Shown piece by piece: positions 1-64,000 of a stretch of 64,000 nucleotides of DNA. The translations under genes and the position numbers were made by a program. A model generated the notes under the pieces. That model searched no databases and was not told the origin of the DNA. It saw only the letters and a list, made by a program, of their open reading frames with translations. Position 1 is the stretch's first letter, and every line of letters starts with the position of its first letter. Source of the DNA: Octopus bimaculoides (taxonomy: Eukaryota); assembly GCF_001194135.2 (NCBI RefSeq), contig NC_068994.1, forward strand, positions 3,409,751-3,473,750, given 5' to 3'.

Positions 1-944
1 TAGATCCTTGTGAGTGGATTTTGTAGACGGAAACTAAAAGAAGCCTGTCGTATCTTAATTTACTCTACTGGACCACCCCTCCAGGTTTAAATATTTTGCT
101 TGTTGTAGATGTATGACCAATTTATTGCCTATAAACAAAATCTTGTCTGGCCCCACCAAAATCTTATAGGGAGCCTAGTCGAGAACTAGTGCTTTAAGCA
201 CACAATAGCCAGAGACAAACACACACATGGCTGTGTGGTTAAGAGTCTGCTTTAGAAAACCTTAGTTCCTGGTTCAGTCGCTTGTCATGGCACCTTGGTT
301 AAGTGCTTTCTCACTTCAAACTGGCCAAAATCTAGTAAGAGGGTTTAATAGACAGAATCTCCAGGAAGCTCATCATAAATATGTGTGTTTGGATGTTGAC
401 ATTGCTGAGTGACATTACAACCAGTTGCTGTTTTCAAAGACCTGTGAAATTTACGAGTCTCTTACTTGAAAAACAGTTAAGGGATGCTGACAGGAAGAGT
501 ATTTGGCTGTAAAACCCTGCCTCAACTCCTTAGATATAAAGCAAACTATATATGTATATATATTTAATTTTGTTTTCCATGTGCCATTCTTACACGGTTT
601 CTGTAAGAACGGCTTTTACATTATTTGTATGAATATCTCTAGCTGGCCAAGGCAGGCTGTTTTCATGGTGGACGAGTGTGGGGCACTGAAGAGTCGAAAT
701 GACCATCAGATATGAATATCTCTCACTCTCTTTCACTTCCTGTGTAATTTTGTTTTGCCTAGCTTTGAAGTATGCTGTGCTTTTAAATAATACATCTTTA
801 ATGGGGTCTACTCTCAACAAAGTACCACCGTTTCACAGCTTTTAAGCACACACATAAAGTGTTTACATTATATAAATTGCTTCAAACACAAATTCTAGTA
901 TATATTCATCATCGTTTAACGTCCATTTTACACACACACACAAA

Positions 945-1100
945 ATATGACAGGCTTCAATACGATTTCTGTCTACCAACGTCACTCACAAGGCAGTGGT
1001 GAGATCAAGGTTATATAGAAGACACTTGCCTGTAGTACCACACAGTGGGACTGAACCCAAACTATGTGGTTCCAATGTGAACTTCTTAACCACACAACAA
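945..1100 (-). mobile_element. SINE family A, 5' portion
   Basis: Reverse complement matches the head of 5204-5612. Confidence 0.7.
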
Positions 1101-2051
1101 CCAACAAAACAAACAAACAAACAAATAAATGAATAAAGTCAAAATTCTCATAAATTCCTGATATTCTCTTTTTTTTTTCTTTTTTTCTTGAAGCTTTGAA
1201 AATTTAATTTCAAACTGCAAAAAAAAAACATTCATACAGAGATAATGAGAAATAAATAAAACGGGAGGGGGGAGAGGGGAAAGAGAAAAATAAAAACGAA
1301 CCCACAAATAAATTCATTTTTGACCATGTAATTAAGGGAAGAAAAGTAAGGAAAAAGTATCAGATGGGACGACATCAGATATGATATACTGAGTGGTAGC
1401 CCTGCTTAAACAACACAACCTGGCCCTTAGCTGCCCTTTGATGGGATCAACTCTGTTGAATGTAGTCAGGCCTGCTCTACAATCTAAGATAACTTCCTCC
1501 CTTGTTCCTATTTGTCTCAGACACCCTAAAAAGGGTCAGAGATGGCTTGGTTCCCCTTTTAGCTGAGCCAATAAAAAGATACAACCACATCCTTCAGGAT
1601 CTGGCTGACTGTAGGGCTCCACTCAGAATGGGGTTTTAAGAATTATTTTCGAGGGGAATATTTCTGTTGGTGACAATGTGTTTGATGAAGACTAAGAAAG
1701 ATTTATTAAGTAAATGTCATTATTTGCCACATTTGGGTAGAGTTTTTACATACGTAAGCAGTGTGTGAAGCCTGGTATATATGTATATGTTTGTCATATT
1801 TACAGTATATAACATTACTTTACATATAAACGGAGGCTTCATTCAAAAGTTCATATCATGATACCCATCAGAAATTTTCTGTGGATAATGCTAAAAATAT
1901 TTTCAGTTTTTCAAAATATTTTCTTGTCTCACAAACAACAATCGCAGATTTCTAAATCCCATATTGTCTGGATAATGATTCAAGATGTAATGGAAAGATT
2001 TGATATAAAAGCAAAATAATAATAAGAATAACAATAACAATAATAATAATA

Positions 2052-2250
2052 ATGGTTTCAAATTTTGGCACAAGGCCAGGAATTTCGAGGGAAGGATTAA
2101 GTCGATTACATCGACCCCAATATTCAACTGGTACTTATTTTTATCAAGCCAGTAAGGATGAAAGGCAAAGTCGACCTCAGCGGAATTTGAACTCAGAATA
2201 TAAAGACAGACAAAATGCTTGGCAGCATTTTGCTCGGTGTGCTGACCGTA
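2052..2250 (-). mobile_element. SINE family B copy downstream of the ZNF1 stop, flanked by (TAA)n
   Basis: Reverse complement aligns along its length with 12528-12738. Confidence 0.8.
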
Positions 2251-2251
2251 A

Positions 2252-2306
<55 letters not shown>

Positions 2307-2314
2307 TAATAATG

Positions 2315-2345
<31 letters not shown>
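2252..2345 (+). repeat. (TAA)n microsatellite
   Basis: About 30 units with a few TGA interruptions. Confidence 0.95.
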
Positions 2346-2346
<1 letters not shown>

Positions 2347-2494
2347 TGGCTTTTTGGTCGATTGTACAGAATTTGAGGATGTGTATAGTTTGACAGAGGT
2401 CAGATGAACAAAACTTTGGTTTGGATATGTAACCGTTTACATATGACACACACACACACACATATAAAGGTATGAATACACACAGACATATATA

Positions 2495-2530
<36 letters not shown>

Positions 2531-2710
2531 TGTGTGTGAATATATATGTATATAAACATACATACCCGTGTATGTGTCTGTGTATGAACTGTATAAGTTT
2601 AGGATGTATTTCTGTATGGTTAATGTCGAGGTTTCGATTAGTTTGGTGTTTGTGAAAAATGAAGGATGAAATGAAGACCAAAACAAGCAGGGGCAGCGAT
2701 GGAAGTCTGA

Positions 2711-3159
2711 CTATTTGCTCTGTCTCAAAGTACATGGGAAGACACTGGGGGAATTAGTCCAACCTGTGCCCCAGGTAGGGGACATGGCAGGGAAACCTCT
2801 GGCCCAGGAATAACTATTTTCCCAGTTCTGAAGGGTCTGGTGACTGCATGTCGATGGGATACTCAATGGCTGCAGGATCAAGGTGGGAGGGTTTGGCTGC
2901 TGAATACCAACACCACCACCACCGCCACCACCACCACCGCCNNNNNNNNNNNNNNNNNNNNNNNNNNNNNNNNNNNNNNNNNNNNNNNNNNNNNNNNNNN
3001 NNNNNNNNNNNNNNNNNNNNNNNNNNNNNNNNNNNNNNNNNNNNNNNNNNNNNNNNNNNNNNNNNNNNNNNNNNNNNNNNNNNNNNNNNNNNNNNCTGTG
3101 AAGCATGTGGGGTGGAAGATGGTGCAGGGGTTGGGTGTTGCTGTTGTTGCTGTTGTTGT

Positions 3160-3225
<66 letters not shown>

Positions 3226-4646
3226 TGCTGTTGTTGTTGCTGTGTTGGTGGCGGCGGTGCTAGGGGTGGTGGTTGTTGCTGGGCTGCTGCCGCAGGGGGT
3301 GTCTCTACCGGCTGAGATGAAGAATGCTCACAATGGCTGGTGTTCTTTGTGGAACCTGCTCGAGGAGTGTAGGTCTTCCTGTTGGTCTCCTGGTTGGCTG
3401 CGAATGGCTTCTCTCCAGATTCCTGTGACTCAGCGTGATGGTGGTGGTGATGGTAATGGTGATGGTGGTGGTGGTGGTTACAGAAGTTTTGATGTCGGTT
3501 TTGAATCTTTGGTTCATTGTTTCGTTTGGGGGTGACTTTGTGTGCAGAGCAGCAGGTTGGAACAATTGGCGAGGTGGCTTTGCAGCTATGGACTAAACAG
3601 GTTGTAGCTGGAGCCGGCTGACAACATGGTGATGGAATCTTCTCACCTGTATGGGTTCGTTCATGAGTGTTCAGGTGAGCTCTTTGGCTAAATGATTTGT
3701 GACAATACACACAAGTGAATGGCTTCTCTCCGGTATGAGTTCTTTGGTGATTGTTCAAATGGTCGCGCTGACTAAATGCTTTCTTACACACATGACATTT
3801 GAATGGTTTTTCGCCGGTGTGAATGCGTTCATGAGTGTTGAGGTGGGCTTTCTGGCTAAACGACTTAAAGCACACGTCACAGTTGAATGGTTTCTCCCCT
3901 GTGTGAATCCGCTCATGGTTACGCAGGTAAGTTCTCTGACTAAAAGTTTTGTTACAGATGTAACAGCTGAATGCTTTCTCCCCTGTGTGGACCCTTTCAT
4001 GATTCCTTAGATGTGCACGCTGACTGAAAGCTTTCAAACAGAACGTGCAGCTGAAGGGTTTCTCTCCCGTGTGGACACGTTGATGGTTACTCAAGTGGTC
4101 CCTTTGAGCAAACGCTTTACAACACATGTGACATCGATAGGGTTTTTCTCCAGAGTGGACCCTCTCGTGGACTTTCAGGTGAATCTTTTGGCTGAAAGAT
4201 TTTGGACAAGACTCACACTGGAATGGTTTCTCTCCTGTATGGATGCGTTCATGGCTCTTCAAGTGGGCTCGTTGACAAAATGCTTTGCAGCAGTACGCAC
4301 AACTAAAGTGTTTGCCACCAGCAAATGCTACTTCATGATTGTTCAGATCTGCTCGTCTTGAGAAAGCCTTGCGACAAGTGTTGCACTTGTATGGCTTCTC
4401 CCCGTGTTTGTGATTATAATAAACCGGCTGCTCCATCACCACGGACTTACGATTATTTAAGCTCGAACCTTCCCTCGTTTCACTTGTGTCATCGCTGCTA
4501 CCAGGAATGTTGCTGTTATTGTTATTACTGTTATTGTTGTTGTTGTTGTTGTTGCTGTTGTCATTGTTGTCTTGCAGATGTAGACCACAAGTATGATAGT
4601 TTGGTGGTGGCACCATTGTAGGATATATGGGTTGGTCGGAATACAT
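2711..4646 (-). CDS. C2H2 zinc-finger protein ZNF1 (1 atypical + 8 canonical fingers; polyN, polyH, polyQ tracts), single coding exon interrupted by an assembly gap
   Basis: ORF 4646-> with CACC-ATG context. Eight CxxC-x12-H-x3-H fingers, mostly TGEKP-linked. The 155-N gap at 2942-3096 breaks the frame. The frame ending at TAG 2711-2713 encodes NSYSWARGFP...SVFPC, matching the ZNF2 C-terminus, so it is preferred over the ORF-track stop at 2814. Confidence 0.9.
2942..3096. other. Assembly gap (155 N) inside the ZNF1 CDS; other gaps at 13350-13359, 28257-28379, 61331-61340 and 62352-62534
   Basis: Runs of n, mostly abutting simple repeats. Confidence 0.99.
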
Positions 4647-5203
4647 GGTGCTTACCTTATTTGACAGGAAAACCTTCCAAAAATCCTTTTGACTTCAATT
4701 CCACTACAAATATATCTCAATAAACTTTACAATTCTCATTAAATATTTTTTCTAAAAAAAATCTTTTTCTTTCTTTAAATTAATTTTCTGTTCTCTCTCT
4801 CTCTCTCTCTAATCAATTTATTGATCACAAAGCTCACAGTTTACAAGATTTGGTAGATTCTCGTCAGAGGTGTTGTAGTTCTGGTGGTGGAGATGATGAT
4901 GGAACGTGCTCTTTCGTGTAACTTTATATCGATATAAACAGTTGGCAGGACAGCAGTAGAAGACAGCCATTTAGATGGAGATCTGAAACAGAGAAGGTGG
5001 CCATTAATATTTCTAATAAAACACCAGCACATGTTGTTCACCCCTGACCCATCACAAACAGCAAAGCATGAAACTGAAACACTTCAATCTGTATTAGTTG
5101 ACATGAAACCAATGCTAACTTTCTAACCAGTTCTATGCCAAGAGCAAGGATATACTATATGACTAGATGAAACATATATAGATATATATATGTAATAAGT
5201 ACA

Positions 5204-5612
5204 GGCGTAGCTGTGTGGTAAGAAGCTTGCTTCCTAGCTTCATGGTTTCAGGTTCAGTCCCACTGTGCAGCACCTTGGGCGAGTGTCTTCTACTCGCCTC
5301 AGGTCGGCCGAAGCCTTGTGAGTGGATCTGATAGACAAAACCTGAAAGGAGATCATCATATACTATATATATGTGTGTGTGTGTGTGTGCATATGTCTGT
5401 GTGTGTGTATGTGTCTTTGTGCCAGTGTTTGTCCCCCACCACCGCCACTCAACAACCGACGTTGGTGTGCTTACATCCCTATAACTTAGCAGTTTCATAA
5501 AAGTACTATTCTTTAAAAAAAATCAAGTACTGGGGTGGTTCAACCAACTTAAAATTCTTCAAGGTGATGTCCCAGCATGGCCACAGTCTAATCACATACA
5601 AGAAAAAAGACA
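5204..5612 (+). mobile_element. tRNA-derived SINE family A, near full-length copy
   Basis: A-box TAGCTGTGTGG, B-box GGTTCAGTCCC, internal (TG)n. Homologous pieces at 1-55(+), about 945-1100(-), 23247-23450(+), 24390-24600(-) and 58686-58830(-). Confidence 0.8.
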
Positions 5613-5964
5613 AAAGATATTATATATATATATATATACATACACACAATACATTGAATATTGTGTGGACGGAAATCCCAGGTATAATTGACTTAATTTA
5701 AGTCTGCTAATTTAGATAGTCAAAGGTTGTGATGTCACCTTGATGTAATGGTTAACAGCTTCACAGCTTCCAGCAGAGGTGACACTGAAATCTCAGAGGC
5801 AGTGCTACAGCCTCTTCCAATCTTTTTCTATATTAGATGTGTGTGAGGTGTGGATAGATGGCTAAATAGACAGACAAACAGATATAGATATAGTTGTCAG
5901 TAGAGATCAGGGAGAAAGAGGAGAAAAGGGAGGAGAGAGAGAAAGAAAGAAAGAAAGATACAAA

Positions 5965-6388
5965 CAAAACATTTGAGGATGTTCTGTGATTTGTACCTTT
6001 TTCACAGGTGGCTGATGACATTTCAAGATGTCAATTTTGTCTTTTAAAGAAAGGGAGAAAGAGAGAAAGACAAGAAAAGAAAAACAAGAAAGACAGGGAG
6101 AAAAGGGCTTCTTTTCAAGTGCATTGCATCAATGTGGTCAGCCTGTTGAAGTTTTAATTAGAATTCAAGATGTCAGCATTGATTCAGTCAGTTTTTGAAA
6201 GCATCTCTGAGTTCGTGTGTGTATATGTTATATACACATATGCAATGTGTGTATAATATATATATTATGAGAATGTGGTAGATAGATGTGTATGTATGTG
6301 AATATTTACAAACATTGAGAGAGAGAGATTCTTTGGGTGTATAGTGTGTATGTATGTATGTATATATGTTAATATGTATATAATGAGA

Positions 6389-6426
<38 letters not shown>

Positions 6427-6672
6427 TGCTTTCAAAAACAATGACTAAATCAATGCTGACATCTTGAATTGTAATTAAAACTTCAGCAGGCTGACCATAT
6501 TGATTCAATACAATTGAAAAGAAGCCCTTCTCTCTCTCTCTCTTTCTGTCCTTTTGTTCTTTTTTATCTGTCTTCTTTTTCTTTAAAGGACAAAATTTGA
6601 CATCTTGAATTGTCATTATCATCAGCTGCCTCTATGGAAAAGCTATAAATCACAGATCATCTCCAAACATCC
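5965..6672. repeat. Long imperfect inverted repeat (arms about 5965-6208 and 6421-6672) around a microsatellite spacer
   Basis: AAGGGCTTCTTTTCAA, GGTCAGCCTG.TGAAGTTTTAATTA.AATTCAAGATGTCAGCATTGATT and TTTTTGAAAGCATCTCT are present in both arms in opposite orientation. Confidence 0.88.
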
Positions 6673-7133
6673 TTTCTTTCTTTTCTCTTCTCTCTCCTTC
6701 CTCACCTCCCTTCCTTCCTCTCTCTAGAAACTCACATATAGACAACAAAAATCCTCTTTTAGATTTGTATAAAAAGGGCAAGAGATTTTCTGTAAAACTT
6801 ATATCTGAGGAGTCTCCATGAATGAGATGAAAGTGCTAATAAAGAATTATCCAAAATTCTGACTGCCTCCTTTTCCTGTATATATAAAATCTGTACATCA
6901 CTTCAAACAATCTACACACACACACACACACATAGTTGAATCAAATTTGACTAAATTTGGGTGCAATGAAGTGTGGAAACGATTGCAGAGATTTGAAATA
7001 AAGAATGTTGTTTAATCCACTTTCTATCATTCTCTCGAAGAACGCAAGACTTGGTATCGCTGGTGGAGAGCATCTTGAAATGCAGGGCTGCTGTCCAGCC
7101 ATCAGACCCATGGTCTTTCCAGACCAACCATAT

Positions 7134-7196
<63 letters not shown>

Positions 7197-7889
7197 TTGC
7201 AAGTATATGTATGCCTAAATGTTGTTTTCAGATGCCTTCATTCAGACCATTTCAACAAAAACAATTTTGTTTTAAATTCTCCAGTAAACCCCCACATCCA
7301 CCCCATAGTTTGAGAGACTGCATCAGTTTCAATGTGTGAGGACCAGTGGAATGAAAATACCTTACTTAAAAAAAACAGTTAAATGTTGATGACAGGAAGA
7401 GCATCCAGTCATAGACTATCTACCTCAACAAGTTTCACCCAATGCATGCCAATACAGAAAAACAGACACAAAACTCATGTTGAGAATGATGATAGCTACA
7501 CCTGAAGATTGTAGCAGGTAGAGTGCTGTGAAGCACCTATGCCCAGGTAAGCTCAGTTCCTCTGCATGTTTACAATTGTATTATATGCACTACAAGGTGT
7601 ATATATGTGTCCTCCATTCACTCTTGCAACTTCAACCCACCCACACTCCTAATTCGTCTGTCTCCTATTTACTCTTGTACCTCGAGGGTCCACCCAGAAA
7701 CTTCAATCACTTCCACCCTCTCTTCTCAAATCTGAGCAGTCATTTATCTCCTCACAAGTAAGAAAACCGTTTCTGCTCTGGCTCCTCGTCTCAAACCTTA
7801 ATTCCACATCTCCTAGCCTAAAGCTGTTTCTCTCAAGGTTTTTGTAGTCTTGCAAGCTCCATGACAACCTCACTAATGCTGATGCCATG

Positions 7890-8055
7890 TAAAAAGCACA
7901 TAGCACACTCTGTTAAGGGGTTGGCATTAGGAAGGGCATCCAGCTGTAGAAATCGGCCAAAAGCAGACACTGCATGAAGCAGTCATTGAACACATTGGAG
8001 CCTGCCAAACTGTCCAACCCATGCCAGCCTCGAAGATGGACGTTTAATGATGATC
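7890..8055 (+). mobile_element. Retroposon family C copy
   Basis: GGTTGGCATTAGGAAGGGCATCCAGCTGTAGAA...GGACGTTTAATGATGAT. Confidence 0.7.
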
Positions 8056-8147
8056 ACACATGCACACACACACGTGCAAAAATGACCCTTACAAATACGT
8101 GTGTGTGCGTATGTATACATACATACTGTTTTTGTTATTTCATTTAT

Positions 8148-8183
<36 letters not shown>

Positions 8184-8457
8184 CTTTTCCTTTTTGTCTT
8201 TGTTTCATGGAATGTGTGTCTATGCTGATGTAAGAGTCTAACTTTATCAACTAATCAGTTGTGTCTTTTCTGTGTGAATCTATCTTTGGTCTGTCTGTGT
8301 GTCTCTGAGATCCAGAAGAAAAAAACCCCACGAGAATGAAGACTGAGTAGATGGTGAAATAACATCAATGATGGTGGAGGAGGAAGGTGCTGATGGTGGT
8401 GGGGGTCTTGGTTTTTGGTTGTGGAGATGATAATAGTAAAATAGCAACGATAATGGG

Positions 8458-8521
8458 GATGATGTTGATGATGATGATGATGATGGCATTGGTAGTGATG
8501 GTGATGATGATGATGATGATG
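8458..8521 (+). repeat. (GAT)n microsatellite
   Basis: Interrupted GAT/GGT trinucleotide run. Confidence 0.9.
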
Positions 8522-8609
8522 GAACCGACCAAAGAAGAAAAGAATGCTGCTATTCGTTCTGGTGATTATTTCTCCCATTTTTTTTTTTAGATTCTAGTAA
8601 ATGATTTCA

Positions 8610-9412
8610 TGTGGAAAGATAGAAAGAATGAAAGAAAAAATATACATATAAGAAGAAATCAATGAAAGAAAGGAGAGAAAAAAAGAATTATAAGGGAACA
8701 GAATAAACGGAAATATAAAAAAAAATAATGGTGGTGGAAATGAGAGAGAGAGAGAGAGAGATAAGGGACAAGAAAATGTGAAAGAAAAAAATTGAAAAGA
8801 AAGGAAATGAAAAGATATAAAGGGACAAAAAGAAAAGGAAGAAAAAGAGAAAGAAAATTATATAAAAGAAATATACGAAGGAGGAGGAGGAGGAAGTAAA
8901 AGAAAAGGGAGGAGAAGACGAGATTAAGAAAAGAAAAGAAAATGGAGGTACGAGTAAGTAATAAGGAGAGAGAGGGGAGAGAAGAGAAGAGAAACAGGGA
9001 AAATGGGCAAAGGATAAGATAGGAAATAGAGAGAGAGGGGGAGAAGGAAAGAGAGATAATACAGAGTGAGGCAAGATAGAGGAAAGATAATGTATTAGAA
9101 GAGGAAAGAGAAAGTAAGAAAATGGATAATGTAATAGAGAGAGGGGGAGGAAAAGTAAGAGAGATACTCTACTAAGGAAGAAGAAAGATAAGGTAATGTA
9201 TTAAAGAGGGAAGAGATAAAACTAGATAATGTAATAGAGGGAGAGATTGTAGATAATGTATAACGAATATATATGTATTAGAGGGAGGGAGGGAGAGAGA
9301 GAGAGGATAATGTATGCCAGAAGGTAGAGAGAAAAGATGTGTAATGGAGGGGGGAGTAGATAATGCATTGGAGAGAGGGAGATATTGTATTAGAGAAGGA
9401 AAGAGGGTAAAA

Positions 9413-9483
<71 letters not shown>

Positions 9484-9545
9484 GAGAGAGGGATAATGTA
9501 TTACAGGAGAGGATGAGAGAAAACGAAAGATTAGCGGGAGATTTA
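8610..9545 (+). repeat. ~930-bp purine-rich (GA) low-complexity block with interspersed GATAATGTA motifs and (GA)n
   Basis: Almost C-free plus strand; exact GATAATGTA at 9086, 9125, 9225, 9252, 9306 and 9492. Confidence 0.85.
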
Positions 9546-10504
9546 TAGAAAAGGTAATTGATGTAGTGTATGATGACGATGGTGGAGATGAATATTTTGG
9601 TAATCTATAGTATGATGATGTTTACACCGAGGTCAGCCGGAGCGAGTAGAGACCTATAATCAGAGCTATTCCAGCGGTGACCATCCCATCTTCTTCCAAC
9701 GTGCAAGGAGTTAGCTGAGGACTACATGGAATGCTGCCTTTATTTCTATTTTTATTTGTCTAAGACGGTGATTTGAGGATGGTGAACGCTTCCTTCCTCC
9801 CACAACCCTGATGATGAGGAGATGGGGTTATGATGGTGATAGTTGTGAGATAAAGGGAACAGGACGAAGATAAATGAGAAAGGAAATACAAAGAGAAAGA
9901 GGCGACGTATTTAATAAATAATAGAGAACACCTGCAGCAGACATTGATAGAAAAAGTGGGAGGGACGATGGTGGTGGTGGTGACGGCGGTGAAGGAGAAA
10001 TTCAAAGGTTTGTAGAAAAAAAATTAAAGGTGAAATAGGGGTGTTTTATGTCTTGTTCTATAACCTTAGTGGGTACAGGAGATATTTTGGGGAGCTGAAG
10101 AGTGATGTTACAAGCTGATTCGACCCTAGTATATCGATGGTACTGATTTAATTGACCCCAGAGGGATTTTGAACCCCGAACGTAGGGGAGACAAACCGAT
10201 TCTGTGTTGTATATACTTCTTTCTCCCAGTCGGGCTACACACACGTTCACAAGGTAGGACCGATGAGATTGTGTGATGTTCATGCCTTCCTTAAAATCAT
10301 CAGGTGATGGAGCCTAGCACAAATGGAGGTCAGGAGGGAGGGGGGAGATATGAGTGATAGAATCGATCTAATTATTCTGTTGAGTTTATGACCCCGGACC
10401 GATGAAAATCGAAAGACAATCTCAATGTGATTCGAACGTAGATTATGGAAGACCCAAACTAAGCCACCAGATCGATTCTCACCACATTTGCCACACATAA
10501 GGGT

Positions 10505-12280
10505 TGAGCTAACCTGCTAAAAACAGCAGCCAAACTTCCTTCAAACCACATTTACCCGTCTTCAGGAAAGAGGAGGGAAGCAATATATATCAGAAAATGG
10601 TAGTCATCGATATCTCTGCCAACAGATGGCATGGTCACGGTTGGAATACTCGATCAGGCTTGACCTGGGACTAAACAACGGCCAGTTCTATAAAAGGAAG
10701 ACCACATTCGCTCCAACCGTGATCCCCGACGATACAACTGGTACTTATTTTTACCGAGATCAGGCGGTACAGATGTACTAACTTTACTGACACGTTGAGA
10801 GGAGTTGGTCCATACATAGTTAATTAGTCTGCTAGAAATAACTGCTAAATTTCCCTCAAATCACACTCTTATGATCTTAGAAAAATGAAAGACACGCTGG
10901 ACAATATATATATATACACACATATACACAGATGGGTTGTCGTGGTTGGAACATCTTTGATCGATAGGTCTACTCCTCCAAGACTTACCTGGTGCGTAGC
11001 AACAACTTCTTTTCATTAGACACAAGGCTAATGGAGGAGTGGTGCTAGTTGAATGAACTTCAGTGTATCACTGGTATTCTACACTGTGATTATATACATT
11101 TTCTCAATAGACAAAAAGGCGGATGTATATACACACACACAGTGAGGGAGAGAGAGAGAGAGAATGAGAGGTAGATAGAGAGAGATAAGATTTTACATCT
11201 TTTAATCTTTTCACCAGAGAAGTTTCGTATCGAAAAACCGAAAATGAACCAGGATATGCAGGGAAATGTAGTCCCTCATATATATAAATAGATGGGATGG
11301 TCAAAGCTGGAACGTTTTTCCTCCCCGGGTTGTTTGGCGACGACTGACCTAGGGCTTAAACGTCAGCGAATTGAAACTAAAACGAGTTAACAAGGTAGCT
11401 CCTATGTGGTCACTCAAGATGCTAGAAATAGCAGCTAAATCTTCCTCTATTAACGCCATACCGTCTTTATTTGACAATGTAATAAACTGACATAGAAAAG
11501 AACAGGATAGTTACGGATGGGGCGTTTTTGATGGAAGATTTGCTCAATAGAATAAAGTACCAGTGAAAAACCGTGGTCGATTTAATATTTCTATAAGTAT
11601 TCGAGAGGTGGATGGAATTATATAAGGGTAAGACTGAGCTGGGGTTCAACAACAACAACAACAACAACAATTGAAAATAAAAATTTTAAAAACAGGATAT
11701 TGCAATGTTGGGATACAAAAAATAATGAAATTATTTAACTATCATTCGACCCTGTTTATCGTCAAACCAGGCAACTGGTCTTTTTCCTCGACATAGAAAT
11801 CCTCTTCACACATCCACTTGCATCCCGCCTACAATAAGAGAAAAAAAATATCTTCCTCGAGACAGGCCGCTACATCTTTCGCGTGTGTCTTCGAGCGGGA
11901 TTTGAAGAAGTCTGTGAATTGATGCGTTAAGAGAAGCATGTAACAGACTTTATTTTCGTTAACTTTGTTGCCAATCATTTTTATGGAACCGTAATAGTTG
12001 TCTACAGGAATAGACATCATCCCCAAACCCGACCCACGTCAACTGTCCTTGTTTGAAGGACGGCGGAGGCGCTCCTCGATGTGATCGCTCGACATCTCTA
12101 AAAGTAGCAACCAAATCACCCTCTACTGTCCTTTACAAAAAATGTAGGACAATGCATAATGTAGTCTTAGAGACACTGGTTTATAAAATACGGGATGGTC
12201 ATGGCTGGAACACCTTTGATCAGAGGTCTGCTCGATCATCCCTGATGTAGTTAGATAGCAATATCAACAAACTTGCTTTA
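10505..12280 (+). mobile_element. Cluster of about 5 same-orientation copies of interspersed repeat family D
   Basis: Core TGCTAGAAATAGCAGCCAAA...GATGGGATGGTCA(T/C)GGCTGGAA...(CAA)n at about 10505, 10800, 11250, 11390 and 12085. Other copies at about 9660(-), 17355-17545(-), 17900-18200(-), 26965-27230(+), 40425-40610(+), 43060-43150(-), 54410-54580(-) and 60560-61050. Confidence 0.7.
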
Positions 12281-12527
12281 TAGGACTGAACGGGCGGAAG
12301 GGGAAATGGTGTCTACATCGTCTGGTTAATTACATTTTATAAAATTAACAGTATTTCAGGTGTAATGTCAATGCTTTAACAGAAAAATATTTCGAAACTG
12401 CCATTTTTGTGGAATTAAATATGTAAATTATTCCCGTGAAATTGCTGAGGTTGATATAATCGTCTCGGCCCACCCACAAACTGTGTGACCCCGTGACGAA
12501 ATCAAAAACCACTTTTATTAATATTAA

Positions 12528-12738
12528 GGCGGCGAGCTGGCAGAATTGTAAGCGCGACGGAAGAAATACCTAGCGGTATTTCTTCCGGCTCTACGTTCTG
12601 AGATCAAATCCCGCCGAAATAGACTTTGCCTTTCATCCTTTCGGGATCGATTAAATAAAATACTTGAGAGCTAGAGTCGGTGTTATCGACTTACCCATTC
12701 CCACGAAAATTGCAGGCCTTGTGCCAAATTTTGAAGGA
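12528..12738 (+). mobile_element. tRNA-derived SINE family B, full-length copy
   Basis: Head GGCGGCGAGCTGGCAGAA, B-box-like GAGATCAAATCC, 3' GGCCTTGTGCCAAATTTTGAA. Further copies at about 2052-2250(-), 12770-12950(+), 17700-17770(-), 36680-36865(-), 44335-44480(-), 46960-47095(-) and 47730-47835(+). Confidence 0.8.
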
Positions 12739-13316
12739 ATTATGAAATCTTTCTGCTTTTTGCATTTCATGATTGTACAACGCTTCGCGGTGTTTAGTTT
12801 CATGCACTCACGTTCAAATCCCGCCAGGGCCAACTTTTCTATTCACCCAGCCGGAGCAGATAAAATAGGTGCCCAATTACGTGTACTGGGGTAAGATTCA
12901 AGCAATTACACCCTCACCTGAAATGTCCGGCTTTCTGTCTGTGTATGAAATCACGAATACTAGAAGCAGTAGCTGATAGAATAAGGACAGTTGAGGGCAA
13001 AATATTTTGGGGTTTTCCGTTATTTCTTCGTCCCCAGTTCAATTTCAACCATGGACAAAATAGGGTGACACCTACACAACCTCTTGAAATTTGCAGCTTT
13101 CTCTATTGCATCTAATCCTCATCACTAACATTATAATCGTTATCTTTTCAGACATTGGCATAGACTCACATTGATTAACTTATTATCATTATTATCCGAT
13201 AAAATTAAAAAAGGAAAACAAACAGAAATACGAGAAAGAAAGCAGGATCAAATATTAAAGGTTAAAAAATGTATAACTTTAAGAAAGAATAGCAAAAACA
13301 CACACACACATATACG

Positions 13317-13349
<33 letters not shown>

Positions 13350-13359
13350 NNNNNNNNNN

Positions 13360-13399
<40 letters not shown>

Positions 13400-13580
13400 T
13401 ATCTATATATATATATATTGATCAATATTAACTCTTTAGCAAAGTTTAGACTGTCTACTTACCAAGTTGCGCTTGTACAGGAAAATGTTGACAGAACTTA
13501 GCGATGTGTATATATGTGTGTGTGTGTGATGCCTCTTTAAACGATGCACTTCATATGGTTTATGTGTGTCCAGTTACTAC

Positions 13581-13623
<43 letters not shown>

Positions 13624-14282
13624 GAGCACTATACAATATAGAAATACTAATGAATGAATAAGATCTTATAAAGCAGTTTTTATCGTTGTTTTGTTCTGAC
13701 GATGGCAAGAGAGCGTGAGATGTAAAACAAACAGACGGTGTGATCCAGAAATGTTGTCCTGCGCCCGGTGGAGGAGCAGGACTCAGACAGGCATTAATCA
13801 AGTGCCCACACCTTCTTCTTCTTCTTCTAGTGTTGTTGTTGTCATTGTGGCTCCATTTGGCTAGGAAAGTACAGGAAGTAGCAGTAGCAGCAGTGGCGAC
13901 AGTAGCAGCGACTAGCGGTGGCGGCTGAGAAACAAGAGGAGATAACCGCTAAGAAAAAGAGAGAGAGAGAGAGAGTCTTAGTCTTTATAATTCTGTTGAC
14001 GTCTATTTCTTTTTTTAATTATTTGTCCAGGAAACCCAGTCAGGTTTAGTACTTAAATATTCGCCGAATTACGACACAGTTTCCGTCTACCAAATTTCAG
14101 GCTCACGGTATTTAGTCCACCCGAAGCAAATTTCTAAACCACTCGCCCAACTTCCCAACTTGAGTCTAATTTTAGAGGCACAATGACAAAATCTTTGATA
14201 TTTGAAATATTCTTCAAGGTGATGGTCATCATGTGTATAACCAAAGTTTCGCTGGTCTGAAATAACCACAACAATATAAAGC

Positions 14283-14465
14283 ATCATCAACATCATCATT
14301 TAACGTCCGTTTTCCGTGCTGACATGGGTTGGATGATTTGACAAGAGCAGGCAAGGCAGAAGACTGCACCAGGTTCCTGTTGTCTGTTTTGGCATGGTTT
14401 CTATGGCTGGATGCCCTTTCTAACACCAACCACTTTACAGAGTGTACTGGGTGCTTTTTCACAAG
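14283..14465 (-). mobile_element. Retroposon family C (RTE-associated SINE or LINE 3' end) with an (ATG)n tail
   Basis: Core TTAGGAAGGGCATCCAGC...CCAACCCATGCCAGC...GACGTTAAATGATGATG. Copies at about 7890-8055, 23095-23215, 23700-23830, 27595-27770, 41390-41450, 47245-47600, 56820-56947, 58455-58648 and 63625-63690. Confidence 0.75.
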
Positions 14466-14819
14466 GGATTTTCTATGGGTAGGAGAGATTCTTGATGATA
14501 TTAAGGCTCAGCAATTCGAGTGATTCTGGAGCCCTGCTCATATTTAAAGCAGAGTAACATGGTATGGTGTAGTGTAGCAGTGTTCTTTTTTTTCTTTCTT
14601 TCTGTTAAAAGAGAAAGGTTGATAAGGCCCCACTGAAATATTCCCTCAAGGTTTCTATTTATTGGATCAATGCAGTTTTGGTGTCCTGTGTCTGGGCTGT
14701 GTGTGAATGATGCATGGTCAGAGGAAGTTAGGGATGAATGAAAGATTGTATCATCTGTGTGGATGTTGTTGGATGTAGCAGCAAATAGTTTATTAAATCT
14801 TAGAAAGAAGAGACGTGGC

Positions 14820-15330
14820 AACAAAAGCAAACCTCAGGGAACACCAGAGTTGGCTGCGAGAAAGACTTCCATCAATGCATGCTGCAATGGTGTGATCTGA
14901 TAGGGAACTACTGACCCAAGAGGTGAAAGATGGATGGAGCTTGTGGGGGGGGGGAGAAGTTTTGCTAAGAGATTCATATGCCAGACTTGGTCAAAGATTT
15001 CGTTGATGTCTAGGGAAACAACAATGCTTTCACTGAACCTCTCAAAAGTGAGAGCTCACTGGTGAGTGACACAAGTGAGTAAGTTTCCAGTAGACCTTGC
15101 TTTGTGGAAGCCATACTGGTGGTTACTGATAGAGAGGGAGAGAGAGAGAGAGAGAACATTATCATTGCCAGTCTCCATTACCTTGGAGATGTTGGAAGTG
15201 AGAATGGGGTTGGTGGCCTTTCTGCGAAATGGGACATACTGAAGTATGTTTCCAAATGTCAGGGTATATCTCCATAGAGATTAAGAGTTTAAAGATTTTG
15301 GTGAATATAGGAGCAGGTTCTGGAGTGGCA
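14820..15330 (-). mobile_element. Degenerate CR1/Jockey-clade LINE reverse-transcriptase fragment
   Basis: Minus-strand translation gives APIFTKIFKLLISMEIYPDIWKHTSVCPISQKG and NHQYGFHKARSTG...VSLDINEIFDQVWH, with stops and a (GA)n insertion. Confidence 0.8.
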
Positions 15331-16629
15331 TTGCTTAAGTGTAACTCCAGTTATGAGCTGACTCAGACAGTGAAAACATGTCCAAATCAGACCAGCAGGA
15401 AAAGCTCATAAGAAAAGGGATATTTTTTTTATTATTTATAAGCCAAATTTTTGATTTGGGTTACTTTCCAACACAATTCAGATGTTTTCTGTGCCTTTCT
15501 GAAATACATGTAAAAGTCCTGCCCTGAATATGAGGGGCTTAATAAACTAATAACATTCTTAATGTATTGAGTTCTGTTTATCCTGTTTGTTCTACCAAAT
15601 ATAAATATATGTGTTGTGTTTGTGTGTATAGATATATTCATTTATATCTTCAGACAATCAAACATTTTAATATCTTGCATTCAAGTCTACATCAAACAAT
15701 TGATGACAACACATTTGATGTCTTCTTTAGTGCAGAGCCAAGATTATCTCCCTTGACTTAAGAAACAGACAGAGAGGGAGAAAGCGTAAGAGACATAGGG
15801 AAACTGAAGGAGAAAGAGAGATTATAGAGAAAGAGGGGTACGAGGCTGAGTTATATAAACTCAGGGAAAGAGGGAAGGAGAGAAATAGGAACATAGAGAG
15901 AGAGTAGCAGTTGGCGTGTATCTCCTCCCCCTCCACCTTCAAAGCTGCGACCTAACACAAACACATATGTGCAGAAATAAGCAAACCTTTGATAGCACCA
16001 CTTCTAGCTCCGACAAACCCAATTATTCTTCATACATACCTTGTTATTTTGGTGAAGGCACACACCAAGGTAAGTATTCTTCCCTGCATCTTTTTCTAAT
16101 CGTCTTCCTATTATAATACCCACACCGATTCATTCTGCAACCACAGGACTCGGGGAAAGGTTCTTCGTCTACCATTGTTTCTAGAAATGAGATAATCCGC
16201 TTGTTTAAGCCTCTTTTCTTAAATCCTCTCTTTCCTCCGACAGAAACCCACGACAGGGCTTTGTGTTTGCTGTAAAGAAGAAGGAGAAATAGATTATTCT
16301 TAAATGAGGGATCAATGTGTAATAATGATAACCATGTAAATCGGTCACTGTTTTATGGCCATTCATGTACCTTCTTGACAAATGAGAATCAAACAAGTTT
16401 CTTTAGGTAAAAGCTTCCTATTATTCTTATTTTTCTTCCTCTTCCTATTCTCCTTATTCTTTTTCTTCCTAATCTTCTTTAACCCCAAACATATTTCGTC
16501 TTTTTGTGTATTTATGGGGGTTTCTTCACCATTAATTCAAGACCCTCGAATGATTATTCAAGTTTATTGTTTGTTTAATTCATTTCTGTGTCTGACGAGT
16601 CACAAAGACATTTCTAGCATGATGTATGC

Positions 16630-16694
<65 letters not shown>

Positions 16695-18323
16695 TAATTT
16701 ATGTGTGTGTGTAAACAACCTGAAAGAGACTAATGAAACACGTATAGACACATTTACCAGGAAAACATTTATATAAACAGAAACTTTGTGTATGTATCTA
16801 TGTTGTTTATATAATACGATGTACACATTTATGAGGATACATAAAATATATAAGCAGTATATAGACACACACACACATATATATATATACATATACACAT
16901 ATTCGTATACACACACACCGTAAAATTAGCGTCTGTGTCGTTCACTGTGTGTGTATGTATGCATTCATACATACACATTACTAATTAATTATCATTTTGC
17001 TTTAATTTTATTTACACATACTCTTGGTGTACACACACACACACACATACACACGTGTGTATAGGTGGGGGAGATGAACTGATCATAAGGTGACTAATAA
17101 CATTTTACATGCATACATACATACATACATACATACATACATACATAGTTGTGTGCTGAGCTAAGGGTATTTTTTTTATCCGCTTAAAGTCTAAAAGCTC
17201 ACATTAACTGACCACTTTGTGTGTGCTGCATCTTCTCTTCGTCTGTTAATATAACATCGTGTAAACAATGTATTATTGACCTGAAAATCCCCCAACAAAC
17301 CCAAGAGAAAACACCACCATCACCACCGCCAGTACTACTACTATTACTACTGTATGTGCTTGTTGTTTAGTCCCAGATCTGCCTCAGACCGAGCAGACCT
17401 ATGCTCAAGGCGTCCCATCCGTGGCGCTTCCGTCTTTTTTCTAGGCTCAGTTCACCTTGGACAACATTAACCAGTATGATCCTTTCTATTTTTAAAGGCG
17501 CTGGATGGGCGATTTGAGGTAGATTTGGCTGCGGGTGTGATGTGTGGTTTGTGTGTTCAGACTGTGTTCTGTTGCTCCGTATCCTTTACCACTGAACTAC
17601 AACATAAACCACAATGATTGTTGAATAATGATGTTGTTTATACCATGACAAAGTCACTACAATTTGTGCAATCATCTTTCAACCATTAAACCATTAGATC
17701 AGTAATAATAATAGTTTCAAATTCTGCCACAAGGGCAGCAATTTTGTGGGGGAAGGGATGAGTCGATTATATACACTCATATATATACATATACTGTTAC
17801 TCAGAGTTTCACGTTCCCGTGTATATACACACATATATATATGTATGTTTATACATATGTATATATATGCATGTTTATACATATATATGTATGTATATAC
17901 ACTATTCAGGCATAGTATATCTAGGACTACATTATCTAATGTTAGTAATAGTGATGGTGGTGTTATTTCAGTGTCAAGTTATTTGTGTACCTTGGACTGC
18001 ATTATTCAATGTGTCCTTTGTCGTTTTTGTTCAGCCCGAGGTGAATCAAAGGCATTCCAACCATGGCCAACCATATTTAGGATTATATTATCTGATGTGT
18101 TCTGCTATTTTTTAAGATTGGAGGGTGTGATTTTATAGTGATGTGGCTGCTATTTCTAGCCAATTGACTGGCTACTTAGAAGCCTCTTCATTGACAAAGT
18201 TGTTTGGTAATGAGTGCAATGTAATTAGATATTTGTTAACCCTCTTAATATAGTTTATGTTGTATACTCAATTAAAGTTTAAATATTTTTGATAATGCTC
18301 TTGTTTCTCTTTGTTTTTTCCAG

Positions 18324-18358
18324 ATATTAAAACTTGGAGTACTGAACTGACTGTACTT
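18324..18358 (+). other. Candidate 35-nt non-coding 5' UTR exon of ZNF2
   Basis: Strong acceptor ttgtttctctttgttttttccAG (ends 18323) and donor CTT|GTGAGT at 18359, 566 nt upstream of the coding-exon acceptor. Splice-signal inference only. Confidence 0.5.
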
Positions 18359-18946
18359 GTGAGTACATTGGAAAGATTTCCTTGAATAACCTCCGTTAGA
18401 GATTAATGACTCTTCATAAGAAACATTTCAAAACTGTCCTTCAATGACAAACAGGCTTTTGGTTTTCATTTCAAGTCTGCTACCTCTTCCCAACAAAAGC
18501 CTCTGCTCTCCACTTTGCTGATATTTATATCTATTTATCGCTCTCTCTACATACGTGTGTGTGTGCACATACTTTATTACAACTGGAGGATGGCATAAGA
18601 ACTCTCTGAAGAAACAAAAAAACCCAGACAAAAGTGTATTCTTTAAGCTTATCAATTGTTTGAAATGGGAAATATTTGGAGAGAGTATCAACAAATTACT
18701 CGCGTCATTTCAAATATTGTTGAGGACAAAGTCAGAAACTAAATCTATTGGTGAGAAAGTCCAGTAAGAAAGCAAAGAAGCCTGGATAATTATTATTATT
18801 ATTTGTTTACGACTTTATATAAATCTTTGTTTGAATTCAGAAACACGGGAATATATTGAAATAAGACCACGTGGATTACAGTGGATTAAATAAGACTACT
18901 GCCATTCTCTTCCTGCTCATCCAGTTTGGATTATGTGTAAAGAGCC

Positions 18947-20515
18947 ATGTATTCTGTACAGTCTATGGCGTTTCCACAAGCTTTTCCTCAAAATGACTTG
19001 CATCACCACCATCATCATCATCACCACCAGCCACAACAGTTGAAAGTGAACTTGAAACAACCTGTCCCACAACAACAACAGCAACCACCACCACAACCAC
19101 AACAACCACCACCACCACCACCACCACAGCAACCACAACCAACACTACCACTTCAAACATCAACTATCATAGCTCAAGGAATTTCCAGCTCTGTCCCCGC
19201 TGTGTCTTCAGCCAACCATCAACATGTAAACAACAGCAGCAACAGTGCCACAAGTAAGAAACCATTCAAGTGTGACATCTGCCGGAAAGCCTTTTCTCGC
19301 AGAGCAAACTTGGACCATCATGAAAATGCCCCTGCGACAGAAAAGCATTTCAGTTGTGGCTATTGTTTCAAGGCGTTTTCACAGAGAGACAAGTTGAAGA
19401 GTCACCAAGCTATTCACACGGGAGAGAGAAACTTCCACTGCGACATTTGCCAGAAGTCGTTCACGCAGAAAGATCACCTCAACAACCACTCGCGGACACA
19501 CAGTGGTCATCGGCCTTTTAAATGTCAGGTTTGCTCGAAGGCTTTTTCACAGCGGGCTCATTTGAAAAACCATCATCGCATACACACTGGCGAGAAGCCA
19601 TTTCACTGCACCTTCTGTGGCAAAGGGTTTAGCCAAAGTGCACATCTTGCTAAGCACGAACGAGTGCATACTGGTCTCAGGCCATTCAGCTGTGCCTACT
19701 GTGGCAAATCATTTGCACAGCGCAGCAACTTGGACAACCACGAGCGCATCCACACTGGCTTGAAACCCTATCACTGTGGTGTGTGTTCCAAGTCTTTTGC
19801 TCAGCGAGATCATCTAAACAACCATGAACGTATTCACAGTGGTGAGAGACCATACAGGTGCACCACTTGCTCCAAGTCGTTTGCACAGCGTGCACATCTC
19901 AACAACCACAAGCGCATCCACAGCGGCGAGAAACCCTACACATGCTTGATCTGTCAGAAGTCATTCTCGCAGCGAGCTAATCTGAAAAAGCACGAACGCA
20001 CACACACTTCGGAAGACATTCAGAAAGCATCATCATCACAGTCAACTGCAGAAAACACCACAGCCTCAGTTGTTGACATGAATTCAACACCAGCACCAGC
20101 ACCAGCTTCCACTACGCCTTCATCACAACAACAAACAGTTCACACTCTTAATGTGTCTCCTGCCTCTTCAGCTTCGTTAATGATGAGTGCATCACCTTGT
20201 TGTGCCTCATCGTTTTCCACACACCCTCAGGATCCCCATCTGCATCCCCATCAAGTGATGGTGCCAGACAGACTGTCAAACAGCTACTGTTGGTCTCGTG
20301 GCTTTCCTGTCACTGCCTGGAGTGATAGCCCTGCCGTGCCAACAGTCCCCGCCGGCAGTGTGTTTCCTTGCAATGGCGGCATTGTTGGAGTGCACAGTAG
20401 CGGTGTGGGGGTGGTGTGTAGTGCTGGAACTGGCTGCAACAGCCAACACCCAAATAAACATGGAATACAACTGGATCTCAATAAACCCAATTCTCATCAT
20501 AAAGGAAAGCATTAG
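18947..20515 (+). CDS. C2H2 zinc-finger protein ZNF2, 522 aa (1 atypical + 8 canonical fingers; polyH/Q/P N-terminus), paralogue of ZNF1
   Basis: Intact ORF with GCC-ATG. Pyrimidine-rich acceptor ttctcttcctgctcatccAG at 18923-18924 and an in-frame upstream TAA. Eight canonical fingers with TGEKP-like linkers. AATAAA at 20650-20655. Confidence 0.95.
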   Translation: MYSVQSMAFPQAFPQNDLHHHHHHHHHQPQQLKVNLKQPVPQQQQQPPPQPQQPPPPPPPQQPQPTLPLQTSTIIAQGISSSVPAVSSANHQHVNNSSNSATSKKPFKCDICRKAFSRRANLDHHENAPATEKHFSCGYCFKAFSQRDKLKSHQAIHTGERNFHCDICQKSFTQKDHLNNHSRTHSGHRPFKCQVCSKAFSQRAHLKNHHRIHTGEKPFHCTFCGKGFSQSAHLAKHERVHTGLRPFSCAYCGKSFAQRSNLDNHERIHTGLKPYHCGVCSKSFAQRDHLNNHERIHSGERPYRCTTCSKSFAQRAHLNNHKRIHSGEKPYTCLICQKSFSQRANLKKHERTHTSEDIQKASSSQSTAENTTASVVDMNSTPAPAPASTTPSSQQQTVHTLNVSPASSASLMMSASPCCASSFSTHPQDPHLHPHQVMVPDRLSNSYCWSRGFPVTAWSDSPAVPTVPAGSVFPCNGGIVGVHSSGVGVVCSAGTGCNSQHPNKHGIQLDLNKPNSHHKGKH

Positions 20516-21197
20516 AAAAATGTTAGTACAAAGGATAAACTGTACAACTCCTTGTCACAGTGTAACAGTAACACGGAATTTTATAAAAAAAGACCCACTC
20601 TATGTGACGTAAGACTGCAATGTGTCATATCAGTATTATGACTTCACACAATAAATTTAGTTACACTGTGACAGGCATAAAACTGTTGTTACATTGTGAC
20701 AGAAAATCACCACAACTATGTATAACAGTGTACCATGGTAGACAAAAAGCATTGTACCAAGGTGCTGGTTGGAATAACAGTCAGGATATAATTATAGAAT
20801 GAATCCATGTAAATCTGATTTTATGTCAGCTGACATAACTGTGTAACAGTGTATCATCACTGAACAGGCCAGTGTATTACGTTACAGCAAGGCATTGTAA
20901 CTGTGTGTATGTCACCACAGCAGAGTATTCGTATCAGAGACAGTGTATGGATATATATATGAATTATATATGACAGGAGAGTGTAGCACAGGTGACAAGA
21001 TGAAGGCCACAACACTGGATATGTGACAGCACCAAGGTGCCTGCATTCACATCCAGACATCCTGTGATAGATATCTTTCTCCCCCTCTTGCACACAGCAC
21101 TCCAGATACATCAGAACATCTATAGCATTCTTGAATCTGGATCAGACAAAACCAACTGTATGTGAGTAGTCTCTGATCACGTGTGGCATTGCATAGG

Positions 21198-21540
21198 CAG
21201 TTGAGATATGTCACAGCATACAACTGTGACTGGTAGAGGGTTAGAACATGTCGTAAGGTAAAACTGACTGGTAGAGGGTTGAGACATGTTGCAGTGTACA
21301 CCTATGACAGGTGGACAGATGGGAGGGAGGTTAAGACATGTCATAGTGTACAGCTGTGACTGGTAGAGGGTTGAGACGTGTCACTACATCTGTGACTGGT
21401 GGTGAGTGAGGTGTGATAATGTGAAATTGGCTGGGAGAGAGTTGAGACATGTCACAGTAAACAACTGGCTGATAGAAAGTTAAGACCTGTCATGTAAAAC
21501 TAACTGGCAGAGGATTGAGACTTGTCACAGTGACTGGTAC
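21198..21540 (+). repeat. Degenerate ~40-bp minisatellite (about 8-9 units) containing a GTCACAG-loop-CTGTGAC hairpin
   Basis: Consensus approximately GTTGAGACATGTCACAGTGTACAACTGTGACTGGTAGAGG, read by eye. Confidence 0.75.
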
Positions 21541-22318
21541 AGGGCTCAAATTAAAACTGGAAGAAGGGATTCTATTTTTGTTGTTTCATTTAGTTACTGT
21601 TTATTTCTTACCATCCAACAGAAGTTCAATGCCCTAATTTGAGTCATCAGAATGGTTTTCAATTGAATTGATTTTGGATTTGATCACAAGGACTGTGCTT
21701 TGGCCAGGTTTGGGAGAGCAATCTGCATTCCATTCAGAATATTGTTCCATGTTCAAATTACTATTCATTGTAACCTCATACCATCCACCATTATCTGATC
21801 TCACACCAATCACACCATCTATTATTTTCTGATCTCACATCTGTCATAACCATCCATCATTCTGTGACAACTTCCAATTCGCTGTCAGTGGCAGAGTTTG
21901 ACATCCAGAGTTGTCGACCCTTAGTCATATCCTACAAAAACCTGGTCATCCTGGCACTTTGCATCCTCCTCTTTCACAAAGGGCCGGCTGCTCTTTTTGA
22001 CCATTTATGGTAATCTGTTGGTTTCCACTTCACTTTTACCAGGTTTCCCATCTCAACTATAACCCTGTCACTTTTTCACCCACCTCATCAGTCATCATTC
22101 CAATGTGGTCATGTGATCCAGTCACTCACCTCACCACACAGGAAACCATTTTGGTGTTTTTGAAAGAAATCCTCTTTTCTTTCTCTTTCTAGCCCATGAT
22201 CGTGCTTTCTTCCTCTTGTCATTTCTATTTGAACCTGAAACCACAGACATGGAGCAGGGATCCCTTATCTCCCTCATTCATCTTATTGTTCTTGAGATTG
22301 AGTTACAAAACTGTGTTG

Positions 22319-22500
22319 AGTGGGGACATCAACTCAACTTCCATTTTCAGTGGAATTATCAACTTTAATCTCCAGTCTCAAGTGGAATCCTAGTTTAACT
22401 CCAGATTTCAGTGACACAATGAGCTCAACTCCAAGCATAGCTGAGACATCAGTTTAACTCCGGACTATGTTAAATGGAATCTTCCAGCTTGACTCTAAAT
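22319..22500 (+). repeat. Degenerate ~30-bp minisatellite, about 6 units
   Basis: Recurring GTGGAAT..TCAG(T/C)T(T/C)AACTCCA. Confidence 0.55.
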
Positions 22501-23246
22501 TAACACTTCGCTTGTCAGTCCCTTTTTTTTTTTCAAACACCCCTCTATGCCACATACTAAATAAAGAAAATGAAGACATTTATTTTTGCTGTTGACTCTT
22601 CATTTTGTTTTTGTTGTTGTGTATATAGATCTTATCACTGACCACTCATTTGTGAAGTAGGAGTGGACCCATTTTGTCAGCCAGGTAGTCTGAAGCCAGC
22701 AGATTATAGCCATAATAGTAACGTTTGAATTTTTCCCTATCAAAGTCTATCAGTAGTTCAGCCTCTTAACTCATTTGTTTCTGTATCTCTGTCAGAATAC
22801 ATTGACTTTAATTCAATGAATTTTGAAGAAAAATCTAGCAAAATAACTGTCTTTATTAAGCTGAATATTGTAACATAAATTAACGTGAAATTCTGATGGA
22901 AAGTTTAAATTTAAATCACTTCAAGACAAGAAGTTTGTATCATAGAACCAGGAATGGGCTCAGGTAGATTGGTACAAAAAGGATAAAATAACTTCTACTT
23001 TAACATTTAGATTACTCTGTCAAATGTAATGTTTATTTATTCACATTGGTTTATATTTAATTATGCAGCATGTAATTAATTAATTAATGTAATTTAATTA
23101 TGGTAGCATGTAAAAAGCACCATCCAATCGTGATCGATGCCAGCCCCTCTGGCATGTAAAAAGCAGCCACTGCACTCTCGGAGTGGTTGGCATTAGGAAG
23201 GGCATCCAGCTGTAGAATATATATATATATATATATGCGCACATGT

Positions 23247-23450
23247 GTGGCTATGTGGTAAGAAGCTTGCTTTCCAACTATGTGGTTTGGGGTTCAATCC
23301 CACTGCATGGCATCTTGGGCAAGTGTCTTCTACAATAGCCCCTGGTTGACCAAAGACTTGAGTGAATTTTGTGGACAAAAGCTGAAAGAAGCTTGTTGTG
23401 TGTACATACATATGTACTTGCATGTGTGTGTGTATTTTTTTCTGTGTCCC
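23247..23450 (+). mobile_element. SINE family A, 5' portion
   Basis: GTGGCTATGTGGTAAGAAGCTTGC...GGGTTCAATCCCACTGC matches 5204-5340. Confidence 0.75.
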
Positions 23451-23538
23451 TGCCTTGACTTTATGTGATAGTAGTAAATGAGTGTCACCATTTTTCCAGT
23501 TGTCTTTCATCACCAGTCTTGTGTGGAAGCACGTCTGG

Positions 23539-23679
23539 CTGGATTAACCACTAAGCAAAATAAGCACATGCTCTATTTTATGGTTTGCTATTGTTTATAT
23601 TTTGAATTACATAATCTTTTATGGGGGCACCAAAATCTTTTAAGTGCTTAGGGCCTCGATGGGTCTTAATCCAGCCCTG
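23539..23679. mobile_element. Short hAT-type MITE nested in a SINE
   Basis: Right TIR TTAATCCAGCCCTG, left TIR CTGGATTAA (outer CAGGG missing). Exact 8-bp TSD ACGTCTGG at 23531-23538 and 23680-23687. Confidence 0.65.
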
Positions 23680-25511
23680 ACGTCTGGTCATGAGGATATA
23701 TTACCTTACTTGTAAAGGGCTGAGGGTTGGTAACAGGAAGAGCATCCAGCTGTAGAAAAAAACCTACCTGAACAAATTCTGTCCAACCCATACAAGTATG
23801 GAAATGTAGATATTAAAACAATGATGATTATGCCATGGTAGTCTAACATCACTACTTCAACCTATACTATGCTGTTCAATACACTATACACTCTGATCCA
23901 TACCACTACCACCAATAAACACCTTCCTCTAAGCCATGAGGGTAGACTAAGGGCCAGCAACTTTCCCCCATTTACCAGTTATAAGATTAACAGAGCCCAC
24001 AGGGAAATTTGGTAAGTGCTGATGCATGAAACTCTCAGCCCTGGAATCATTTTGTTGCTTCTACTAAACATGAATAAAAAATATATATTTACTTATGTTT
24101 TGAGTTCTGTCTTCCTTGCTTACATTGCCAAACCTGTCCTTAGAAACCAATGAACACACTGGATGTAGCCAAACCATTGGACTGTACGTTTGAAAATGGC
24201 TAAAAAGAATTAGATGAAAACAAAAAATGGGTCACCTGTCACTTGTGAGTATGACCACACCTTTCCCTAATTGCTTTTAGGGGTCTATGTAGTTGTGAGA
24301 TGTAGACAAACTCTCAGGCCTTCCATCCTTGCCCCTGTGGGACATTAAAGATGTGACAGCTGGAGGGAGAGAGATTTTGTCAAAAGATGTGCCTTACTCA
24401 AGGACACAATTTACTACCGGGTCTTAGAACTGAACCCATGACTTTATGATTTTAAACCACACACCTTCTCACAAACATGACTTACCACAGCTCCATAGAT
24501 ATATATTCGATAGGCTTCAACACAATTTCCATCAAGCAAATATCACTCAAGGCATTAGTCAACATAAGGCTACAATAGAAGATACTTGCTCAGTGATTGA
24601 GCTGGCGGAGTGAACTTAATAACGTTCTCCCTAAAAAAAAAAAAAAAGTCGGACATCAGATGAGTGGAATAATAGTCGTCAGTGTTGTATTTATTGGAAT
24701 TGTTTCTCTTGATGGTTTATCTTTCAGAAGTAAATAAGTCTCCAAAACCTATTGTGCTGTTTTTGTAAAGCAGCTGACTTGTTTCATTGAATAAAAACTC
24801 AGTATTGTTTAAAATTTTACGATAGCAGATAGGTTTTCATCTTAGAAGATATATTAGTCGAAAATGTTCACAGAAATAAAATAATGCTGTCTTACACCTA
24901 CACAGTTTGAGTTGGATGAAACAAAAACAACAAATATGAGAAGATAAAGAGAAAACATCTGTCAGTAGTAAGTTTTTAACAATCAACTGAATGTTTGTAA
25001 ACCATACAGCCATGACGTGTCTCGACAGCGTTGTTATCAGGTCACACGAACGCTGGAGCTTTGTGTTTTTTATGTCTTTTTAAATCGATTGACAATGTCG
25101 TTGGCAGACGGGAGGGAGACTGCTGCACAACGGAGAAGTGAAAACTGAAGAGAAGAAAAGAATTAGTGCATTTTCCCTCCATTCATGTGTGTGTGTGTGT
25201 GTGTTTTTTTTAATGTGAAATAACTCACAAATCTCTAATTTAAAGGTTCTTTTTTCGTAGCTTTTTTGTTAATTAACTTTTGTTTTACGAGGCAGCCATT
25301 TTGTAAATCATTTTGAAAAATGTCTCTAAATGAACTTCACTTTTTCAATCGTAAATTACCGTTATTTTTGTGAAGACCCCCACCCTACAAAAAAAAAACT
25401 TTTGTGCAGATAATCTATTTCAGCTTGAGACTCGACTTTTAAGATATCATTCAATGGAAAATTTCTCAATATAAGTAGACAATTCGAAACAGATCCTACA
25501 TAGATTTTCAG

Positions 25512-25550
<39 letters not shown>

Positions 25551-25751
25551 GAATTTCGAAGTGTTGCCAAAATCACCAGATCGGGAAAATAAAAGAAATT
25601 ACCTCTTTTAAAATGAAGGCAACAGTTTGTTTTAATTGTTATATCGTAGCATTACGGAAGAAAAAAGTTGGAATATAGACGTATAAGCAGAACCACGATT
25701 AAAATAAATATGAAGTGAGTACATTTTCATGTTACATTAGCCTAAGAAATC

Positions 25752-26789
25752 ATGAATTATATAAAGAATGTGACAGGAAACCGCTCTTTTTTAGGCTCCA
25801 TGTCCACTTTGAACATTTTTCAGTCTAAAAAGAAAACATCATTTCAGGGCACAAGTCAACGATTTGTTGTGCCGAATCAGCCGATTGTAACAAGACCGTA
25901 TTCAAAATTACAACTGAAATCATTGGATTCTTTTCAGTGGGACGGTAACATTTACCAAATGAATCGAACTATTAAAAATAAAGCGAACAATAGTTTATTG
26001 TCCTTAACTAGCATATTATGTTTCACTGAACACATGGAGAATACACCGTTGGATAACATGAGCATGTTGTTTCAATCAAACCAGCATTGTGCAAACAACA
26101 GACGAAACACACAGCCAGACGAAGACAATATTCTGTCGGGAATTTTCAATGAAGATGTTTCAAAGGCAACACAAATGGAGAAAAAAGAAAGAAAACCATT
26201 AAGATATTCGTCAGTCATTGCTTGTGAAAGGCTTCTATTAAAATATCCAGACAATTTGATGTATCTATTATTGCAAATGGTACTGACGCCAGAAATACAT
26301 TGTCAGCCATTTCAAAACGAAAAGCACAGGAAATCATTATCTGAAGAGAACTTATTGGCAAAATTAGTTAAATGTAATCTGAATGAGTATGTCGGTCGTG
26401 TTGTGATGTTTTCTCTGACTATAAAACATGAGAACGGTTTTTTTGATAAAAGTAACAATTGCAGAGACCTGGCAGGTGAGAAGCAACACAAGAGAAATAA
26501 TTCGCCATCTGGTGAAGCCAGATTGAAAGACACGGGTGACGACATTCAGAAAAGCCAGCCGCCAAACATTTTCACAAAGGAACAACGTGCAATGCTGATA
26601 TATTACGTATTTTTCCAGTGTTTGACGTTTTCCCTGTATTATGTCCATCAAGTATTAGATCAGCTTGACACAGACACTGTAGCAATGATGAAACCATTTT
26701 CATTGTACATCGTACAATTTTGTTTATTGTTGTTGTTTATCTACATTAAATGGTTATTTAAGTCTCCATCCTCTCTTAAGGACAGCTAA
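25752..26789 (+). CDS. Hypothetical 345-aa protein, single coding exon, two predicted C-terminal transmembrane helices
   Basis: 1038-nt non-repetitive ORF in AT-rich DNA. In-frame TAA at 25743-25745, acceptor-like ttttcatgttacattAG at 25739-25740, AATAAA at 26825-26830. Hydrophobic segments AMLIYYVFFQCLTFSLYYV and FSLYIVQFCLLLLFIYIKWLF. No family confidently recognised. Confidence 0.7.
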   Translation: MNYIKNVTGNRSFLGSMSTLNIFQSKKKTSFQGTSQRFVVPNQPIVTRPYSKLQLKSLDSFQWDGNIYQMNRTIKNKANNSLLSLTSILCFTEHMENTPLDNMSMLFQSNQHCANNRRNTQPDEDNILSGIFNEDVSKATQMEKKERKPLRYSSVIACERLLLKYPDNLMYLLLQMVLTPEIHCQPFQNEKHRKSLSEENLLAKLVKCNLNEYVGRVVMFSLTIKHENGFFDKSNNCRDLAGEKQHKRNNSPSGEARLKDTGDDIQKSQPPNIFTKEQRAMLIYYVFFQCLTFSLYYVHQVLDQLDTDTVAMMKPFSLYIVQFCLLLLFIYIKWLFKSPSSLKDS

Positions 26790-27594
26790 CAAATTACATG
26801 TTTTTTTTTTTAAACGAGAGAAGGAATAAATGTATTTTTATACACTATATATTTATATATATATTACTATGACTTCTTTTCTATATATTGTCTTTAGAGA
26901 AATATTTTCACACAAGAGAAAATATTTTATAAATCTGTATTTAGTTTATAAAGATGAATTTAGCCATGATCCGGTTGACATCTTATCAGAAACGTTCCAG
27001 CAGTGACTATTCTATCACACTTGTTCACTCCACTTGCTGGAAATAGCAGCCAAATTTCATCACACCACGCTGTCTTAAAGGACAAGATGGGGGTAGTCAC
27101 TGCTTTTGGACAACTTACACCCTACATAATAAACCAATGCACTTCAGTGTACAGTGTGATCTTCATTTCCGGCAGGGATACAATATATCCAGAATACTGG
27201 ATCCACAGATCGCATCTTATAGTCATTCACTATTTGTTCTAGTATCATTCTTAAAGGACTGGCCCCTTCTTCACTTGTATTTCATTCATAAAATATCCCA
27301 CATCCTAAAATCATCTCTGACCCCTCACTCTTTTACTTTCTTTCTTGAGAGTTATAAATCCCTCAAGACTAGCTTCAAAATGATGTCGTAAACCCATTAA
27401 CACTGTTCCATTTAGATTTTGCTGGGCTGCCATTTTAAACCACTTCATCTCTGCTTCATTCAAATTAGTATTATCAGCCAGTTGATATCAATTTTATCAA
27501 ATACACGGAGGTAAAGTGGCTGAGTTCAGAGACAATGAATGAGACCTTTAACATTATGTCATACTTGAGAAGAAGACCTATGAAGCCAAACAAA

Positions 27595-27770
27595 ATCAGT
27601 CATGGCACATAAAAGCACCCATCACACTCTCAGAATGGTTGGCATAAGGAAGGGCATCCAGCCATAGAAAACCCTGCCAAATCAGACTGGAGTCTGGTGC
27701 AGCTTACCAGCCATGGTCAAATCGTCCAACCCGTGCCAGCATGGACAATGGATGTTAAATGATGATGAAG
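27595..27770 (+). mobile_element. Retroposon family C copy
   Basis: AAGGAAGGGCATCCAGCC...CCAACCCGTGCCAGCATGG...GTTAAATGATGATG. Confidence 0.7.
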
Positions 27771-28211
27771 ACAACCTTAACATACATACTTATGTACTGT
27801 ATCTCGGGAGGGTCATTATGCCAATAATAAATATATGCACTGGTCCTATTTCACTTCTTTTATTATTTAGTCAATTACTTAACCAATCAACTGACTGACT
27901 GTCTTATTAAGTGTTTGGTCAATCAATCAATCAGCTAGGTCAATCATTTCCTTGCTACCTGCAACTTCATTAATGATAAGGCTTCTCTATTGCAGATTTA
28001 CTTGACTATCCTGAGATATAAAAAAATATATTTTAACACACGAGTTCAGATCAAAAACATTGCAAATGAAATAGAAAAACAATTATATGCAAATATATAT
28101 ATATTCCCATGCAAAACAGAAACAAGTACCAAGAGTTCCATGTGGCATGCTTGAATAATTGTGAAGATCACTTCACATGAAACTACTGGTTGCTTTGTTG
28201 ATCCACAAACA

Positions 28212-28256
<45 letters not shown>

Positions 28257-30422
28257 NNNNNNNNNNNNNNNNNNNNNNNNNNNNNNNNNNNNNNNNNNNN
28301 NNNNNNNNNNNNNNNNNNNNNNNNNNNNNNNNNNNNNNNNNNNNNNNNNNNNNNNNNNNNNNNNNNNNNNNNNNNNNNNTTCTTAGTTTTTTTTAATGAT
28401 GGTTAGATACATAGACAGATAGAGAGTGAGAGTTGGGCAGGTGTTGTAACCCTCTTGAAATGAAGCAAACAACAGTGATTATGAGCTGGGAGAAGAGGGG
28501 GAAAAATATCATATATATATATATATATAAATCAGGGACATACCACCAAGGTTGGCAGTGCCTACCTTGAATAAAATAGAACGATAGCAACATTTTCCTT
28601 TTATGGCAAAATATGCACCTAATTCAATAAAATTATGAAGGTTACTCTGATTACTCTGCATAAAATGCAAAATATTTTATTTTTTTGTAGATTAGGTAGG
28701 CATAATTCGCCCTTGCTTTTCAATCTCGGTATTTAAGCTACGCATAGTACTGCTGTAGTACACACGCTGCATACACTCCTACAACACCGTTTTCTTTGCA
28801 TGCTATAAAGGCAGAATTAAATTTGCCTTCAACTCAGACACATGTCTGTTTCTCTTATTTTTTGTGTTTTACTACATAAAGGTCACCAACTGCCTACCCT
28901 GAGTAATTACTGATGGCACGTGCCTGATATATATGAGACACTCCACACAACATAATAAATAAATTAAAAAAAAACATAATATGTAAGATAGACATGGACC
29001 CTTACAATGTTTAAGGGCAAGGGAACGTTTTGGTGAAGTTGTGGAGAGCATTGGTGGTAATTAGTTTCAGTGCAGATTGAAACCATGATTGCGAGTTCAC
29101 ACAAAACCCAAACAGTGCCAAATTCTTGTAGATTGTAATTTTGTTCAATAAATGAAAAAGTTGGGGTGAGAGTGATGGTTAATGACACATTATTATAAAT
29201 TTCCAGTGAAGACATGTTGATCCATAAACAAGGACATATTGACTGAAACTGGACACAAACATTGATCACTCCTTACACAGGGAACATCATTTCCAGGGAT
29301 ATATTCAAATGAAAGAGGAGAGGGGGAAAAAACCCGTAAGTTGCCAGTTTTTTTCTCTTTAGTTTTACAATTGAAATGTACCTTTTTTTGTTTTTCATTG
29401 ATACAGGCACCAATGTCAGAGATGTGAAAATCTCTTTTCCTTGTCCGAAACAATGTCACATACAAGTATATCCATTTTGTTTTCTTTTTGTCTTCCTTCT
29501 GCAGCAGTATCATATAGAAATGAACCCTGCTTCTCACATGTACAACTATTATAAACAGTTGTACTTCCTTTACACACACACATATCTATCTATACATACA
29601 TCATTTAATATACACAAAATTTTAAAAGAGCTACTAACAGTTTCATGCTGTTGAGCTACAATAATTTCCCAGATTATTGTATCTGTACGGTACGAAACTA
29701 TTGGTATCTCTTTTTAAAATTCTGTCTATGTTAAATGATATTCATTTCTCACTGGATGGAATCCTTCTTTTGTTGATCCTACCTGTAATGGAACAGTAAA
29801 CTATATTTACATATATGTATGTATGTGTGTATAAATATATAAAAGAATGTAGACTTTCTTATGTGTTAAGTGACCTTTCTGGTTTTAAAAATATCAATGT
29901 CGTTCTGATGTAGCTTGGCAAGCACAGCTACCAATATCACACACACACACACACACACGGTCACCACTTAATGTTCACTCTGCTTGCTCCTTTCTCTGCA
30001 TAGCAACCGTTGTGGTATCCCAAACACATCTTGCTTTACACAAATTCCATTGTTTCCAGATGTATCTCATAGAAAGATGTCATTAAAAGACATTATTATT
30101 ATTATTATTATTATCAGTCCTAGCAATGAAACGAATGTACTTTGAAGAAATACTGTTTATCACATTCCAAGGTACTTATTAACTGCAAACATCCATGCAC
30201 CTTTTTCTGTCAGTTTAGTAATTCTCTCTGTAAACACTGATGAGGTACTGCACGGTACCACACAAGAGTCAATGCTAAAGAACAACTGCCGTGCCTGTTT
30301 CTCTGTCTTAAATGCCCGGTGGAGGCTTCACTATTTAGAGTGGAGAGAGGGAAAGAGAGAGAAAGAGAGAGAACGAGAACATTAGAGAGTTAAATCACAT
30401 TCAAGACAAAGAGTTGTCTCCC

Positions 30423-31490
30423 TTATATGTTCATATAGTGCGTCACCCCTTCGTGCTGTGGTATATCCGTGGTATGATGTGCTTGAGATACACTGAGGGT
30501 CGCTTGGTAAGTTTCTGAAGTTGCTGCAGCAGTGTTCTGTGGGACACAACTCAGTTTACGGTCGCCAAGTTTATTGGTTCGCTGGTGTCGCTCCAGATGG
30601 TCTTTACGAGAAAAGGCAAAGCCGCAAATGTTACATTTGAAGGGTCTCTCGCCCGTGTGCGTCCGTTTGTGGACAGTGAGGTGGTATTTCTGGGAGAACG
30701 ACTTGGTACACATATCACAGCAGAATATCTTCTCGTTGGTGTGGGCCTTTTTGTGTCTCTCTAGATAGCTGTTCTCTGAGAACGCCTTCCCACAAACGTC
30801 ACACTTGTAGGGAAGCAAGGCAGCATGAATTCGCTCATGCATATCTGCATCGGACCTTTCTGTGAAGGCTTTCCAGCAGGCTTTACAGTTGAATGGATTA
30901 TCGTCTTGGTAGTTAGCAGGCACCTGTGGTTGGGGTTGAGGCGGCGGCGGCGGTGGAGGCGGTGGTGGTGGTGGTGGCGGCTGTGGCTTCTGATAGGTAG
31001 TGCTCTGGTTCTGGAATAGAGATTCTTCGTGTGTCTTAAAATGGCGAGTTAGATCTCCATTTCTTCCGAAAGCACAGCCGCAAATATTACATTTATATGG
31101 TTTGTCAACAGCAAAAGATCTTGCAGTGTTTGGGTTGGGATTCTCATACTGGGGGGCCATCGAAGGCATGGTCCCCTGCCCATGGGTTTTCATGTGACGA
31201 GTCAGATTACCATTTCTTGAGAAACAGAAACCACAAATGTTGCACTTGAAAGGTTTCTCGCCAGTGTGTATGGTCTGGTGCTGTTTCAGGTGTGATTTAT
31301 GAGAGAACGATTTTCCGCAAACATCACAACCAAATGGTTTGACAGCCTGATGGGTGAGTTTATGCCTCTCCAGGTTGTCAAACCGTGAGAAACCTTTACC
31401 ACAGATATCGCAGCTATGACTTGTCTCGATGGCATGAATCACTTCAGTTAGTTCGTAACCTGGAATGTTGGAGGTGATGATGTGATTCAT
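30423..31490 (-). CDS. C2H2 zinc-finger protein ZNF3, 355 aa from first ATG (8 fingers in 3+1+4 blocks; polyP; last finger lacks second His)
   Basis: The track ORF starts at a TTG inside a poly-T acceptor (AG at 31517-31516). First ATG at 31490 in gacACC-ATG context. Fingers include CDVCGKSFSHKSHLKQHQTIHTGEKP. An upstream coding exon cannot be excluded. Confidence 0.92.
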   Translation of the reverse strand: MNHIITSNIPGYELTEVIHAIETSHSCDICGKGFSRFDNLERHKLTHQAVKPFGCDVCGKSFSHKSHLKQHQTIHTGEKPFKCNICGFCFSRNGNLTRHMKTHGQGTMPSMAPQYENPNPNTARSFAVDKPYKCNICGCAFGRNGDLTRHFKTHEESLFQNQSTTYQKPQPPPPPPPPPPPPPPQPQPQVPANYQDDNPFNCKACWKAFTERSDADMHERIHAALLPYKCDVCGKAFSENSYLERHKKAHTNEKIFCCDMCTKSFSQKYHLTVHKRTHTGERPFKCNICGFAFSRKDHLERHQRTNKLGDRKLSCVPQNTAAATSETYQATLSVSQAHHTTDIPQHEGVTHYMNI

Positions 31491-32364
31491 GGTGTCGTCT
31501 CTTCTGGCACCAATGCTACAAAAGACAAACAAAAAAAAAAAACAAGCAGTTAGGATTTTGAAAAAACATCCAGTGTATATGTGTGTGAATGTGATGTGGT
31601 AGGGTTAATTTGTTGACCTGTGGAAGATTGTTGCATATCCTAGATAAAGCAGTTGAGATCATGTGTGACCACAGACATCATGAATATGATTAGGACATCA
31701 GGGTGAAAGACCAAGATTAGATCTCAACAGACTGGACATCACAGATGAAATAACAGATCAACACATGTATTGATATGCTGATTCTATGCGGAATACCTAG
31801 TCAACCCACATCATTTCTGAAAAACACAGAGTAGACTAAAAGTGAGAACTTCGTTAAGGGTACACGTATCTGTGGAGTGTTCAGCCACTTGCACGTTAAC
31901 AGGAAAGACTGATTTAGTAGAAACAGGTGATGGATATGAAAGATGACTGCTCTATCTAACAGGATGAATAACCATGCAAACATTCTCTCAATAGTTCCTA
32001 TCTGAGGAATTAAGATAGGAATTATGATTTTAAGCAGTTTCCTCTATGATTCCTGATTATATCTTATACTGGTCAACAGGAATTGCAACTGGATACATAT
32101 GTCTTGGTCACGGATACAGTACAGTAAACTGTATCATACTGTGGTATCTACTTACGGCTAAGTAAACTGAGCTATAGACAGAAACATGTCCTTGTCATGG
32201 CCACAGGGAAATGAACTCAACACTGTTGGCAATACAGATGTTTTGGATAATGAACTCAGTGTTTCAAATCCACCTCAAATAAAGTGAAAGTGTCAATGTA
32301 TGAAAGGGCTGCAGGTTTGTCACAGTTGGAATCTGATCCTCATCTTCAATTTCATGTTGAGAAC

Positions 32365-32760
32365 CAGATTATCACCTGGATAAGGCACAAGTCTATCACA
32401 CATTACTTTCCTTAGCTAAACTTCAGACAATAAGATGAATGCAGAATAATAGAATTCTATCTAGAAACACAATGGAGACAATGAGAGAGAAGTCTCTACC
32501 TGGTCAAAACACTAGTTGATCAGAGATAACACTCTCTGGTTATCTGGTACATATTTCTGATAGTAAGGTGCACTGAGAGGTAATGGAGAATATAGTGTTC
32601 TGTCAAGAAACACAACAGAGAGAATGAGAGATAAATTTTCACCTGAATATGACACCAGTCTATCACAGGTAATATTCCTGATAGCTAGGTGAATTGAGGC
32701 AATGGAAAATATGGTGTTCTGACTAGAAACAACAGAAATGAGAGATAACCTTCCACTGAG
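32365..32760 (+). repeat. Degenerate ~115-145-bp tandem repeat, about 3 units plus a copy near 33025-33160
   Basis: Recurring CACCTG.ATA...CAC.AGTCTATCACA, GTGTTCTG.C.AGAAACA and AATGAGAGATAA. Confidence 0.5.
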
Positions 32761-35124
32761 ATAGGGAGATTTGGCTGTTATATCTAACACATAAGTATGT
32801 GTGAGCTTGTATGATTTGACTTCTATTTCTACCAGCTTTAGCAACCATGTAAAGATTCTCCCAAAAGAATTGGTCTTGTAGCATTTGGTCATTGTCCTTC
32901 AGTGCTTTTAATGGGAACTCCTATCTCTCATTATGTCAAGGGGTTAGTAAAACAACCTTAATAAGTATTTGCTATGCTCCAAGGACTTTATGGGTCAATG
33001 TGTTAACTGAAGTTTCATAGAAATGAATGAGAGATAAATCAGTGTCTAGGGGACAACAGGACACAAGTCTACCATAGACAACATTCTTCATTTAGTAATT
33101 ATTTCTCCATGACAGCTAAATGAAGTGGAAAACAGTGTTTAGTGTAGAAACAGCACACTAGCTACAGATTTGATTTCATGAACTATGAGCAACCAGTCCA
33201 TTCCATTATCCACTTAGCTGTCTCACCTCTACCAGTAAAATATGAGGGTAAATTTAATGGATGTATCTTATGAGTTTGTGGTTTGATGCTAACGACAGGT
33301 TTCAATATATGCACTCACTAAAACAGGTAAATACATACACACATGCAAAAGGAATTTTTAAATGAGAGCATAATGAATAAGAAGAAAGAAAAATAAATAA
33401 ATTGACTGTCACCTTGAATTCTGTTTATGTTAAAAATACTGCTTCTCAGGGAGAAGCCATAGATATGAAAATGGTTCAGATTGGAGATTGTGCAAGAGCA
33501 GACAACACAATTTCTGGACAAGGAATATCGAAATGGCCACTTTAGGACACCACAACAACCTATAAATAAAATTGAAAAGAAAAATATTGGAACAAATATG
33601 TTTACAATGTTCTTCCATTTCATTAAACAAAAGATGCCACAGATGGCAGCTTATGAAGAGGTTCACAAAAAAAAACTGACCCCGAAAACCAGCCCATGTT
33701 TATAAATACAAACAAGGTTCAAGAAAGGGTCTGTGGAAATTAAGGTGGATGGTGGGGGTGTCTTGCAAGTTGTCAAATATTTCTATGGTTGGATGTGCAT
33801 TTATGTGGCACCTCATGGTTGCCTTTTATGTAACACTGCACAGGCAGTTTTATGTGCTTTTTATGGGACACTGGCAGAGGACTCTTACAGGTCAATCCTC
33901 TTCCCCAGAGGGACTGGACTCAACACTTCTGCCGTGGGGCACAAGACTTCTTGAGTACAGCAAGGCACCAGGTATCCCAGCCCATTGTCATCTTGCCTGA
34001 AAGGTTCAGTGTCCTGAGGAGGCCATTCTTCACTCCTTTGTCCAGTTGTTGGTGACGATGACCAAGAACCCCATATGGGAGAAGATGGGACTGAGCATGT
34101 CCAGCTACAGTCAATCAGGCCAATGAGTGCTGAGAAGGCTGTCGCAGGTCAGGCACTGGTGCTCTGGACTTGCACAGTTCGTGTTGTCTTTGTGCCCTGC
34201 AATCCTGTTCTGTTCGTAGGAGGAGGTGGCACCTCTGTTGGGGTAACTTTGCACAGTTGATAGGCCAGCCACTGGACTATTTGTCCTGAGAAGAACATAT
34301 CTTATGGACTTGATATGCTTATGCTGAAAACGCAAGAGATATCAGAGAGAGAGAATATTCATCAGCAGCAGCAACCAGCCATATACTCCAATGAGAATTT
34401 GTCATCTCTGATATAGGAAATAAATGAACCAAACCTTCACTGATGTTGCAAATGACCAATCTGACTGACTGAAATTTTGGTGTGCACAGTTGGTGTTTAT
34501 TGCCCCTGTGCATCTGCCACACACAAAAACTTTCTTCTCAGTTAACCTTCTTTTGATATCGCTGCACCTCTTGTGTCCTAGCCTACACCAGGTACATCTT
34601 ATGGAGTTTCTACCTATGCCTTTTCTACAGATTGAGCAGGGCCATCTACTTGAAGGGATTTGTGATTTGTCTGCCTTCCTATATCCATCTATCTAAAAAT
34701 TAATTTGCAAAGGGGTCATTAATTCTATTATTATCCAATGTAACTATTCTAAGAATGATAATAACAGAGTCAATGACACAGGCGACAGCAGGCCAAAAAT
34801 AGCATTAAATAGCCGAGGGATTAAAATTAATCAAAGGACATACTAAGTATGTTTACCTGCTTGAAATAACAGTCAAAACTCAGTTTTAAATTGCCAAAAA
34901 TATTTTTGGCGATTTAATAATGAGTTTATCTATCTATCTATATATATATGTATAAAAGGCATAAATAGGTGGGAACTGACAGGTCCAAGAACAGATCTAA
35001 CATTTCCTTTGCTTTGTGTATCATTAAAGGTGACTACAGACACTAAATAATGTTGATGTATGTGGTTATATATATATATGACAGATATGTAGATAGGTGT
35101 ATATATGACAGACATATATATACA

Positions 35125-35640
35125 CTCACCAGGTCTCGGTACTCAGTCTGCTCCTATTCATGATAATACTCCAAGTTGCAGAGGAATTTAAAAGATCTAT
35201 ATGTTGCTGACCTAGCTGACATAGCAAAATCTGTAGCAGAATTGGAAAAGAAAATCCAGGTTTGGAAGTAAAACTTAGAATCAAAGGGACTCAAAGTTTA
35301 ACTTAACAAAGACTTAAGTTGTAGTAAGCAAGAAAATAGACACAGACATCTTCCTCCGTGTAAATGGGTCTGCTAAATATGTAGAAAGGAATTCCATCCA
35401 GTGTGCAAGCTATGGACATACAAGAAATGCATTGGAATCACAGGAAAGTTAACCGAGACAGTAAAGTTTGTATGTGAACGATGTGCAAGGGCAATATTCC
35501 CTAAGGACCCACAATAGATTTCCTCAAATACCCTGGAAGCCCCATAGAAGTAGTGGATAGTTTCTGTTACTTGAGTGGTTTAATTAGCAGCAGAGAGGGC
35601 TGTTCCGAAAGTACAGGCGTTAGAATATGAATGTCTTGGA
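35125..35640 (+). mobile_element. Degenerate RTE-clade LINE fragment (RT and C-terminal Cys-rich region)
   Basis: Frame-shifted HQGSVLS-LLF, YVADLADIAKSVAELEKKIQVWK*NLESKGLKV, VVDSFCYL. Confidence 0.8.
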
Positions 35641-38121
35641 ATGCCAAAGCTGACATTGGGATCTAACGCAGGTCTGTGGATCTTAAGGTCATGTCAAACC
35701 GTGTAACCCATGGCAGCATTGAAAACGGACGTGTGATGGTAATGTACATAGAAACACGTGTTCTGATGCATAAATATGAAGACACGTGAATGTATCTCCA
35801 GTCACAGCCCGTTTCGTTCCACACACACACACACATACATAATGTACAGGCATCCATATACGCACACACACAACACATACATACATCCACATAACCTAAA
35901 CACACACACACGCATTCATAAATAACGCGCACGCACACACTCAAAACACATTCACATGCAAGCAACAAACAATACACACATTTCATAAGGAAGGAACGCA
36001 CACACACACACATTTCATAAAGGGACGCACACAGTAAATCCAATGAAATTCCCTTACACAGCAGACTTTGAAGGATCAGCTCTTACATAGTGAGATACAA
36101 CGTGATGTAGTGACGCTCATACCTTTCCAGAAGAACATTAGTAAAGCAAGCGAGGCAGGTCCGGTCATATATGAATTCTAAAAGAGGTAAGAATTTAAGA
36201 ATGTAGCAGTTTAAACACAACAAAACTGGGTCTAATAACGCCTCTGGTTTCTTTCGAGGCCCTATGTGAGCATTCTTTCGGTATGCCGTCTATGTGATTT
36301 GAACCTGATGTCTGGGCGTTACTTACGAGGAATCGCATGAATATTTAACGTCTCTAACCTGAAGTCTTGGAGTTTTCTATTTTTTAAGTAGTTACATAGA
36401 TGTTATCCAGTAATGCTACTAAGATAGCAGCTGGATTCGAAACAGAATCCCGCTAATTGCCGATCAGGCGGGTTTACCGTCGACCTAGTCAGTCAAACTT
36501 CCGCTATCAGCTAACAACAATAACAAGAGTGTCAAAGGCGGGCCAAACTATAAGATAAGTAGGTAAATCACAGCTTTTAGCCAGCTCAACCATGTATATA
36601 ATTAGTAATAATGATACGTAATGACTTGTAAATTAAGTACACAACCTCTTTTAGCACCCATTGCATAAATGGTACTTCAATGATATCGACCCCGGAAGAA
36701 ATATAAAGTACATAGTGCAGTTTTCTGTCATATTTCCATTTATATTTCGAGAGCATCAGAAGAATGTAAATTCCCGCCCCCACCTCTCGGACTTGAACGA
36801 TATTTTATCGCTCACGGAAGGATGAAAGGTAAAACCGACTTTGATGGGATTCGAACTAGGATTGCTAAAGATAAACTAAGAAATAAAATTACTTGGAAGA
36901 AACTTCTAGAAAAATTATATATATATATGAGACACTTCGATCACGATAAACTATAAATTGATATATAATAAGAAAGGTGAGAACCAAAGTAAGATAAGGT
37001 ATAGAATTCGTGTGAGTGTAAAGGGAGTTATATCGGCAGTTGGGGGACAATAAGTAATCAATAAAATTGGTGAGGACCCAATGTAATGATCGAAACGTCA
37101 GCAAATGCAGGGGAAATACGGGAGAAGTCAGAGGTTTGGGAAACGGAAAGAAATAGTTTTTAATCTGTGGAAATATTTGAATAAGAGTTTAGTGTGTCTG
37201 TATCCTGGTTTGGATTAAATGAAACGATCGTTAATGGGTAATTAATATATCTGCAAATATTCATAATATAATAATAGCTACTGAACACATAAACCCATAT
37301 ATATATAACTCTATCAATGTATATCTCTCTCTATATATATGTGTGTGTGTGCGTGTGTAATTTTATATTTATAGAGACGTATTTCTAATAGCAGACACAA
37401 TAATAGAGATACTTTTTTTTAAAAAAAACATTTATTTCAAACTTTACAATTGGGCAGCCAAAGAAAGAGACATGCGCTAATTGTGACGAATTATTAATTA
37501 GATCATACCCTCTCCCCCCGCCCCATTATTCCAGATAGCAAGTTCGAAACTTATGAAAGGGTTTAAAAAGGGATAACAAAGTGAAGGTAGGGGAAAACCG
37601 ATGTCAGTTCCCTTTGATGCTGGGTGAAGCATATTTTTGGCGGATAGTTTTAACGGTAAAAACCAGGGGGGAAGGGGACTAGCTTAACATAACTCAATAT
37701 ATAAAAGATACACACATATATATATATACATATATATATGAGTTTACACGAATATGCATGTATTTCCAAGCTGTGTAATATATATAAACTAAAAATATGT
37801 ATATGTGTGTGTGTGTATAGCTGATGTTAGGATATTTTTGTGAAGTGGAGCGAGTCGGTTGTTTCTAAGTGTTGGCGGTGTAATGGGTTTGAAATAAGAG
37901 GAGGGAAATAGCTATTATTTAATGAACATCTGCGAAGTGGTTGGCACGGACACTGAATTAAACAGAAACAGCAGCACTTTTTGTGTTATCTTCGGTTGAT
38001 TAATATAGAAAGGGAGAAGAAAGAGAAGAGATCGGAGAAAGACAGAAACATGCATTGGCAACTAACAACAAATAAGAAATAGACATTTATCACTTACCTT
38101 GTCCTTGTTAGAACTACAGCG

Positions 38122-38186
<65 letters not shown>

Positions 38187-38291
38187 GCAGTTTCTTGAGT
38201 GTTTTTCCTCTAAATGGTTGGCATGAAGACTGGTGTTTTTAGTACAAAATGTGTTTAGAATGAGTATAGTTTGATTGTTCTCTAGTCGTTG

Positions 38292-38325
<34 letters not shown>

Positions 38326-39310
38326 GTATATATAGAGTGAGGTAGGTGGAAGGAAGGTACCGAGTGTGTAGATAAGTGGAAGTGTGTTGAGAGTTTGATG
38401 GCGAAGCTGGAGGTCGGGGGGAGGAGAGGGAAGAGGAAGTCACACGTTGAGTGGATGTAAACACTACAAGGGAGATAATCGCAGACGTTGGACTTGTAAT
38501 GGAAGGGAGGGAGGAGGCGGTGGAGGGGAGGGCAGTGTTGTTTGCAAAACGTAGAATGGAGACATAGAACCAGGTTGAACGAACGGAAAAAGGATTGACA
38601 CAAAAAGAACAACGACTAAAAGGGATTGAGTTATTAAATAAAATAATATAAAAAAGGAAGGACTGATTGAAAAATGCAGTCCCTAAAATGCCACGATTAG
38701 AATGCTTTTTTTTTTTTTTTTGTCAAGAGACTGTTCGATTACGTGTGACCTACTAGAAGTCAATTCATACCTACTATAGTTGGAAAAAAAGGTGGAATTG
38801 TCTCTTGCAACAAATAAAAATTTTGTGACACATTTTGTAAGGGAATTATCAATGTAATTTTGATCCGATTTTATTGACTATTAAATGTTCTACTTTTTTT
38901 TTATAGTCGAATACGACTTATATGTTTATGTAAAATAAAAATTCGCTGACGATATATTTTTTTGCAATTGGCTCATTTTAATCCAGCTTTGAAACATCTA
39001 ATCAATTTATAACCTGGATTAGTTAAAAGACATTATAGATTGCTAGACTTCAGATGAAATTAAATGGGTTTCTTTACACTAGGTAATAATATTGTTGTGG
39101 AAATACACGAAAGTCACGACTTGCTATCATACATATACATGTACACACACACACACACACACATATGTATATACATACATACACATCTGTACATTATAAC
39201 ACAAAAACAAGACACATAAAACAGAAGTGACCCTGAGAGAAAAAAACTAGAAAACTGAAATGTCCTGAATTAATAATTACTAGATTATAAGATAAACGGA
39301 GCTCATAGCA

Positions 39311-39383
39311 GCCCGGCTAGCTCAGTCGGTAGAGCACGAGACTCTTAATCTCGGGGTCGTGGGTTCGAGCCCCACGTTGGGCG
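39311..39383 (+). tRNA. tRNA-Lys-CTT: tRNA-Lys (anticodon CTT)
   Basis: 73 nt GCCCGGCTAGCTCAGTCGGTAGAGC...GGGTTCGAGCCCCACGTTGGGCG. Cloverleaf, anticodon stem CGAGA/TCTCG, loop CTCTTAA, A and B boxes, downstream poly-T Pol III terminator. Confidence 0.97.
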
Positions 39384-39782
39384 CATATTTTTTTTTTTTA
39401 ATTTAATGATGATTTTGTAATAGTAATAATTTAATGCGTTATCATACTGAAGAGAAATTTCAACTTTTTCATAATCGATCCAGAAATGTATTATTCATTT
39501 TTTCTTCAGACTTAGTGTCAGAAAGGTAAAAACTAGTGATAGCAAATGACAGTAACAGTCCCAATAAGCATCTAACCTTCTGTCAGTTAAGCCAGACTAT
39601 TGCTCTGGGTGTGGTTTCATTAATCATAAGGAACTGTACATTATTCACGAGTTACTGCTGTCATTTCGTCATCGACATGCATGGCTTCAATGATCCATCG
39701 TCGTCACAATAATTGTCAAAGTCACAAAAGCAAAAGGCCAATAACAGCTAAAATAGAGACACAAGATTGCAAGTTGGCAGGA

Positions 39783-39854
39783 GCCCGGCTAGCTCAGTCG
39801 GTAGAGCACGAGACTCTTAATCTGGGGTCGTGGGTTCGAGCCCCACGTTGGACG
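39783..39854 (+). pseudogene. Defective tRNA-Lys(CTT) copy (probable pseudogene)
   Basis: Identical to 39311-39383 except a 1-nt deletion in the 3' anticodon-stem strand (AATCTCGGGG->AATCTGGGG) and G71->A (C2:A71 mismatch). A/B boxes and a T5 terminator are retained. Confidence 0.8.
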
Positions 39855-41315
39855 CAATATATTTTTGATAGCCTTTATGAAAGTTTAGCTAGAATTTGCA
39901 GGTTTACGAAACCGTTAAGAAATATTTGGAACGATTTCTATGACGATTCTGTAGTTCCGTGGGAGAAAAGTTCGGGTACTTCTTTTTTTTAATGTAAGTA
40001 TAAGTATAAGTATTAAAGACTTTATATTTTTGTGGAACACTTTTGAGAAATTTCAGCGATGTGAGACGAACTGAGATTTGAAATAATATCTCGAGCAGTT
40101 TTACCTCTTGCTATGTTATCATTATCAACATCATTACTATTTTAACCCCTCCTCATTCACTGTCTCCGCCTCTGTGCCAGAATGGGTTCAGTGAACTTAC
40201 TTCAGATATATTAACAAAAGTCTACATTCTTTCCTAGCTCGTCTCTAGCTCCATTATTCTCAGTTGTGCCTTCATTATTTCCGCCATCACCAACACCACG
40301 TAGTCTGCAGTAAGCCCCCTGACGCATTCCCTGGGACTACACACCAGCGAGTGAGTGGGAGGGAAAGAGAGGAGAGGAGAGGAAAGAGAGACAGACAGAC
40401 AAGAAAATGAGGAAGAGAGAGTTTTAACATGCCTGTCCGAGTTGCTAGAAATAGCAGCGAAATTTCCTTCAAATCACACCTGTTTTAATTATGAAAAGAT
40501 GCATTACATAACGTAATCGTACTAAAAGGATTTGACTGTCATGGCAGGAATGCCTTTGATAGTAAATCTGCATCATATTAGGATTAACCTGAGATTAAAC
40601 AAAAATACAATACTTTGTGGTCTTCTATTCCCTTTTGCCGTCTGGAAACAATACAAAGAATTGTTATTACCTCCCTTTATATTATGAACCAAACCCGGGT
40701 TGGAAACTGGCCGAGGTTTGAGCAGAGGATGAAATGCATCTCGTAATCTGAGTTCAAGTCCCAACAAACAATCATGTTAATGATAATTACATTTTCACTA
40801 TACATATAACTACATTTTGACGTATATTTAATAAAAAATATCTTTAATTTGATCTAAATTTAATGAATTCTTCCAATATAAAAGGGGTCGTCTCCCTACA
40901 TAATGCTCTTCTTCGGGGTGCTATGAGATCACAAAGGGAGTAGCAAACTTGAAGCTGGCAGTATGGAGAAGGGTAAGCATTGCGTGGTTAGAGGGGCCGG
41001 GAATTTTCTGAAAAATTTAAAATATTTAAAGCCAGGTATACTGGTTAGACAGTACTGTTTATGTTTTAAGCATGTTATCAAACATAACTTGTGTTTTAAA
41101 CATTAAAAAAAAATCTTTGTCGTGATTCAAGAAAATATGGTGGCGATGGTGGTGTTGGGGGGACATTATTTTTTCTCTCAGAAGCGTGATTGATGTATCA
41201 GTGTATCAGTTCTATTCTTCTTTGGTTATAGCCACAAACAGTTAACATCGGCGCGGCTCTCGTCGGGACAAATATCTAAAGATTGGCCCATACTGGATAT
41301 GATTCTTTATGAATA

Positions 41316-41390
41316 TCGTCGTCGTCGTCGTCACCGTCGTCGTCGTCGTCGTCACCGTCGTCACCGTCGTCGTCACCGTCGTCGTCATCG
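41316..41390 (+). repeat. (CGT)n/(CAC-CGT) trinucleotide repeat
   Basis: CpG-rich run adjoining a family C tail. Confidence 0.9.
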
Positions 41391-42019
41391 TTTAGCAGCT
41401 TGTCTGCCATGCTGGCCTGGTTTGGAAGATTTGATCGGACCTAACAAGCTGCAAGACTGAGTAAAGCTCCAGTGTCCGCTTTGACTTAGATATCTACAGC
41501 TGGGTGTGTTTCCTAATATCAACCAGTTGACAGTGTAGGTGCTTTCCCCCCCCCCCTCACTTTGCACCACAAGCATTTGTGAGGTTGCTACCAAGAAATT
41601 TGCAAGACAAGAAAAATAAAGCTCCTTTGACTGAGCAGGAGAGAGGGAGGTGGCTTTAAGGTAGAGACCAGATGGAGAACAATTGACCATAGATCAGCAG
41701 GATGAAAGTAAAGCCTGGCTCAAAATAACCAGAACTTTGTCTTGAGTTTATCATTCTTGCAATGACCAGTACAAAATATAAACAATCAGTTGTTTGATAA
41801 TTTGAATACTTTGGAGATGGTCATCGAGGTGAGATCAAAGATTGAAATTAACCAAAAGAGGAATGAGTCCATTGTATCAACTGACCAGAAGACACTTTGT
41901 AGAGTATCGACAATTATTGACACTCTACAAAGCATAGGAGAGACCCACAATGAAACGCTTCTCTCATATCAGGGGTGGTGGGTGGTGGTGCTGCTAGACC
42001 ATAACCAGAGGAAGACAGT

Positions 42020-42340
42020 TCATCTGATGGGTATAAAGTTATATTCAGAGACACACACCCAGCTTTTGGCCCACAGATGTGCTGTCTCCTCCTCTCTCTC
42101 TGCCTTTTCTATCATTATTATAATGGACTTTGCTGCTCACAGCTGGCTAGTTTTGAACCACTCCCACTCAGACACTCTCTATTCATCTATCTCTCTCCCT
42201 CTCACACCCACAAATCCAGTACTAGCCATTACATCCAGTCCTTTCTCCCCACTACATCACGCCCATGGAACCCTCACCATGCACATCTTTCCTGCAGATG
42301 TCAATTTCCAAGTTTAAGCAGAAATATTGATGCCCTAAAT
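42020..42340 (+). mobile_element. CR1/Jockey-like LINE 3' ORF2 fragment
   Basis: SLCLFYHYYNGLCCSQLA and HYIQSFLPTTSRPWN resemble the CR1-type ORF2 C-terminus; frameshifted. Confidence 0.65.
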
Positions 42341-43865
42341 GTCATTGGTCTTGGAGAACCTGCAAAGACTATGGACACAGTCTCCCCAGTCAAACCCACT
42401 TTGGTAGTATTAGTAGTAGTAGTAGTAGTAGTAATTTGATAGAGCTTGGTGATCTGACCATTGATCTTCTAGGATCCACCCCCCTCCCGCTCAGCATCAA
42501 TGTAAGAAACACTGTTGGCACAGTTAAATTCTTCCACTACCTCTTCACAATTTGCCATACTGCAGTCTCATGACTTCACCGTTTCCCTAGCAGAGTGGCT
42601 GAATGAGTGCTATGCCTTGCCAAAGTGACAACCGTACCCTACATAGCAAGGCCCCATTGTCTCTCTGTGAGGCATTTTGAAAATGCTTGCATGGCAATAT
42701 TCATCTATAAACATCAACAAATACTTGCAATTTCCAACAGGTGAATACTAATGGCTGTATTTCCTTATTCATTCATTCCATTTTACATCTATTTTATAAT
42801 GCCATTTTATCATACCAGCAAGGATTACGTGAATATATTTTATTGTGGTTTTATTTTTACAGCTAGATGCCCTTCCTGTTGCTAAACGTTACATGTTTTT
42901 CAACCAATGGAATAATATTCTGTGTTAAAAGATATAGACATATTTCCCACAAATGATGTTTTGGACTTTTCCATCAAATCAGTCTTCCCAATACTATTAT
43001 ATTTAGTTCCAGTGTAACCTCTTAACTTCTTAATGAAGGTAATCTAGCTAATATATTCCTATCTTAAAAAATGATTAGATGTAATTTGAGGGAAATTTGG
43101 CTGCTATTTCTTGCAGACCAAACGTCCATGTAAGGGCTCATCCTTCTAAATGTTACATAATATGGTAGTTACTGGTCCAAGAGAGGCTACTCTCCGTCAA
43201 TGACTGCTTCATTGATTAAATATATAGTAAATGACCAAATGTATTGTGTAGAGAATGTATTGAGCCCCAATCAGTTTATCCCCAGGATTACTTCGATTTA
43301 TAGTTTGATGGGTCCAATGAAATGCTATTTGTTACAAGTTGTCACTTTTCCAGTTAATAAGGACCACTTTTCCCCCACTCGACATAAACATTTAATTTTC
43401 TGTGAAATTAATTCTTAAAGTCTAAAAAAGCATCTCTCTTTTCCTTTAAGGGTCCCCAATTATTATCCACTTAGTTTGTGTTTCCTTTTCCAAATAAGAA
43501 ACGAATTTAATTCCTTCAGAATTGTTGACGCAAGTCAATTCCGTAATTTAATCATTTTCCTGAATTATCTAAACGTAACTTCGCCCTGGATGAAGTTGGC
43601 TTTCTTGTTTATTAGAAGTCTGGAAGGTATCGATTTGTTAATTTTTCCTAGACATGCTTATAAAAACTGAATTATAAAAGTAATGTTCATCACCAATGTT
43701 AAATTACACTGATTTTATTCACTGGATTCCGTTATATACTGGCTGACCTTACATATTTAGCAAATATCTAATTAAATCATTGAAACTATTAGATTCTATA
43801 TTTCAAGTCGAGATTCCTGAGTTGTGTAGTGTCTTGGGAGAGTCATTACGCCAGTAATAGCAACA

Positions 43866-44174
43866 CACGCACAGGTTCAATTCCACTTCTTTATTATTAG
43901 TCAGTTGGTTTGATGGTTTGTTTAACGTGTTGATTAAACAATCAATTAGTTGGTTGTTTGTCCGTCAGAGTTCTAACAGCAACCAAAGTTAGACCTTAGA
44001 GCGAAATGGGAGTCAAGGGTCACTGAACAGCAACAGAAGAACTTTGACGCACGAACAAGCAACCGATTGTTTAACCAACAAGTTAAACAAACGATCGATC
44101 AGTTAGTTGGTCAGATATGTAACAAATTGACTAATAATAATAATTTTTAAAATGTGGAATCGAACTTGTGCGTG
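43866..44174. mobile_element. Fold-back (MITE-like) element with long imperfect inverted arms
   Basis: Arm 43866-43974 versus the reverse complement of 44038-44174 share CACGCACA.GTTC.ATTCCAC, TTATTATTAGTCA, GTTTGTTTAAC.TGTTG.TTAAACAATC and CGTCA.AGTTCT; 63-nt spacer. Confidence 0.65.
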
Positions 44175-44334
44175 AATTATTATTATTGGCATAATGATTC
44201 TTCCAAAACACAACCAAATTTGTTCCAACACACAAATTCACACCAAGAATCTTGCAAACCAAACACAAAAACGAAATATTCTTGAGTAGGTTTAATCAAG
44301 AAAAAAAAAAGCTTAATTATAATTATTGATGATA

Positions 44335-44480
44335 AAGGCTTCAAGGCCGGCAATTTGGTGGGGGGCGGATAAGTAAGTCGATTGCATCGATCTCCAGTGA
44401 TTAATTGGTATTTATTTTATCGATCCCGAAAGGATGAAAAGCGAAGTCAGCCTCGGCGGAATTTGAACACAGAACGTGGA
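44335..44480 (-). mobile_element. SINE family B copy
   Basis: GATCCCGAAAGGATGAAAAGCGAAGTCAGCCTCGGCGGAATTTGAAC is the reverse complement of the family B core. Confidence 0.7.
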
Positions 44481-45348
44481 TAGTCGGATATGATCATTGA
44501 TAATAAAAGATAAGATAACTTATTGATTCATTAATAATCCCCGTTAAGTCAACGTTGATTGCAATTAATAGACTGCAATGAGGGGACCCCGTCAAACCGG
44601 GAGGTGAGCAAGATTGTTGCCAGTGACAAGGGAAGTAATCTTCCAGCTGTATATATAGATATATACACACACATGTATATGTGTGTGTGCGTGTGTGTAT
44701 GTGTGTCTATATAGATATAAGATGTATTAGATGTACAGTTATCTTTTATAACTTCACACACGGTAAGTATTAGAAATAATTGACACCGTAAAAAACATTG
44801 CCAATTATCTCACGCCTAAAACGGTTCTGCCGAGGCGTCAGCTTATAAAGCAAGTTGAGTGATGACAAGCAACACAAAAATGGACGACACTGAAGTTTAG
44901 CGAAGTAATTAAAGAGGAAAAGTTTAGAGAAGATGAAAAATTGAAGTTTGATGTCAGAGTGTAAATCTATGAGGAACGTATATAGCAATGACACCGATTT
45001 CTTTTGTTGTTAAAGCTGGTAAAATATTTTTCATATCTTGTAAGTAATTCTGCAACAAAGCTTGCTGACACCTTTCCCATGAGGGACCCAGAAGTGATAT
45101 TTCACAGCCTCGACCTCCGTCACACGAAATACAGTGAGTCATGCTCTTGCATTCGTTACCTTTCATCAAATTCAATCTGTCTACTTATTGCAGTATATAT
45201 CTTCTCTGCTATATATATGTGTGCGTGTGTGTATACGTATATGCATATACGTATACACACACACACATACTCAGGGGACATATTTTGATATTATGGCATT
45301 CTCTCATTCGCATCCAGACTCCCCTCTCTATTTGTCTTTCACTGTATA

Positions 45349-45381
<33 letters not shown>

Positions 45382-46455
45382 TATTGTATGTGTAAATACC
45401 AAATGTTTTATTTTAATAACAAGTGTTTAAAGTATATTAATGGGTGTGTATGTATGTCTGTGCGCGCGCAGACGTGTGTGTATATATAAGTGTATGTATA
45501 TGTGTGTATGTATATATATGTGTGTATAGATAGATATAGATATGTATTTGATAGAGAGAGCGTGGTGTGTGTGACTGTATGGGAGAATGACAAGCAACAG
45601 AGGAGGGTGAGATCATAAACCGTGCTGATGCATTATACCTGTGCATTTCAGCCACTTGCAGTTCAACTGCATACTTCACACTCTATCAACCCCCCCTCTC
45701 TCTCTCTTTCTAACTATCTGTCTTTCTTCCCTCCCTCTCTCTCTCTGTAGATATCTGCCTCTCTCTCTCTGTAGATATCTGCCTCTCTCTCTCTCTCTGT
45801 AACTCTCTACCTCGCCCCTCTCTGTGAGACTATCTGCCTCTCATCTCCCTCTGCATCTATCTGCCTCTCTTTCTCACTCTCTCGCTCTACTTTCCTCTAT
45901 ACAGAAACCCACACAAAATATGTACGAATTTCAGTGTTTGATCGTTGATCGTCCACAGGAGGGCCTTTCTCGTAAGAGGTGGGGAGTCGTCTTTCATAGA
46001 CCGACAGACATTTATTGAGATAATATTACTTATGGTGTTATTTACTGCTGATAAATCTTGCAATATTCTCTAGTGTGTTTATACATAAATTTATATATAA
46101 ACTTATTTCCACCGTTGGACTTAACTAGTCCGACACAGTAAAGCGCTGAACTATATTCATCACAATTATTTAACTCTCGTCCAAAACTTCACCGTTTTCA
46201 CCCCTCATTGCTCGGGGGTCCATTCAGAGCCAGCGGTGTCGTTCATTTATTAAATCCACTTCAATCTCTTTCTACACAATTACTTTTGTGTCTTATAAAA
46301 ACCTATGTCCCTTTTTGTGCTTGGTGAGAATCGTTTGAAGTGCAATCAGTCCACACTCACTCGCGGACAGATACATTATCAGGAAATTTGTTTATGGTCC
46401 TGAAATATTTAGACGATAATCTTGTAAAGTTTTCAGACAAATTCACCATCTAACA

Positions 46456-46698
46456 CAGTGGTTCTCAATCATTTTTTTTTAAACCTACGGACCCGTTTGA
46501 TTCCTATTTTATTCGGGTAGACCCTCGCAGCCATTCGATGTCTAAAAAAATGCTGTAATATTTTCATAATTAAATATTATTAGGAATTGTAAGAATATTT
46601 TGTGTATTGTAGGTATATAGGCTATTCATTGTACTATTTTAACAAAAGGTCTTCTATGAACCCCAAAGGGTCTTATGGATCCCAGGTGAGAACCAGAG
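46456..46698. mobile_element. hAT (Charlie-like) MITE
   Basis: Left TIR CAGTGGTTCTCAA, degenerate right TIR GTGAGAACCAGAG. 8-bp flanks ATCTAACA / ATTTAATA (6/8 identical). Confidence 0.6.
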
Positions 46699-47244
46699 AT
46701 TTAATATATTCTATTGGTTTTATATCTTTTAGTGGGGAAGGTAGCTTCTGTGATTTGTTACAGGGCCTATGAGACTGGTAGGAGCGAGAGGAGACGATAC
46801 CCTCAAACGGGAGATCTGACATGAAGGCTTACAACAGAGTGTGTGTGTGGGGGGGGGGAGGTTAAAACTGGGTAAACGGTTAAGTCTATCACCCAGGGAA
46901 ACCATGGCCATGACAGGATTTGAACTCGGAATGCAAAGAGTCTGAGCCATACAGCAAAGCACCTGTTCCCACATTCTTGACCTGGATTGATACTTTATCA
47001 AACTCGCAAGGCTAAAAAGGCAAGGTTGACCTTGGTGAGATTTGAACTCAGAGCATTGAGTGTTACAACAAATAATTGATGCTCTAACAACTCTATAAGT
47101 GGAACAGTGAAAATATTGAAGCATTTACTAAACTTCAACATGTTAACTGTTGTCAGCCAAGGTACAATGATGGGACTATGTTTCAGAGATAGAAATCACC
47201 ATTTTCTTTCCAGGAAGAATTCTAAAAGACTCCTAGGTGACCCT

Positions 47245-47600
47245 GTCAGTTCTGGTGCCACATAAAAAGCACTGGTGCTAGGGCCACATAAAAAGCACTG
47301 GTGCTGATACCACATAAAATGAATTGGTGCTGGGGCCTTGTAAAAAGCATCCAGTACACTCTGTAAAGTGGTTGATATTAGGAAGGACATCTAGCCATAA
47401 AAACATTGCCAAAACAGACAGTAGGGCTTGGCACAGTCTTCTGACTTGCCATCTCCTGTCAAACCATCCAGCCATAAAAAACATTGCCAAAACAGACAGT
47501 AGGGCTTGGCACAGTCTTCTGACTTGCCATCTCCTGTCAAACCATCCAGCCCATGCTAGTATGAAAGGAGGACATTTAATGAATTCAATGATGACAGGCT
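47245..47600 (+). mobile_element. Retroposon family C copy with internal tandem duplications
   Basis: Three to four ~26-bp CCACATAAAAAGCACTGGTGCT units, then a 77/78-bp duplication at 47393-47550. Confidence 0.75.
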
Positions 47601-48950
47601 GCTTTCAGTTTGTTTCTATCAAAACCATAGTTACACACCAGACATATTTGAACATATACACATATTTATACATACACACATACATACAAAATAGTACAAT
47701 AACACATTCTGTAGTTTTCTGGGAAGTTTTATAGGGTCAATAAAATAAGTACCAGTTGTGCACTGGGTTCAATGTAATCGACTTACCCCCTCCCCCGAAA
47801 TTGCTGGCCTTGTGCCCAAATTTGAAACTAATAATTAATTACACTGTGATGTTTTGTATGATTTTATCACATCTGCTTCTTCTTGTAACCCACTGTAACT
47901 TCCGTTCCATAACACTTGCTAAATAGTAACCTTCAGTTTTTATCACTTGCAGGTGCTGACCAGCTGTGAGTTTGATGGTCATTGGACACCAATGTGACCA
48001 TCACCACCAAGTGGTACCATGTTGTGTGGGATTCCATCTCAGTTGTCGACAAACTGAAGATTGTCTGCCGAAGCTTTGTGTTGTCCTTCAGATTTTGTTT
48101 TTATTACCCAAGGTTTTTGTTAAAGTACATTCAGGGCTTTTAATAAGGACCAGATGACCTTAGTGTGAATGGTCAGTGCTACCTGGTCATCATATCGACT
48201 TATTGATTATTGGTCATCATCATCATCAGCAGTAGCAGCAATAACACTAACAGTTATCTAACTATGAGCACATGTTGCTAATTACATGTTGCTAATTACA
48301 AATTAATTAAACCACAGCAACAAAGAATTAATGATATTCACTTGTTAACAAACTTACGGACATCCTAAAATAACAACAACAAACACTGATAATAATTTAT
48401 AGACAGGAATGAAACGTTGGTCTGCACTGCCATTTGAAACCTTTATCTGGCTGTCAGGAGCCTCACCTCTTATCTACTCAGCCACTGTGCCTTTCAATAA
48501 CAGCTGCAGTGACCATGGCAACCACTGATAGATATTTGGTGACTATGGTGACCAACTAATTACAGCTGACTTCAAGTATCTCCTGGAACATGTAATCTAT
48601 GGACATTGGGCTTGTTTCGAGCTGATTGTATTCCGACATCCCTGAATGTAGTCGTTGAACCTTGGAATATACTCGTTTGTATGTAGCTGTACAGACTTAA
48701 CTCATCAATTTTATGTCAGACGTAAATCTTTGTGGAGAGATTTTTGAGCATCAATAGTTTTCTCAACAGACAAATCTAATTATGTTTTAATTTATACCAA
48801 TTTCATTTCAATCCAGATAAACTTTACTATAATCCATAGATACATTAGAAACTTTTTAATCTCAATCCATAGCAACTTTAATCTAAATTGGGATCAGTTT
48901 TGTTTTAATCCATACCATCTTATAATCTATATCCCTAGAAAAATAGCAGA

Positions 48951-49671
48951 ATGGATCGTTCTGCAGGAATGAAGAATATTCACGATACCGTTTGTGGTTT
49001 ACAATTTCCACAGGGACACAATCTTCAAGGAAGCCAAAGAGTGGCACCAATGAGTGAATGTTTAATGTTTCATGGCGCTATTTCCGGTAAACATTTCCCA
49101 CAAGAGCACAGCATGCAGTCTCAGAGAGTTCCTTACATCACGACAGATACCGTCTTCCCAACCAATATCTACTCAGGCAAACAGATGTTTACCAGTCAAC
49201 CCTGCTATCTGCCAGCAACTACTTTGACCAGTGTTGATAGATCAGAAGATGACCGTTCGGTCCATAACACAGGGACAGGCAGTAGCGGTGGGGGTGGTGA
49301 TCACAATCAGTCTACAACATCAGCATCTCCGCCTCTGCCTTCTTCAAAGCATCATCAGCAGCAGCCACAGCAGCAAGTACAACAGCAACAACATCATCAT
49401 CATCAACAACAACAACAGCATCATCATCATCATAGCCAACAGCAACAGCAAAACCAGTTGCATAAATCAGCTGCTAGCAACTCTGATAAATCTGGTTCAT
49501 CGTATCAAAGTTGTTGTTCCAATGCCAACTGTTGTCAGCAGAGGAAGAGTTCGCAACAGATGCAGCCACAGACTGCGTGCAAGACACCTTCTCCAATGAA
49601 TCACCAGACACATCAACATCAACAACAACAGCAGCAACAACAACAACTTCATAACCAGCCACGACAACAGC

Positions 49672-49711
<40 letters not shown>

Positions 49712-50789
49712 GCAGGCTGTTAAACCTCGTCAAAAACAACTGTTCTGTGACTTTTGTGGGAAAGAGTTTGCACAGGAATATCTTATGCAAATGCACCGAA
49801 GAACACATACTGGCGAAAGACCGTTCCAGTGTGAAATCTGTTTGAAGCAGTTTGCCCGTCGAGACACTTTGAGGATTCATTTGAGAACACACACAGGAGA
49901 GAAACCGTTTCAGTGTGACGTTTGCTTCAAACAGTTTGCCCAAAAAGAATACTTAGTGGTCCACAAGAGGTCACACACAGGAGAGAAACCTTTCCAATGT
50001 GACTTCTGCATTCAGAAATTTGCTCGCCGTGACACATTACAAATTCACCGTCGAATGCACACAGGGGAGAAACCGTTTCAGTGCACGTATTGTACGAAGC
50101 AGTTTACACAGCAGAGTAAACTGCAGGTTCATAAACGAACTCATGTTCGTCGGAAACGATTCCATTGCGACATCTGCTTGAAACTGTTTGCCCGGAAGAG
50201 TTACCTAGCAACACATAAACGCTGCCACACCGGAGAGAAACCTTTTGGCTGCGATATTTGTTTGAAGCATTTTTCTCAAAGAGATTATTTGCAGATCCAT
50301 CGCCGCATCCACACTGGAGATCGGCCATATAAATGTGAGGTGTGCTTTAAGCAGTTTGTTCGTCAAGACACTCTCAAGATTCACCATCGTACTCACACTC
50401 GGGAGAAGCCATACGGCTGTGATATCTGCTTAAAAAACTTCGCCCACCGGCATTACCTGGCCATCCACCGCCGGTCTCACACAGGCGAGCGCCCATACCA
50501 ATGTGAATTTTGTCTGCTCCAGTTTGCTCGACGAGATAAGCTCCTTGTACACCGCAGGTCTCATACAGGGGAGAAACCTTTCCAGTGTAACAACTGTGAC
50601 CTGAAGTTTGCCAGTCCTGATGAGCTGAGACATCACAAGAAGTCTCATGGTCCTACGACTGTCTCCATGGATTCAGGAAGCTTTAACAGTGCTAACGTCA
50701 ACCACCAACACCATCATCATCACCATCACATTCATCAACATCAACAACCACAGCAGCAGCAGCAGCAGCAACAACAACATATTTCTTAA
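48951..50789 (+). CDS. C2H2 zinc-finger protein ZNF4, 612 aa (11 tandem fingers; polyQ/polyH tracts)
   Basis: Intact ORF. Acceptor atccctAG at 48937-48938 just upstream of the ATG. Eleven CxxC...HxxxH fingers, mostly TGEKP/TGERP-linked. Confidence 0.95.
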
Positions 50790-53714
50790 ATATCGACCCT
50801 GGCAACAATGCCAGCCTTTCCAACATCATCTCTATCAATTATTTCTCTTCTCATTTGCAATATGCTAATTTATTCTTCCCATGATGTCTCTCTTCTCCAA
50901 TGTAACCAGCTACACATCTTACCAACTCTCCCATTCTCAAATACATACATACACACACACTCAACTCCGACTATTACTCTTTAATATGTACACACATCCC
51001 ATCTATCATGGCAATCTCTCTCTCTCTCAAGCATTTACATTCTCAAATAGAAGACACATTCACTCCCATCTCAGTAAATTCACTGTGGGCCCCTGATTAA
51101 ACTTTACACTCTACAATATGTTCATTGTGACCCTTACATTACTGACATATATCTCACATTTGAGAAATAATATTCAAATAACACTAGAATTATTCACCAC
51201 AGGCTTGAAGGGGTAGATGCGTGGTGGCATTGATGCCCTTCTGAAACTGTTCCACAACTCATAACTGGTTTGTGAATCCAGCTCATAAAAAGTTCTTATT
51301 TAATTGATTGATCCCAACAAACTTGTCCAAGACTGGTTGAAATTGAAACAGTTGTTTGCGGGTTTGAACTCGAGTAGGCAGAGGGATTAATAAGATAAGA
51401 CAGTAGTGTTGCCCGAGAAGAAGGAATGGCTGAAGTGTTTAGTAATTCAGACATTATAAGAATGTCAGGAGAAGACCAGGGGGCAACTTGTTAGTAAAGT
51501 AAAAGTTGTGGAGTTGGTGGTAGAAGAGATGGAGAAAAGAATGGGTTTGTGGGTTTAGTTGTGTAGCATGTCCACAGGGATTTTTGGCTATCTATAGTGC
51601 TTGCATGAGAAACAGCAGCTCCACTGCAGATGGGGAAAAGGGCCTGCTGTCTCCTATCATGGCTAGCTTGTACCACATCCCAAAGGATTGAGCTGTGACT
51701 TTAAACAAGTTACTTGACTCTTCCATTTCCAAAGCAGAGGAAATGACTTATCCGATCATTTATTTCTATTAAACAACAAATAAGATTAATTTGTCCCTCA
51801 GCCAAACCCCTGCCAACCCCCCAATGCTGTTTTCCTTTTAGATCATAGCAAACTTCAAATCTTTTTTTTTTTTCTGTAAATTCTTCATCTAAGCTCAATC
51901 TTTGGGAACCATACGCCAGTGCCATAAATTTTAAGGACCACATTTTTACTTTCATCATTGGTGGTGGTGAGGTGTCACTATCAGTACCATAGACATCTAA
52001 CCACTCCCTCACTCATTGATTTAAGGTCATTACATTGGAGTTCAGTCCTTGTTCTCATTGAAACATTCAACACTGCACTCTTATGACCTTCAACAACTGA
52101 CATCGTTCTTTACATTGGAACCCCTTAGCTTAAACAGAAGCTCTCTACCAACTACTACCCCCCTCCCCCGTCTTAGTTGTGGTAACACCAATTTATTGGG
52201 ACACAGCTCTGTGGAGTGTCCCTTCCCAGTCATGATGATGATGATAATTAAGTCTGTAGCTATGCAAAATCTGTAGACACTCCCCTACTTCCCTCGCCCA
52301 TAGTTTATGTTTTTATTTCCCCCTACCCCCAGTCATATAGCCCCTTCCCCCCAATAGATACCATCATATTCAGTGACCCCTATATTTGTCTGTCGTTGTT
52401 TGCTTTTGGTGCCTCACCCTATCTTGAACCCAGACAGCAGACTTTTCACTTGAACTATTTACCAGTTGGCTCAGATTCAGTTCAGAAATAAATCCAATAA
52501 AGAGGTCTAACCATGGTAAACTTACTCCTGTTGTTGTTTTTGTTATGAAGGACATTGGTCAGGGACACACACCAGGCAGAGATTATATATTTGTTGTTTT
52601 TTTTTATGGTCTGTTCAAATTTGCCCTGATGTCATCTTTGCCTTTCAGTAACCAGCTGGAAATATGTTGCAAATAACCATTACATGGACAAAACAATGCA
52701 TTTTAAGCGTTCAAACCCTAGCAAAGTTATGTCTTTCATCTATACACACAACTACCCCTCCCCCTCAAAAAAAGCAATGATGCAAAGGCATTAGTTTACT
52801 ATTTCCAGCCCTTTACTCACTCAGTCTATACCAGTGAGCAACAGATTAAATATTTTGTGGTGTTTTAGTCCCCCCTCCGCCCCTCTCAACAAAATACCAG
52901 TTGAATTTTTAGGTCCACTTTATGTTCTGTATTGAACCCCTTCTATAATCAACTTTGCAGGGGTTGATAGAATACTGAGGTAGATGTAACTGCTCCTCTA
53001 GAATGTGAACTTTTGGAATTGAAATCCTTCTGACGTCAGCCTCCCAAGAGTGGATAAAATAAAGTGCTTTTACTCTTTTCCTTAAAATCTGTGGCCTTGT
53101 CTGCTCCAATGCGAAGAGTATCTGAGATTGATTTATTGGCAATTGAGGTTACATATGATGGAGACCATGTCTTTGTTTGACTTAAATGTAGTCAATCATG
53201 GGTATAACTGATGTTTAATTGACTCTCAGTTGTTTATTGAAGAGGATGAAGGAAATGAAAGTGGGGGGGGGTGAGACTGAGGTAAGAGTGACAAGATTGG
53301 GGTGGCAAAAAATAAGTAGTGACCACAAAAAAGGGAAATATTTTGTTTATTCATTTAAAAAACAAAAATCGTTTACAACAAATCTTTAACAGATAGAAAA
53401 TTTATAACCATGATAGTAGAACCAAATTCTAACAAAAATTAACTGTGTGTGGGTGTATAAAGAGAGAGAATTTGTATTTGGTGCTCTCTAAATTCCAAAA
53501 AGATCCCCCCTCCTCTCAAATTGTTATTCTTTTATTTAATTAGAATATAATATTCAAAATAGGGACCTGCAAAAGAGAAGCCAGCAATTGTCAAAGAAAG
53601 AAATAGGTTCTGGCTTGGAAGATGGACAGAATTAAGAATCTAACAGAATTCAAGGTTACTAGGAATGGTTAAGACTTGGTGTTGGTCAGTTCTGGCTGTA
53701 CATTCCGGACTGTT

Positions 53715-53884
53715 CTAATGACCAACAATCTCATTAAGTGTGTGAGCGATAATATCTGTACACTTGTGTAGCTCGGATTCTGTGATCACCAACGGAGGGG
53801 AAAATCTGATGATATCACCATGAGTAGGTTTGGCAAGGAGGCCGTATTCTCTGAGCTTCAGGCAGACGTCCCAGGCATCGTATT
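53715..53884 (-). CDS. OAT: OAT terminal coding exon ([32 protein letters not shown]...VGH*), not in the ORF track
   Basis: Translated by hand. ctcttctAG| acceptor, TAG at 53717-53715, AATAAA on the minus strand at 53536-53531. Confidence 0.93.
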
Positions 53885-56800
53885 CTAGAAGAGAACAGAG
53901 TTGGAAACATGAAACATAATTGTCATAATGGTGATAGTGGGGGACTGAGTAGTTTGAAGGATTGGGTTGACAGTGGTTGACTAGCCATATCAGGCCAAAG
54001 TATACTATTTTATGTTCAACCTAGCCAAATCTGACCTCTTACACATACTCTACAATGTCATTCTAAACAAATCAATCATATCATTAAAATCTTGAAGTTA
54101 TAACCTAATGCATAATTAATTCAAAACACCTTTAAACCGAGTGAGGAGAACCTTCTTTCGTACCAGGAACGGATTGTGTGTGAAAAATAATGAATCTTAA
54201 AGACATAACTTATATTTCCCTCGCTTTTTTCATGTCAGTGGGCAGCATTAAATTAATTGTCCAATTTATGATGGAATGATTTCCAAGTCGCCATCTCCCA
54301 CTAATTTGATCCAAGTGGAGATAATCTACACCTAATTACTGCAAAATATGCGGAGTTATGCTCCTGTTGTGTGCATGTTTAGCCTTCAGTAAAAACACTG
54401 ATCAAGCAGACCTATGGTCAAAAGTGTTCCAGCCTTAATAATCCTATCTTTTGGGGGATATCATATATAGGAGTACAATGTCCAAATTATCTATATTTTA
54501 AGAAAGTAGGATGTATTTTGAGGGAGATTTAGCTACTGTATCTAACATCAAATGACCATGCAGGCTACCTCAGTGTCACTGGTAGCAAGGGAGACATTTT
54601 ACTGAATATTTTCTTTTACTGGTTTAATTAGAGGATCAGGAAGGAGTTATCTACCTTTAGGCGAAAAACTGTTGAGGAGCAGTGAGAATAGGGGAATGGT
54701 AGGAGTGTCCAGTACGAAACAGTTTTGTTGTTTAGATTCAGATTGATTCAACAAGCAATAGAAGATGCTCCAGTCTAGTAATGGAAGCCCGTCTATCATA
54801 GCTTGGGTCAACTTGAGGCAACAGTAAAACACACTAGCCCCAAGTGTCACTCAGTGGGGTCAAATCGAGTTCTCTTGATTGCAAAGCAAACTTATGAACC
54901 AATTTGGCCAGGCTGTGTCAATACCCTCTCCTGCCTACTCCCAGTAATACAACATAACATCTACTGAACAGCTACATACATATTGTAGATATATATATAT
55001 ATATATGAGGTCTGACCAAAAACTATCAGGACTGCTGCTATAAAAAAAGAAAACTACAACTCGTATCGATTCAGCATTTAATCTCCTTCAAAGCAATCTC
55101 CTTCTGAAGTCACACTTGATCCAGCATTGTTTTCATCGATGGAAGCATTCCTGGAACTCCTTTTGGGGGGATAGCAAGCAGCTGCCTTGTCGTATTCTCT
55201 TGGATCTCCTCAATGTCTTGAAATCTTGTTGGGGTCTCTCACTGCAAAGACCGAGCTTTGGTTTCACGATCATAGCCATAGACCCAGGATTCGTCACCTG
55301 TTATAACTGCTTGCAAACAGGTTTCCTCTTCCTCAACACAATCAAGAAGTTCATGAGCAGCTGAAAACCTGATCTTCTTTTTGAGACAACCACATTTGAC
55401 ACACTTTACTTTCAACCACTGTTATGAACAAAGAAAGAAAGCAAGAACGTTAGAGTTCCAAGTCAAGCTGTGCCAAGCAGCTTCTCTTTGTGTACTTTAG
55501 CTCCGTTACTGTAACAACAGTCCCGATATTTTTGATCAGAACTCATATATAGATGTGTGTGCATATATATATGTATGTATGTATACTTACTAGCATCGAT
55601 GACAATGGCATTGAGTAGACCTTTGCCTCGTACAGTCTTAACAAGGGAGGACGGAAGTTTGGACAGTTCCGCACGTAAGATGTGTCCCATCTTCTCAGAG
55701 TTCTCTACCAACATTTCATCTTTGATCACATCCATTGCTGCTATAGCAACTTGACAGGCAAGAGGATTCCCACCAAACGTAGAGCCATGTTCACCTGGTT
55801 GGATGGTCAACATCACCTCATCATCAGCTAGAATAGCAGACACCTGTGAAATAGAAGAAAATAGAATAACAGTGTTAGCAGCAAACGAACATTGTTGCCG
55901 GGGGGGGGGGGTTCAGTGTGAGAATGTAGTGAAACAAGTGCGTTGCTGTAAGCAAACACTGTTTCCATGAGAAGACTACCTAAAAAACAACAGTATTGTT
56001 GCAGAGTTCTATATTTAAGAGATGAGGAATTATATATATTTGTCCTCATCTTGTTTGTTGTTAACATGTTTTGGCTAATATGCCCATGGGCATGTGGCGT
56101 AGTGGTTAAGAGCGTGGGCTACTAACCCCAAGATTCAGAGTTCAATTCCAGGTAGTGACCTGAATAATAATAATAATATCAAAAAATACCTTAGGAATGA
56201 GAACCCAAGTGGAGATCGCTTATTATTTGGTTTTCTTCATAGGTAACCTAATTAGGCTTAGGCAATGCTTAGATGCTGGTGTCTACTTTTGGGAGGTTCT
56301 GTGGCATAGAGATTCTCTGAGTGTGTGTGTGTTACATATATTTAGTATAAATGAATACATGAAGGATATCGACTTACCGGCAAAACCCCACCAGACAAAG
56401 CCTTGCCCAAGATGACAATGTCAGGTCGAACATTCTCGTGATCAACAGCCAACATCCTAAAATAATGACAATAAATATTATCAATAATATTAATACGCTG
56501 ACTTTTTGTTTTTGTTCATACTTGTTGTGTGCATCACACTTACTTCAATGAAGTGACAAAGTGAGAGAAGAGGACAGAGAGGAAGTAAGAGAGAGAGAAA
56601 GAGAAAATGAGAGTGAAAGAGAAAGAGAAAATGAGAGTGAGAGAGAAAGAGACAGTGAGTGATGACAGCGTTTGCTTTGTGTTTTTAAATGTTTATCACA
56701 TCGCAAGAGAAGTAGATACATAGATACATTGCTGAATCAAAAGCGGGAGAGAAGAGGAACACCATGAAAGTGAAAGAAAGGAAGTAAGAGAGAGACAGTA

Positions 56801-59800
56801 GATACATAAATCCAAAGAAAAGTTAAGCCACAGAACCCATGCCGAATCAGACTGGAACCTGGTGCAGCCTTCCATCTTACCAGTTTCAATCACACCATCC
56901 AACCCATGCCAGCACGGAAAAGGGAAGCTACATGATGATGATGATGATATGTATGTATATTTTGTATATCTAGCCCAAGCAGTTTTATTTGTTTAATTAA
57001 ATCATTCTACACACACGCATGTGTGTGTGTGGTTTATTATATAAGGATACGTACCTTCCAGTTCTAGCTATTCCTGTCTGTACTTCATCAGCAATCCACA
57101 ACACATTGTATTTATCACAGAGCTTTCGGACTCCCTGCAGGTAACCTTCATGGGGTACAACCACCCCAGCTTCACCCTGAATAGGTTCCATCATAAAGGC
57201 ACAAGTATTTGGGTCTTTGATATGCTCCTGGAAATAATAATAGGAAAAAGGGGCCCAAGATAAAGAGATGTTTCTATATAGAGCTGTTGTATAGAGTGGA
57301 GAATAGGGATCATAAGGAGGATAAATTAAGGATCTTGTAAGTAAAGAGATTAAGGGAACTAGCAAAATAAGGGGTACTAATGAGTAAACTGATTAAGGGA
57401 TAGCTAGTTAACAAATTAAGATGACTAATGAGTAAAGAAATTATTGATAAGTAAACAACTTAAGGGACATGTCTATAAAATGAATTGGATTGATTAGAAA
57501 AACAGATTAATGGGAAGGGCAAATAAAAAAATTTAGGGGCTTGAACAAATAGATTAAAGTTTTACCTCGAGGGCAGCTAAATCATTATATGGGGCAATGG
57601 AGAAACCAGGCATGTATGGTCCAAACCCATCATAACTGCTGGGGTCAGTTGAAGAAGAGATAGCAGCAAGAGTACGGCCCCAAAAGTTGCCTTCAGCAAA
57701 TACAATTTTTGCCTTGTTATCAGGTATCTTTTTCACTTTGTAGCCCCATTTCCGAGCCAACTTACAAGCAGTTTCACCACCTTCAACACCTGTAAAAAAC
57801 ATGAAGTAAGAAAAATATATGAAGGCAGGTGTTGTTTATTAATTTTCAAAGAAATTATCACGTGTAGCTCAATCAAGTCCATCACAAACAGGTTCGTTTA
57901 CATTCTACTGTGAACAGGGTCTACAACAACCCTTAACATCAAATTCTTCTGTCAATAAGATCCACAACATGGATCCAGTGCGTAAGGCCGAGCCAGACGT
58001 GGTAAGATGTTGAATTGAGTGATCCAGGGAGAAGAAATGGCAAGAGACCAAAGTTTGGTATCCAAGTCAGGTGATAGTAGTGTGAAGATGTTACATGAAT
58101 TGGTCAGTTAAACAGTGATTGGTGTAGCCAATGGTTTGACTTATATATACAAGGTAAGAGAAGATATGAGTGGAGATGCAGGTGAAAGGGTCAGAAATAG
58201 AGAAGATGTGGTACTTGGGTCCTGTAAGGGATGAGGTGTTGGTGAGGCATGGAAACATATTGTAAAGGAGCTGGGAACAAAGGGAGAATCCAGGAAAGGA
58301 TTTATAGCCAGTAGGTCAGAAGGAATGTTATATTGGAGATGCTGATGTTGAGGATGTGCATGAGGTGGTCGATAGAGAGATAGGGGTGGTTTCTAGAAAG
58401 ATAATGGAGGTTTCTGAGATGACTGTAAATGTATGTATATGTATATACAGTCATGTTGGTGCCATATAAAAAGCACCCAGTCCACTCTATGAAGCGCTTG
58501 GTGTTAGGAAGGGCATCCAGGCATAGAAACCAAGCCAAAACAGACAATTGGAGCCTGGTGCAGCCCTTCAGTTTCCCAGCTCCTGTGCAAGCTGTCCATC
58601 CCATGCCAGCATAAAAACAGATGTTAAATGATGATGATGATGATAATGACAAATGCAAATATACAGACACATACGTGTACATGTATACACAAACACAGAA
58701 AGGCTTCTTTCAGTGTTCATCTACCAAATTCACTCACAAAGCGTTGGTTAGCCCAAGGCTACAATAGAAGACACTTGCTCAAGGTGCCATGCAGTGGGGT
58801 TGAACCTTAAACAACATGGCTGGGAATCTTTGTCAGACAATCACACCTGGCTACTCCACCTGTAGAGTAACTAAAATAGTGGATGGATGACTTACCTGTG
58901 TTCATAGGTAGCACCTTGTCGTAGTTAAACAGTTTTGTCATGTATTCTTCATAATTTCCAAGGACGTTATTGTGGAAGGCACGAGACGTGAGAGTCAAAA
59001 TATCTGCCTGCTGTTTGAGGGCATTGATGATTTTGGGGTGACAATGGCCCTGGTTCACAGCACTGTATGCACTCAGAAAGTCAAAGTATTTGTTACCTTC
59101 CACGTCCCACACATATATACCTGTCAACAAAGTAAAAGAAAAAAATAGATAAACATTATTAGACTCAAAAAATAATTAACAACAACAACACAAGTAATAT
59201 TAATACCAAAAGGTAACATTTATTTATCTCCTCTTCAAAGTGGATGTTGTGTTAGAACACGGCATACTGCAACAGTTACCACGAGAGAATCTCTCATATT
59301 GGTTTTCAGTGCATATGAGCACTCTTTTTTGCATCACTAGCAGGGAGAGAAATCACCTGCCATCACCAATGCCAAGACTACCAGATCACATGATTTTAGC
59401 CTTGCCAATGGTAGACACCTGAATGCTGGAGATAGCAGTGACATCTCTGCAAGCTATATACATAGAATCACAGTGACACCCACACATCCCTACAACGTCA
59501 CAAAAGGTTTGCACTTTGGTCTTCGTGTCGTATTTTTAGAGCAAACCAAGCAGAGAAGATTCATTCATGGTTAGCCCAGTTGGAAAAGCAAAAGGATGGT
59601 GGTGAAAAGGAGTCAGGATGTACCCTCAATTTCCAGGAAAGGTCAAATGGAGGTGCTGATGTTGAGGATGTGCTTGAAGTGGTCGACAGAGAGATAGGGG
59701 TGATGTCTAGAAAGATAATGGAAGTTGCTTGTTGATGATAGACTGAACTTATTACTATAAGTAGTAGGCTATTCCAAGTGGACCCCGGTTGAGAACCAGT

Positions 59801-62294
59801 GACTTCCACTTTATTGTCATGGAAGAATGTAGTTAGAGAGGACCTGGCAAGAATATAAGCACATGACCATGATGATGGTGATGATGATCCCTGTAGCTGT
59901 GCCCTTTCTAGCCAAGATGAGAAATCCTTATTACTGCGACCAGATGGTGTGGTTTCCAGTTTTACAAATCCATCTTCAAAAACCCAACCCTGATCCTTTT
60001 TAAAATCCAATATGATTTCAAAGATCAATAACTTAAGAGATCAATCAGTGTCCTCCAAAAATTCAACTTCAATATTTAACTCTGATGCTTCCGCTTGACC
60101 ACTTTTCCAAACTTTGCTGCCAATCTGTTACCAAATCCATTATTATTGGGTTAAAAATAACAAAACCTAAACCAAAACAAAATATAATTTCCTGACTGGG
60201 GTAAAAGGGAGAGGGTTTTATTTGGGGAAAAACAAAACAGGGGAATTCAAACACTGACATCATGAATGGGGGGGGGGGAGAAAGGTCAAGGATATATGAC
60301 CTTTAGGGTGGGGTGAAGGGGGAATGTTGATGACATCAAACTGCTGTCAAGCAATTAACTGTTATGTAACAGATCAGTAATGGTGGAGGAGCAATGAGAA
60401 AGATTTGTAGGTCATCTTGGCAAAGTTCCTCTCAACTAACATGAAAACAGGCAAATATGTTTGTACTTGGAACTGTTACAACAACACCACCCTCTGCCAC
60501 CACCACCACCACCATCACAAGCCAATGAGGAAGCCTCGATGAGGTCATTTGATTTGTTAGAACTAGCAACCAATTCTCCTCCAAAACTCACTACCACTGT
60601 CTCAAATAAGAAAGGACACATTGGACAATGCAGTCGTAAGTGAATGAGAATAAAGGATGGGATGGTCATGGCAGGAATGCCTTTGATCATACTTCTACTA
60701 AATTAGGACTGACCTGTGATTAGACAACAATAATGACAATAACACAACTACCAAGAATAATGAGGGAAATTTGGCTGCTATTTCTAGCAGATGAATTGGC
60801 CATACAGAAGCTCCCTAATTAAGCTAACAAGTGAACCTCTAGACAGTTGTTCATCCTGCTAGAAAAAGTAACCATATATCCCTCAAAAACATCAACTGAG
60901 TGTCTTAAATAGTTGAAGGAGACATTAGATAATGAAGTCCTAGAGAAAAGGCGGGATGGGCATGACAGGATTGGATTGTTTTTCCATCATAAATCTGTTG
61001 AAACAGGATTTAACCCAAGCACTAAGCCACAGCACTCCTCAAGAAGCAAGATTAATCAACATACATCTCTCTCTCTCTCCACCCACCACCCCTTGCCCCC
61101 CTCTTTATTCCTTTCTATCTCCATCTACCATCTGCCACTCAACCTATTTGACCTCCTCCTCCATCTTTCCCTCAGTCCCTCCACATCCATCTCCCCCTTT
61201 CTTCTCAGATTTTCTGGTCAATATTTATTTCCTTTGTCCTTCTGATCTCCCACCACTCTCCTTCTCAACCTCCTTATTTTCCATCTCCTTCCTCTCCTCT
61301 TTCAAGATCCACCACCACCAACACCAACCANNNNNNNNNNTTAACATTAACGTGATAGCAATGACATTCATAACAAGAAGTAATTTCCCAATCAACCTGT
61401 CCCCTCTCCCCAGACAAAGCCCCACCCCCTACACACACACACACACATACCAAGTCTTCATCCATTAACACCTTCTCCCTCCCATTGGTGACAGCAGAGG
61501 AGAAGTCAGTCCAAATGTCAAAGCTATTTCCTCTCCCTGTGATTGTTTCACCTTAACCCCACTTGGAGAAATCAAACTGTAATTCCGCTAAATGTAGCAA
61601 CATGGTCATTCTTTTAAGAGATAGGGGCAGAAATGAAAGCTATGGGTCTGTTTTCCATAGGGTTGACATAGCACCTCTTCCTTGCAGTGTGTTCAGATTC
61701 CAACAGAATAAAAAGAAAGAAATATACTTACATCCATATTCACATTTATAGGCCACATATGAGATTCAGAAACTCTCAGTATAGAAGGTATTTAGCAGGG
61801 CTCAAATGATTTAAACTTCAATTCCACAGGGATTGAGTTGAGCAGATATGGAGGTAATTTTATCATATTGGATCTATGTATCTACTGTCTCTTTCACTTC
61901 CTCTGTGTCCATCCTCTCTTCCGCTTTTAATCTAACAATGTGTGTATGTATCTACTTCGCCTGCGACGGGATAAACATTTAAAAACACAAAATGAACGCT
62001 GTCACCACTCACTGTCTCTTTCACTCTCTCTCTCTATCTCTCTCTTTCTTCCTCTCTGAAACATTGAAAAACACAAAAGGAAAGCCATTACCACTCACTG
62101 TCTTTTTCACTCTCTCTGTTTCTCTCTTACTTCCACTCTGTCCTCCTGTCTCTCGCTTTGCCACTCACTTCTTTGAAGTAAGTGTGACACACACCACAGG
62201 TACGTACAAAAAAAACAAGTTAGCATATTAATATCATTGATAATCCTCCTGTATTTTGTTTTATCCAAAGTCAGGAACTTATCAGCACCCCCTA

Positions 62295-62347
<53 letters not shown>

Positions 62348-62534
62348 ACCCNNNNNNNNNNNNNNNNNNNNNNNNNNNNNNNNNNNNNNNNNNNNNNNNN
62401 NNNNNNNNNNNNNNNNNNNNNNNNNNNNNNNNNNNNNNNNNNNNNNNNNNNNNNNNNNNNNNNNNNNNNNNNNNNNNNNNNNNNNNNNNNNNNNNNNNNN
62501 NNNNNNNNNNNNNNNNNNNNNNNNNNNNNNNNNN

Positions 62535-62599
<65 letters not shown>

Positions 62600-63516
62600 A
62601 CCCAGTGTAAGTTATGGATGCATATGAGATGTAGTGGAATTGCAATCATATTGGCAGAAGGTAGGTCTGAACGTGACAGATTCAATAAAACAATGTGCAT
62701 GGCGTGTGTGATGAGTAACTGCATAGACAAACAGATTCTCCTAAATGCCTGTTTGGTTCACTATAGGTAGTCAATAGTTTCTGTTATTTAGGAGAAAAAA
62801 TTAGCAGGAGGGATGGTTTCAAGCTCTTAAAACATAAGTAGCAAGGGTAAAAGTAGATTAGAAAAAGATCAGGGAGATTCTATCGCTGCTGGCAATAAAG
62901 TTTTTTTTTCCCCCCCTCAGAGTGAAGGACATATTGTATGATGCCTGTGTTAAAACTATGATGTTGTATAATAGTGAAACGTGGGCTATGAATGCAGAAG
63001 ACTTGCAAAGGATAGAAAGAAATGAGGCAAGCATGTTCTGATGGATGTGTAATGTGAGTATGCATGAATGCCAAGGAAGGAATGAGAGAGGTGGGGAGAG
63101 GAATGATAATTTTGAATTGTGTCATCCTAAATACAGTCTGAATAAAGGAAGATATGAGATGGTCACAGTTGAAACATCTTTGATCATAGATCTGTGAAAT
63201 CAGAGCTAACTTGGGTCAAACAACAGCTTCAAGTTTCAGGGAGGGGAATACAAGAGAAAGGGTCCAAAGGATGGGATAGGGTGAGAAAAGGTAGATAAGT
63301 TGAAGTAATGCAAATCTCCATATACATACCTTCACCTCTGCAGATAGCCACCGGGATTGGGTGGTAGTTGTGGGCACCATATTTATTCTCTTTCTCAAAA
63401 AAAGTTTGGGATTTCTCACCAATTACATTTTTGGTAATTGTAGCTGATACGGCAGGCTGGGTGTGGGCAGCTCGGTAGAGCCGGGTGCTGGCCTGTTGGA
63501 CAAACTTTCGGAGCAT
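53715..63516 (-). CDS. OAT: Ornithine aminotransferase, mitochondrial (class III PLP aminotransferase); 7 coding exons, 1311 nt, 436 aa
   Basis: join(63516-63330, 59120-58896, 57789-57566, 57227-57055, 56456-56378, 55843-55591, 53884-53715). All introns GT-AG with consistent phases. Motifs [46 protein letters not shown] (PLP lysine), [18 protein letters not shown]-terminus is Arg-rich and acid-free, like a transit peptide. Confidence 0.97.
55006..55545 (-). mobile_element. Internally deleted mariner (Tc1/mariner) element in OAT intron 6
   Basis: About 29-bp imperfect TIRs (TGAGGTCTGACCAAAAACTATCAGGACTG / reverse complement TGAGTTCTGATCAAAAATATCGGGACTG) flanked by TA on both sides. The minus strand encodes the transposase remnants [13 protein letters not shown] and [20 protein letters not shown]. 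Confidence 0.88.
55591..55843 (-). CDS. OAT: OAT coding exon 6 (VSAILADDE...VIDA)
   Basis: tttcacAG| acceptor and A|GTAAGT donor; 253 nt. Confidence 0.95.
56088..56180 (+). mobile_element. tRNA-like SINE head, additional family
   Basis: A-box TGGCGTAGTGG, B-box GAGTTCAATTCC, no acceptor stem, (AAT)n tail. Confidence 0.55.
56378..56456 (-). CDS. OAT: OAT coding exon 5 ([26 protein letters not shown]; PLP lysine), not in the ORF track
   Basis: Translated by hand. ttattttAG| acceptor and CCG|GTAAGT donor; 79 nt restores phase 0. Confidence 0.93.
57055..57227 (-). CDS. OAT: OAT coding exon 4 (EHIKDPN...ARTG-R)
   Basis: tttccAG| acceptor and AG|GTACGT donor; 173 nt. Confidence 0.93.
57566..57789 (-). 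CDS. OAT: OAT coding exon 3 ([10 protein letters not shown]...LAALE)
   Basis: ttttacAG| acceptor and GAG|GTAAAA donor; 224 nt. Confidence 0.95.
57880..58420 (-). mobile_element. Degenerate Penelope-like element fragment (GIY-YIG endonuclease region) in OAT intron 2
   Basis: [21 protein letters not shown]...YISQTIG...LTDQFM*HL...VSCHF resembles the PLE GIY-YIG pattern FTC..N.IY..YIGQT..L..RF.EH. A related ~110-bp segment recurs at about 59625-59740. Confidence 0.6.
58455..58648 (+). mobile_element. Retroposon family C copy in OAT intron 2
   Basis: TTAGGAAGGGCATCCAGGC...CCATGCCAGC...GTTAAATGATGATGATGATG. Confidence 0.72.
58686..58830 (-). mobile_element. SINE family A fragment in OAT intron 2
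   Basis: Reverse complement matches the family A head/body (AGAAGACACTTGC, TCACTCACAA). Confidence 0.7.
58896..59120 (-). CDS. OAT: OAT coding exon 2 (GIYVWDVEG...PMNT-G)
   Basis: ttgacAG| acceptor and G|GTAAGT donor; 225 nt. Confidence 0.95.
62296..62594 (+). repeat. (TG)n microsatellite spanning an N gap (62352-62534)
   Basis: The TG run followed by GCTGTACCC appears on both sides of the gap, possibly the same sequence assembled twice. Confidence 0.85.
62917..63080 (+). mobile_element. RTE-clade LINE fragment in OAT intron 1
   Basis: [47 protein letters not shown] is typical of the RTE post-RT region. Confidence 0.75.
63330..63516 (-). CDS. OAT: OAT coding exon 1 (MLRKFVQQ...CRGE-G)
   Basis: Acceptor AG at 63522-63521 (so a non-coding exon lies upstream), ATG at 63516, donor G|GTATGT. 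Confidence 0.93.
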
Positions 63517-63715
63517 GATTCTGTGAAAGGAAAATAAATAAAGATCAAAATAAAACAAAGAGAAATATTGAGTTCTTGGATAAATCCATTTGTTTTTGGG
63601 GTTTTTTTTTCCCAAAAGTTTGCTTCCTTGTCAAACCATCCAACCCAAACCAGCGAGGAATATGGACATTGAATGATGATAATGAGGAGGATGTGTGTAT
63701 GTGTGTATGTATGTA

Positions 63716-63794
<79 letters not shown>

Positions 63795-63821
63795 ATATAT
63801 ATATATATTATTATGATTGAC

Positions 63822-64000
63822 CGTTGACTGAACACTATTCAATTTTTTTTCTCCGTGTTTTTCTCCTTGTCTCCGTATTCTTTCTGTTGAAGAGCGTAGC
63901 TCGAAACGTCAAAGACTTTCCGTATTCCCGAGCGTCATACTAATATATACTTTTGTTATTTACACCACCTGTCCTCGTCTGTTGTTATTTTTTGTATATT
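63822..64000 (+). mobile_element. Penelope-type terminal repeat with a hammerhead-like motif (truncated by the window end)
   Basis: CTGTTGAAGAGCGTAGCTCGAAACGTCAAAGA at 63884-63915, the TGAAGA...CGAAACGT signature of PLE termini. Confidence 0.55.

What the first reader, a model, noticed from the sequence alone, without database searches (positions are those of the whole stretch)
2711..2830. Hidden C-terminal motif shared by the two head-to-head ZNF paralogues (NSYxWxRGFP...W..SP..VFPC)
Seen: the minus-strand frame ending at 2711 reads NSYSWARGFPAMSPTWGTGWTNSPSVFPC (motif 2818-2732), and ZNF2 reads NSYCWSRGFPVTAWSDSPAVPTVPAGSVFPC (20279-20371). The flanking low-complexity tails are unrelated. 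The ORF track misses this because the 155-N gap shifts the frame. Inference: a short Trp/aromatic motif kept in two otherwise diverged tails looks like a selected effector or co-repressor-binding module. I recognise no KRAB, SCAN, ZAD or BTB domain in these proteins. How expanded cephalopod C2H2 genes recruit effectors is largely open, so this could mark an undescribed effector motif.
Basis: partly seen in the sequence, partly recalled or inferred. Interest (0 to 1): 0.72.

Follow-up and report, generated by a model that had tools for sequence, protein, structure and literature searches.

The report
Conserved tail motif in cephalopod zinc-finger genes
Two neighbouring octopus zinc-finger genes share a short tryptophan-rich peptide near their C-termini; it is also kept in cuttlefish and other cephalopods, matches no described domain, and probably docks an unknown partner protein in one small, old gene subfamily.

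Summary
Both peptides lie at the stated coordinates. The similarity is far above chance (z = 9.2, in that frame only).

The conserved residues use different codons in the two genes, and synonymous sites between the paralogues are saturated. So the peptide has been kept by selection on the protein.

The N run is 154 bases, not 155. ZNF1 reads through into the motif frame if the true gap is 0 mod 3, not 1 mod 3.

In six ungapped relatives the zinc fingers and the motif share one reading frame. These are two Sepia pharaonis genes, an Octopus bimaculoides gene with O. sinensis and O. vulgaris orthologues, and several RNA-seq contigs.

The motif is the core (N-x-Y-x-W-x-x-x-F, usually [WL][ES]NxYxWxRGFP, then a W block and a PC block) of a 40-80 residue conserved C-terminal block. 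It sits in tails that otherwise diverge fast. All members also start MY..Q.M.

There is no match in Pfam, PDB or the literature, and none of eight named co-factor motifs tested is conserved. AlphaFold predicts disorder.

It is most likely a docking motif for an unknown partner. It marks a small old coleoid subfamily, not the expanded zinc-finger repertoire. Function is untested.

The parts
3096..4646 (-). ZNF1 coding sequence before the gap (517 codons): N-terminal MYSDQPIYP, ten C2H2 fingers (3648-4397), then a His/Gln-rich low-complexity tail (polyQ 3138-3242).
   Evidence: ORF list and translation; Pfam zf-C2H2 and zf-H2C2_2; coordinates.
2942..3095 (.). Assembly gap of 154 N between a polyQ-coding repeat and a polyGly-coding repeat. 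It puts the two halves of ZNF1 one base out of register.
   Evidence: Gap count. The finger frame ends at 3096 and the motif frame starts at 2941.
2711..2941 (-). ZNF1 coding sequence after the gap, in the motif frame: 76 open codons plus a TAG stop at 2711-2713.
   Evidence: Three-frame translation. It is the only frame with similarity to ZNF2.
2789..2827 (-). ZNF1 block A, NWENSYSWARGFP. The family-invariant core N-x-Y-x-W-x-x-x-F is at 2792-2818.
2744..2764 (-). ZNF1 block B, GWTNSPS (family pattern W-x-N-x-P).
   Evidence: Alignments; coordinates.
2732..2746 (-). ZNF1 block C, SVFPC, followed by TLRQSK* (2711-2731). That ending aligns with SVKQSKQ and SMKQGRQ of the P0120-type relatives.
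18947..20515 (+). ZNF2, an uninterrupted 522-codon ORF: N-terminal MYSVQSM, ten fingers (19259-20008), a diverged Ser/Pro/Thr-rich tail, then the motif.
20279..20308 (+). ZNF2 block A, NSYCWSRGFP.
20315..20335 (+). ZNF2 block B, AWSDSPA.
20357..20419 (+). ZNF2 block C, SVFPC, plus a ZNF2-lineage extension NGGIVGVHSSGVGVVC. The extension is also conserved in the ZNF2 orthologue (L002: GSVFPCNGGIVSIHGRGVGIVC).
4620..4646 (-). ZNF1 N-terminal peptide MYSDQPIYP, part of the family-wide MY..Q.M start.
   Evidence: N-terminal alignment; regex.
18947..18967 (+). ZNF2 N-terminal peptide MYSVQSM, the same family-wide start.

Best explanation
**Shown.** ZNF1 and ZNF2 belong to a small, old subfamily of coleoid cephalopod C2H2 zinc-finger proteins. 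All members found share one layout:
- a start MY..Q.M;
- an array of canonical fingers;
- a long, fast-evolving low-complexity tail;
- near the C-terminus, a conserved peptide module whose core is [WL]-[ES]-N-x-Y-x-W-x-R-G-F-P, then a W-x-[ND]-x-P block and a [FL]-[PS]-C block.

The module is maintained by purifying selection on the protein sequence. In ZNF1 it is almost certainly in frame with the fingers. The apparent frameshift comes from an arbitrarily sized assembly gap.

**Inferred.** The module does not fold on its own. It most likely acts as a short linear docking motif. Its alternating aromatic side chains (N, Y, W, then F, and a second W) would insert into a pocket or groove of a partner protein. 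That partner is most plausibly a transcriptional co-factor, brought to the DNA sites read by the fingers. The partner is unknown and is not one recruited through eight named co-factor motifs tested here (WRPW, eh1, PxDLS, RRT, hexapeptide, SNAG, LxxLL, HBM).
For: **Sequence and chance.** Both peptides are at the stated coordinates. Similarity is z = 9.2 in that frame only.

**Selection.**
- In NSYxWxRGFP, 6 of the 7 identical residues with degenerate codons use different synonymous codons. In SVFPC it is 4 of 5.
- Four-fold sites in the fingers match at only 7/31.
- In two orthologue pairs pN is 0.04-0.11 in the fingers, 0.105-0.21 in the C-terminal block and 0.37-0.51 in the linker tail. pS is saturated throughout.

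**Phylogenetic spread.**
- Sepia pharaonis gene A is a single 703-codon ORF with fingers plus SWENNYSWSRGFPVGPRWSPVWANAPSSLSC. Gene B carries GWSNHYGWPRGFPVTPRWS.
- O. bimaculoides XP_014771536.1 and its O. sinensis and O. vulgaris orthologues carry SWENNYLWSRSFAMPPM.TSYWPNVPAPLPC.
- RNA-seq contigs L002-L004 and L006-L011 carry it too.
- N, Y, W and F are invariant in eight aligned tails.

**Reading frame.** Motif frame equals finger frame in all ungapped genes.

**Disorder.** AlphaFold2 on the tail gives mean pLDDT 52, pTM 0.12 and no secondary structure.

**No known domain or motif.**
Against: - No functional data of any kind exist. Partner binding is inferred only from conservation, composition, position and predicted disorder.
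- The AlphaFold alignment had four rows, so a small fold or a fold-on-binding element cannot be excluded.
- G and P of RGFP are not invariant: Octopus P0120-type has RSFA, and L002/L003 have GGFT.
- The ZNF1 frame across the gap is inferred, not observed. No transcript or gap-free assembly of this locus could be retrieved.
Confidence: 0.55

Rival explanations
1. The shared string is residual similarity from duplication or gene conversion between neighbouring paralogues, with no selection on it.
For: The genes are adjacent paralogues.
Against: - Synonymous sites between the paralogues are saturated: four-fold identity is 7/31, and nucleotide identity is 19/30 in block A and 11/15 in block C, the differences at conserved residues being synonymous. 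Recent conversion is therefore excluded.
- The motif persists in cuttlefish and in a third paralogue lineage.
- pN is 2-5 times lower than in the flanking tail.
Confidence: 0.02
2. In ZNF1 the motif is an out-of-frame relic. ZNF1 really ends at 2814, or is a pseudogene, and only ZNF2 uses the motif.
For: As assembled, the finger frame runs through the Ns to a stop at 2814 and the motif lies in another frame.
Against: - The shift depends entirely on the length of a 154-N placeholder between two simple-repeat tracts.
- The motif frame is open for 76 codons and is the only frame similar to ZNF2.
- The 2814-frame product (RWWWWRWWWCWYS...) resembles nothing in ZNF2 (z = 0.4).
- Every ungapped family member is in frame.
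- The ZNF1 ending PCTLRQSK* aligns with PCSVKQSKQ of relatives.
Confidence: 0.06
3. The block is a small folded or fold-on-binding element that acts within the protein or between copies, for example dimerisation or packing against the N-terminal MY..Q.M peptide or the fingers. It would not be a co-factor docking site.
For: - In P0120-type genes the conserved region spans about 80 residues, longer than a typical linear motif.
- The N- and C-terminal conserved peptides always occur together.
- The AlphaFold alignment was very shallow.
Against: - There is no predicted secondary structure and pLDDT is about 52.
- Spacing between blocks A, B and C varies by insertions of 6-8 residues. That is tolerated by linear motifs but not by compact folds.
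- The block is rich in Pro, Gly and Ser.
Confidence: 0.15
4. The module is a trafficking or stability signal (nuclear import or export, or a degron), not a transcriptional effector.
For: Conserved C-terminal peptides in disordered tails often serve these roles. An Arg and KQ.KQ-type basic residues follow the core in several members.
Against: There is no classical basic nuclear-localisation cluster in the invariant core. The SPOP-type pattern near the core (PMSSS, PMTTS) occurs only in the P0120-type proteins and is not conserved across the family. This idea is as untested as the best explanation.
Confidence: 0.12
5. The motif is a general effector domain of the massively expanded cephalopod C2H2 repertoire, a KRAB analogue.
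For: The proteins have no KRAB, SCAN, BTB or ZAD domain. The two papers consulted describe no effector domain for cephalopod zinc-finger genes.
Against: - The exhaustive profile search found only two true hits among 1.84 billion representatives.
- The two other zinc-finger genes in the window lack the motif.
- Only 2 of the 120 best zinc-finger hits carry it.
- ZNF2 and the P0120-type gene have conserved orthologues rather than species-specific expansions.
- Caveat: the two-sequence profile would have missed P0120-like variants, which score 21-28 bits against a cut-off near 35.
Confidence: 0.04

Closest known systems
Zinc-finger-associated domains that define C2H2 subfamilies: KRAB (PF01352), SCAN (PF02023), ZAD (PF07776) and FiNZ (Wells et al. 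2023, PMC10547256)
   Same: It is a conserved non-finger sequence attached to a tandem C2H2 array that marks a lineage-restricted subfamily. Like FiNZ it is short and matches no known domain.
   Different: - It lies at the C-terminus, after a long disordered tail. KRAB, ZAD and FiNZ are N-terminal.
- It is aromatic, Pro- and Gly-rich, whereas FiNZ is described as enriched in Glu, a feature it shares with KRAB.
- It is predicted to be disordered.
- It is found in a handful of old, conserved genes, not in hundreds of fast-evolving copies.
- There are no Pfam hits.
Groucho/TLE-recruiting peptides: WRPW/WRPY of Hairy/Hes and Runx, and the eh1 motif FxIxxIL (own knowledge)
   Same: These are short Trp/aromatic peptides near the C-terminus of DNA-binding transcription factors. 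They dock into a co-repressor pocket and work from a disordered region.
   Different: The pattern [WFY][KR]P[WFY] and the eh1 pattern are absent from the tails of all seven family members. The only two matches are in the degenerate first-finger region of L002. W-x-R-G-F has a different spacing and lacks the Pro. The motif is 26-78 residues from the C-terminus, not at it.
Hox hexapeptide / PBX-interaction motif, [FY]-P-W-M-[KR] (own knowledge)
   Same: The Y-x-W-x-R core (YSWAR, YCWSR, YLWSR) has the same Tyr-x-Trp-x-basic skeleton. It is a Trp-centred peptide outside the DNA-binding domain.
   Different: The defining Pro and Met are missing. Both the strict pattern [FY][DEP]WM and the relaxed pattern [FY].W[ML] fail in all members. 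There is no homeodomain context.
PEX5-type di-aromatic pentapeptides, WxxxF/Y (own knowledge)
   Same: Five of seven members carry two tandem W-x-x-x-[YF] units (WENNY-x-WSRGF). All carry at least one.
   Different: The match is to a regular expression only. PEX5 motifs are helical and belong to a cytosolic import receptor. These are Gly/Pro-flanked, predicted non-helical, and sit in presumed nuclear DNA-binding proteins.
SNAG domain of Snail/Gfi/Scratch zinc-finger repressors (own knowledge)
   Same: It is a short conserved peptide at the extreme N-terminus of a zinc-finger protein. This is comparable to the family's MY..Q.M start, which accompanies the C-terminal motif.
   Different: The sequence is unrelated. 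MPR[SG]F is absent.

Membership tests
C2H2 zinc-finger proteins | Tandem C-x2-C-x12-H-x3-H fingers with TGEKP-type linkers | tested here: met
   zf-C2H2 E = 1e-40 (ZNF2) and 1.6e-30 (ZNF1); zf-H2C2_2 E about 7e-57 for both. Ten fingers align one to one.
KRAB zinc-finger proteins | KRAB box (PF01352) | tested here: not met
   hmmscan at E <= 1 on ZNF2, the ZNF1 pre-gap part and the ZNF1 tail found no KRAB. None in eight family tails at E <= 10.
SCAN, BTB/POZ and ZAD zinc-finger proteins | SCAN (PF02023), BTB (PF00651) or ZAD (PF07776) domain | tested here: not met
   None is listed for either protein at E <= 1.
FiNZ zinc-finger proteins (cyprinid fish) | 28-residue Glu-rich N-terminal FiNZ sequence | not testable with these tools
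   No FiNZ model is available. By the paper's description it is N-terminal, Glu-enriched and unique to cyprinids. The present motif is C-terminal with one acidic residue.
Groucho/TLE-binding WRPW class | [WFY][KR]P[WFY], usually at the C-terminus | tested here: not met
   The regex is absent from the tails of all seven members. The only two matches lie in the degenerate first-finger region of L002.
Groucho/TLE-binding eh1 class | [FHYW].[IVL]..[IL][ILMV] | tested here: not met
   No match in any member.
CtBP-binding motifs | PxDLS-type P[LVIPME][DENS][LM][VASTRG], or the RRT motif | tested here: not met
   No match in any member.
Hox hexapeptide / PBX-interaction motif | [FY][DEP]WM; relaxed form [FY].W[ML] | tested here: not met
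   No match to either form. Only the Y-x-W-x-R skeleton is shared.
PEX5-type WxxxF/Y motif | W-x-x-x-[FY] forming an amphipathic helix that binds the PEX14 N-terminal domain | tested here: inconclusive
   The regex matches once or twice in every member. No helix is predicted, and binding is not testable here.
WW domain | Fold of about 35 residues with two Trp 20-22 residues apart (PF00397) | tested here: not met
   The spacing between the first Trp (SWE/NWE) and the block-B Trp is 20-21 residues in three members, counted on the sequences. There is no Pfam hit at E <= 10 and no predicted strands. ZNF2 lacks the first Trp.
SNAG-domain zinc-finger repressors | N-terminal MPR[SG]F... | tested here: not met
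   Absent. The members start MY[SP].Q or MYQ.

The most novel reading that the evidence does not exclude
The N-terminal MY..Q.M peptide and the C-terminal NxYxWxxxF module together form a previously undescribed, coleoid-restricted effector system. It would define a new zinc-finger-associated domain class that recruits a so-far unlinked co-factor. In some species its strength might be tuned by A-to-I RNA recoding of the motif's Arg (R/G) and a neighbouring Asn (N/D), as hinted by transcript variants L002, L003 and L004.
Probability: 0.15. Interest if true: 0.65.

Novelty: new variant of a known kind. Interest (0 to 1): 0.4.

Why it matters
- **A handle on an unstudied problem.** The two papers consulted here describe no effector domain for cephalopod zinc-finger proteins. 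This motif gives a concrete mutable peptide: four invariant residues in at least three paralogue lineages, kept in both octopus and cuttlefish. With it one can fish for a partner and test activity for one conserved subfamily.
- **A limit on the claim.** It concerns a few old regulators, not the hundreds of expanded copies. It is a modest entry point, not a general answer.
- **An annotation problem.** The motif is invisible in current gene models. An assembly gap splits ZNF1. The Sepia pharaonis model CAE1244983.1 splices out the whole finger array. ZNF2-type proteins are missing from a collection of about 15 billion proteins.

Tried and rejected
- **Full-length ZNF2 search.** It was swamped by long vertebrate zinc-finger proteins. 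It was useful only because two of the 120 listed hits (P0083, P0120) carry the motif.
- **Word-indexed searches with the two tails.** Both found nothing.
- **Exact look-ups of ZNF2, the Sepia ORFs and the other window zinc-finger genes.** None is in the collection. The gap could therefore not be closed, and the species of the window could not be fixed.
- **Exhaustive search with the two-sequence profile.** It gave five hits. Three are spurious: two tandem-repeat proteins, and a repeat protein with NWSEGFPVT units.
- **Sensitivity of that profile.** It misses P0120-like variants, so the absence of non-cephalopod hits is weak evidence.
- **Pfam on the tails, PDB sequence search and literature string search.** Pfam and PDB gave nothing; the literature search returned only irrelevant matches to one string.
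- **Run accessions.** The exact accessions gave no paper. Accession prefixes matched 12 papers, and none of the 10 listed is on a cephalopod. The species of the Logan contigs remain unnamed.
- **AlphaFold with the eight-row alignment.** The four-row run gave a disordered model, so no fold search was made.
- **RNA editing as the source of the R/G difference in the motif among L002-L004.** The contigs differ at 10 A/G and 8 C/T sites, so polymorphism is equally possible.
- **WW-domain, Hox-hexapeptide, WRPW, RRT/CtBP and PEX5-like readings.** All were considered and set aside.
- **Overlap of the O. bimaculoides P0120 locus (L005) with the window.** Only repeats match.

Full report
**1. The observation**

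The minus-strand frame ending at 2711 reads ...QNWENSYSWARGFPAMSPTWGTGWTNSPSVFPCTLRQSK*. ZNF2 reads NSYCWSRGFPVTAWSDSPAVPTVPAGSVFPC at 20279-20371.

ZNF1 runs on the minus strand from 4646. ZNF2 runs on the plus strand, 18947-20515, and is 522 codons long. They are divergent neighbours 14.3 kb apart. Both start MYS.Q. Their ten C2H2 fingers align one to one, with 163/250 identical residues. Pfam sees only C2H2-type models in the two proteins and nothing in the ZNF1 tail.

The run of N is 2942-3095, which is 154 bases, not 155. The finger frame ends exactly at 3096 (517 codons) and the motif frame begins exactly at 2941. The two halves therefore join if the true gap is 0 mod 3. The gap lies between a polyGln-coding and a polyGly-coding repeat.

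**2. Chance**

The motif frame scores 79 against the ZNF2 tail. Shuffles average 30.1 ± 5.3, with a maximum of 58 in 1000, so z = 9.2. The other two post-gap frames give z = -1.0 and 0.4. The pre-gap tail and the N-terminal regions are not significantly alike.

The core N.Y.W...F occurs twice in the six-frame translation of the window, each time downstream of one of the two paralogous arrays. Shuffled windows give 0.14 on average. MAFFT resolves three blocks:
- NSYxWxRGFP
- W[ST][ND]SP[SA]
- SVFPC

**3. Selection rather than recent copying**

| Block | Identical residues with degenerate codons | Using different synonymous codons |
|---|---|---|
| A (NSYxWxRGFP) | 7 | 6 |
| C (SVFPC) | 5 | 4 |

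Four-fold sites in the finger region match at 7/31, which is about random. The duplication is therefore old, and the amino-acid identity in this frame has been maintained by selection. That in turn argues that this frame is translated in ZNF1.

**4. Relatives**

Two of the three word-indexed searches found nothing, and the full-length one was swamped. ZNF2 itself is not in the collection of about 15 billion proteins.

An exhaustive HMMER search with the two-sequence motif profile gave five hits among 1.84 billion representatives. Two are genuine:

- **P0124**, Sepia (Acanthosepion) pharaonis CAE1244983.1. In its genomic locus L001 the real gene is a single 703-codon ORF (10001-12112). It starts MYQSIY, holds the finger array, and ends ...SWENNYSWSRGFPVGPRWSPVWANAPSSLSCSSRPGKQ... 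in one frame. The deposited model had spliced the fingers out. A second gene 28.6 kb downstream (40768-42804) carries GWSNHYGWPRGFPVTPRWS.
- **P0123**, a fragment of RNA-seq contigs L002-L004. These encode a full orthologue of ZNF2 with 80% identity over the fingers. Its tail reads ...DRLNN[DN]YAWA[GR]GFTMASWGDGPAVANVPPGSVFPCNGGIVSIHGRGVGIVC...HHKGK.

Screening the 120 proteins listed found two more:

- **P0120**, O. bimaculoides XP_014771536.1, on CM046614.1 at 3.38 Mb. Its 90% cluster includes O. sinensis XP_029645462.2 and O. vulgaris CAI9733406.1.
- **P0083**, from Logan RNA-seq contigs.

These carry SWENNYLWSR[GS]F[PA].PPM...WPNVP.PLPC..KQ..Q and start MYPVQPMY.

Across eight aligned tails, N, Y, W and F of N-x-Y-x-W-x-x-x-F are invariant. 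In every ungapped gene the motif frame is the finger frame. Only the gapped ZNF1 differs.

**5. An island of constraint**

Global alignments of the two orthologue pairs show tails full of indels right after the fingers, followed by a conserved C-terminal block. That block is about 80 residues in P0120-type genes: LKDR.RD.QALSASARLQASAMTS.WMTSPYLQDM.QSWENNYLWSR....

Nei-Gojobori counts:

| Region | pN |
|---|---|
| Fingers | 0.04-0.11 |
| C-terminal block | 0.105-0.21 |
| Linker tail | 0.37-0.51 |

pS is saturated in all regions.

**6. What it is not**

- There is no Pfam family for any of the eight tails at E <= 10.
- There is no PDB sequence match.
- No relevant paper contains the motif strings. 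The only matches were to one string inside unrelated words.
- The two papers consulted, on cephalopod C2H2 expansions and on metazoan zinc-finger genes, describe no such domain.
- Patterns for WRPW, eh1, PxDLS, RRT, the Hox hexapeptide, SNAG, LxxLL and HBM are not conserved in the family.
- The only pattern that matches is the very degenerate W...[FY], which occurs in tandem (WENNY-x-WSRGF).
- AlphaFold2 on the P0083 tail with a four-row alignment gives mean pLDDT 52, pTM 0.12 and no secondary structure.

**7. Interpretation**

*Shown:* a conserved, selected C-terminal peptide module, together with a conserved N-terminal MY..Q.M peptide. It occurs in a small subfamily with at least three lineages in octopus and at least two genes in cuttlefish.

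*Own knowledge, approximate:* octopods and decapodiforms split roughly a quarter of a billion years ago.

*Inferred:* the module is a disordered docking motif for a partner protein, most plausibly a transcriptional co-factor. The grounds are its aromatic/Pro/Gly composition, its variable inter-block spacing, its place at the end of a low-complexity tail, and its predicted disorder. The partner is unknown.

**8. Scope**

The motif is not a KRAB-like attribute of the expanded repertoire.
- It gave only two true hits in the exhaustive search.
- It is absent from the two other zinc-finger genes in the window, 30423-31532 and 48951-50789.
- ZNF2 and the P0120-type gene each have an orthologue at 80% finger identity.

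Caveat: the two-sequence profile scores P0083 at 27.8 bits and P0120 at 21 bits, against a cut-off near 35 bits. More divergent members, including any outside cephalopods, would have been missed.

**9. Verdict**

It is a sequence-novel example of a familiar kind of thing, a subfamily-specific accessory motif on a zinc-finger protein. Interest is moderate.

Noticed in passing
L001:10001-37994 (Sepia pharaonis CAHIKZ030000917.1): The deposited gene model CAE1244983.1 (301 aa) joins the N-terminus to the C-terminal tail, skips the whole finger array as an 'intron', and adds an exon 26 kb away. The locus actually holds a single uninterrupted 703-codon ORF (10001-12112).
   Followed up: yes
L006 vs L007-L011, CDS positions 845, 846, 851, 959: One RNA-seq contig differs from five others only by four A-to-G changes (Q282R, N284S, H320R). 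Two of these codons lie in a finger recognition helix (SQQGNLKIH to SQRGSLKIH). The pattern looks like clustered A-to-I RNA editing.
   Followed up: partly
L002:1678 and 1693, vs L003 and L004: Inside the motif core, transcripts from three runs differ at A/G sites giving N/D and R/G (NNNYAWARGFT vs NNDYAWAGGFT). Overall the contigs differ at 10 A/G and 8 C/T sites, so editing and polymorphism cannot be told apart.
   Followed up: partly
window 4620-4646 (-), 18947-18967 (+); L001, L002, L005, L006: Family members begin with a conserved N-terminal peptide: MYSDQPIY, MYSVQSM, MYSIQNM, MYPVQPMY, MYQSIY and, if translation starts at an internal Met, MYPFPMY in Sepia gene B. It always accompanies the C-terminal motif.
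   Followed up: partly
window 20372-20419 and 20495-20512 (+): ZNF2 has further lineage-specific conserved tail blocks shared with its orthologue L002: NGGIVGVHSSGVGVVC (L002: NGGIVSIHGRGVGIVC) and a terminal HHKGK.
   Followed up: partly
L002:~500-640: In the ZNF2 orthologue the first finger's helix is replaced by a Pro-rich run (CDICDHHSPPPPPPPRPNANHHEN). The second finger carries helix-breaking prolines (FLSPDKPKVH). The two N-terminal fingers may have decayed in that lineage.
   Followed up: no
window 30423-31532 (-) and 48951-50789 (+): Two further C2H2 genes lie in the window, of 369 and 612 codons. They have different N-termini and no NxYxWxxxF motif, so the window holds several unrelated zinc-finger subfamilies.
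   Followed up: partly
window 55463-55843 and 56997-57365 (-): Two exon-like ORFs match class-III aminotransferase (PF00202, E about 1e-22 each, profile positions 185-242 and 268-354). By eye they resemble ornithine aminotransferase.
   Followed up: partly
window 25752-26789 (+): A 345-codon ORF with no Pfam match. Its nature is unknown.
   Followed up: no
whole window: None of the four zinc-finger ORFs of the window is present, exactly or as a detectable tail relative, in the collection of about 15 billion proteins. That collection does hold O. bimaculoides, O. sinensis and O. vulgaris proteomes. The source species, or the annotation state of this locus, is unresolved.
   Followed up: partly
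(ZNF2 vs L002; P0120 vs P0083): The proportion of synonymous differences is 0.77-1.0 in all but one region compared (0.67 in the ZNF2 linker tail). That is above the 0.75 expected at saturation. Part of the cause may be different third-position GC content (0.45 in the octopus genes, 0.53-0.54 in the RNA-seq contigs).
   Followed up: partly
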